Shown one piece after another: positions 1-64,000 of a DNA stretch of 64,000 nucleotides; the first letter of the stretch is position 1; every line of letters starts with the position of its first letter. Source of the DNA: Monocercomonoides exilis PA203 (Eukaryota > Protista > Preaxostyla). The notes beneath the pieces are model-generated. The model saw only the letters and a program-made list of their open reading frames with translations, was not told the origin of the DNA and ran no database searches. Made by a program: the position numbers and the translations under genes. The stretch is from contig LSRY02000003.1 in NCBI GenBank assembly GCA_001643675.2, positions 1,798,001 through 1,862,000 of the forward strand, written 5' to 3'.

Positions 1-1
1 A

Positions 2-1054
2 TATCTTTTAGCTGAAAGTGGATCAACTGAATATATTCTGGGTCATGATTCTGACAAAATACCAAATTGGGCTTTAGAGAAAGTGGAAGAAGATGAGGAT
101 GATGAAGAACAAGAAATCAAAAAAAGATCTCCTTCTCCTTCAAAATCTTCAATTTCTTCTTCTGACACAGACTCATCCTTTGTACGCATGGAGGATATGT
201 GTCCAACTACTTCATCAATGTCAAATCTGGTAGATGCAATGGCTTGCTCTTCTCCTCATGAAAAGTTAATTGTTGACTTGAGAGATTCGTTGTTCATGCT
301 GCTTCACGGAAGAAATGAGAAAAAGGAGATGGCAATTGGAACATTACAGGAGAGAGAAATCACTGGATCTCAAGTATTGTTCTGGGTTGCAAATGGTGCA
401 CTTCATTCATTTGAAGAACATGAAATGCCTCTTCCTTCCTTACCAAATTTGAGTCCACACATTGTTCTTTTCTCAGAGCACATGGTTATTTGCATTGCAC
501 TCCATTCAGACTGTTCATCGGACTCAGACACTTCATCCGTTTCCTCATCTACTATCGCAACATCTTCTTCTGAATGCTCAACTGCTAATGAAGTTAAAAA
601 ATCTTCACAACCTCCTTCATCAGCTTTTGAGGATGAAGATGATGATTTGAAAGAATGCCTCAGATGGAAAGCACCTGAGCTGATGATCAACAAGAAAATG
701 GGAGCAACAAAGAAATCTGTAGTGTTTTCTATTGGAATGATGCTGTGGGAATTTTTGAGTTTACAAATTCCATTTAGTGAATATGAGTCTGAGACAGCAG
801 GACAAAAATTGGTTAATGGAGAAAGACCAGACCTTAACAAAATCGCTGAATCCTCTTTATGCGAATTGTGTGGATGTTGTTTAAGTAGTGTTCCATCTGC
901 ACGACCTGCAATCGTAACTGTGAAACGTGAACTTATTAAAAAGTTCCCACCTGGTGCTGCTATCATCACAGCTTCAGATGCCACAATGTATGAATACCTA
1001 AGTGAAGAAGAAGAAGATAAAGCGAGTTACGCTTTGGAAGAAAGTTTAGTGTGA
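2..1054 (+). CDS. 3' part of a tyrosine-kinase-like (TKL) protein, probably a pseudokinase; 5'-truncated by window edge
   Basis: Frame is open from nt 2. Kinase C-lobe motifs: RWKAPEL (subdomain VIII), SVVFSIGMMLWE..SLQIPF (IX), GERP, C...PSARP (XI). No HRD/DFG is recognisable (PNLSPHIVLF plus a Ser-rich insert instead). Confidence 0.75.
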   Translation, partial: YLLAESGSTEYILGHDSDKIPNWALEKVEEDEDDEEQEIKKRSPSPSKSSISSSDTDSSFVRMEDMCPTTSSMSNLVDAMACSSPHEKLIVDLRDSLFMLLHGRNEKKEMAIGTLQEREITGSQVLFWVANGALHSFEEHEMPLPSLPNLSPHIVLFSEHMVICIALHSDCSSDSDTSSVSSSTIATSSSECSTANEVKKSSQPPSSAFEDEDDDLKECLRWKAPELMINKKMGATKKSVVFSIGMMLWEFLSLQIPFSEYESETAGQKLVNGERPDLNKIAESSLCELCGCCLSSVPSARPAIVTVKRELIKKFPPGAAIITASDATMYEYLSEEEEDKASYALEESLV

Positions 1055-1584
1055 TATTAATAACTGCTTTGCTGAAAAGCTTCATCTTCTAAATGAAAAC
1101 CTCGTTAGAGAAATAATTTTCAAACAAAATATGTAAAAAATGAATAAACAGTTAAAAATTTGTATTTTATTCAATTAATTGTATAAAATGATACAAATAT
1201 AAAAGCGAAAATTTTTTTAATAAATCAAAATTAAATTTTTGTTCAATTTTTCAATTCATATGAACTTTTAATTTTGTCACGCTTTTACGAGCGTGACTTT
1301 TTAATACTTTTTATTTTTTGAGCTTCTTTTACGAGAACAGCAACTAGTTATAATTTTCAATCGCACTTTTATTTTTTGCTATCACAAAACGAAAATATTT
1401 TTTCTTTAATTGTTTTATAAATTATTCGTATTTTTAAAATAAATGGATGAAAAAGGTTTTGTTAAAGTAATTACAAAATATCACATTTTATTTTGTCGCA
1501 AAACTTTAACAAAAAACAGCAACAATTTTAAAAATTGAAATATTTTTCATTATGTTTTCGTTTTACAAATAATAAATAACTATT

Positions 1585-3101
1585 TAGGCCTCTGCGACAC
1601 ACATTTTTTGAGAACAATTTGTCGGTCGAAAAATTTTTCTATTGTCGAAAATATTAAAATGATTGTTTCTTCCCAAACTTTGCTTTTCGTGAATATATCT
1701 AACTCACAACAACAAAAACAATAAGTTCAGGCAGATCTTTTTTTATTTATATTTATATTTTTATATTTTTATTACCATAATAATAATATATTATGTATTT
1801 TGAAAACAAATAAGAAATTAATGAAAACACCGTAGAAGATAGATGAAAGGAGTTAAATAGATTGTTGTTTTTATTAAATACAATGATTTGTAATGGATGT
1901 TTTTTGAGATATCTTTGCTGCTGATGAGGATTTGATCAATGGAGATAATTTTAACATTGTTTTTTTAAATGCTCGAAGAAAAATTACTCATGAATAAAAA
2001 CTATTCTATTCATCTTCTTCTTCTTCAACCTCTTCTTCTCATTCTCGTTCTTCCCCCTTTCGCTTTCTCTTTTCTTTCAAACAATTTCTTTCCGACAAAT
2101 GCGATGTTCTTCACTCCATCAGACTGCTTTATCATTTTAGCAACCTTCTTTTCCACAATCCTCTTCGGCTTCGCATGCAACTCCATGTGATCCTTCATCA
2201 CCATTGCAGTTTCCTTAAATTCAGTCCATTTCACAAATTCATTGTAATAGAGCGGCATTTCATTCTCTGGATAATACGAAATTATCTGAACTTCGTTTCA
2301 TTCACTTTTTTTGTTTAGAAAATAGAATTCTTTCACAAATATATTATCACCGTTTCATGAAACAGAAAAAGAATTGCATCATACGGTTTTGTGCAAATTT
2401 GAACTTTGAACAAAAGATTTTTGCAACGATAAGTAATAATAATAGTCTTCAAACAACCATTATATCGATTCGTATATTTGCCACAACAACCAAATGATAT
2501 TTTTGAATTGATGATCATATTTGAATAAAAAATCAAAACCAAAAAGATAAAAGAGAATTGTTTGAAACATTCAAAACACCATTTCCTCTTTCAAATGATG
2601 TTCAAAATGACTTGTTTGTACAATGCAACATTGAAAATAATTTTTAATCTAATCATTGAACTTCAAAACAAGAAATCAAAGCAAGCATGATTCAAAAATG
2701 AAAAAAAAGTGAAATCTTCAAGTGAGTGAAAGTCTTATAAAAATAAAAGAATAAGCAATTGTTAAAAAATCATTTATTTCCATTTGGATCTTACAACTCG
2801 ACTTATCTTTGTCAAACGACTGATCATTGTCGTTCGACTGATCTCGACAAAGATCTGTCGATAACCCATTATTAAAAAAAGAATTTTTGCAAAAAAGGTG
2901 AATTTTGGATTTATCATTTTCATATTTAATTGTGAATATTTATCGATTAAAAATAAATAATATGATTAAATTTTGTTTATTTTTTTTAAATAAATAAAAA
3001 TTAAAATTAAAATTATCTTAATAATAAAAAATAAAACTCGACAAAATTGTCGGTCAACCTGTCGAGTTGTCTCAAAAATGTCGGATGGTCGCAGAGGTTT
3101 A
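1585..3101. mobile_element. Non-autonomous hAT-type DNA transposon
   Basis: TIRs taggcctctgcgac (1585) and gtcgcagaggttta (ends 3101). Perfect 8-bp TSD taactatt at 1577-1584 and 3102-3109. Clustered subterminal gtcg/cgac motifs. Confidence 0.85.
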
Positions 3102-3956
3102 TAACTATTTCTAACTTAAATAAAATTTCAATACATAACTTTTAACATGATACAATTTTTAACGAATTTTTCAATAAATAAATGATTTTTGCATTCAAAA
3201 TGAAAAATATCTTCCGTTTTCATTGGAAAAAAAATTATTTGAAATATTCTAATTATTCAGAAAAAATCAAAATTTTTCGAAGTTTTTTATTCCTATGAAA
3301 ACACAAGTAATTTTTCATTTTGAATGCAAAAATTATTAATTCGACGGCGAAAATACCTATTTTTAATAATTTATTGGTATTTAGAGATGGAAATATTTTT
3401 TTTGGTTTTCCACATAAAATTCATTATAATTTCTCTCATATGGATGATTTTTATTAAATCCATGTTTTCTCTCTCAAAATTTTCGGTTTAATAATTCATA
3501 TTAAATTTTAATAAATGAACATTGGAATAGTGCACCTATTATCATACATATTTTTTACATGATTATCATCTCTCACATTGTCTTTTCAAATCATAAGAAT
3601 GCATGTTGCATTTTAACGAAAAATTTCTTTTTGAAGAAACAAAATCAAAGAAAAATAAAAGCTGCGAAAAAAGTTTTGATTTCAAAAATTATCCCCATTT
3701 TCTTAATGTGGACAAGTGGAGAAGATCCTGCTACCAAATGATCATATCCCAAAATTTTTTTAATCGTATTCAAATAATTTTCCAATTTAGCAACTCAGAT
3801 GGCTCAACATCAGCAAGTTACGATCTTTACAAAATAAAGCATTTTTCAATTTCCGAAAAAGTTCACAAGCGAAAAAGAAACATTGGAATGGTTGTTTTCG
3901 TCAGGGAAAATTGATTCTTTTAAAAAATTCCCCGATGACGGTTCAAAGGTTAATGT

Positions 3957-4196
3957 GGGTGATTCTTTTTGAGAAGTCACAAATGTTTTATTTTCAAATA
4001 AATCAAGAATTTCATATTTTGCTAAATATTTTGTTGACAAAAATCAAACTTCACGAAAATGGTATCTATAACTTGATAATGCTATTTCAAACATTCTCGA
4101 GGAGATTTGTGAGTTGAAATAGAAATTTGTGCAAAATATGAAAATTTTGAAATATTTGAAAATTAAACATTTGTGACTTTTCAAAAAGAATCACCT
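3957..4196. mobile_element. 240-bp MITE, copy 1 (GGGTGATTC...GAATCACCC family, 4-bp TSD)
   Basis: Long imperfect TIR gggtgattctttttga(g/a)aagtcacaaatgttt; TSD atgt/atgt; same 240-bp length as the copies at 16580 and 17032. Confidence 0.85.
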
Positions 4197-4207
4197 ATGT
4201 TTTTAAC

Positions 4208-4680
4208 GTGGATGAAATTCCAAGTTATTGTAAATGTTTATTTTGTAAGAAACGATGGTCCATCCAAAAAAACACAGTTTTTGAAGATTACAAGTTGAAA
4301 ATAAATCATATCATGATAATTCTATTACCTTATTGGTTCCATTTAAAGGTTCATCAAACGTCTTTGATGTGTGGAATCGATAGGCATACAGTAACATTTT
4401 AATATTCAGCAATAAGAAGTACATTATCTACCATATTTCTCTGAAAACAGCAACCAATTGTGGGAATTGGAAAGGTTGTTGAAATAAATGAATTATTTTG
4501 GAGATAAAGAAAATATAATTAAGGTTTCAGGATGATTTTATATAAATTTTTGTTAATTTTTTATTAAATTATTAGGGAAACAAAAAAAGTCAATATGGCT
4601 GTTTGGCGCAATCGAAATAAAAAAGACCGATAGAAAATACAGAATGGTTGCTCATTATGTTCAAAATAAAACAAAAAAAA
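4208..4680 (+). pseudogene. Merlin/IS1595-family (ISXO2-like) DDE transposase remnant, truncated at its 3' end by the TIR element
   Basis: Zn-ribbon CKCLFCKKRWSI..NTVFE, then GIDRHTV, and through stops/frameshifts GIGKVVEINE..RKYN.G and WLFGAIE. These match IS1595/Merlin VEIDES..KRKYNRG..WVFG motifs. Confidence 0.7.
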
Positions 4681-4697
4681 GATAAGGTATGTCAGCC

Positions 4698-5703
4698 ATG
4701 GATCCATCTTGATGAGGTCAATCATTATTATCTATTTATGAATATCTGGTAGTTGTTATCATCTTGTATTATAAGTTGAATAGGTAATGATAATGAGATA
4801 GAGATCGAGGGTTATTGCTGATGCTCTTAGGGGTTTCTCATGATAAAATATTCAGTGATGTTCTATAAAGATGGTCTATTGATAGGTGTCATCGAGATAT
4901 ATCCATAGCTGATATACCATATCTCCGGGAAGGAGAATTAGCTAAAAGATTAACTGGAACGGAGATGAAGTCTCCTTAGCAACTTCGTTGCGAAGTGTTC
5001 AAGTAGGTAAATTAATGGTGAAATTGTGTGACAATTGATGTTTTCGTTGATGAAATACATGAGTTGAATGTTGAACGTGTTATCGTAGATGAAATACATG
5101 AGTTGAACATGTGTCGAACGTTGGTGTTATCATTGATGTTATCGTTGGTGAAATCGTAAATAAAAATAATTGATTTTGTTTTTTTGTTTTATCGTAAATG
5201 GGTCGAAAGAAGATATACGCAACTGTGGAGGAAGCGAAAGAGGCTCAACAGAAACAAATTAAACAGTTTCAGGAAAAACGTAAAGAAGAAACTAAGTATT
5301 ACAACGAACATGAAACTGAGAAACAGAAGAAGTTGATTAAGATATTGAGGAGAAAGGTTATCGAAAGTGATGAGTTGTTAGATGAGTTGATGGAAAAAGT
5401 TAGTGGCTATTGCTTGAACAAGCTTGATTGGGATAAATGTGTTAATTGATGAAATATGACTGACTATACACGTTTGTTGTACCGTTGATTGTTAAGAACA
5501 GTTGACACGTTGATGTTGTAGTTAATTGCCAACAACAACATTTTTGCTTGCACCGGGTTGATGGTGCAGATAATGTGGGTGATGCTGTGGCGTGGAAATG
5601 TTGAGTTAAATCTCCGAGCTTATCACCTGCACTGGGTGCACTGGGTGCACCGGGTCAAATATATTCTATAAATAATGTGGGTAAACGGGCAAACGGGGCA
5701 AAT
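4698..5703 (+). repeat. Left terminal inverted repeat (1006 bp)
   Basis: Reverse complement of 8156-9161. Paired coordinates sum to 13859 at both ends and at the ORF (no net indel). Every segment compared by eye was identical except 5695/8164. Confidence 0.95.
5198..5449 (+). CDS. 83-aa basic/coiled-coil protein encoded in left TIR
   Basis: ATG ORF after a T-rich leader. MGRKKIYATVEEAKEAQ... has a basic N-terminus then a charged helix. Identical copy in the right TIR. Confidence 0.65.
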   Translation: MGRKKIYATVEEAKEAQQKQIKQFQEKRKEETKYYNEHETEKQKKLIKILRRKVIESDELLDELMEKVSGYCLNKLDWDKCVN

Positions 5704-5749
5704 GGGAAAAACGTGAAAAAATATAACTGTAACATTTCTGTGATTATTA

Positions 5750-8007
5750 ATTATATTCATTCTCAGATACAGTTTGTTTGAATATCAGTTAACATTCATC
5801 TTTCAATATATAATGCTAGGAACGTGTTCCATTAATTGATTTCTGTTTCCATTCACATTTATCTTTCAGTTGCAATTGGAAGTTCTTGTCTTTAATTACA
5901 ACAGGTTTGCAGAGGAGAACTTCTGTACAATTCATTCCAACACATAGCTCGTCATAATGATTGCATATCCACATTTCCAACGGACTTTTTCTCGCTTCTA
6001 TAATATCTATTTTAGCCTCTGTCATTGGTATTGATCTAACGTTAAATGATGAAAGGTCTTTGTTCATCAAATATGTGAGCAAATTGTCATAAAACTCTGT
6101 CGTAAATGAAGAACATAGCTGTTTGAAATAATCGAAATTGTTCTTGTATTTACCATTACATGCAAGAGCAACATATCTCCTATCACCTGTTTCAATCTTT
6201 ACTGGAAATGCGTGGTTTGTCACATATATGAAATTAGCTACATTCTCAGCGGTTCTTCGAGGTTGATTCTTCTCGTTTATTCTAATAATGTTTTCTGTTA
6301 TTACAGACTTCAACGCATTGAAATTTGCCAGTCTGTCGTCTCCACAATTTTTCAGTTCATTCAAAACAATCAACATTTTGCTTTCAACAACAGAGTTGAA
6401 GTTTCCAGTCAATTCTCCAATTTCTGTGACATTTCTACTGGAATAACCAGCGAATAGTTCAGATATAACATCTGTGAATCTGTTTTTCCCAATACCTTGA
6501 ATACCTTTCAATATCAATGCTGTTTCATTTTTTATTCCAGGGTGTTGAACATTGTTGGCAATCCAGTTAATAACATATTCATATACATCGCTGTTAGAAT
6601 CAGCAATTACCTCACGAACAAAGTCCAGAAACATTGAGATTGTTTCCATATCTACACTTTCACGAAAATTGTACTTGAAACCTTGAAATATCAAGAAAAC
6701 ATTAGCTGCATCTTTTGCAATAAATATAACACCTTGCAATGTTAGTTACGACAAACAAGACAGTAGAATGTCATATGCTGTTGTTGTTTGATGTTCAGTT
6801 TTCCACAGTTTAATTATCTTTAAGTCCCGTGTCATATTAGTGTCTGCAACAAATGTTATTCCCCAATGTTCATCGAATATATTGAAATCCTTTTGCATTT
6901 CATCGCCCCTGTTTCGATAAATCGAAAAATTCTCGACAAATCACTAATAACATCATCAGCGTTTTTGTATTGTTTTGTCTCAGCTTTTCGTCGAATATCA
7001 GTCATGGAAAACGAATCAGACATATCTATTGGTTTAAAAATATTGGTGACGTTTCTCAGTAACGGTGATATCTCGTTTGTGTAATAGTCATTATTCCATA
7101 TTTTGTACATCTTAACTAATACAAATGGCGATGATCTCAAACATCTGTATCGTTGTTTTACCACATAATAGTTATCACGAGCATTAGCTGTCAAATTGTC
7201 ACTGTTTTGTACTCTGTCGTAAGCTAATTCGATATGCTCATTCGGTAATGAATTAATTGCTTGAAACAGTGTGAAAAACGTGATTTCTCTGTTGATTGGC
7301 ATATTTCCCCCATCGTTATGTATAACAAAACACTCCAACCCGTTGACAAAAACATTAGCTAACTCGTCACTGATATTGTCATTGTCGTTATCTAATTTAA
7401 CAATATTATCTATTTCATCAGATGTTTTTATATACAGTTTCAATGAGAGATCGTTCAATATATCATTAACATTTCGTGTAATTGCTAAGTCAAACGAACC
7501 TCTTACAAGCTGATAAACATTTGTCTTTGATCGATGATCCATACGCACTTTAGTGTTTATTAACACTATTTATGGTCGTTTGCCCTCATCCAATGATGCC
7601 ATGATATCTACATCAAATTCATCGCAAGTGTAACATATAATCATTCTGTTGGAGTTGGCGTAAAAGTCATCGGTATTTGCATAAATGTGTAATCCCCCAG
7701 AAGCTGTCTGAACAACAACATCATCTTCGTCCAGTTTGTTTAATATCTTTGATCTAACAGATTGTTTGGCCTCGTCGTCTAACGATTTGTTAATGTCAAT
7801 GTCGATAACAGTTATATTTGACACTTTGTTCACCAATACTGCTCTTCCAGTAACAACAGAGCCACTGCCTCCATCATGCTTTTGATAATTGAATAAATCA
7901 ACAACGTTAGTATCAATTCTTTCATTCAATATTTTTTCTTCCATGCTAATAAGGAGTTGAACCGTTTGGCTGTTTTCACCGATTATTTCGGTTATGCTTT
8001 TGCTCAT
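5750..8007 (-). pseudogene. Fused AEP primase-polymerase (Prim-Pol) and superfamily-3 (D5/DUF5906-like) helicase, disrupted
   Basis: N-terminal VIDID (DxD) and QTASGGLHIY (AEP His motif). C-terminal Walker A GIQGIGKN, Walker B LIVLNE, motif C YVTNH, and DRR Arg finger. ORFs 7570-8016, 6856-7566 and 5816-6739 join via in-frame TAA (7570, 6746), one frameshift near 6900 and a TAG at 5816. Confidence 0.85.
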
Positions 8008-8155
8008 GGTTGCCAATTTTATAGAAATAAAAAAAACAAATTTTTTTTGGAACAGAATTATTTTTGAAAATACAATTTCGGGGAAAGATGATGTTGACGT
8101 TAATGTCTAACATTTACAGAAACAGTTAATTTTCACATAAAATGCACTTTACACA

Positions 8156-9161
8156 ATTTGCCCAGTTTGCCCGTTTACCCACATTATTTATAGAATATAT
8201 TTGACCCGGTGCACCCAGTGCACCCAGTGCAGGTGATAAGCTCGGAGATTTAACTCAACATTTCCACGCCACAGCATCACCCACATTATCTGCACCATCA
8301 ACCCGGTGCAAGCAAAAATGTTGTTGTTGGCAATTAACTACAACATCAACGTGTCAACTGTTCTTAACAATCAACGGTACAACAAACGTGTATAGTCAGT
8401 CATATTTCATCAATTAACACATTTATCCCAATCAAGCTTGTTCAAGCAATAGCCACTAACTTTTTCCATCAACTCATCTAACAACTCATCACTTTCGATA
8501 ACCTTTCTCCTCAATATCTTAATCAACTTCTTCTGTTTCTCAGTTTCATGTTCGTTGTAATACTTAGTTTCTTCTTTACGTTTTTCCTGAAACTGTTTAA
8601 TTTGTTTCTGTTGAGCCTCTTTCGCTTCCTCCACAGTTGCGTATATCTTCTTTCGACCCATTTACGATAAAACAAAAAAACAAAATCAATTATTTTTATT
8701 TACGATTTCACCAACGATAACATCAATGATAACACCAACGTTCGACACATGTTCAACTCATGTATTTCATCTACGATAACACGTTCAACATTCAACTCAT
8801 GTATTTCATCAACGAAAACATCAATTGTCACACAATTTCACCATTAATTTACCTACTTGAACACTTCGCAACGAAGTTGCTAAGGAGACTTCATCTCCGT
8901 TCCAGTTAATCTTTTAGCTAATTCTCCTTCCCGGAGATATGGTATATCAGCTATGGATATATCTCGATGACACCTATCAATAGACCATCTTTATAGAACA
9001 TCACTGAATATTTTATCATGAGAAACCCCTAAGAGCATCAGCAATAACCCTCGATCTCTATCTCATTATCATTACCTATTCAACTTATAATACAAGATGA
9101 TAACAACTACCAGATATTCATAAATAGATAATAATGATTGACCTCATCAAGATGGATCCAT
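8156..9161 (-). repeat. Right terminal inverted repeat (1006 bp)
   Basis: Reverse complement of 4698-5703. Confidence 0.95.
8410..8661 (-). CDS. 83-aa basic/coiled-coil protein encoded in right TIR
   Basis: Translation is identical to 5198-5449. Confidence 0.65.
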   Translation of the reverse strand: MGRKKIYATVEEAKEAQQKQIKQFQEKRKEETKYYNEHETEKQKKLIKILRRKVIESDELLDELMEKVSGYCLNKLDWDKCVN

Positions 9162-9719
9162 AGCGGGTTTACCATATCTCTCTTTTTTTACACAAAGAAC
9201 AAAAAAATTTCTCCACTCATAACTTTATTTCCCCTTCTCAGATTTCAAAATAAATTCGAATTTCATCTCCTTAAACAGGCGTCGTTGAAATCAAAACATA
9301 AAGAATTGCTGCATTTTTTTATTATCAAAAAATGGACACATTTTTATTGTGCTTTTTGATATTGAAAAGTCAATAAAAAGCGCATAATTTTTCAATAGAA
9401 TTCCTGAAGTGAAATATTTTGCCCCATATAGTATTGTTAAATAACAGTTTTTGATATCTGTTTCTTTGTCAACCTTGTGCATATGCTTGTCTTTCACCGC
9501 TTTTCAAGGAAACCTATGAAAAGTTGTAAAATGTTTAATTAACAAAACTGATAATACACAACAAATACCTAACAAATCTCGCACAACACAAGGAATAAAT
9601 AAAACAGATAAATATAGAAAATTATAAATTATTCCAAACCAGTTCAGATTCATTGCATGCTCTTTATTGTTTATTATCAGTTTATTCCTTATAACAAAAA
9701 AAGAGAATTTAACGATTCC

Positions 9720-12380
9720 AAAGAAAGTGAATGCCTTCGATCACCACAGATTCTTTTTAGCCTTGAAAAAAGGAATCTCGAAAGATGCCTCACTACAGGG
9801 CGATGTAATCAATGCATATGACAAATTGGTATAAATATTTGGCAAAACTCCTTGCTTTGCTATTACGTAGTAATAAAACATCCATTTGTCTTGAAAAATA
9901 GATTGATCACAACAAATAAAATTTGAAGAATGCAAAGAAATTATCTGCTTTCTTATATCGGAGTTCATGGAAAAAAGAACAGAATTTGCATAATCGCAAA
10001 ATCCGCTTTTGATTCGAGGTAATCAATCACTTGAAATTTTCTTTAGAATTGTTGATAATACTTTGGTCCTTTCATCTGAATTTTCTAAATCATCTGTTGG
10101 TAGTTGTTTACTCGATCCAAGTAAAAACAGTTCGTCAACGATATTTTCATTAGAAGAATGATTGAAAACACTTGAACTTTCTTCAGTTGATGAATTGCAA
10201 TTGGCAACTTGTTGACTTTCAATTGATCCACAAGAGTTTCTTGTATTATATACAAATCGTTTCTTTGGAATGGTTGTTGATTCTGTCTTTTCATTGAATT
10301 CATCGTATTCATTTTCAGTGTCATCATCTATTATCCCTAACGTTTCAAAAATAAGCTGATTCTGTAAATCATCATTCGGCTAATCGCTTGAATCTTTTGT
10401 TGATTAATTATTTGTCACATAATTGATCAATTTGAAAAGAATTTCGTTGTTCAAAATAGAACTTGATGGTGAAAATATTGACTATGTAATATCTGGTGCT
10501 GGTGTTCGTGCAGATGAAACAGATGCAGATTCTTTTTCCTTTTTTTCTATTTTCGTTTCAAGTTGTTGAAGCGAATAATGAAATGCATTCACAGATAAAG
10601 GAGATCCGAAATTTATCTGTTGTGTTGGTAAAATAAATGTTGGTTTTTCAAATGTGGAAGAATTCTGCAATTGTTGATTTGACACAAAAATACTGTTTGC
10701 ACAATTGTCCTTTGCTGTGTCTTGACGTGAAGGAATTTTCATATTCTCTTGTTGAGCACAAGAAATTGTTAAAATAGAAACAGGTGTTATCGATGATGTT
10801 GAAGAAGAAGAGCTGAGAAATGAATTTTGCGTTATTTGTGAATGTGTCTTCAGAGTGTTGACAGCAGGATGCGTTGATGAAAGAGGCGATAATTTTTCTG
10901 ATGATTTGATAAATTGAGTGAATTCATCTTTAAGAGAATTAAGCTTCGATGTAAAGGAGATCACAAATGAGCTTCGATGGTAAAGTCTCACTCCAATTGG
11001 TGTTAAAGAAAAAGCCAACGCCAATTTGTTTTTTCGTTCTCCAGCAAGGAAACAATTTTGTAATCAAATCATCAAATGGTAAACACAAACAAGCTAATTT
11101 TCATCAGAAAAATTATCGAGATAAATCATTAAAAAATATTGAACAAACGTTTTAAGTGTGAGAAGAAAAACAGATCCCAGTTTCGTGTCATCGTTCTCGA
11201 GCAATAGTTGCAGTTCTCTGAAAGGAAACAGTAATATGCCACATCTGATCACATCAAAAATAGAAATACCACCAAAAAACTCAGAAATTGATGTATATTT
11301 GCAATTGACATAAGAAAAAAAAGTTGTGTCAGCAGAGCCACCTTATTTTGACAAAGCAAGAGCACGTAGGATTTGTTGGATTTTTCGTTGATGTTTTCCT
11401 GTAGCCTTTGGATATCGTAATTATGGTCTCTTTTAGTTGTCTCAAGAATTTGTTTTCGGAAAAAAAAAGGGTAATAATCAGATTGACTAAATGATTTGTG
11501 CAGTAAATAAAAAATGGTGGAGTTTGATATTCATTTTGCTGAGTTTCACAAATAGTCGTATCCTATAACAGATTTTGTTTCGCTAGCATGTGTGGTTTTT
11601 ATCCATCTGAGCAAAATCTGCTGACCTCTCCATTCACATCGAGAACTTCTATCTTTATAGAATGTGCCAATTTTGTGTAATCAGCAGCTGTGAAACATGC
11701 ATTGTTCAGGATTCAAAAAACTCGTTTTCCATTATCATTCGAGGGAACAACTGAAACTATTGTTAACTTTTTTCCAGCAATAACTCCTCCGTCCATCATG
11801 GCACAGACTATTGTGTTGTTGATAGCTTCATTTCGTTCTTTTCCTTTTCTCAAGTTTTCGTCTTTGATGAGCAATGATAGTTTCCTACTGGTTAAAGATG
11901 GAAAAATGGTTTCTGAAGACAAAGAAAGATTTTGTTGAGAAAGTCGAATTAACGTAGAAATGAATGTGTTAAATTCAGAAGAATAAGCAGATAAAAAAGC
12001 TATATTGCAATGGCTGATAAGATAAAAGAATTGCTAAATGAGAATATGAAAATTGGAATTAATAATCTTTTGGACTTTTTTTGGAGGTTTTGATTAAATT
12101 GGAACAAAAGGCTTTGGCTTTAAAAAAGATAACATTGAAGATTCTTTTGTTAAAAAGCATAAATGATTTTTAACACGTTCTGTGTTTTTTCTTCCAGAAA
12201 AGCCACAGTTTATTCCATGTTTGCTATTTGGACATAGTTAGTAAACATGCCCATCTTTTTTCAGTGATCCATCAGGAGAAACTGGAGGATACGCAATTCA
12301 AAAGGAATTGTTATTAACTTCGAAATGTGTTTTATCAATTTCTTCTTTTGTGTTGTTGGGGGAGAAGATAATCTTTTAAA
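9720..12380 (-). pseudogene. Decayed hAT transposase
   Basis: Fragments are collinear with the intact 49801-52389 protein: LCPNSKHGINC (vs LCPNSKNGQNC), CAMMDGG, YCTNHLVNL (CxxH), IRW, SPCSEASFE. Many stops and frameshifts. Probable right TIR gtctcaaaagccca ends 12966; left terminus not found. Confidence 0.8.
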
Positions 12381-13069
12381 ATTATGCAAATTCTATCAAA
12401 ATATTTATGATCCAAAATAAAAATTTGAAAAACAAACATTTTCCATTGTTTGTGAATTTAGTGCATATCAAAGTGACAAATGAACATCCTTTTTCTTTTT
12501 ATGCATTAATTTTATCTGAAAACGCTTTTCGCTTTGCATGAAAACATTAATATTATAAATTAATGAGAATTAAAATGAAAATTAATGTTTAACAAACTTT
12601 TTGTTGAATAGATAAGCATCTTCTCAACTCGTCTGGAAATTCAAAAACAAAACCATCATCCATTTCGGACATTTTTTTTCGATTCAACACGACAGATCTT
12701 GAGATCCGAATGATCCAGACAGATCGGAACAGATCTTTGTCGAATTGATTTGTCAAAAACCCATTAAATATTTCATCCTTTGTTAAAAATAAATGTAATA
12801 GTTATTTATTATTAACAAAGGATGAAAATTATTAAACAACCAATTGTTAAAAAAATCCTTCTTTATGGTGAATGAATAAAAATATTTAAAATCAATTTTG
12901 AAATGTATTTCATGTCGGACGATTTGTCGAAACCATTTTTGTATGTCGGCTTGTCTCAAAAGCCCACAATAAATACCACAAGAGATTATTTTTTTTCGAT
13001 TTTTGATCTTTTTTTATTACGTCAAAAAATAATCACCCAAATATAATCTCACTTAATTGGAGAATTATC

Positions 13070-16497
<3,428 letters not shown>

Positions 16498-16579
16498 GAA
16501 TTATATTTTTCTTTTTTCGCAAAAAAATTATAAAATGAATTTTCAAATATGAAAATAAAGGTGTTGATCACAAAAAAAT

Positions 16580-16819
16580 GGGTGATTCTTTTTGAAAAGT
16601 CACAAATGTTTAATTTTCAAATAAATCAAAAATTTCATATTTAACTCAAATTTCTGTTTCCACTAACGAATCTTTTTCAGAATGCATGAAATAGCATTAT
16701 CAAATAATGGATTTCATATTTGGTAAGTTTGGGGCATATTAATAGAAATTTGAGTTAAATATAGAATTATTGATTTATTTGATAATTAAACATTTGTGAC
16801 TTTTCAAAAAGAATCACCC
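16580..16819. mobile_element. 240-bp MITE, copy 2
   Basis: gggtgattctttttgaaaagtcacaaatgttt...aaacatttgtgacttttcaaaaagaatcaccc; TSD aaat/aaat. Confidence 0.9.
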
Positions 16820-17031
16820 AAATGTTTAGTCCGTCACCTGTGTCAGTTGTTGCAAAATTTCTTTCTTGTTTCACATGTCAAGTGCAAAAAACAAAAGAAT
16901 CAAGTTTTAATCTGAATTCATTTATTTTTTCACAAAAATAGCCATTTTTGTTTGCTATTCAACGTTGGTCAAATTGATTAACAAGCCAGATTTTGAACTG
17001 AAAATGGATATTTATTTGTTTTTCCTCATTT

Positions 17032-17271
17032 GGGTGATTCTTTTTGAAAAGTCACAAATGTTTAATTTTCAAATATTTCAAAATTTTCATATTTTGCTCA
17101 AATTTTTGTTTCAGCTCACAAATCTCCTTAAGAATATTTGAAATAACATTATCCAGAAATGGATTTTATATTAGTGAAGTTTGGTGTATGTTAACAAAAA
17201 TTTGAGCAAAATGTGAAATTTTTGATTTATTTGTAAATTAAACATTTGTGACTTTTCAAAAAGAATCACCC
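17032..17271. mobile_element. 240-bp MITE, copy 3
   Basis: Same TIRs and length; TSD attt/atat (3/4). Confidence 0.9.
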
Positions 17272-18723
17272 ATATGTTCAAGCAATGATTCAAATTAGGG
17301 TCAACTTTTTAATGGGACTTTTTCCTTTATTGGCACATTTTATTATTTTAGCATGCCAGTCATTCAATAAAGCTTGATGAACCACAACACTAGGGCGAGG
17401 GTGTTAATAAAACAAATACATTAAATTACCGGTTTGTTTTTTAAATATTGTTTATTTTTTGTAGAGATACAGCAATTTTTTATTGATTTTGAAGTGACTT
17501 TTTTCAGCCGAGGAAGCATTTCACAAAAATAAGAAATCCATTTTTTAAAACTACTTGCATTATCCTTTTAATATTCAAAATCTTAAGTTTAACAACTTGT
17601 TTTTTCTTGATTTTTTTCACATTTCAAATTTTTATCAACATGCGAATACAGTTTTTAAAATTTCTTTGTTATTAATATTAAGTGTTAAAAAAAAAAATAT
17701 GATATGAAAAATACTCACTCTGACAAAGAAGTGTGAAAAAGGTTGAACATCATAATTTTCTATATGTATCAAACAGGTGAATGGTCACAACATTGAATGA
17801 TCTGAGATCAAACTTATTCTATTTTGATGTGTTTGATACATATAGAAAATTATGATGTTCAACCTTTTTCACACTTCTTTGTCAGAGTGAGTATTTTTCA
17901 TATCATATTTTTTTTTTTAACACTTAATATTAATAACAAAGAAATTTTAAAAACTGTATTCGCATGTTGATAAAAATTTGAAATGTCATAATTTTTTTGA
18001 AAAGTTCCACGACTTTAATTTTGTCCCACAAAATATCAAAAAAGATCAATAAATAATGATAATTCTGTTCCCATTTTAGTTTTATAAATGTTATTTGTTG
18101 TTATTTATTTTGCTATTTTAAGAAAAACAGATAACAAATTAGTTGAAATTATATAGATTTTTAACTTTTTTTTGTAATACACTCAAGTGAGCTACTGCTT
18201 TTTAGCTATTTGCATCAAATGAGTTTCATGCTTTTATTTCCTCATTTTCATTTTATCTGTTCGCATATTCATCATGAATTTATGGATAATAACTAAATTT
18301 TAAATAATATTTTTGTTGAAAGGTATAGAAAATTATGTTCGCTTGAATTCTGGAATTTTTAATAAAATATTGTCAATTATGAATAATTTATCAAAACAAT
18401 ACTCGTGGCGTTTGAAAAGTATTCAAAAAGGAGTTGACAAGAACCAATAATAAATATAATTCTAGAAAATTGTGGAATGAAGAATTATTTTTCAAAATAA
18501 ATCACCATTTGCTCCAAACTCAAAAAAACAAATTTTTCTCAAATATAGATTCAAACAGTTTGTGCCATTCAAGTATCTTTCATCTCAATATGTGCCTTTC
18601 TCTTCTCCCTTCCATTTTATATTGACACATTATGTAAAAATATCCTGTAATAATCCTCTCAAATAGCATGAAAAAAGTAGGTTTTTTCGGCTGGTCAACC
18701 ATTCTGATACGAATGAAAATGAT

Positions 18724-20103
18724 GTGTTTGTGTCACCTGTGGAGCTGCCGGCAGACGTGGTGGTGTATCTGAAAAAGCTTCTTGTAGCCGGGGCAGCGCA
18801 GCAGTCGTCTCTTCGCTCAGCACCTTCTTCTTCCTCGTCTTCTTCAACAGGAGCAGCACGCCGATCAACTTCGTTATTCCGGAGGCGGAGAAGCGAAGAG
18901 AATAAATCTTCAGAGAATGAGCAGCCATCATCTTCATCAGCGCCTGCGATTGACCCTTCGGATGCGTCGGCTGTGGCTGCGTCATACACGTCGGCAGGAG
19001 CGATGGACGATATCGAGAGGCGGCTGCGGATTGTGGTACCAGAGGCGGCTGGGGTGTATGGGCGGCACATGCCGCTGTCGCTGCAGCTGCTGCTGTCGCC
19101 GCGGGCGCTGCAGACGCTGCGGGGATATGTTGTGGCTCGGCGGGCGGTGCTGTATGGGGGTGTTGTGTGTGCACACGATGTGGCGCTTTCAGCGATGCTT
19201 TCGGTTCCGCTGGTGGCACCGCTTCCTTCGCTTGCAGCGTCGGTGGGCACGAAGTCGGGGAGCAAGCGGATCTTTGCAGCGGCAGATGTGAATGCATTCC
19301 CGTCGATCTACGATCTGTTTGACCCGTCGCTGCTGCCGTCGGCGATAGCGCGGCTGGTGTCGCGATCGCCGCAGTCGAGGCGTGTGGTGGTGAAGCTGGA
19401 CGACGAAGTGATGGGGCGAGGGATTGCAGTGTGTGAAGTGGGGGAGATTGTGGAGAAAGGGTTGGATGCTGCGGGGCTGAGGATGGAGGATGTGGTTCTG
19501 TCACCAGCAGCGATTGCACTGGCTGTGCTGGAGGAGCGGGAAGAAGTAGAGGAAGGAGAAAGGGGATGCAAAGAGGGAGACAAAGAGGGAGAAGAAAAGG
19601 GAGAAGAAGATGGAGGCAAAGATGGAGGGAAAGAGGGAGGTGATGGGAATGAGGAGAAATGTGGGTATCCGACAGCTCACAGAGAGTTTGTGGAGAGAAT
19701 CAAAGAGAACCGGGGGAAGCTGGAAGAAGCGATGGCGCCTTTGATTGTGGAGGCGCTTGGGCTGAGTGGGCTGAGGTTTGTGAAGGCAGAGGCTGAGGTG
19801 GGCGCATACAAGCAGCATTCAGTTGAACCAGAAGTGTGCAGTTCTTCTCCATCCAATGGCATCCAACAGGAGAACAGGAGAGCAGAAGAGGAAGCAACAG
19901 ATGGGTCTTTTGACATAACTTCAGATGGAAGAGAAGAAAATGTGGGGAAAGATGAGGAACAGGTGGAAATGTCTGTGAATGGATTGGGGATGAATGAGGA
20001 GCAAGGAAAAGAGGGTGGTTCGAATGATTTGGAGAAGGAAGAGGAAGAGGAAGAGGATGAAAAGGATGAAGAGGATGAAGATGATGAAAAGGAGAAAGTT
20101 TGA
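18724..20103 (+). CDS. IQCH-like ATP-grasp domain fragment with acidic tail (cargo; may be a pseudogene)
   Basis: GC-rich 459-aa ORF. TKSGSKRIFAAADV..IYD...VVKLDDEVMGRGIA resembles the IQCH-family ATP-grasp region (from recalled motifs). Confidence 0.55.
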   Translation: MFVSPVELPADVVVYLKKLLVAGAAQQSSLRSAPSSSSSSSTGAARRSTSLFRRRRSEENKSSENEQPSSSSAPAIDPSDASAVAASYTSAGAMDDIERRLRIVVPEAAGVYGRHMPLSLQLLLSPRALQTLRGYVVARRAVLYGGVVCAHDVALSAMLSVPLVAPLPSLAASVGTKSGSKRIFAAADVNAFPSIYDLFDPSLLPSAIARLVSRSPQSRRVVVKLDDEVMGRGIAVCEVGEIVEKGLDAAGLRMEDVVLSPAAIALAVLEEREEVEEGERGCKEGDKEGEEKGEEDGGKDGGKEGGDGNEEKCGYPTAHREFVERIKENRGKLEEAMAPLIVEALGLSGLRFVKAEAEVGAYKQHSVEPEVCSSSPSNGIQQENRRAEEEATDGSFDITSDGREENVGKDEEQVEMSVNGLGMNEEQGKEGGSNDLEKEEEEEEDEKDEEDEDDEKEKV

Positions 20104-21486
20104 GGAATAGGTGGAAATATCAGTTGATTATTTGACAATAATAAAGGAAAAAAATTAATCCGATGAAAAAGAAAGGTTAAACAGTCGTTTGATTAATGAG
20201 GAGTGATAAGATGAAGAAGACGAAGAGGAGGAAAATGGAAGGAAAATTGAGTGCAAATAGAAGATCGGAGTGTCGTGGTTGTTCTATTAGGTTGAGAAAT
20301 TACGAGAAGTGTCTTTAACTTAAAAGGCAATCAACAAATGATGCTTGTGATCATTGCAGACGGGCAGACTTTGGATGCGCTGGGAGAGCTGAACATGCCA
20401 CTGACCATAAACTGTGTCAAGATGAAATGAAATGGAAAAAATACAGCTGAGGAGCAAAGCCAAAGAGGAATCTGTCTTTGGAGCATTGCGAGATCCTCAT
20501 GCAGCATGGGACAGATAAGAAGCAGGGATGAAGCAGGCGATTTCCGAAGACTTTGTGGTTAAGTTTTTCGCACATGTTGAGTGAATTGAGCACAAAGCGG
20601 AGAAGAACGAGTTTGTGTGTAGTATCATTATCAGTCAGGATGAGTGGATCCACCTTGCGAATGCGCATTCATTGATGAAGCAGCGACTACTGTTTTGTGG
20701 AGTGACAGCTTCGTTTGATATTGCATGTGGATGATTCAGTGAAAGTGAAGTTCACAACGGAGAAGGGAATTGAAGCTGCACGGCAGAGCAGAGAAGGAGT
20801 AGAAGCAGGTAATGCGAAGGAGATTCTGAGCAATTGTTCAACGATGCTGTTAGGGCATGCGTTTGAAGATGTGCCTGATGGATAGTCTAATGCGGATACT
20901 CAGCTGATATAACTGTGTGAGTGAATGGAGGCAGAGGTGCAGAAGGAGGGAAGGTGGGTTTATTCAACACGTCAGACAAGAGGCTCGGGACAGAAGAGGA
21001 GTTTATTTAGAGAAGACAGTCGAATGCTGTGCATATGAAAAGCGAATACGGCTGTGATGCTTCTTACACCATTTCTAACCGACCACGCTTTCTCAGCGGT
21101 GTTCCGATGGATGCTTCTATGGCATTGAAAATGAAAGCAGAGGATCTTTGTTTCTAATTCTTCTTTTCCTTCTTCTTCCACTTCTTCTTCTTCTTTTTTT
21201 TTTTTTCTGCTGCTGCTGCTTCCACGGCAAGTTCCACTTTTTGCAGAAATGAGGAAAAGACAACACAAGTTGCGAAGTTCCAGCTAGTGGAGCTAACGAT
21301 GGAACGTCGAAAGAATAAATTTCAACGCTTGGCGTTTTTTCTATATGCTCTGAGTGAGCAACGCCGTTTCTTCCTGGTTTATACGCTGTATCTGTTTGGG
21401 TGAAAAGGAGATGAGGCGGATAGGGATGCATATGAGTATATGACGGTTGTTCCATTTGAGTCCGAGCATGCGATAAAGCGAGCTAA

Positions 21487-22445
21487 TTATTTAATTGAAG
21501 CGGCGTTTGCAGAAATGTTAACAGATGTTTGTGTGTGACAGGCTAGTGTGGAGATAATGATTGAGATAATCTGAAAAAAGGGTAATTCTTCGAATTGGAG
21601 CAAGGATACAATAACAGTGCTGTTTGTGAGTGTGAAGGAGGAAGTTGTTGAAAAGAAAGAAGGAGAAGGAGAAGGAGAAATAGAAGAAGAAGATAGATGA
21701 GAAGAAGAGGAAGAAGAAAAAGAAGATGAAAGAAAGAAGATGAGCTTAAATAGAATCATTTCAAAGTCTGCTGTTATCATTGCAGAGCTAAATGATTAGC
21801 TGGCATCGGGGACTATCAAACCACTTTGTTCATCATTTCTTCGAATTTCATGCTTTCGATCAGCAAAGGCCAATTCATCGCTCATCATAATCATTCCACA
21901 CACAACAACTTTCTTTTCTGTTGTTAATCTTGTTAGGGAGTTCTTCATTGTCAAACAAGGAAATCGGACGATTCCACAATGCGAGTGATCGGATGCTTCG
22001 ATATTGCTCAGAAATATTTCTTCTGGAGTGTGAAGGAGAAAGATACACAGAGGAATGACCACACTCGTATTTCCATTGTCATATCCTCGAACTTTCTCAA
22101 GAGAATCCAAAGAGGCTTCCACACATGTGATGTTTTCTGATTTTGCTGTTTCTTCTAGATTGGGTGAAAAGATGAAGATATCGCTTCCCCACTTGGCTGT
22201 GTTTGTTCCAAATGAAGAGGAGATTAGGAATTCTGGTTTTTCATTCAATAATCGAAGAAAAATTCCTCCCTTAAATCCATATGACGCAGAGCAAGAGCAC
22301 CCATCGAAAGATTCACCTTTCACTTTCACTTCGTTTTTATTCCCAACACATAGAATCATCAACACTCAGTTAGCTGATGTTCTGCTTCCACATCCTGTTA
22401 ATGAACAAGTATTGAGATCTTTATCTTATATGCCATTTAAGAAAT
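21487..22445 (-). pseudogene. Fragment of a large surface-protein-like multigene family (cargo)
   Basis: CSCSASYGFKGGIFL, NTAKWGSDIF and DHSHCGIVRFPCLT motifs; premature stops; paralogous to 25040-25830. Confidence 0.55.
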
Positions 22446-25039
22446 AAATGTTAATTATCAACTGCGATCTTTTCAATAAAAATGTATGATTAAATTTTAA
22501 ATAAAAATTAAAAATTTTTTGTTTAAATATAATACTAACCACTAAATTTATCAAATTTTCAAATGCGTTTAATGTGTGTGTTCAATTTTCGCATTTACGT
22601 TAAGTTCAGGCTCATAATGCAAATGAAAAACTCTATTCAAATGAAAATTAGAATTAACATTGAAAATCAAGTTTATCAAAAAATAGAATCAAAACACACC
22701 TTGGACATTTCATTTATAAATAATTGCAAAGAAGTTCAATCAAGTGATACTCTTTTTCATGGAAAAACTGATAAATTTTGATCAAAAATTTTATATATAA
22801 TTTTTTATCAAACAGTATTTTTTCTCATAAAGAAGTTTGTTATGAACCAACAAACATTATTGCAAAACAAGCATTTTTTCATGAGAATAATGGAAACGGA
22901 ATGAAAAATATTTAATGACGATGGGTCAAATTTTTGATCTGATGTCACTTTTCAAAAAAATATAGACAAATGTGAAAAAAATCAAGAAAAAACAAGTTGT
23001 TAAACTTAAGATTTTGAATATTAAAAGGATAATGCAAGTAGTTTTAAAAAATGGATTTCTTATTTTTGTGAAATGCTTCCTCGGCTGAAAAAAGTCACTT
23101 CAAAATCAATAAAAAATTGCTGTATCTCTACAAAAAATAAACAATATTTAAAAAACAAACCGGTAATTTAATGTATTTGTTTTATAAACACCCTCGCCCT
23201 AGTGTTGTGGTTCATCAAGCTTTATTGAATGACTGGCATGCAAAAACAAAAAAAAGTGCCAATAAAGGAAAAAGTCCCATTAAAAAGTTGGGCAAGTTAC
23301 AAGTATATGGACCATCGATAAAAATTTTTTAATATATTTTTAAAGATACAAAATGGAATATTAATTTATTTAAAATAAGTTATTTTTATCGAAAAAGTGT
23401 TTTTAACAACTTTTCATTTTTCATATGATTTATCCCATAACATTTTCTTGTTTTTACAGGTTTGAAAATTTTGTTTATTTTACGAAATAAACTCTCTTCG
23501 AACTTATATGTTGTTATATTATAATTAAAATCGATAATACTTATTATTGCTCAAACCATGGAAGCGAGTATCTGCTCTGCTTGAAAATTGCTCTATTCAG
23601 ATACATCGAGCAGTTTTGGTTAATGACCGAGAAATATGCAACAGTTGCATTTATTCCTTGAGAAATGCAACAGAAAGGAGAGTTGTGAAACCTGATGGCT
23701 TGTTGAAAGGAATGGTTGTTGGTTGTTTCGAAGGAGATTTGGCAGCCAACATTTAATCACGATTTGATGTGGAGTTGTTTGCTTTTTATTTTTGAATATT
23801 ATAGAAAAGCTGAAAGAAAATTTGAAAGAAGAAAAGGAAGAAGAGAAAAGAAAAGTTTTGAAAAAGGAAGCATTTGAAAAAATGGAAGAAGAAGGATACA
23901 AAGATGACGTCACAAGATTTTGTGAATAGTTTAATTTACCAAGTTAAGAATATTACTCAGATTATACATTATTTGAGGATATTTTCGATAATTTTGAAAA
24001 ATATTTTTGAATATGATATGAATTTCAGCTTTGAAACCCAATAATAAGAAGTATTGCAAAATAACAAACCAGTTTTAGAATTCCATTATTATTTTGTAAT
24101 GAAAATTTTAGATTTGAAAGTCCAGAAGTTTTTTATTAAATAAGTTTAATGAATAAAAGATAAATTTTTGTTAAATTGTAATTTTTTCTTTTCGCAACGA
24201 ACGAAGAAAAATTAAACTTGCTTGATTCTTTTCCTGACAATTTTTTTATATTTTTAATTTCAAATAATTTTCTTCTTTTCAAATGTTCATTTTTATTGAA
24301 AATTCTTGGTATTATCACAGTATATACTTTCATCTATTTTGTATATCATTTTTTCTTGTTTTCTCGAGTGAATGTGTGTTCTTCACAAAAAATAATAAAA
24401 AGAAAATATAAAAAGATGAAGTTAATATGGGGCAAAATTTTCTTTTTCCAAATTTTGTTCCACCCGTAATTTCGACAATAATTTCTACAAAAAATTTAAT
24501 TATTCACTGAACAGTTTTAAAAATGGCTAAATTTTTTTGAAAAGTGACATCAGATCAAAAATATGACCCATGGAAGTTAATTTTCAAACACTCCATTTCC
24601 ATTATTCATATAATAATATTGAATTTTCACAGTGATGTTTGTTGGTTCATGACAAACTTCTTTATGAGAAGAAATACTCTTTCACAAAAAATTATATATC
24701 AAATTTTTTGATCAAAATTCAAATATCAGTTTTTCCATGAAAAAGTGTTTCACATAATTTAACCATTTTGCAATTGTTTATTAATGAAATGCGCAAGGTA
24801 TGTTTCGATTTTTATTCCAATTCAACTTGATTTTTAATGTTAATTCAAAATTTCATTTGAATAGCATTTTTCTTTTGCTTTATGAGCCTGAACTCAACAT
24901 GATTGCGAAGATAGAACACACATAAACGATGCAACTGTTAATCGGATAAGTTTAGTGGTTTCCATTTAATGTTAACAAATAAATTTAATTTTAAATAGAT
25001 TATTTAATCATGCTTTTTTTATTGAATAGTTTGCAGTTG

Positions 25040-25830
25040 AGAATCAACATTTGTTTTTTCAATGGCACAATAGACAAAGATCTGAATTCGAGAGAATGTT
25101 CAGGGTGTGGAAGCACAACATTGGCTGAAGGAGGATCGATGATGTTGTGAGTTGGGAATGAAAATGAAGTGAAAGTGAAAGGCGGGACCATTAATGAGTG
25201 TTATTGCTCAGCATTGTATGGACTAGGGGGAGGCATCCTCCTTCGATTGATGGAAGACAATCCCAATTTCCAGATTTCTTCCTCTTTTGGCGCAAACACA
25301 GCCAAGTGGGGAAGTGATATCTTTGTAATCTCTCCCAATTTGGCAGAAACAGCAAAATCGAAAAATATCTTATGTGTTTCAGATTCATTTGATTCTGTTG
25401 ACAAAGTGAGAGGATATGACAATAAAAACAACAGTGTGGTCATTCCTCTGTGTATCTTTCTCCTTCACACTCCAGAAGAAATATTTCTGAGCAATATCGA
25501 AGCATCCGATCACTCGCATTGTGGAATCGTCCGATTTCCTTGTTTGACAATGAAGAACTCCCTAACAAGATTAACAACAGAAAAGAAAGTTGTTGTGTGT
25601 GGAATGATTTTGATGAGCGATGAATTGGCCTTCTCTGATCAAAAGCATGAATCAGAAGAATGACGATCAAAGCGGTTTGACAGTTTCTGATTCGAGTGCA
25701 ACATCCAATTCAGCGATGTTAACAACAAGCGTTGAAACAAAATTATCAAATCTCATCTTCTCTCTTCCATCATCCCTTTTTCTTCGCTCCATTTTCATTC
25801 TCTCATCATCATTAACTTCTCCTTCTTCTC
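25040..25830 (+). pseudogene. Surface-protein-like family fragment (cargo of copy B)
   Basis: ORF 25169-25663 is paralogous to 21796-22365; in-frame TGA at 25147 and a frameshift near 25660. Confidence 0.55.
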
Positions 25831-26095
25831 CTTCTTCTTCTTCTTCTCTTCTTCTTCTTCTTCTTCTTCTCCTCCTCCTCCTTCTTCTTCTTCTTCTTCT
25901 TCTTCTTCTTCTTCTCATTCTTCTTCTTCTTCTTCTTCTTCTTCTTCTCCTTCTTCTCAATCTTCTCAATCTTCTTCTCTTTCCCCTTCTTCTCCTTCCT
26001 CTCTTCCTTCTTCTTCTTCTTCTTCTTCTTCTTCTCCTCCTCCTCCTCCTCCTCCTTCTTCTTCTTCTTCTTCTTCTTCTCCAATTTCTTCTTCA
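25815..26095. repeat. (CTT/CCT)n trinucleotide low-complexity tract
   Basis: Visible tandem TCT/CCT array. Confidence 0.9.
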
Positions 26096-26395
26096 ACTAC
26101 AACCATTCCATTTGATTTGACTAGAGCAATGAACATAGAAAACGAAAATGTTGGACACGATGCTGATAGCATGCTTCTTGACTGTGTGAGTGATTTCGAA
26201 GTGGATGATGAAGATAATGATAATGATGACGAGGATGAAATAGAAGGGATGAGGTGTCAGAAATATTATGAGAGTTTTGACGATGGATCAGAAGCAAATG
26301 AAAGAGAAGAATCTGGAACACAATCATCAACTCATCTTCTGAGAGCACATGAAAGGGAATCTTCATCACGCCCCAATGCTAATTAAACTTCTGTA

Positions 26396-26426
<31 letters not shown>

Positions 26427-29400
26427 CTTCTGCTTCTGCTTCTGCTTCAAATTCAAATTCAAATTCAAATTCAAATTCAAGCAATCCTTCTTCGAGCAAT
26501 CTTTTCCAACTACTTGGCTCAACTGATTCTGCAACTTCTCAAACTGGAAGCCAACCTCAAGCACAGCCTTCCATGCTTCATCCTCCATTTATGCAATTTT
26601 CACCTATCAGCCAGCAGCAGGGGCAGTGGGTTCCGCAGAGCCGTGCTTTTGCAGAAGAGGAATTAGACGCTAGAATCATTTTCATTGAGCTTTTAAAGGA
26701 ATAAATTTTTTGAATTTTTTAATCGTTTAACAATGCATGATATAATTTAGATTATTGACGAGCTTTGCCCATATGAATTTTCTCGTGAAGAAGCAAAACC
26801 GGCTGTGCGTGAGGTGGGAACAGATATGGACACAGTTCTTCCTTGGATCACTAAGAAACATTTTTCGAATCAATAGGATTTTTTTATTTGTTTTTGTTCG
26901 TTCTTGTGGGTGAATTTAACACTTTGTTTTTTTGAATATGCCATGAATTTATTGACTTATTGTGTTTTTACAAATTTGATAAAAATTTGACGCGGAATAT
27001 TTTTACAGTTTATTTTTTAAAATTTTTTATTTATTTCTTTAATGGAGGACTTTGTATTTACAGAAAGTTTATCATCGTTTTTAGAAACAAAGTTTTATAG
27101 AGATAACATTGAATTTGCAAAAGCAAAGTGTGAATTTTCAAATAATTCTTTGGTGATAAAAAAATTATTTGGCAGCCCCAATTATCTTGATGTCATTTGG
27201 AAAAATCTTTCTTGAAACAGAGGCATTGCAGAATTTGTTCATGCTATGATCAGCGTTAACGTTATAATTAAAATTTGCTCCGGATTAAAACAGAATCTGA
27301 AACAGAATTTCTTAATCAACAGCTTTGCCAGAGATGTTATTTAATTCTTTACAGATGTCTGATTGTACTTGGAGCTGAACTGCAATCGCAAAATATTGAA
27401 TTTCGTCAGGTATTGTTTTGCTTGAGCTTCTTTTTTTAATCGTTTACAGCTTTTTCAATTTGTTATTTTCTCGGTTGCCTTTTCGTTCAAACTTATGAAT
27501 GGAAATATGAAATGATTGCCTGTGATGGCTTTAAAAAGAATAAAAAGTCTGAATTTACAGTCAGGCGTCCAAGTCAAAGAGCAAAAGAAGATGAACGAGC
27601 TGGCGAATGGGGAAAGAAAAAGGGGGAGTTGCTGAATCAGATCACAAATAGAATCGGGGGCAATGAAGATACCGATGATTCTTTTGTTCGCTGGAAATTG
27701 TTTGATGTGGTTGTATCAACTCTATTTCAGCTTCTTGAGTGGAAATGGAATACATCGGTTTGTTTCAAGCTATTTTCTTGTATTGATATTGTTCAAAGAA
27801 ATCCCCTTTTTGTGTATTGCTTTTGATTGAAAATGACAAAATATTATTCCACTCGCAAATAGATAGTTGATCATTTCAGTCACAAAGCTCGTCTTCGACT
27901 CATCTTCTACTGAAATATCTGATTAGACAACTTCTTGAATCATCTTCTTTTCACACAGACACCGAGGTTCGGATTATTCGAATGATATTGACATACAACA
28001 GACGAATCATTCATCCTCTTCTTTCGAATCCTTCTTCTTCCTCTTCATCTTCTTCCTCTTCATCTTCTTCCTCTTCATCTTCTTCCTCTTCTTCTTCTTC
28101 TTCTCCTTCTTCTCCTTCGCAAACACAGAAATTGATGCTGCTTTCAATGCATTATGGTCATCAAACATGTTTTTATGCAGTTGGATGATCGAATCTTTAA
28201 CTGGAGAATATTCTTTGATAAAAGGAGAGAAGAAGAAGAAGTAGAAGCAGAAGATAAGTCAATGCGATGGAAAGAAGGGGATGTGTTGGGAATGAGAGGA
28301 GGGAGATTAGCAGAAGGGAGAAGAAGAATAGTTTGAGGATGAGAAGAAGAGGAAGAAGAAGAAGAGGAAGAAGAAGAAGAGGAAGAGGAAACAAATGAAT
28401 GAGAAGAAGAAGAAGAAGAAGAAGAAGAAGGAAAAGAAAAAAAAAAGAAGAATTTGATGGGAAAGAAGCAGTCAGAGAAGAAGAAATAAAAGAAGGAGGA
28501 AGAGAAGAAGAAGAAGAAGAAGATTCAATGGAATTGGAAGAAGAAGAAGAAAGATGAGAAGAAGAAACAAAGTTGTAATCCACATCCTCTGCTGCCATAT
28601 TCAATGCTATGGAAGCATCCATTTGAACAATCGCTGAGAAAGCATGGTCAGTTTGAAATAGCGTACGAAGCATCACTGCCGCATTCCCCTATCGTCTGTT
28701 CAGCATTTGACTGTCTTATCTGAATAAACAACTCTTCGACACCGAGCCTATTGTCTGACGTGTTGAATGACATGACACTTCTCCTTCTGCACCTCTGCCT
28801 CCATTCACTCACCTAGCCAAGTCAGCTGTGTGTCCGCATCAGACGCCACATCAAGCACACTCTCAAACGTATGCACTGACAGCATCGCTGAACAATTGCT
28901 TAGAATCTTTTTCGCATTACCTGCTGCTCCTTCTCTGTTCCGACATACAACCTCAATTTCCTTCTCCGTTGTAAACTTCACTTTCTCCGAGTCATCTGTT
29001 CTCCATCACAACCGATACTGTCCTTCCACAGCACAGTGGCTGCGGCTGCATCACAATGTGTACATTTGCAAGTCGGATCCACTCATCCTGGCAGATAAAG
29101 ATACCACACACATATTCGTTCTCCTCTGCTTTGTGCTCGAACCACTCAACAAGTTCGAAAAACATAACCGCCAAGTCTTCCACACCGACCTGCTTCATCC
29201 CTGCTTCACTCTCTGTCCCATTCAACACGAGGATCTCGCATGGCCCCAGAACCAGATTCCTCTTTGGCTTTGTTCCTCAGCTGTATCTCCACCATTTCAC
29301 CTGCATCTTAGCACGGCTTCATGACAGCTGCATGTTCAGCTCGCCAAGCACATCAAAAGTCTGCCAGTTTTTTATGAGCACACGCATCATTCGCTGATTG

Positions 29401-29677
29401 CCTTTTTGTGTCAGGGCACTGCTCGTCAGCCCTCAACCAGATTGAACAACCACGGCACTCCAATATTCTATCTGCACTCAATTTTTCCTCACTCTTCCTC
29501 CTCAACCTCTTCTTCTTTTTATCACTCCGTATAAATCAAACAACATTTTCCCCTTGCTTCTTCATAGGATTTGTCTTTTTCCTCATTTATTAACAAATCA
29601 TTCGCTCATTTTTTTATAACAGCTTCACAGAAATAATCATTTCAATAAAACTTTTCGTTGCAGAAATAATCAAATAC

Positions 29678-30540
29678 TCATCTGCTTCTCCTGCTGAATC
29701 GTTCTCCTTCCTCCACTTGTTTTCGCTCCTCAAGCTCCAACAGTGCAATCGCTGCTGGTGACAGAACCACATCCTCCATCCTCAGCCCCGCTGCCGACAG
29801 CCCCTTCTCCACAATCTCCCCCACTTCACACACTGCAATCCCTCGCCCCATCACTTCGTCGTCCAGCGTCACTCACACGCCTCGACTGCAGCTATATCCA
29901 ACGGCAGCAGCGACGGGTCAAACAGATCGTAGATCGACGGGAACGCATTCACATTTGCTGCTGCAAAGATCCGCTTGCTCCCCGACTTCGTTCCTACTAA
30001 TGCTGCAAGCGACGGAAGCGGCGTCACCAGCGCAACAGAAAGCATCTCCGAAAGTTCCATACCGTAAGCACACACAACGTCTCCGTACAAACAGCACTGC
30101 ACACCGCGCCTCAGCATAACCTCGTGGAGCTCGTTGTAACCGCAGTGATGGTTTCTTGTGATTTGCATACACACCAGTTGCCTCTGGCATCACAATCCAC
30201 AGACGCCTCTCGATATCGTCCGTCACTGCTGCAGATGTGAATAACACCGTCACAGCCGACGTATCCGAATGGTCAATCGCAGGCGCTGCTGCTGATGGTG
30301 ATGACTGCCCGACCCATTCCGCCTTCATCTATTCGTTTCCCTGCCATTGGAATGGCGGATGTTACCTACATGCTGTTCAAGTTGAAGATGGCGAAGAAGA
30401 CGAAAGTGCTGAGAGAAGAGACGACTGCTGCGCTGCCCCGGCCACAAGGAGCTTGATGAGATATATCCCATCACGTCAGCCAGAATTTTTACCAGAAGCA
30501 CTTACAGCATCCACATTCGTATCATAATGATGGATGAGTC
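29678..30540 (-). pseudogene. IQCH-like ATP-grasp fragment, frameshifted (cargo of copy B)
   Basis: GTKSGSKRIFAAANVNAFPSIYDLFDPSLLP and LDDEVMGRGIAVCEVGEIVEKG are split over several frames. Confidence 0.7.
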
Positions 30541-31610
30541 GAGAAAACCAGATTTTATCGTACAATTTGAAAAGATTAAAGCAGTAAACCTTTCGTGATG
30601 CGTTTATTCAAAATGGAATGGAGAAGAAAAAGGCACATAACGAGATGAAAACTATTTGTTTGATACTATCTTTTTAAATCCATATATGAGATCAAATTGT
30701 TATTTAAAGTTTGCAACAAATGGAGATTTATTTTGAAAAATTAAATCTCATTCCACAATTTTCTTAAATAACATTAATAATTGCTTTATGTCACCTCCTT
30801 TTTGATATTATTCTAACGCAACGAGTATTGTTTTGATGAATTTTTCCTGTTTGAAAATTTCTTAAAAAAATTTGATAATTCATGCAAATCAAATATTATT
30901 TGTCTTTCAATGAAAAAAAAATAATGAAAGCTTTGTTAATATCCATAATTTCAGAATGAACATTCAAACAGATGAGATGAAAATGAAGAAATAAAAACAT
31001 TTAATTCATTTTATTCAAATAGCTGGAATGCATTGTTGACATAAGTGTATCACAAAATAAAGTTAAAAATCTATATAATTTCAACAAATATGAATCCTAT
31101 TTTTCAATAAAAAGCGAAATAAATAACAATAAATAACATTTTTCAAACAAAAATGGGAACGGAATTATCATTATTTATTGATCTTTTTTGATATTTTGTG
31201 GGACAAAATTAAAGTCGAGGAACTTTTCAAAAAAATTTTGCCAAATATTTATTTTTTTTATAAAAAAAAACGACAACAAACATTTATTTACCTGGGAAAC
31301 TGATTCAGGACCCAAGTCCTTCAAGTTTCTCAATTATAAACAAAGAATTAAGAAACAAGATGGAATCAGTCTTGTCCTCTACCGAAAGTTATTCTGTTTC
31401 ATCGGATAAGCATAGACAAATATTTGTTATTTCTAAGTTTATTAAACGTTTATTTTTTATTAATTAATTAGTTAGTTAAATTAAAAAAAAATAAAAATAT
31501 AAATTTTAAATTTAATAAAATTGAAATTAAATACAAAATAATTTTACAGTTTGTTTATTTCAAAAATAACTATCAATCACTTTCAATAGATGAATTGTGA
31601 AATAAAAAAA

Positions 31611-31660
31611 AATTTCAAAATTATTGGGTTATTTTGAAATAACCCAATAATTTTGAAATT
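31611..31660. repeat. Perfect 24-bp-arm palindrome
   Basis: aatttcaaaattattgggttattt-tg-aaataacccaataattttgaaatt. Confidence 0.9.
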
Positions 31661-32419
31661 GTCTGTGGAAATCTTGAAATTTTTGGGGAATTTTACAATA
31701 ACTCAGGTAGCAAAAAATTTTCTGTGAAAAAATATATTATGCATATACATGAAGTTATTCAAATCATATTTATGAAAAATATTCTGTTGTTTTTTATTGT
31801 TATTAATAAAAGAAAAAAATTTTTTAACAGAACTATTTCGAAATAATTAACAGCTTATCGAAATCAGCTTTGGAATACAATTTTGTTCTTTTTAAAAAAC
31901 ATTATTATGAAAGTTTGATGGTTTTCATTGTACTTTTTTTTTTCGGATGAATGATGAAGGTCAAATTTTAAAAAAAGTCCCCAAGGATCTAAATATTTAC
32001 CGATTGGAGAATGTTATGAAACACTCCGTTGCAATTTTTAATCATCAATATTCAAAATCTCACAAACGAGAAAGATTATCTATGATAAACTTCAACATTT
32101 AAAAAAAAAATGACTCTTGAAAGAATAATTTGATGAAATTTTTTGATCTATTTAAAAATTGATAATCTGGTGAAATAAGATTTGTTGCATTTTATCACGA
32201 AAGTTTCTGAACAAGATATATGAGGGACAATGTGTTTCACAAGTTTGAGCGTTGAAAAATTCTTCAGATTTGAAAAAACATATTCATTCATTTTCACTGT
32301 TTATCTTGGTTAAAGCAATTCAAATGAAAAATTCTTCTCATCAATGTTAAGTTGAATTGAATCATATTCAAATTCAAGGGGAAACAAAATGGACGCAACA
32401 GAAAATTTGTCCATTTCAT

Positions 32420-33480
32420 TATGGAAATGAATTGGTTGCGCATCGCAACAAGAAGGTGCACTTTATTTCCAAGACTGTGAAAAAACCATTCTTTATATTG
32501 AAAACTCGTCTTTAACAAAATGAAATGTTTCTTCTGCAAGATGTGGAGGAATAGATGCATTGAACATCGCTGATGTATTTTGCTCCATACCACATTTGTT
32601 CAACGTTGCGCGAAAGGAACCCCAGAGTTGGGTGGAGGGGAAGGGATAAAGATCGAAAATGTTAATACACAGCCAGTGGTTTATGATTGCTCCTTTCAAA
32701 ATTACTCTTCAGGCAACGATAGAGGGGCAATTGATCTGCGTGCAAAGAGAACTGAGAGGCAGAAGAAATGTGTTATTAATTAGCTTATTTTTCAACTGCA
32801 GATGCAACGGAACAGCTACTGGAATTGGAGGAGCAATTGAACATTGGCTTTCAATGAACAAAGTCTTTATGTTTAACTATCTGTTCTGCAACTGCTTTTC
32901 GATGACAGCAGGAGGTGTTGTTGGCTCACAAATCAATGCAGTTAATAAAGGAATTTTAATTTTTCTGTTGTTTTTTCCACAAAGGCGCATGTGTGAAAGG
33001 CAGACATGATATTTTTCTTCAAGACTTTTTGCTAAACAACATTCACATAAGATATTATTCAAACAGACAAACTGAAAACAGAGTGAGTACAAACTCTGGT
33101 TCAATCATTGACTGAAGTGAATGGATTAATAATGATGGAGGAAAAACCTAATTTGTTTTTTCAACTGCAGCACAACCGAATTCCAAAGGCACTTTTTCAT
33201 GTGGGATCAATGAAAGCTATCCGTGTAACACTGTCAGCCATTGGTTTACTCAACTTATTCCAGGTTGTGCAAATGAAGTCCAGATATTAGCAAAAACAAT
33301 GACAGAAATAAGAAGTGTAGACTCGATACCAACGCTTATGTGATATATGGACAAAGTGGTGTGAGTGCAATTGTCCAAACAAAAATTGAAGCAGCTTATG
33401 TTTCTCATATTTCAGTTTCAACAGGAACTTGCTCTTGTGAATTGCTCAGAAGATGTGAATATTAATAACTCAAGAATATT
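32420..33480 (+). pseudogene. Heavily decayed beta-helix/surface-protein-like gene
   Basis: Short ORFs with recurring GGG/GGAI and F.NC motifs (LGGGEGI, DRGAI, IGGAIE, FCNCFSMTAGG); many disruptions. Confidence 0.4.
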
Positions 33481-36199
33481 CTAAAAAAATGGAACTTAAA
33501 AGGTTGAACAACAGGCTGCACAACTCTTTTCTTACTAAGTCTACTATTTTCGCGAAGCCTCCATGATTGTTCTATTTGCTGCGGCTCCATCACCATCTGC
33601 TCATGTTTTCCAGTTAAACGCCAACAATGTGCGAGTATTGCTGATTGAATATCTTCGGAAAACAGTCATTTTTATAATTTCACATCATCTGGGTCTGTTT
33701 TCTCCAGCTGTTGTCTTTTCTTCCCTTTCAGTTCCATAACTAATGATGCCATCTCTTCTCCTCATCTCTTTTAGTGAAGATTGAATGTTTAATCAAATTC
33801 CTGTCAATCTGACAGAAAAACAATTTTCAAACAATTTTCGTTGTCATCATCTTCCTTTTCTTCTTCCTCCTCCTCATTTTTTATTCTTTTTCTTCATCAT
33901 TTCCTGCCTTTTTGAAGGAAATCTTATGAAAGAAAATAATGCTTTCTCTCAAATAGAAATATGTTTTTTTTCATTTGAAGAAAACAATGAATGAAAATGA
34001 TTGCTATAAGAAACAAGAGATTAAAGAAAAAGAAAAAGGAAAAGAAGAAGACAACACTGATGAAAATTTTAGGAGAGAAATCAAATGATCAATCACATCT
34101 TATAATGGCTCAAAGGACTGCAACATTTTGTTTGTCTCCAATACTTTGTTCTTAAAGAGATCTTAACGATGTTCAGAAAAAACGGATACTGATGAATCTT
34201 AGCAAGATATAATTCCTTTTCCATCTTCAATATCATCGTCTCATGAAACTTCATCACTCACTGTCCGTCCCACAGCAGCATCCCAAAGCTTATAGACACT
34301 TCTTCCTCATTCCTCTTCAGCTGCAGCCTCAGCAGTACCACCAGTAGCCGCACCATTTGGAACAGCGCCCTCTGCCCTTCTTTCTTTGAGATATCCTTCT
34401 GTGCAGTCTCCTTTCACACCTAAGCCCAACCGATACTCTCATCCATTTTCATGCAGACGCTTTAGAAAGCACACTCAATGTGAATTGCAATTCCTTCTCA
34501 CTCTCTTTGTAATCACTCTGAATTCATTCAACGTTTGAGGAACTCTCCAGTGAGTTGCATTACATATATCCGGTAGTCTAAGACACAACAAGAAGAAGTC
34601 GTTTTATTTGAACACTTCCAGTACCTTGCAGACGAAGGCGGACAGCACACAGACAGCCTGTATGCCTCTCGGAAGTTCCAAAGCAACAACGCCTGTGAAA
34701 TTTGTGGATTGCACATACGCAGAAGAGATTCCATTTGAACAGGCGTGATCTTTCCGCAAGCTTCTCCTGATAACAAACACGAAGAAGAAGACATATCGAA
34801 ACAAAACATGAAATCATACAGAGCTTTTATCTCCTCCTTCCGCTTCGCTGCTTCTGTCTGGTTGAAGTTCAGGATAAATTCAAGAATGCAGATGACTCTG
34901 TACTCACCTTCTCCAACTTCAATAATTTTAACACCTCAGAAAACATCTTGATCTTCTTCTCCATCGCATCTTCAACAGCACGATATTGAAAAACAATTGA
35001 AATGATTGCTCATCTCCGGTGAACTTCTAACTCGTGAATCTCCCGTACAGCAACATATCCTCAAAAAACTTCCGGAATTTCTTTTCATTGTGGATTATTT
35101 CCCATGACACAGTCTCACCCTTCTTCTGCTCTGATTTCTTCTCTCCCAGGTACTGAACAACAGTTGCCTTCCCTGACTCTTTCTATTCCACTGTAAAAGT
35201 TGCCGTTAACATCCAGTTCTTCTGCATTCTCTTCGCATCGTTGTGCGGAGACAGCTGAACCACATTCAGCTCACTTGCATCTCTTTTTTCTACCTTTACA
35301 CACTCCTCCTTCTCCTCCTCCTTCTCCTTCTCCTTCTCCTTCTCCTTCTTCTTCTTCGTTTTCGCCTCTTCTTCTGTTCATCCATCTCCTCTTCGTACTG
35401 TAAAACTCTCTCACCCCTTTCTTCTCTGCTCCACAATCCCTTTCCATGTAAAAATTTCCCCGCAACACTAGCTCCTCCTGCTCCTTTACCTGCCCAACCA
35501 GCCGTTCAACCTTCTCTTCAAACGACGCCTTCATTTTTTTCTGTTTCTGCTTCTTTTGTGCAAGAATCATTTCCTTCTTCGCAATCACATTTTTCAACAG
35601 CGCCTTCTTCTCAATTATCGTCTTCTCCTGCACTTTCGACAGCTCGATCAACATCTTCGTTTCCTTCTCCATCTCGTTTATCTTCTACCGCAACGTTGCA
35701 TACACTCCTCCTTCACAACTACCACCAGTATCATCAATGCTTCCACCATTGGTCACAGCGTTGTTCTTCTCCGATCTTTCGCTGATCCAAGATTTAGATC
35801 CCATTTTTTCATCTTCTCCTCCACATCAGTTAACTTCTCCTGCGAAACTCACCCAATAACCAACTTCACAATAACTCCTTTTCCGCTTGTGCATACAGCA
35901 AGGAACACAGCACTTCCATTTTTAATAATTACTGCAATCTTCTCCTGGCACTTTTCACGCAGCCCCAACTGCAGAATCAACAAAGCCAAAGATAAAACCA
36001 TCCCACACTGTGTAGAGGTCAGTGAAAAAAGCTTGGCAGCATGCATCGCCAGACCATAAGTATCTGTTTGCTAACCACACTCACAACTCCTCCTTGCTAA
36101 GCTCTATCTTCTTCATTATCTCCGCCAACTGCTCCATCAGCTCCTTCGCCTCTGCATTGGGTTACTACCTCAGCTCCAGAATCTTCCTTTCCAGTTTCA

Positions 36200-36600
36200 C
36201 CACCATCTCCTCAATCTTCCACACTTCATTCTCTTCAACTCCTCATCTTATCACTTCTCCGTCTGTCTTCACAGCCACACTCCTCGACTACGCAGATCGG
36301 AACACCAGTTACGCTGTGGAAGGTTGTAACTTTAGAAGAATTAAACAGAACGTAGATCAAGTGGAACGCGTTCACGCCGTTCGATACAAAGATCCGCTTT
36401 CTCCTAAACAACGAACCCACCAACATTGCAAGTTAAAGATGCAGATTCACCAGCGAAACTGAAAGTGTCACCGAAAGCGCTAAAACATACCCCCCACAGT
36501 TTCCGCAGCGCACATGGAAACAACGGTATGCACTGATCAAACACTCCAGTCACTTTCTTATTTTCGCTTCTTTGCCCTCGGAATGGCAAGGCTGATCTGT
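36200..36600 (-). pseudogene. Third, most degenerate IQCH-like fragment
   Basis: caaagatccgcttt...cgaacccaccaacattgcaag aligns to the KRIF region of the other two copies; translation RKRIFVSNGVNAFHLIYVLF. Confidence 0.55.
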
Positions 36601-37463
36601 ATTCAGCATGAGCAAAAAAGATGTGAAAGTCATTTCAGTCTTTTCAAATGAAAAAAAATATATAATTTGAAATACATCAAGTTGAATTTTGGTGGATTCG
36701 AGCTGTGATTGATAAAGTTGAAATCAATAAAATCTAAAGGCAAAAGGTTTGTGTGCTCGTTCTTCGTGGAAAATATTGTTTAACAAAACTACGTATTGTT
36801 TTATTTTATTTCTAGTCTGTGAAAAGCTCCGAATCCTGAATCTTGTGTCTAATTACTGATAAAACGATTCAAAAATTAGTTGTATTTTTTTTTTAATCAA
36901 CATTTTGTTCAATATGACTTTGAACAAATTTTCACGTTTAGCTCACATTATTCAAACGTCTATACGATCCACACACAGTGATTTGATTGTTTCGTGAAGA
37001 GATATAACAGTAGAAGAAAGTCATTTATACAAGAAGAAACAAAAAATCAGTAAATCGCTTGTGAATATTTGCTTCTTTTCTTCTTTATCCAATGGAAAAT
37101 CATTTCCATGGATATGATCAATTCATTTTCGGGTCAAATTTGTTGTGGTTTAATGGAAATCAGTTTTATGAATCGGACAACAATGCCGCTTTATTCCTCT
37201 CAATCATCGGTTTTCGTCAATTTTTCAAACATTGAAAGACATGAAATGTAATTTGTTTCATTGAAGGTACTGCTTCGATTTATTTTTGATTGTTTTCAAT
37301 GATTGCTTTCATAGTTTCACAGGCATGAAAGTCACAAAATATATTCAAATTTTTATTCACTATTAAAGTGCATAAGCACCTTAATTATCAAGAAAGTGTT
37401 TCATCAATTCCTTCTCTTTTTGAGAGACGCCACAATCTATGGGTCAGTCGCCACATTTGATCA

Positions 37464-38378
37464 ATGATGTCTGCTTCACAATTCCCTCCGATTGTTGGAC
37501 TTACGCCGTCGGCTGATTCTGCAATGCAGCACAGTGGGGCGCAAAGCCAACCAGGGACCTTGTCACAACCTAACATCTTTTCTTCCTCTTCAATTTTTTC
37601 ACCTTCTTCATCGGAAGGTTTAGCACAGGAGTTGACCCCTTCAGCTGACAGAAAGGAGAATGATGATTTCTTAGACATATCACAACTTATTTGTCAGGAG
37701 TTTGAGGACATTTTCGGACAAACGCCGAATATTTCAATTTTTGATCTAAGGATTTCCCCAAGATCCGTTCAAGTTGTTGTTGAGGAGTATAAGACACAGG
37801 ATTTTAGCCCATTGTTATCTTAAGAACCACCCGCTTCCAAGAGAACAAAGGACTGGATTAACGATGCGTTAGATCAAACAGGTATTCATGTTGATACCTT
37901 CTAAAACCTAGCACTTCAAGCATTGCTCTTCGGACTGACTCATGAATTCACTTCAAAGGAAGAAACAAAATGAAGACTGGCTGATATTTTGATTATGATC
38001 ACCAAGGCTCTTCAAGAGGTATGAACGGTTCGAATTCGAGGCAGGCTTGGTTTCAGTGCTTCCACAGCGATGAGCACAGACGCTTCTACAGGAATTCTCA
38101 CAGAGAGACAGGAACTGATTCTCAAAGAAACAAGGCTGGAAGCCAAGCTAGAGAGAGGATTCCAGAGACCAGCACTTCCTATAACACGTGTTCAGGCTCC
38201 TGTTAAAGAACAACCAGGAACACTTCAAAGAAGATTTAGTTATCCCATTTCTCACACAAATACACGGTTTTTTCGGAGATACCCTAGGTCCTCAGCCCCC
38301 ACAAGAAGGCATCAATTCGGAAGAAGGAGGAACCAGAGCAGTTGGAGCAGGAGACCAGGGGTGCGTCAACAATTTTAG
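37464..38378 (+). pseudogene. DIRS gag-like ORF1 with four in-frame stops
   Basis: One reading frame from ATG 37464 to 38378, with TAA 37821, TAA 37902, TGA 37971 and TGA 38022. It lies directly upstream of and overlaps RT. Confidence 0.65.
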
Positions 38379-40471
38379 GTCCAGTTCACGAGGAAACAGA
38401 GCAGAGGAGGCACATTGGAGGGAGAACCGCTTTGTTTCTCTCAGCATGGAAGCGAATCGGAGGAGAGAAATTGATAAGCAATGGAGTGCAGGCCATGTGG
38501 AAAAGCAAGCAGTCCAGGAAAGCTCTCAGCAGAGCGCAGTTCAAAGATGGAGCGTGTCTTCTCAACCAACAAAAGATCGAGGAATTCAAGAAAATATTAG
38601 AAGAACAGTTACGAACAGGAGTTGCTATTCCAATGGAGCAGAAGGAGGTCAAACACAGAAACAATTTGTCCCTCATTCAAAAGAAGTCAGGCAGCTGGAG
38701 ACAGATTCTCGATTGTCGGAAACTAAACGTAGCAGTGAAGAGAACACATTTCAAGTGCGACGGAGAAAAAACAGTAGAACGACTTAGAAGACGGAAAGAT
38801 TACGCAGTCTCCCTAGACTTGAAACAAGCTTATTATTTAATTCCAGTTTCAAGAGAACTAATTCCCTATCTTGCTTTCAGATTCATGGGAAAAGACTACT
38901 CCTTCAAAGGCATGCCTTTCGGCTTTGTAGATGCCCCGCGCCTGTTCACACATATAATGAGGAAGGTGACAGCGGAGATAAGAAGAAGATGGGATGTCAG
39001 AGTCGTTGCCTATTTGGACGATCTTCTTTTTCTGCATCTAGATCAAGAAGTCTTGAAGAAAATAATTCAGGAAATCATCTCGTTTCTAGAAAGCCTTGGC
39101 CTTCTGATAAACAAAAAGAAATGCAACCTCATACCGAGTTCGCAGTTCAGCTTCCTTGGATTCGAATGGAATACAACCAGCTTCGATGTGTGTCTAACGA
39201 AGGAAAGAAGAAAGGCAGTGCGAGAGCTGTGTCACAAGTGGGAGAGAAGGTGCATAAGAGCCAAGACCGTCAGAGTGAAGGATTTCGCATCATTCGTGGG
39301 AAAGCTCAGTGCAACGCGCTTCGTTCTTTCAGACGCATCTTCACACCTCCAATCCATCTACAAATTGTTGCAGAAAGGAGTTACGACAGGCGGACGGGAT
39401 GGAATGATGAAGCTGTATGCGTCAATCCTCCTACAGATAAGAAAATGGAGATGGATGTTGATGAAGAACCCCAGACGCAGACTAACTCCAGTGTTTATTC
39501 CAGAAGCAGTGCTAACCACAGATGCATCAGAAAGCTCCTGGGGAGCAACCCTCAGACTAAACAGAATGTCACTAGATTGACACAGTCGTTTTCCATTCGC
39601 AGTGAAAAACCAATTATTTAACTTCAGAGAACTAAAAGCTGTAGAACTTGCCCTAACACATTTTGCACCAATCCTAGCAGAAAACCGGATAGCACAGTTA
39701 CAACTTCGTTCAGACAAATCTTCAGTTGTTTTCAACGTGAAAAGATGGAATGCAGGAAGGAATCTCCTCCAAACACTCAAAAGGATATGGACATTGAAGG
39801 AGAAACTGAAAATAGTCCTGAAAGCAGTTCATCTCCCCGGATTTCGAAACACAAGAGCCGATGCTTTGTCCCGCCTGGAAAGAGCAGGAGACTACAGCAT
39901 TGCAGACAGCGAGCTCAAAGAAATCTTGTCTGTTCTTCAAATTACTCCAACGCTGGACGCCTTTGCAGCTCAACACAACCACAAAGTCGATCGTTGGTGC
40001 GGAATAGGAAGCCCATTGGGAGAAGACGGTCTAGCATATCCATGGAAGAACGAGTGCGTTCTGGCACACCCCCCAGTTCATCTGATACCAATGACGATTC
40101 CGAATGCACAGAAGGAGAGAGTACAAGTAGTATTACTCCTGCCGAACTGGAAGGGGCAGAACTGGGATGTATTATTGGAGAAGACGCCTCATCAGACATT
40201 CGAATGGAGGAGTCTGAGAACAGTACTGAGAAAGGGTCCATCAATTACAAACACAGGTGCATGTCTTTCTCCAGGCCGGTTGAAAGTCATATTGATCAAT
40301 CCACCAGAGGGAAAGGCGAGAGCTGGTGGAGAAGGGCGTTGGAAGAAAGATCTTTCTCAGTTTCATTGGCAGAGGAGTGCAGATCGGGAATTGCTCAGTC
40401 GACGTGGGATGGATATTTATTCGGCTTCGCGCATTTTGGAGAACAGTGGGAAAAGAGTGATATGGGCATAA
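38342..40471 (+). pseudogene. DIRS pol: reverse transcriptase, RNase H and Dam-like methyltransferase (one in-frame TGA at 39578)
   Basis: RT: ILDCRKLN, SLDLKQAYY, GMPFG, YLDD, FLGF. RNase H: TTDAS..WGA, RELKAV, LRSD, HLPG..NTRADALSR. MT: LDAFA...DGLAYPW...AHPP. Confidence 0.92.
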
Positions 40472-41427
40472 TTCCAGAGGATATTCATGAATGGGCCTTT
40501 CGATGTTCGAGTATTTTCATTACACTCAAAGACAATGGAATGAAACTGTCATGTTTGCAACTTATCCGCTCAGCGGTCTCATTCTTCACAAGCTTGGTTT
40601 TCAACACAAATTTGGGGGATATTCCTATAAAAAAAATATTGTTCAGAGGGTTTAGAAGAACGGAGATGACAAGAAAGAAGAAGATTCAAGAGATCTGGAA
40701 TCCGAAGACCATTTTGACATACTTTTCTAATCTTGGAGAAAATCAGAACTTGAGTTTCAAACATCTGACGATGAAAGCCATTGTGCTCACCATGCCATTC
40801 ACTGCGTGCAGGTTTTCAGAGTTGGAAAGAGTATATATGGAAAGATCAAGATTCGAGCATGAAGGAATATATCTAGACACTAGGCTAAAAACATCGCTTA
40901 ACCGAACAGAGATTGCTGTTCCTTTTTTAAATGAAAACATTTCAATTTGTCCAGCTTCGACCATTTAGGTTTTGTGGGAAGAGATACAGAAAAGAAAACC
41001 AGATGGAAATAAATTGTTTTTTAATACCGAAACTTTTCATCCTTTTACAGTGGAAGGTATTAGACGATTTGCAAAGGAGACTTTGAAGGAAGCAGGAATA
41101 CCAAGCCATTTCACTCCTTATTCAATAAAGGCTGCTACGCTTTCAACGCTAACGATGTCCGGAATACCACCAACTCAGATTGCGAAGTCTGCCCGTCTTT
41201 CACCTAGAACAGACACTTTGGTGAAGCATTATGTGAAGGCCAATCTTGCTTCAACCTTGGGGAAAGTGATTGCCTCAACCATGAATGTTCCCAGTGAAGA
41301 GTTAGCAAACAATCCGTGTGCAGAAAATGGTGTCAAGATGTGCGTCAGACCAGACAGAGACCAGAAGAACAAAAAGGAGAGACGAGAAATGGAATCTGGG
41401 ATGGTACTGAGGGATAAGAAGCGCTAG
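40260..41427 (+). pseudogene. DIRS tyrosine recombinase (in-frame TAG at 40966); start approximate
   Basis: IRSAVS, TACRFSEL (catalytic Arg), RLKT, ICPAST, PYSIKAA, KHY (catalytic Tyr). ORFs 39745-40968 and 40972-41427 share one frame. Confidence 0.85.
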
Positions 41428-41642
41428 ATGAAGCCAGGTTTGAGTGAGGAAGAAGCTAAAAATTCTTTTGAATTCCCTTCCAGAGTTGACGAGCCTGATG
41501 AGGAGATGGAGGAACAGAAGTCACTTGGAGAACAATTCATTATTCGAACAAGATCACAAGCAAAAAAGGAGGAAGAGAGCAACAAAGCAAAGAAGACGCA
41601 CACTGTGGTAGTTATGATGGCTTCATCATCCAACGAATTGAT

Positions 41643-41743
41643 TCTCTCAAAAAGAGAAGGAATTGATGAAACACTTTCTTGATAATTAAGGTGCTTATGC
41701 ACTTTAATTAAAAAAGAAAGTGGAGAATCAATTCCTTCTCTTT
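41643..41743 (+). repeat. DIRS internal complementary region (ICR)
   Basis: Its reverse complement equals the right end (...ccactttcttttttaattaaa) joined to the left end (attaaagtgcataagcacc...), i.e. the circle junction. Confidence 0.93.
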
Positions 41744-42342
41744 GCCCACCACCGTTTTCACTCCCACCCTTTGAAGTTCTGTTTTCAAAACTGTTAATGT
41801 TTTTGTTGTTCCTTCTCTTTGCGCTTTTTGGTTTTGTAAGCGCAAAGCGGTTTTTTATCCAATTCACCAAAACACACAAATGGGCGACTGATTCATAGAT
41901 TGTGGCGTCTCTCAAAAAGAGAAGGAATTGATTCTCCACTTTCTTTTTTAATTAAAATCTATATTTCAAAAAAAGAAAGATAGAAAGGAAAGATAGAAAA
42001 GTGAATAAAAACAACTGTTTCTTCAAACATTTATTTCAATATTCATCATTCACATAATATCTTAAATGTCTCAAAAGTTATGGATGAAAGAACAAGTTTC
42101 ATGATTTACTCCCATTAATTTCATTATTTCAAACACAAACAGCATGACAGCTCTTCCCTCATCTTTATTTGGAACAATATTCTTTGGGTTGCCGGAACAA
42201 AGCAACGAAATAAGAGATTTGAGGTTTGTTGCAAGTCATTCCAATGGAAATTTTGTGAAAAATTTTTTGTAGACAAACTATTCCCCAAAATATAACTGTA
42301 AGTCATGAAGACTGTTCAACAAGTTATATCGAAGCAAGAGTA

Positions 42343-44396
42343 ATGCAAAACACTTCAATAGACAAAGATCAATCAGATTCAAACTCACTTTCAAACTACA
42401 CTCCTTCAAAAAGGAAAATAAGTTCTGAAAGCTTCAACAGCAGAGAATTAGTAGAGCGAGATCAATATTCCTCTTTTGACAATTCTGATAATTCTCCAAC
42501 TGAATTATCGAAGGCAGCAAAATCTGAGAAGAGGAGCAAGCCTGAACAGCTGAAAGCTTCAAGCAATGAAACAAAACTTAAGAAGAAAAAAGGAATGGTT
42601 GCTTCAAAAAGAAATAAATTCCCTGATTCCAACTCATTGAAAGAGAGAAGAGATTTACAACTTGAAGAAATTGATCATATGGATATTCATTCCGAAATAA
42701 ACGAGGATGATGATGAAGCCTACCGAATTCTATTTGACTCTCTTTTGAATAACCCAGACGATGAACATCTTCGGCTTCCAATTGACTTTCTTATAAAATT
42801 AGGCAACATAGTTCAATCGGAAATTAGCTCTATTCCAAAGCAGGGTCCAAAGAAAAGATTGACAACACACGACGAAATAGTTGTTTATTTGGAATGGCTT
42901 TCCAGCAAAACAACGTTAAAAAGGATTGCCTTTTCTCTTGGAATTTCAGAATCAATGGCTTGCAATTCGATCAAGAACATAAGACCTTTTTTATAAAATG
43001 CACTGGAAAAGATGTTCATCAATCCTCCAAGACCTCAATCTCCTTTGAATGAAGACTATCCGCAAGTTGCTCTTTTGGTTGATGCGACAACCATCAAAGT
43101 TTCTGCTCCTCCAATCCCACTTGAAGATTCGAAGCTTCTATACGATGGACACCATCAAGTTTACAGAATGAAATTTGAAGTTGCTGTTTCCGCGTGGTAT
43201 CCACATAAAGCTTTATTTGTATCAAATTCAGTAATGGGAGGTGTTCATGATGTGGCTTTATTTCGTGAAGGAAAAGAAAGATATGTTCAATATTTGAAAA
43301 TGACTGACAAAGAAAAAGAAAAAAATTTCAGCACTCTACACACATACAAATGGGCAGTAGTTGCAGATAAAGGCTATCAGGGTCATTTCACGGATATCGA
43401 TGTTATAACACAAATTAAAAAACACTCTATAAACAGCAAATTATCTTCATTTCAAAGAAAATTCTGTTTGACACATTCAACATTCAGTTCATGTTCATCA
43501 ACTAACTCTTTACCATGCAATTCATCGTTGAGCTCATCTTCTCCATCCACATCTTCATCTTCCTCTCCTTCTTTGGCTTCATCATTTTTATTAGGAACTT
43601 CTTCTTCCTCTTGCTCTCCTTCTCCTTATTTTACTATCTCCGATGATATTTCCTCTTCAGCATCATTAGAATTTGCTGAGATTAGATATTCATCAGATTC
43701 TACGTTCAACTCTTTTTAAATTCTGAAATTTCCACATCGTCTTCTGCTGTCCCATGTTCAGCATCTGAAATGCCTCAATCTTTTTCATTATCTTCCACAT
43801 CAAATCCATCGTCTGCATTCTTGCCTCTCTCGAAATCAGGTTTCACAAATCAAGATCAAACTCCTTCTTCTTCATCATTATTTTCTCCTTCATCTTCAGT
43901 TCATCAAACTTCGTTAACAAGTTCAAATCCTTTATCCCCTTCTTCAATTCTCAATTCATCTTTTTCTTTGGCTCTTTCACCTGTACCGAATTCATGTTCA
44001 CAAAATTCTTTAAATACGTCTTTCACAACTTCATGCTCAAACATCAACTCAACATATCCCTGCGCATCACACCCTCCTCTTCCTTCTTCAAATGCAAGTA
44101 ATTCTTTGATTTCTTCAACTTGTAACAAAAGTCAATCTCAAGACAGAATGGAAAAGTCAATCGAAAATTTCAACAAAAGTCTAGCAAAGTTCAGAATCCC
44201 AGTGGAATGGTTTTTTGGCAGACTGAAAAAGTTATGCCTCAGACTATCGGATATGTATACAGGTGGAAAACAGAATATTGATGCAGATGCAAAAATAGCG
44301 TGTTGGCTAACCAACATCGTTATTGACAGTAATTCTTTGGAACCAGCTGATGGAGTATTCTATAGAAAAGTGACAGAATACTCCATCAGAAATTAG
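42343..44396 (+). pseudogene. PIF/Harbinger (ISL2EU-like, DDE_Tnp_4) transposase, disrupted
   Basis: HTH LKRIAFSLGISES, VDATT, YDGHH, GGVHD, ADKGYQG, FN..LAKFRIPVEWFFGRLK. In-frame TAA at 42994 and a ~700-bp Ser-rich insertion with a frame change. TIRs not identified. Confidence 0.85.
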
Positions 44397-45023
44397 ATGG
44401 AAAAAAAATTGATAAAGGAGATCAACTATAAAGCCAGTTCAGAAAGAAAATTGATAAGAAAAATGTCAAATTCTTATAGCACTAACAGTTTTCCAATGCC
44501 TAGAAATACTATTTAATTATCTCAATTGTTTCTATTTCTGGAAGTTTTTATTGAATGTTATTTAAACATGTCATTTGAATTCATGAGAAGTTATGTCGTG
44601 TTTTCTTTTCAATCATTTAGTACTATCGAATAAAACATTTTCATTACATGTTCGTTACATAATATTTTCTGTTTCTCCAAACTCATCCAATATAAATTTT
44701 CGAACAACTTTTTTTTAGCAACTGATCAAATTATTACTATCAACAAATTGTTGAATAATATTAATGGTGAACGTTTTTTTATTGAATTAATAAAACACTT
44801 ATTTTTTTAACATCCTTTCTGTAATTTTAGAAAGCAAAAATATAAGTGGAAAATTGAAGATCTTCCCATAATTTTTATTTAATTTGAAATTTGTTGGTGA
44901 AACTTAAAATAACTGCCTTATTTTCAATTTTTCTAAAAAATTTCAAAATTTCTTGATTATTTCAAATAAACCTCGGCGTCACCCTGAAAAACAGAATCAT
45001 TCGTCAGTCACTTCGTCACTCAG

Positions 45024-45027
<4 letters not shown>

Positions 45028-45065
<38 letters not shown>
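45028..45065. repeat. Poly-T run (38 nt) just inside the left hAT TIR
   Basis: Homopolymer. Confidence 0.9.
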
Positions 45066-45069
<4 letters not shown>

Positions 45070-46780
45070 GAAAAATAATATTTGATTCTTTTTTATGCAA
45101 TCGATTATTGTTTTTGATAATGTTTTAAAAAATGAAAAAAATGTTAAAATAGACCCATTCTAAAATTTTAAAAATATATTGTCTGACTTTTGAAAATGGA
45201 AAACATCAAATTCTCTTAATTTTTGATAGAGCTAATAAGGAATGCTGCACACCTCAATAATAAACATGAAAATTATATTCAAACATTCTGGATTCCTACG
45301 GGAACAGAAACATTTTTTAAAGATCAGTATAGTGGAAAAACATGATGTCATTATTCATAATCTAAGAAAAAAGAAGTTGAAACTTTCACAAGTTTGATCA
45401 AGAATTTCTAATCTCTTTATCTATCCATTTTATTACATTTTATTGTTTTGCTTTTGTTGTTTGATATCTTTCATTTTTTGCTTTCAAACATATTTTCAAT
45501 GCACTGTTCATTGCTTTTTTCAACTTTTTCTTCTTTTTTATTCATCACCGCTTTTCATCAAAAGTGAACAAAACGCAATGATTGTGAAAAATGTGTTCAC
45601 TATTTAATGATTATCCATTATCATCTTATTTAAGTTCTTTGCCTCTCAGTTCTCTGACTGCTGTGATTTTTCATTCATTGCACTTCTGCCTTTCAGAACG
45701 AAATTCATTCATGTTGCAGTAGCACATACTCAGCCTCCTCCCCATCGAATAATTCGTCTTCTTCGGTTGGCGACTTTTTTAAGCCAGGGTGGTGGCATTG
45801 CTTTGAAAAGGAAGCACTCAGCACCTTCGTGAAGAGCGTCTTTGATGCAACCATGGTCTCTTCTGCAGAGCGCAAACAGTGGGACAACTACTAAAGATCA
45901 TTGCATTTAAGACTCCATATCACGCAGACATTAATGAATAGCTTCGCTTCTTTCTTCTAACGCTTATTCAAAATCATTTTCTTCTTTCTGAGCTTTTCAT
46001 CCTCTTCGATCTTCGTCAAACAAACAAAAGAATTTCAATTGGAATGTCTGCTCTTCTTTCACTTCCTTGTCTTCCTTCTTTTCATTTTCTTTGTTATTGT
46101 TGTTATAATTGTTTTTTTTCAAAAAATCAAATTTGATTCAATTTTTGTTGGGAAATCCTCAATATTTGATTTTTAAATTGAGAAATTTCCTTTCATCTTT
46201 TCCTTTTTTTTAAGTTTTTTTGATAATTGTGTTTAATGTTAAAAATCGTTCTATCATTTGCTTCCTTATGCTTTTATTAATTAAATGATGTAAAGTTGAC
46301 CTCAAATTCCAATCAATTAAGTGTTTTGAAAGTTATTAATTAAAAATTGGATAAAGGATATTCTGAGCAATTTGGAGCATTGGCATTTTTGCACGGAATC
46401 GAACATGACAGAAAACTACCATTTTCCCAGAGGCGTTGTACTTATAATCCCGTGAATGTTTGTAAAAATTACAATATTTTCAAAAAACATAAACTGAAAG
46501 AAAATTTCTATCATTTTAAAAATCATCTTTTTTCATATTAAAGGCACTAGGATTTAATATATTTGCTTTCTCAACGAACATCGAAACCTCCTTTTCATTT
46601 GCATCTTGTCTTTTGCATAATCCATTTTTGATAATAAATAATGATCATGATATTTTATATTCATTTTTATATATGAGGAAATTAGCACGTTCTCCTCTTT
46701 TGAGCAAGTCGTTTGTTCCGATATGCATGTAATTTTATTCTTGGCTTGAAGTTGTTCCTCCTTGAAATGCTGATCAGTCC

Positions 46781-47700
46781 ATGGAAATTGACAGTTACAT
46801 CAATTTTCAACTGATCGCGAAAAAGTCTTCCAAATTTCAATCGGATTTGAAAAAGAATACACAAGAATGCAGCAACTTTTATGAGGGAAAGAAGAAAAGC
46901 GGTGCAGATGCATTTTTCACTGCGACACAAACAGCTGGAGTGAACTTTCATTCTGTCGAGCAACAGAAGAGAAGTACAATTTGGCCATCACGAAGCTCAA
47001 CCGGTTCTTCGAAATGCGACATCTCGATCTCATCTGCAGCAACGGAATTGAATTTTGGCGAGCCACTGTACACTTTGCGAAAGAGGGCACAGAAGATGAT
47101 TTTCCGAAGCAGGACATGATTGCGCTGGCAGAGCTGTGGAGAGAAGGCTGCGGGTGGCTGGTGCCTGACGGGGCAGCGGTGTTCTTTGCGAAGAAGGAAG
47201 ACGGAGGCATTTTGGACGAGGTTCCTCTGCTGGTTGAAAAGCGGGTGTTTGCGATGCTGCAGACGAAGCCTCTTTTTCCGGTGAAGATAAACTTTGTGCT
47301 TGACGTATTGTTGTACTGCTATCCAGTCATTCTGAGGGAGAATAGCAGCCTTTTTGATTCGCTAGTGCATATGGGAAACAGTGAAGCCACGATCGATTAT
47401 GTTGCACATTCTGTGGGGTATGGGCAGATACAAGCAGATGAGCACATTTTGGAACAACGGGAGAGAGACAGAGAGAAAGAAGAAAACAACGAAGAAAAAA
47501 ACCCCAGTGGTTAACGATGCAATGCTTTCAGATGTTGAGCTGCTTCATGCCGCGCTGCAGCTGGGATGTCAGTACATTGAAGAGAATGCATTCAACTATT
47601 TTAGCTCTGCCTGGTTGAAATACTGGCTGGAGAATATGTTTGTACAAAGTAGCTGTTTGAGGAGCTGATGTGCCTGTCGCTCAGAGAGGAAAGAGCAGTT
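46781..47700 (+). pseudogene. Host-like gene fragment of unknown function (hAT cargo)
   Basis: GC-elevated, overlapping frameshifted ORFs (46781-47119, 46981-47514, 47381-47668) followed by GAA-rich tracts. No family recognised. Confidence 0.35.
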
Positions 47701-47724
47701 GTGTGGCAAAGGTGAAACAAGAGA

Positions 47725-47754
47725 GAAGGAGATGAAGGGGAAGAAGAAGAAGAA

Positions 47755-47786
<32 letters not shown>

Positions 47787-48310
47787 AGTGGAAGAAGAAG
47801 AAGAACCTAAAGTTATTCTTCGAGGAGTTGAAGAAGAAGAAGAAGAATGTTTAGGTGTTTGTTTTATTCTTCTTCTTGGTGTTTGAGTGGATGACGATAC
47901 AAGCAAAGGTTGTTTATCTGCTATTGGACTCTTATCGAAATTAGAATTCTTATCATTTTGAATGGAAGAAGAAGAAGAAGAAGTAGGAGAACAAAATGAA
48001 GAAGAAGAAGAGGAGGAGGAGGAAGAGGAAGAGGAAGAGGAAGAAAAAAAGGAAGAGGAAGAGGAAAAGGAAGAGGAAGAGGAAAAGGAAGAGGAAGAGG
48101 AAGAGGAGGAGGAAGAGGAAGAGGAAGAGGAAGAGGAAGAGGAAGAATTGCTAACATGGCGATGTTGAGAGGAAGAAGAGGAAGGAGAAGAGGAAGGAGA
48201 AGGAGAAGAAGAAGAAGAAGATGATGATGATGATGAAGAATGAGAGGGAGAAGAAGAAAACAAAAAAGAGGAAGAAGAAGAAGAAGAAGAAGAAGAAGAA
48301 GAAGAAGAAT
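47725..48310. repeat. (GAA/GAG)n low-complexity tract
   Basis: Visible purine triplet arrays. Confidence 0.85.
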
Positions 48311-49800
48311 GCTGGGTGAGAAGAAAAGGGAAATGACAAAGTATATCATCGAGTAGAAACAAAGTGAACATCAAAATATGAACGGAAATAACAATCAAAA
48401 GCAAACAGAACGAGAATGAAGGTTAGTTAGCATCTTCAACTTTTTCAACTTCTTTTCCTCCTCCTGCTCTCTTCCATTTGAATTCACCGTGGGGTTTCCG
48501 TTCGTGCTGTCATTGTCTGCGGAGCAGCTGCTTGTGCAGATGACGTGTGAGGCGCATCGTGTGGCGATAGCGTTTCTATCAGAAGAAATGAGGAAAGAAG
48601 CTCGTGAAATGAAGAAGAAGATGGAGAAGATGTGGATGAAGAAGAAGAAAGAGAAAGAGAAAGAGAAAGATACGAAGAATACTTTAATAGATGAGTTGAG
48701 AATGGAATTTCAAAAAAAGAGTAGAGAAGTGGAAGAGTTGATGAGAACAGTAAAATTTTAGATTGATTTGTATGTTTCAGATGCGTTGTATTTGTTTGAG
48801 ATTCCAAGCTCTTTTCATTCCAATCCAAAGACACAGCTTCAAAGGAAATTTCTGTTTGGAGACAAAGTCTATTTGATTATTGTTAGAATCACCTCAAACA
48901 CTGCTAATTGAGAAGGGAAAAGAAATTATAACAACAATATGAATAAGCCGAATTTTAATTCAAATTGAACAATCATGACTTCTTCTTCTTCCTCTTCTTC
49001 CTCTTCTTCCTCTTCTTCCTCTTCTTCCTCTTCTTCCTCGTCTTCAACTTCTTCTTCTTCTTCTTCTTCTTTTAATCTTCTAACTAAAAATTTTAAATGG
49101 CAGGTTCCTCCATTTTCATCTTCAAATTTTATTTGGATAAACAGATGCCTTTTAGATATTTTTCAGCTATTATGCAACTTCAAAACTCCCACTTCTATTT
49201 TTCCTTCATTCTGCATTGCACTCCCATTACAACACCATATCCCGCACAACTTTTATTACTATGTTTTCTTCTTCGTGCTTGACTTTTCCAAAGCTACATT
49301 CCCACTTGAATCTAACTCATTCAACAATCTCTTCTTCGTTCGCTCAGTCCACGTCTGTGACTTCTCACGAATCAAAAGTTAAATCCTTGCTGACATTCCG
49401 CTATATGATCAGAAAGAAGATGCGCTTGCACTTCTTTCATGCGAGTTGTTCTTCATCTGCGTCCGACTTTTCTTCCCACTCTTATAAAAACAGAGCAGAG
49501 AAATGAATATCTGTTCCTTGAAGCAAAGATAACTCGTTCGGTGAACTTATCTTAAAGAATTCAACAGTCGCTGCACGGATGATAATGGAGATGGATCTGT
49601 TGGAACTGGAAGAAGGAAGTGAAAGCTCAAGGAGTGAAGCGGCTGATGCATCAGAAACTATTTGCGTAGAAATGCTCAAATGTTGAAGAATGAATGAATG
49701 TTTCAATTTTGGTAATAAAATATGAGAAGATATATGTTTATTCGCATGTTAATGATAAACCTGAAATGAAAATGAAAAGAACAAAGAGTTTAATATATTA

Positions 49801-52389
49801 TTAAATATGCAACAAGCAGTTCAAAGTGTCAATTGACAAACTCTGACGTCTTTCTCCCACAATTCTTCGAGCCCTGGAAAATAATCTTTCACAAAAACAT
49901 TCGCTGCACGGAGATTGGATTAGGCTGTATGCAAATGATGAGTAAATTTTGTGAATATCGCTTATTCGAAACATATTGGAATAATAAATGAATGAATCAT
50001 CTTCGATCACACATTTTTCAGTTTCCTTTTTTTCCAAAGATCTCTGAAACAACAGCAAACAACCTTCTATTATTTCTCCTTTTTCTTGTCCAATAAAACT
50101 TTGAAAAGTCTCCCTAAAGCTGCAGACCATCCTCCCATGCCAATCTCCAAACACTGCATCAAAAATATCGAGCATTGTTTTCTCTTCCAGTTCGAAATTA
50201 TGTGAATGGATTCTTCTCACTGATCCAAATGTCCCAAGGCACATTACGTCATCATTTTCAATATATTCCTCCTCCAGTTCATGAAATTCATCATTTGTTG
50301 AGCAACAATATTCTTCCTCCTCATCCATAATATTGGCACTTTTCTGTTGTTCATCAAAATTTGTCTTCTTTTCTACTTTGGTATGATGTTCATTATCCGT
50401 TGTATTTCTTTCATCAAAATCTTCCATATATTCATCGTCAATTGCTTCGTTTTCTGCACATAATAATCCGAACAGATCTTCATCATACTCTTCGTCTGAT
50501 TCGTCCGTGCTGCTTTCCATCTCCACTGATAATGAGCTTGTTCGAAGAGTTTCAATGTATTTCAATAAATCTATTAACATATTATTTGAGCTTTTTTGGA
50601 AATTTTGTTGATCATTAACAAAAGGAATCAAACCAAATTCATCATTCATTGTGAAAATATTATTTTGTTTGGATAGCCTTTCTTTTTGGATATTTTGCAT
50701 TGTTTCGCTAAAAGCAGTCGCTGACAATAAAGAAACTGAAGATTGCAATGAAGCTGGAGAAATTGATCCGGATAAATAGTTTGTGAATGAGCTCTGGATG
50801 TGTTCCCCAAAAATGCTTGCACTTGTCCATATTGATGTGGCAGAGGAAGAAAAACTCGAAGATAATTGATAATCCGCAGAAGGAGAAGATTCTAAAATAG
50901 AAAATGAATGAAAAATTAATTTATCAAAAGAAATACCTCCTTTTTCTTGGGCTTTTTTTCCCTTCATAGTTTTCGCAACTCTTGGATCCAAAATGAAACA
51001 GCTGTTTCGAAAGTTTGCAGCTCCTTCTGGCTTAAGAACATATGATAAAGCGTACAAACTTCCTCGATTATCTGCAAGCGTGTAGTTAAATAATAAAACA
51101 AGAATGTCTGTCAAAGCGTTATGCCAATTCTGTTCATGAAATAAATTTGTTGAAAAGAGAGAATAATAAACTGTGAATGCAGAAATCAAATCTGGAAAAA
51201 CATCACTCAGTTTTGATTCATTTTTTTCAAACGATAAATGAAGGATTTGAAGCGGAAATAAGAGAATTTCCGTTAAAGCAATTGATATTAGTTCTTCATT
51301 ACACAACAGGCCTAACTCTTTTATTGTGTTTGCGTGCATTCGAATAAATAAACATATTTGATACAAAGCAAGCCACCGTGTGCTTACAAATGTTGGGCAT
51401 CTTTTATGAAGTTTTTTTTGGTTGGAAGATAAATGGGCTTCTTGACAAAAATGTAACAGAATGTTTTTAACTTTCGATAGTGTTGAATTTTCTGAAAATG
51501 AATGAACAATAACAAGATTGACTAGATGATTGAGACAATATATGACAATTGGCTTTGGTTCCTTTTCCATGATAGATTTAACCAATGGATTTTTGTGATC
51601 ATGACTTGAGAGTTTGTTCAATGCTATCATTTGTGATTTAAGTCCATCTACACAAAAGCCTCTAACCACTGCTCCTACGGAATGAAGATCAACAATTATT
51701 GAACTGCACAAATTGTAGAAATCATCTTGTGTTTGACATCCATTGAATAATTTCCAAAATAATGGAATTGATTTTGGTAATAATGGAACAATTCCGATTG
51801 CCATGTATTTTTTCCCTCCAATAATTGCACCGTCCATAATAACATATACAGGTTGATTTGCGACCGATTCATACAGCCTTCTCATTTGTGAGATTTCTTG
51901 CTTTTTAAGCATTATAGCGATTTTCTTTTCACTTAGAACTGGAAAAATATCTTCTCTTTTCAATTCAGGGTTTGATTGTGAAGCATGAATGAGAGAAGTG
52001 ATGAAATTATTTAATTCCTTCGAGGCAGCTGAAAGAAATGAAATGTTGCACTGCTTGATAACCTTGAGGAAATCGTTGAGTAACTCTAATTTTGCGTTGT
52101 TTGCAGATCGAGAAATTGATGCAATCACTCTTGTTTCTGAATTGACTGAATGGTTTGAATAAGAGAAAAAATCAAGAATTGAAGAAGATTGATAAATAGG
52201 ACAAATATGGCCATATATGAGTTTCGAATCTTTTCTTCCAGTTGCGGCACAGTTTTGTCCATTTTTTGAATTAGGACAAAGGAAAAGCCGATGAACTCCT
52301 TTCGCCGAAGAGATGGACACTGATTTTGGAGAGAATGAAATGAAAAGTTTTCCATTAACCTGTTCAAATTTCAGTTTCGTCATATACAT
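49801..52389 (-). CDS. hAT-family transposase, intact, 862 aa
   Basis: N-terminal Cys/His cluster (CPNS...C...HIC), VIMDG (D1), FCVDG (D2), CLNH (CxxH), STRW, and PCSECFCERLFS..R.IV..RR.SL (catalytic E/dimerisation domain). Confidence 0.9.
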   Translation of the reverse strand: MYMTKLKFEQVNGKLFISFSPKSVSISSAKGVHRLFLCPNSKNGQNCAATGRKDSKLIYGHICPIYQSSSILDFFSYSNHSVNSETRVIASISRSANNAKLELLNDFLKVIKQCNISFLSAASKELNNFITSLIHASQSNPELKREDIFPVLSEKKIAIMLKKQEISQMRRLYESVANQPVYVIMDGAIIGGKKYMAIGIVPLLPKSIPLFWKLFNGCQTQDDFYNLCSSIIVDLHSVGAVVRGFCVDGLKSQMIALNKLSSHDHKNPLVKSIMEKEPKPIVIYCLNHLVNLVIVHSFSENSTLSKVKNILLHFCQEAHLSSNQKKLHKRCPTFVSTRWLALYQICLFIRMHANTIKELGLLCNEELISIALTEILLFPLQILHLSFEKNESKLSDVFPDLISAFTVYYSLFSTNLFHEQNWHNALTDILVLLFNYTLADNRGSLYALSYVLKPEGAANFRNSCFILDPRVAKTMKGKKAQEKGGISFDKLIFHSFSILESSPSADYQLSSSFSSSATSIWTSASIFGEHIQSSFTNYLSGSISPASLQSSVSLLSATAFSETMQNIQKERLSKQNNIFTMNDEFGLIPFVNDQQNFQKSSNNMLIDLLKYIETLRTSSLSVEMESSTDESDEEYDEDLFGLLCAENEAIDDEYMEDFDERNTTDNEHHTKVEKKTNFDEQQKSANIMDEEEEYCCSTNDEFHELEEEYIENDDVMCLGTFGSVRRIHSHNFELEEKTMLDIFDAVFGDWHGRMVCSFRETFQSFIGQEKGEIIEGCLLLFQRSLEKKETEKCVIEDDSFIYYSNMFRISDIHKIYSSFAYSLIQSPCSECFCERLFSRARRIVGERRQSLSIDTLNCLLHI

Positions 52390-53552
52390 ATTTTTATCTG
52401 TTGGATGCTGATAATCTTATGGAAAATTTGGCATTTATAAAAAACGTTAATAAACAATATGAAATTTAAATCAAACATTGTGAAAATTCAAATTCATTCA
52501 CTCTTTTGAGTTTTATAAATTCGCACTTTGCTTTATTTAAATCAATCATGGTGTTTCTGAATAATAAATCCTAACAAAAAGACATATCAAAAGAGATCAA
52601 GAGATCGAAACCATCCAAAAAAAATGTTTAATGAGGCAAACTGTGTTTGGATCTTTGATTGACCGAATTAATTCTGTCAAGCATTCATTTTCATCAATTT
52701 GGTTTTGCAACATAATTTAAGAACAGTTGGTTTTTAAAATGACAAGTCACTTAAAAATGACGTCAGTGACGGGAAGTGCCAAAATTATCAAAAAATGACA
52801 ATTGATCAAAAAAAGTGACGATCAAAAAAGTCCGTATCTGAAAAATTCATCAACTTTTCCATAATGAAAATTTTTTTGAAGTTAATTTTTGATTATTAAT
52901 TTGTCAGCAAATAACAGAAATATTGTTATGAAACTGATAATATTTCAAAATACAAAAAAATGAATAATTCTTCAAAATAAATGATAATTCTCGTTCAAAA
53001 AAAGTGACATATAAAATTCAGATTTGTCTGTCACTTCTCAAAAAAATGCTCGTCATTGGCGGGGTGACGAGGAGGTTTAATTTCAAAATTACATATGGGC
53101 GATTTTTTTGAAATCATAAAAAAAGATCAAAAATCGAAAAAATAAATTCTATTGTGGTATTTATTGATCAAAAAGTTAAATTGATTCACTTCAAATATTT
53201 AGCTTTTATTTCTGTAATATATATTTGTTTTATTTATAAGAACAAAAAAAACATATCATTTTGATGTTTTTGTGGAAAAGAATTTTTTTGATCAAGTGAA
53301 ATTAAAATGAACAAAAAATTAATAAATTAAACTTCAAAAAGAAAATGTTAATTTTATAACAGAAAAAACAAAACATTGAAAAAAAAATATGAAGAAGAAC
53401 AGAAAAGAAGATAAGAAAACAAAAATTTTGAAACCAATTTAACAATAATAGTTATTTTTCTTTTTTTCCCTCACCTTTGTATAGCCAACAAATCCCCATT
53501 CTATTTATTCCATTCATAGGATTCATCTTACGAAAACAGATTTAGTGGCACA

Positions 53553-56500
53553 TCAGATAAATCTGAGTTCAACAGCTTTCTCCCTCTCATTGCCCAGAAT
53601 AACATTGATTTCAGAAGTAGAATTGAAGCTTATGCCTTTGGTAGACCCCAACAGACACCATATGCTTCCATCGAGTATGTTCCCAACGGCGGAATTTCCC
53701 TCCGCCAAGAAGCCTCTCTCGCTCCCCTCATCTCCGCTTTCACTTCCACTCAAACACTCACTTTCAGCGCAGCTGATGCAAAAATCACAGGAAACGATAT
53801 CCTTTTCTAATTTCATTAAAATTCCTTCCATTTACAAATTTTTGAATATTTTCCATATCATTAAAAATTTCTTGAGAATTCATCTTCTTTTCACCAGAAA
53901 TTTATTTTTTTCAAAATCCTTAACGTCAGCTCAGATAAAAATATTTCTTCAAAATTTCTTCATCTATTTTCTCTTCTTCATCAAATGCAAATTCTGCTGT
54001 TGCTTAAAGGAATCATCTATTTCATCTTTTCAAAATGAATTTATGCAAATAGGAAGGCTTTTCTTTAATATCTGTTTCCTCAGCTTTCCAATACAATTTG
54101 TCTATCTGCCATTCGTTCCATTTTTTTATGGAATTGCACTTCAAATATCGATTTTCCATAAATAGGTTTCTCTCCTCATTATTTCATCTTCCGTAACTTT
54201 TTGAAGGCACACGATGTTGTGAAATCTCTCGAAAACTATCCCTGCAACTGTTTGTTCAAAGAAAAATTTCCCCGCCTTGTTCTTTCTGTTTCCTGAAATT
54301 CTTTCAATCTCAAAATGAAAAAGTCAGAATCGATTTTCTTGTTGATTTCGTGCCTTCTGATCAGCTTTTCTTGGTTTAATATAGTTCTCTCATTTTCATG
54401 TAACTCCAGCTGGTATTCTATGTTAGAATAAATAATTATCTGTGCTTCCGAAAAGAAATGAAAGATAAGAAACGATATCGAATTTGAGGGGAGTTGAATG
54501 AAAGAAAAGGAGACGAAGATAAAGCAGGAAGAAAGAGTGGAGAAAGTGAGCCAGGAGAAGCAGAATTTGTAGAAGATGGATGAACAACTTGAGATAAAAG
54601 GAAGGCAGATGAAGAGATTCTGAGCAAAGGAGAAGATTGCTGTTGGGTGTTCATAAACAAGAAAGAATTGACAAGCGCAGAGTGCAACGAGAAAGTGGAT
54701 GAAGAGAAATATTCGCATTTGCAGCAAAATCAGCATCTGAATCAAAAGGCGCAACCAGACTGAGAGCAGTGTATTTCTTCATCAAATCCATCGCCATTGA
54801 ATTCTGCGATGTGAAGAAAGATGCCAACTTTGAGAACGAAAGCGAAGAAAATAGCTTCGACAGCGCATCTCTTCTCCCAGGCACGCTGCTCTGACTGAAT
54901 GTTCTCATCCCTTTCTCCTTCTGAAACAGCAGCGGTGATCCTTTCCCTGCTCCTTTCCTTCCCTTTCTGTGTGTCGCTTCTGCTTCCTCTTTGTATGGCC
55001 ACCAGCCCCTCCACTTCATCCCCCTTCCTCTTCTCAACTCTGCCCGGCTCTGCCTCAGCCCACTCTTCAGCGCACTCATCAGATCCAACCGCGTTCTTGT
55101 CTGCCTCGCGTCGACTGCTGCATAAACAGGCACTTTTCGCATCTTCCACACAAATTGCCCGTTTTCCTCGCTTTTGATACGCACATAACGGCAGGGCACA
55201 TCCAGTTCATCGCTCAAATCTTCCAGGTCAGAATTCGCTAAATCATTCAGCATGCAGTCCAATTTCCGCTCTCTTGTCAAAATTGGCGTTTGGCTTTCTT
55301 TCGCCTCTTGTTGCGCCTCGCTTGCCATTTTGTTCTCTTTCTGGTTGGTCGGCGTGCCTGTCTCAAGGTGTGGTTGTAGTATCCCTTGGATGCTGCTAAA
55401 CAGATTCTTGTCTTTTTCCTCTATCTTCTTCGCCATTTTCTCCATTTTCCTGCGCTCCCGCTCTTCTTTCTTCTTTCGCCTCCTCTCTTTCTCTTCTTTC
55501 TCCTTCTTCTTCTTCTGTATCTCCTGCAGTTTCATCAGCCGAAGCAGGTTTTCTCTCTGATCATCAGATTCCAATGTATTAAATGTGATCTTCGCTTCTT
55601 CATCGTTCTCTTTCACTTTCTCATTCTGAAACTCATCTTGCATCGCCCTTGTCACTTCTTTGTTCAAATCCTTCATCCCCATCACACCCAACGTCACCCC
55701 CCCCCCTCCTCCTCCTCCAACAGCAGGTGACAGCGGCGTTGTAGGTGCACCAACAGCTCCTCTTCCCATCTCCATCTCTTGGCTTTACACAATCAACGCT
55801 CTCCCTCCGACTTCTCTCCATCCTACGTCCATTCGCTTCGCTCGCGTAAAGTGTATCGTTCCAAAGGCGCATCTTCCTGAAGAATATTGTTTAGGCTGAA
55901 AAGAAGGTGATGGTGTTGTGTTCTGTTGCTGCTGTTTTTGCTGGGCTTGTGATGAAAGTGGCTCTGGTTTTGGCTTATTATTGTTCGATTTGCCTTTTTT
56001 GTTGTTTTGAACAGACTCTTTTGTATTTGTTATCTTTTCTGCTTCCGTTTTATTTTCTTTGCTTTTGAAACAACTGATTTGGAATTGTTCATTGAATCAT
56101 CCAATATCACTTCTTCATTTTCATCGTTGTTTGAATCATCACCGTCGTCGTCGTCTTCTTTTTCTTTCGGATTATTTTCATCTCCTTCTGCTTCTTCCTT
56201 ATCTCCATTTCCTTTTCCAGAACTCGTTGCTTCTTTCTCTTCTTTTCCGTCTTCTTTATTATCTCCTTCATTTTTTGCATCATTCCCACTCATTCCTGGT
56301 CTTTTTATTGATTCGTCAATCGGGGCAGGTGAAAGAAGCAAGTTTGGTCTGACCATCAAAAGCACTTCATTCACAACAGAATCTCGTTGAAGCTCAAGCG
56401 CCTGGTAATACCTTCGCATCAACCTCTGTTTCTCTCTGTGTTTGTGTCCCTTCTCTCTTCGCTCTTCTTCATCACTGATGATGGAGCTGTCGGAAAGGCA

Positions 56501-57430
56501 TTCGCTTTCTTCATTATTCTTGGTTTCCTTCAAAGAATTTCTTCCAATCAATGATAAACTCTCGTTTTCTTCTGCTTTCACTTTATTTTCTTTTTCATCA
56601 ACATTGTTATTTTCATCATTTGTAGATTTCAATGCCTTCCTCATCTTAATCAGTTCTCTTATTCTTCTCTCCTCTCTTCTCTCGTTCCTTGCTTCTCTCT
56701 CTCTCTCCTTCGCTCTCTCTCTTTCTCTCTTCCTCTTCTCCAGATCCTCCGCATACCGCTCCACCATCCGAAACTCTGCCAACAGCCGCAGCGCCTCAAA
56801 CACATCGGGAGAAAGAACAAAATATTGTCTTTTCCTTCTTCTTCCGAACTGCTGCCTCATCCTCTTCATCTGCTGCTCTTCGCTTGTTAGAAATCTGTTT
56901 CTAGAAGAGCGAAGCAAAGAGGAGGAGGAGGAAGAAGAAGAAGAATTAAATGGAGAAGAAGAAGAAGAAGAAGTTGCAGCAATCGCTTTATCAGCCCCAT
57001 TTCCCTCTCTCAAATCACTCCTATTCTTGTCTCTCATTCTGCTGTCTGCAATCCAGTCGAGCCAAACGGAGCCTTAAACGATACCTCCTCTTCGATCTCA
57101 TACGTTCTTTTAAACAGCATCTCATCCCCCTTTTCGTTTCTGTGTATTTCCGGAAACAGCTGGCCACACGACTGCAATGACATTGTTTTGCGTGTGTGAA
57201 TCATCAGCAGCTTCTCGCAATGTGTCCGCGAATTCATCTTGCTGTTCACCAAACATTGCAGCTGCTTTGCCACCTGCTTGAATATCAGCGTATGCATCAT
57301 CAGCTTCTCTCTTTCTCCTTCAATTTCCTTCTTGCTCTGTTGTGATTGTTCTCTGCAATGCGCAAAATCATCTGGAATGCCGATTAAATCTGCTCGCTTC
57401 CTCCTCCAGCTTCCCAGCTCTCACTCGACC
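53553..57430 (-). CDS. Low-complexity, charged coiled-coil hypothetical gene (fragmented or multi-exon)
   Basis: Consecutive minus-strand ORFs (57034-57300, 56030-57037, 54651-55775) with E/K/R-rich composition. No family recognised; exon structure unresolved. Confidence 0.4.
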
Positions 57431-57949
57431 TGATGTTTCTTTCCTTCCTCTTTGCCTTTCATAATAGCACAAACCACAGTGGAACAGAAAGGTTGCAGAG
57501 CCGAAGATAATTAAAAACTATCCTGACTTTGATGGAGTTCTTCATCCATATCTCGACGCAGATGTAACATTTGAAATGGATAAGGGAGTGGAAGAGGTGG
57601 CTGAGCAGGTGGAGCAAGAAGATGTTGTTTGAAAAGAACTTCTAAGATTTTTTATTGCAACTATCTTTCTTTGATAAGGTTCAAAGCCGAGCTCTATGGT
57701 TGAAATACGTTCAGCTTGAGGACAGTAATGAATGGGAAGTGAGAATCTTGTTTGGGATTGGAAATTAACCAGAAAAAAAAAGAAAAAAAGGAGTTGCTAA
57801 TGCTGAAGTGAAAGAAAGAAATGAAGAGAAAGAGGCAAAATTTAATGAAAAAGAAGGAGGAAGATGCAAAGGAATATGATTTCTGGGTTAATTTTGGGAT
57901 TTTCCATATGAAATTCTTTGGTTATTTAAGCGAGAAAGGCGAGAAGGAG

Positions 57950-60480
57950 AAGGAGAGAGAGAAGTGGATGAGGAGGACGAAGAGGAAGAGGAAAAGCATT
58001 TAAAGATTCCACTCCATATCCATTCACGGAATTCTCTTCTTTCGAAAAGCCGAACTGATCATCTTGCTTTTTTTTATAGAATCCTCTGGAACATTTATTG
58101 TCCACTCAACCTCTTGCTCCACATCACGCAATTCTCTGATCCGTCCGATCTTCCCAACAACAAAGTTCAACGACAAAAGCTGGATGTACAAGTTCCTCCC
58201 TGCCGAAACAGCAGAATGTGACATCTACAGCACCATCGGCAGAAAATACGTGTTTCTCCCCGCAGCTTTTAAGACAATCGCCGTCAGATAAGTTAGCAGT
58301 TCAAGTACATCATAACACCAGCTGGTGATGTTTGCAACCAGCGCACGCACACTTTCCCTGTAAAACTCCACATCGCATTGACTTCTGCACAGCTCCATTT
58401 GCCTCTCCACCACCGCCTCCTGCACTTTAAACTCCGTGATCGGCCGCTCCTTCCACACTCTGCTTGAAAAAGCGAACTGAGTCGCTTCGGACAGCAACCA
58501 ACGATCGGTAAATGTGATGCTTTGCTAGGGACGTTGAATGGCTGATCAGTGCCATCGCACTCGTTGCCAGGTCAACAGGCTGCAGTAGAGCCGGGATCGC
58601 TGAATGTATCGCCACCAGTGCCAAGGGCAGTTTCACGAGTGAGGAGGCAGTTGCAGTGAAGGAATGGAGTGCGCTGTTGCTGATGGGGTTCACACCATTC
58701 AGTTTTCTGTACAACATGCTAGCGGGTGTGGTGTCGAAGAAGCTCATCTTTGCGTGGAAAAGCTTTGAGGACACTTCCGTCTTGATGGCATGGGCAGACT
58801 GCATCCGGAAGCGGGTGGTGATCAAATTCACTGGAATCTCGCCGAGCGACGAGAAGAGATTCATGATGATGTAGATAAAGAACAAGAATCCTGAAAAAAA
58901 ATTGAAGAGGCTCAGAAAGGAGAACAGAAACATTTTCTTCTTCTGCTTCTTCTGCTTTTTGTGCTTGAAGGAGTTTTTCTGAAGTGAATAATTTGATGCT
59001 CTTACTTTTGAATTGTCACTATTTTTGTGATTGTTTTCTTGAGATGATGGTGGTGGTGATGATATAACTGAATCATTCAATGTTTTGTTCAAAATTCATT
59101 TTTCTTTTTTTCTCATCCTCCCCTCTCTTTTTTCCTCCAATTCCATTGAGTGTCCTGTTCATCTGCTCCATCTGTGCATCCTTCGCAGTCCACGTGTTGA
59201 GTACAGCGCTCTTCCCATTCTGAGCAATTATGCTCAGCACAATCGCCAGCAGCGCCAAGAACAGCAGGAAAAACGAGGCATGCTTGAAATACCACAAAAC
59301 AGAGAAGAGAGAGACAGAATCAGCCTCTATGTCGATGGACTCCTTCAGATGCCCCAGTTCAGAGGGAGAAAAAGAAGGAGAAGGAGAGGAGGAAGAGGAA
59401 GAGGATGAGGATGAGGATGAGGAAGAGGAAGAAGAGGATGGAGAAGGAGAAAGAGAAATAGGAGTTTGAATGATTGAAAAAGAAGAAGAAGAAGATAAAT
59501 GTGAAGGTGAATGTGAAATGGGTGAAATGGGTGGAGAAGGTGAAGTGTTTGAGTGAGTCAAGTTGAATGGAGAAGAAGAAGAAGATGATGATGATGGAGA
59601 AGGAATGTCATTTGCATCTTTAATCTTCTTTTCACAATTGTTTTCAAAATTATCTCCCAATGTTTCTCTTTCTCTTTCTCCTCACTTCTCCTCCTCTTCT
59701 CCTTCTCCTCTTCCTTTCCTTCCTTCCTTCTTTTCCTTCACCATCACCACCATCTCCTTCACAATCCCCTTAAACTCCTCCGCCCTGCCTATCTTTCTGA
59801 TCCTCCCGTTCTCTTCCATCGCGATGGCCGTGTCAAAATAAGGCAGATATTTCGTGTGATGTGTGTGAACAAGACAGTCTTCCCCTTCAGCAGCTGGCTG
59901 ATGCATTGATGACCAGCGCTTGTCCCACATGAGCATCGACACTCGCCAAAATGTCATCCTACAGAAACACCTCAGCCGATGAATAGACTGCCCTTGCCAA
60001 TGCTATCCTCATTCATTTCCATCTCCAGACAGGTTGTATCCTCTTTTGCCCACTTCTGCTTCGTCTCCGCCGGAAGAATGGCCAAGTCTTGTTCCAGACA
60101 ACATGCTTGAATGACACGATCGTAGCGGACGGGGTCAAAGGGAGTGTGGAAGAGGATGTTGGATTTGATGATATCTTTGAAGATGAAGGGAATCTGTGAT
60201 TGAAATGATGGACGAACAGATTTGTGATGTATAGTAGAAGGAGAATAAAAAACTTAAATATAATCAGAAAAAGAAATGATAAATATAATGTTTATAAGAG
60301 ATAAAGTTATTAAAATAACAAAAAAATCATTTATTTTCATTTTTATTCATCTTTACTTACACACCTGAGGACATAATCTACCTTCCCATTCAAATAATCT
60401 TTCCCTTCCAAACTGATAGTCTCTCCCAGAATCAATACAAGCAGTGCTGATTTGCCACAGCCAACATGATCAAAGAGGAT
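57950..60480 (-). pseudogene. ABCC/MRP-type ABC transporter remnant (NBD1 plus TMD2)
   Basis: Walker A VGCGKSALL..ILGE (~60425-60470), GGDEAEVGKRGYNLSG and IALARAVYS (~59975-60075), TM helices, and MSFFDTTP. Frameshifts and stops throughout. Confidence 0.8.
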
Positions 60481-61249
60481 TGAATGCGAATATATTGGGA
60501 GGGAGAGGAGGAAGGAGGTGTAATAGATGAAGAAAAAGACAAAATATGCTTATTTTCGAATAAATTGAGAAAAATTTATATTCTGTTGCTTCTAACGAGA
60601 AGCTGCTAAGGAGAGAACAGCATCATTTATGTTTAATGGCAGAGAAGTGAATTGGGCGTATCTTTTGAAGAATATAACAGAAGAAGTAGTAAATAACGAT
60701 TTGAATTATATCTTATGCAGTTTCCTCAATAAACGAAGGTTTTCATAAGATAATCAAATTTTATTTTTATTTTTATAAACCCATTTCAAATTTCGTATTT
60801 TATGTTGATCTGGGACAGAATTCTTGTATTTATGAAAAATTCAATGATTTGTTCCAAACTTTTTCTGCAATCGTATGATTATTATTCTTTCATGACAGTG
60901 CAACATTAAATATAGAAATATAAAAAATCGAAAAAAATCTTTGAAGAACTGTGTGGAACAAAATTCATAAAACAAAATATTTTGTCCCATCTGCAATTTG
61001 CAGAAATAACTATATTTTGATTGAAAATCGTACAATTGATATAAAGAAGAGATTCATATATGCAAAAACGATTTCTGCAAATTACCAAATAATTACAATC
61101 TTTTATTTATCGAAAAGATCAAATTGAGCAATTTTCAGAAAGAATATTTTTTGAAACATAAATAAAATAAAAAATTAAAAATTTTAAATTTTCAATCGAT
61201 GATATAAATTTTCGTTGTTTATTATTTGTCATCATTGAAAAAAGAACTA

Positions 61250-61699
61250 CAGTCAAAACCGGATATAATCACGTCGAATATAATCACATTCGTTTATTGT
61301 CACATTTTTCGATGCACAGACATTTTTTGCTTGTTTTTCATTCATTTTCCATCGCATATTATCACAGGGATGAAAATATATAATCACTATTTTTTTCATT
61401 ATGGGTGCTTTTTTCAATTAAAAATTGACTTTTTGATCAAAAATTTTTGATTTTCGCTTTTTCAAAAATGTGCTCAAATAAGACAAAATAATGTGTATTT
61501 ATGATTAAAATTGTTCAAGCAAGTGAAAAAAGAGTTTTTGTGAAGAATTTTCAAAAATATAAAAAATGACCCAAAATTAATTATTTCAAAAATTAAATTT
61601 TATTTTTTTCTGTGTTAAGCAGCATCGTATATTATCACAATCGGATATAATCACAAAAAGTCGTGCAAAATCAAATGTGATTATATCCGGTTTAGACTG
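61250..61699. mobile_element. 450-bp Tc1/mariner-pogo-type MITE
   Basis: TIRs cagtcaaaaccggatataatcac and gtgattatatccggtttagactg; TA on both sides; several subterminal atat(a/t)atcac repeats. Confidence 0.88.
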
Positions 61700-64000
61700 T
61701 AATTGAAAAAAATTTTCAAAATTGGCACATTATTTTTGAAATCATAACTTTTTTCGGGTGTTTCTCTAACAAATAAAAACTATTATTATTTGAGAAAATA
61801 ATTTAAGTATTGACTTATTTCAACTAATTTGTCAATGTTTTATTTCTTTTTTCAACAAATTTTTGCAATAAAAATGAAAATGTTAAAACAAACCATAACA
61901 AAAAGCGTTTATTCTAAAATTATAACAAATCCATATTTCATTGAATAAGAACTCGTTTGATGAAAGGAACAAAAGTTTGTGTTTTTTTAACGATAATTCT
62001 TAGTATTTTCGCTAAATGAACAATAACACTGTTCAAAAAATGTTGAAAAAATATCAATTTTTTCAATGAATAATCAATAAATATTTTCATCTATTTCAAC
62101 TGTGTATAATTTGAACATTATCAGCAATCATCATTTTGCATAGGATTGAAAATATGACTTAATGATTTGAAGCAAAATCAATCTTTTTTATATTTTTTTC
62201 TCTAATTTCATCTTTATTAGGTTTCATCAAATTGTAGTTATTGACAATTTATTTCAAAATGAGATTAACACTTTTTCGTTGCAAGCTGATAAATATTTAA
62301 TACATTCTTGAAAGATGAAATACATAAAAGTGAACTTTATCATTTATGACTCAGATAGCATAAATTTTGGAAAGAGTTATCTTTAACAATAAGTTTGAAT
62401 TGATCTTTTTAAAAGAAGATAATTTGTTATTTTTAGGTCAAATAATTACATAAAACCATTCAAGTTGTACGTTTACGCGGATGATACATTTTTTGAAAAC
62501 AGCGCTTTTAATCTGGAACGTTCATTTTATCCTTTTATCACAGAAATGATCTACATGTTAAGAGAATCTTATGATGAAAAATCTTGAACCTGTGCGATTA
62601 AAAAAGTGAATATGTTTTGCTTTTTTTATATAAAAAACGAATAAAGGAGAATTCAAAGGTCTGAGAAAATTCTTTTGGAAAATTATAATTCGTTCAATTA
62701 TTAAATGATTCATATCTGCAATAACAAAAATTCGTTCTCAACAATTTGGCTTCTAGAACATTTGTTCATTTCAACAGAATAAGAAATGAAGAAAATCAAC
62801 AAACTTTCGTTTCTTCAAACATTCATTCTGAGCTTGAACATATCTCTATACGTTTGTATTTGAGATTCATTTTCTTTCTCTTTTTTGTTAAAAGGTTGAC
62901 TGATTTAGTTAGACTACAGGATCATTTTAAGAAATGAAGCAGAATTAGATTGAATGAGCTGTCATATCGAAGTTGAGTTTTAAATGCTAACCATTTGTGA
63001 GCAATAAGGCAAAAAGATCAAGAATAGATGAATTTGACAAAATAAATTTAACGTTTGTCAATATTCGTTTATTTCGATTGTATTTAGAAACTAAATATTT
63101 AGTTTTCTTTCAATATCGCATTGGCAGACAATTTTCAAAATTTGAAACAATTCAGCAAACGTTTTTTTGAAAATGAGAATAACGATTTTCGAAATATGAA
63201 TTTGATTCAATGATTTGAATTTTGTAAAACAAATAATATTGAATGTTTTGGATAAAAAAACAAAATAAATATCAAATGTTTGTCAAGAAACAGTTCTTTA
63301 TTAGAATTTTTATATTTTTTGAAATATGATAAAAAAAAGTTCAGACACTTCAAATATGAAATATCATTTTTCTTTCTTCAGTTTTTGAAATCAAACAGAT
63401 GAAACATAAAAAAATTATTGTTAAAAATATAAAATTTTTGTTGTTGAAAAAAAGAAAGAATATCAAAATTTTTGAATCAAAAATGAAACATATGCCGACA
63501 TATGCATTTTTCAAAAAAAATTTTAAAATATCAATAAATAAGTTGGTAAACTTAATTTTTAAAAGCATTTTGAGTGTCTGCCCTGGGAGGCCGATTCTGG
63601 ACCCAAAGCCTTCAAGAAACTGCATTGGACCGGTCACAATGCAGTTTCAGGACGGAATCGACCTTGCCCTTCATTTTGACATTAAAGTCAAAAATCTGGG
63701 TACTCCAAAACATGTGAATTAGTCCACATCATTTGGAGCTTGAGCAACAGACATATTCAAAAGCTTTTAAAAATTAATGTTCGCAACTCCGACAAACAAA
63801 GACAACCAGAAAAATAATAAAAAATCATTCAAATTGAAAACTTGTTAATTTTTTCCTTTCGTTAAATAATTTATATGTGAAATTTCCAATTTCATTTGAT
63901 CTTGAAAGGAAATTCTTTTTTTGAAAACACTTTTTTGGACGTTCATCTCGAGCTCTTGCCTCCTTGAATGTTGCTTTGAATTGACCAATCGAGTTTGGGG

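Follow-up and report, generated by a model that had tools for sequence, protein, structure and literature searches.

A decayed 4.5-kb element of Monocercomonoides exilis is probably a reduced Maverick that kept its primase-helicase gene

Mavericks (Polintons) are elements of 10–28 kb whose integration creates a 6-bp target-site duplication (TSD) and whose ends carry the motif 5'-(AG)3//(CT)3-3' (PMC8097293). The terminal inverted repeats (TIRs) of Trichomonas vaginalis Mavericks (TvMav) reach 900 bp and those of class 3 (TvMav3) are 100–130 bp long; DUF4108 is present in 58.8% of TvMav3 elements and a 'Poxvirus D5 protein' in 8.6%, the latter possibly the T. vaginalis primase-helicase P0005 considered below. 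In the M. exilis assembly, six MCP loci have been reported, and 35% is unclassified. Polinton-like viruses (PLVs) may fuse an AEP to an SF3 helicase (PMC11161782), and the transpovirons of mimiviruses encode pPolB-S1H among 6–8 genes (PMC11161782). The closest solved Prim-Pol/helicase folds are those of the phage NrS-1 polymerase and of ORF904 of plasmid pRN1.

The element described here lies in a stretch of 64,000 nucleotides of M. exilis PA203 contig LSRY02000003.1 (the window; coordinates are window positions). Like TvMav3 and other metamonad Mavericks, it has long TIRs and a probable AG...CT motif at its right end; its primase-helicase falls in one clade with T. vaginalis P0005 and a Maverick-embedded gene, and it has a small basic open reading frame (ORF) of the kind found on Maverick-like contigs. 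Unlike Mavericks, it is only 4.5 kb long and is devoid of pPolB, rve integrase, ATPase, capsid, and TSD, and it differs from TvMav3 in having a gene inside each arm. It shares the AEP-SF3 fusion and a TIR-bounded endogenous form with Polinton-like viruses but lacks capsid, ATPase, and tyrosine recombinase genes. Transpovirons resemble it in their small linear-type design, a polymerase-helicase with few further genes, the absence of a capsid, and a probable PLV-like ancestry, but giant viruses are the setting in which they were discovered; the present element, with AEP plus SF3, is known as chromosomal DNA only. NrS-1 and pRN1 ORF904 belong to a prokaryotic phage and a circular plasmid, respectively, at 14–20% identity. 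As we discuss below, the element is probably an internally deleted, non-autonomous derivative of a metamonad Maverick that was spread by helpers and is now dead, with arms homogenised by gene conversion.

The whole element spanned 4676–9183, with ends uncertain by 2–4 bp (~4676–4678 on the left and 9181–9183 on the right) and thus close to, but slightly outside, the bounds of 4679 and 9180 in an earlier note on this DNA. Two inverted arms of 1006 bp, at 4698–5703 (forward strand) and 8156–9161 (reverse strand), differed by one mismatch (at 5695), were perfectly identical over 997 bp, and enclosed 2452 bp, too short a space for a pPolB gene as well. The border of perfect identity was a 10-bp palindrome, ATGGATCCAT (4698–4707), which together with its mirror (9152–9161) was the sole palindrome of this length within the element. 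A hairpin telomere at this position was rejected based upon the contigs listed at the right end, which contained no fold-back joint, although contigs cannot exclude a hairpin. Outside the palindromes, the tips paired imperfectly, with 7 of 20 positions differing between 4678–4697 and 9162–9181, and the eroded left tip as a whole (4676–4697, forward strand) differed from the right tip (9162–9183, reverse strand) at 8 of 22. Each end also formed a 249-bp unit (4678–4926, forward strand; mirror copy at 8933–9181, reverse strand) that has the terminal motif in inverted copy as its boundary and can fold back; motif and inverted copy matched at 25–26 of 32 positions, compared to 21 for the best of 300 shuffles. 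Within each arm, as the earlier note had described, was an inward-facing 83-aa ORF (5198–5449, forward strand; 8410–8661, reverse strand); the two copies were identical and encoded a basic, helical polypeptide with a GRK..Y..EEA..Q motif, a predicted DNA- or end-binding protein.

With respect to the Maverick end motif, as (AG)3//(CT)3 or (AGT)2, the right end read CTCTCT (9178–9183) and the left end read AAAAAG opposite the AGAGAG of the right end. CTCTCT would occur by chance with a frequency of about 0.4% over 9 positions, and its final two bases could equally be flanking host repeat. No TSD of 2–12 bp was present for six candidate end pairs or for the pair 4676/9183, in agreement with the earlier note, and the 6-bp duplication typical of Mavericks was likewise absent. 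The right flank (9182–9303) was a high-copy host repeat interrupted by the right end of the element, and the left flank was not its continuation (5 of 18 positions matched); because the flanks are discordant, a TSD could have been lost after insertion.

Perfect arms flanking a decayed gene might be produced by a fold-back chimera or by polishing that merged two repeats, and no listed contig covered the whole element, but multiple observations make an assembly artefact of this kind highly improbable. First, Logan contigs from four runs of one sample, which may be the source of the assembly, showed zero differences over 4348–4727 and 5644–5884, none over 9030–9210, and 0 substitutions with 1 gap over 9030–9330. 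Second, outer and inner junctions and two of the stop codons were present in these read-derived contigs. Third, the arm was recovered as a unitig of ~2x single-contig depth that terminated exactly at 9161. The arms and junctions, including the ~1-kb inverted repeats that the earlier note had recognised, are therefore genuine.

The region between the arms contained a Prim-Pol/SF3 helicase pseudogene (5747–8007, reverse strand; natural stop at 5747–5749). The 750-codon length proposed in the earlier note was correct for the read-through, but the gene was interrupted by four stops and one frameshift (TAA at 7570–7572, the frameshift near 6900, TAA at 6746–6748, TAG at 5816–5818, and TAA at 5789–5791). 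The read-through included VIDID, TASGGLHIY, GIQGIGKN, LNE, and TNH sequences, as expected for the fusion inferred previously. An AEP Prim-Pol domain (7426–7935, reverse strand; ~aa 25–194) with conserved D69, D71, H107, and D134 matched the 3m1m fold (Z 9.8, rmsd 3.4, 148 aligned residues), the SF3 helicase core (6176–6511, reverse strand; Walker A at 6482–6505) matched Pfam DUF5906 (E 1.2e-19), and a family model matched the C-terminal region of NrS-1 (Z 27.5, rmsd 4.1, 366 aligned residues). The DxD, H, and D elements of the AEP fold and the Walker A, Walker B, and motif C elements of SF3 were all present, and the AEP catalytic residues were kept in 87–92 of 98 homologues. Pfam and PHROGs searches did not detect the AEP domain and gave no name to the 83-aa ORF. 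Judged by these models, the central gene is a pRN1/NrS-1-type Prim-Pol fused to an SF3 helicase fold.

An alternative genetic code could in principle restore the frame, and Streblomastix reads TAA and TAG as glutamine. At the four stops, however, homologues had mostly Leu, Lys, Trp, and Lys, sibling copies had sense codons at two of the four, and an 871-aa ORF in the window used CAA or CAG for all 34 of its glutamines and terminated in TAA. This explanation was therefore rejected. As the gene is dead, this copy of the element cannot replicate itself.

The element is a member of a multi-copy family, with siblings ~85–90% identical at other loci. In partial sibling contigs the reading frame was open at three of the five breaks, and two contigs continued into different flanking DNA for 171 and 308 nt, as expected for dispersed copies. 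Among the sibling contigs listed, alignment at the right end extended to 9181 (n = 3) or 9185 (n = 2). A joint between 5706 and 8144 on opposite strands, found in three of the four runs, showed that the arm adjoins the gene start in other copies too. Relative to the gene, summed depth was 1.3–1.8 times as high in the inner arm in the four runs and 3–13 times as high in the arm's outer 700 bp. No RNA dataset was among the listed holders of the sequence. Decay was estimated at 3–4% per site from the stops (95% range 0.9–9.6%) and 3.8% from conserved columns, values that predict 17–190 differences between the arms, compared to the 0 observed in 997 bp and the 7 of 20 in the tips. Later arm-to-arm gene conversion would account for this discrepancy, and the element, with its decayed gene between perfect arms, would then be a clean example of homogenisation.

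The outer 700 bp at high depth, the inverted termini of each end unit, and a DDE_Tnp_4 gene in the same window would suit a composite of two inverted 249-bp units with a captured Maverick fragment as cargo, each unit being a MITE mobilised by a DDE transposase of the host. We judge this model unlikely: the arm runs 780 bp past the unit and takes in a Maverick-like ORF, the high-depth part covers the 83-aa ORF rather than the unit alone, there is no TSD, and the right-end motif suits Mavericks.

Evidence for Maverick parentage comes from relatives of the two genes. First, one contig (L086) carried a full-length-type relative, 52% identical to the element read-through over 647 aa, directly downstream of DUF4108. 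The same contig encoded an A32-like ATPase, and also a polymerase for which a homologue at 98% carries PF03175. T. vaginalis P0005 was 57% identical to the element protein, and a quick tree placed the L086 gene, the window protein, and P0005 in one 23-row clade (SH-aLRT 88, below 95). More distant relatives (L080, L081, L107, and L110) adjoined ATPase, HNH, DUF4108, or pPolB genes. Second, a profile of the 83-aa ORF gave six weak matches in sequence set G003, on six contigs that all belong to one Maverick-like set carrying pPolB, rve, A32, and KilA-N, and profile-profile comparison with the Maverick-like small ORF gave a probability of 95% over 48 columns; on two of the six, L107 and L111, the small ORF and the 3' end of the SF3 helicase gene converge, as in the element. 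The same profile had 0 matches among viral sequences (78 loci, 13,119 ORFs). A 535-aa ORF of L108 was considered as a capsid protein, an identity that was not supported. With Maverick/Polinton-like relatives for both genes, weak in the case of the small ORF, and a probable (CT)3 at the right end, the earlier view that the element fits none of the established classes does not stand.

Several observations weigh against derivation from a Maverick. The left end has no (AG)3, a 6-bp TSD is absent, alignment of three listed sibling contigs ceases at 9181, after (CT)2, and the small-ORF homology covers only ~45 residues of basic helix. Arm DNA gave only short, chance-level matches in sequence sets G001–G003, in which no parent with exactly these arms was seen; internal deletion of a larger Polinton, an origin the earlier note had named as contrary to its own, is partly borne out at the family level by the Maverick context of relatives. 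Queried by tblastn, 73 ORFs taken from 11 Maverick-like loci matched nothing in the window beyond the central gene, a result contrary to nesting of the element inside a larger Maverick there; the absence of a transposase and an integrase described in the earlier note holds.

As a reduced Maverick, the element could have arisen in three steps. A class-3-like Maverick would have lost pPolB, capsid, ATPase, and integrase while retaining one end together with the small ORF and the primase-helicase next to it, and the end segment would have become a 1-kb arm on both sides through a long TIR of the parent or copy-back of one end. Helper enzymes, among them an integrase that full-length elements provided in trans, may then have recognised the AG...CT ends and copied and inserted the element at several loci, and priming, copying, and unwinding of the excised linear DNA could have been the work of an intact Prim-Pol/SF3 protein. 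Finally, the present copy would have aged (~4% decay) and died, conversion would have made the arms identical, and deletion or recombination at one end would have removed any TSD.

The earlier note proposed a linear plasmid or satellite, an idea that fails for this copy, in which the gene is dead, but is possible for intact relatives. In its fuller form, which we regard as less likely than a reduced Maverick, 4.5-kb replicons widespread in gut metamonads, an AEP-SF3 counterpart of transpovirons with no capsid or integrase, use their own Prim-Pol/helicase, parasitise Mavericks for integration and packaging, and are occasionally captured by chromosomes, of which the element is a fossil copy. Transpovirons arose from PLVs through loss of the structural module (PMC11161782), and the arm–gene joint in other copies, the inner-arm depth, the conserved AEP residues, and the foldable end unit all suit such a replicon; moreover, several copies retaining just the replication gene are more than passive deletion needs. 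Contig ends bear on the same question. From 114 matches, we used 78 near-full-length homologues for comparison; 13 of 16 Logan contigs with at least 58% identity extended no more than 350 bp past the gene, where the window predicts 251, and more than 2.5 kb of extra sequence occurred for 5 of 60 close and 8 of 18 distant homologues, compared to more than 2.9 kb for 3 of 3 pPolB controls, a set of only three members. These tight ends suggest that the minimal form may be common, but an optional cassette in multi-copy Mavericks predicts the same ends, and P0044, on a 2.8-kb contig, shares a 90% cluster with the Maverick-embedded gene of L086, so a short contig is no proof of a mini element. Sibling ends also enter other flanking DNA, and the contigs listed for the right end include no fold-back joint. 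Among proteins of 542–2000 aa, none above 68% identity was an intact member of the family, all 78 IMG/VR loci were generic helicase matches (21–32%) with 0 matches to the N-terminal pattern and no N-terminal alignment, and all 15 records from a plasmid search were below 60%, with 0 reaching 80% query coverage.

Assignment to a reduced Maverick form that retains the primase-helicase rather than pPolB or integrase would give a name and an origin to part of the oxymonad's unclassified repeats. If intact relatives self-replicate, they would constitute a minimal, testable eukaryotic replicon and a second route from Polinton-type virus to non-viral replicon, beside that of transpovirons and cytoplasmic linear plasmids. 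Among the papers listed in literature searches, no title or abstract opening gave an account of the minimal form, although an earlier description is possible in Repbase or in the first papers on Polintons, Mavericks, and the T. vaginalis genome. The Maverick/Polinton-like contigs carrying relatives of both genes came from gut samples.

The ~4.5-kb element (~4676–9183) is framed by 1006-bp inverted arms at 4698–5703 and 8156–9161, which differ at a single position (5695) when one is compared with the reverse complement of the other, and 2452 bases of unique DNA separate them. An identical 83-aa ORF lies in each arm and points inward. Beyond 4698 and 9161, pairing persists in outer tips that differ at 7 of 20 positions, and no target-site duplication (TSD) was present at any of seven candidate end pairs. 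An earlier note, made from the sequence alone, had described these repeats, their small ORFs, and the missing TSD, and its observation is confirmed, with corrections. The right end of the element is CTCTCT and the left end is AAAAAG; CTCTCT is among the Maverick end motifs described in PMC8097293.

Four public runs, all from one sample and possibly the source of the assembly itself, each contained a fraction of 0.56–0.62 of the element's words. Logan contigs from these runs matched 4348–4727, 5418–5672, and 5644–5884 without differences and 9030–9330, 9030–9210, and 9132–9330 with zero substitutions. In two runs, a difference-free unitig ended at 9161 with ~2-fold single-contig depth, as expected from two identical arms. 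None of the contigs listed for this sample covered the whole element, as would be the case for an assembly artefact, but such an artefact is extremely improbable given that run-derived contigs reproduce several segments, including arm edges, and that the double-depth unitig stops at 9161.

The central gene runs on the minus strand from an ATG at 8007 to a stop at 5747–5749. Its length by read-through, 750 codons, agrees with the earlier estimate, but the gene is not intact, as it carries four internal stops and one frameshift. These stops are mutations; reading them as glutamine codons was rejected. Predicted folds bear out the proposed fusion of an AEP Prim-Pol to an SF3 helicase. With a model of the N-terminal 322 residues (pLDDT 89), the first 13 Foldseek matches were all pRN1, NrS-1, and CAPP Prim-Pol domains, and 3m1m ranked highest in a wide structure search (Z 9.8, rmsd 3.4, 148 aligned); the helicase part of the fusion, modelled on the homologue P0003, resembled the corresponding region of NrS-1 (366 aligned, Z 27.5, rmsd 4.1). 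Among 98 homologues, D69 was retained in 88, D71 in 91, H107 in 87, D134 in 92, and the Walker A, Walker B, and arginine-finger residues in 96–98.

Searching with the helicase part returned 114 proteins of 542–2000 aa. The closest (58–68%) came from ENA, Logan, and JGI contigs, from T. vaginalis, where the homologue represents a cluster of 198 sequences, and from Histomonas; M. exilis and Streblomastix proteins were more distant. One M. exilis protein, MONOS_9167, looks chimeric, with a divergent N-terminus and a last 100 residues 74% identical to the window protein. At three loci (L110, L082, L094), helicases of this family carry another N-terminal domain, marked by a YVHLYFDFD motif, and these fusions suggest primase-domain exchange; L107, L079–L081, and L083 appear to be helicase-only.

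Relatives of both genes occur on Maverick-like contigs, and thus the earlier interpretation stands for the protein fusion and the absent TSD but not for a place outside known classes. First, on L086, a 9.4-kb contig binned within a sheep-colon bacterial MAG, where it is probably foreign DNA, a relative with the same N-terminus adjoins DUF4108, pPolB, and an A32-like ATPase; no arm separates it from these Maverick-type genes. A quick ML tree built from 51 selected rows placed this relative, the window protein, and the T. vaginalis homologue P0005 in one 23-row clade (SH-aLRT 88), and Maverick-context proteins occupied outer branches as well; a 99-row FastTree agrees. Second, one MAG (G003) contained eight helicase matches and six small-ORF matches, and all six were on mutually similar contigs bearing pPolB, rve, A32 ATPase, or KilA-N. 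The small-ORF match to Maverick-like contigs is short (48 columns, probability 95%); none occurred among 13,119 control ORFs. L107 and L111 share the window's arrangement, in which the small ORF points at the helicase 3′ end. Prokaryotic MAGs with Maverick-like contigs or primase-helicase relatives include G003 (L107–L112, L101), G001 (L086), and G002 (L091, L093); the Maverick-like contigs carry pPolB, rve, A32 ATPase, KilA-N, or HNH genes, and all of this is probably mis-binned DNA of gut protists or their viruses.

Contig extents were surveyed for 78 proteins of at least 715 aa retained from the 114 hits; rows from named genomes, short or distant rows, and a single NCBI row were set aside. 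Thirteen of 16 Logan contigs at ≥58% identity reached at most 350 bp past the gene; more than 2.5 kb of extra DNA accompanied 5 of 60 close versus 8 of 18 distant homologues, and all three pPolB controls had >2.9 kb. From these short extents, repeats border the gene in most cases, as they would in minis, short arm-bounded elements with a primase-helicase. This would suit a captured satellite replicon, but an optional cassette fits repeat bounds equally, and the presence of a 'Poxvirus D5 protein' in 8.6% of T. vaginalis class 3 Mavericks (PMC12289875) suggests such a cassette. Moreover, the short-contig homologue P0044 clusters at 90% with the Maverick-embedded gene of L086. We regard a satellite as unlikely and a composite MITE as more doubtful still. 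The element is neither an autonomous Maverick nor a transpoviron; it likely works like a non-autonomous Maverick, and we favor, with some confidence, a dead mini-Maverick. On L113 (1–1581; G003:C92), a lone primase-helicase relative preceded by a small ORF lies within complex inverted and direct repeats, and this short contig may hold a second mini-type arrangement.

Many host contigs resemble the element (85–95% alike). M. exilis MONOS_17995 shares 88% identity with the small ORF, which points to M. exilis or a close oxymonad as the probable host. At three of the gene's five breaks (7571, 6900, 6748), sibling copies keep an open frame; siblings also have the arm adjoining the gene start and continue past the terminus into other flanking DNA. 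Summed depths, which are not copy numbers, gave ratios of 9–22 for gene to single contig, 1.3–1.8 for inner arm to gene, and 3–13 for outer arm to gene, and these ratios suggest that several minis coexist with a more numerous group of elements that have the outer arm and small ORF in common. Some siblings have the inner 250–270 bp of the arm in tandem (window 5444–5711), with 5694 or 5711 joined to 5444.

The four stops correspond to ~3–4% decay per site (0.9–9.6%), and at 216 conserved columns the gene has 24 changes where 58 close homologues average 4.9, an excess equivalent to 3.8% decay. Independent arm decay predicts 17–190 differences, whereas 0 were observed in 997 bp. Arm-to-arm conversion is known in palindromes, and copy-back genomes are known as well. 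To its right the element abuts a host repeat that breaks off mid-way, and the left flank is not the continuation of that repeat. A recent insertion is disfavored because it would give clean tips and a TSD, whereas the tips differ and the flanks are discordant. The best fit, we infer, is an old insertion into the host chromosome, followed by deletion or by recombination between two copies, with arm-to-arm conversion that would have made the arms identical.

Other repeats and mobile elements also occupy the window. A large nested inverted duplication (17984–31243; 77–79% identity) comprises the arm pairs 17984–19560/29702–31243, 20127–21208/28501–29601, and 21653–22968/24524–25853 and includes an IQCH-like ATP-grasp fragment. 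A broken reverse-transcriptase element (38288–41427; RVT_1, E 1.5e-29), with overlapping downstream ORFs that look like RNase H and a tyrosine recombinase, resembles a DIRS-type retroelement. A DDE_Tnp_4 transposase (42259–44396) is in two halves with an insertion between them. An open 871-aa ORF on the minus strand (49801–52416), ending in TAA, had no Pfam match and resembles a hAT-type transposase; for these side elements, the labels DIRS, hAT, and Harbinger/ISL2EU rest on resemblance except where a Pfam match is given. A palindromic, MITE-like 250-bp repeat is present in three copies (3953–4204, 16572–17278), and its summed depth across the runs is very high. A 323-bp inverted pair (17302–17624/22968–23290) is 98% identical, and a 162-bp hairpin (17614–17991; 99%) has a 54-bp spacer.
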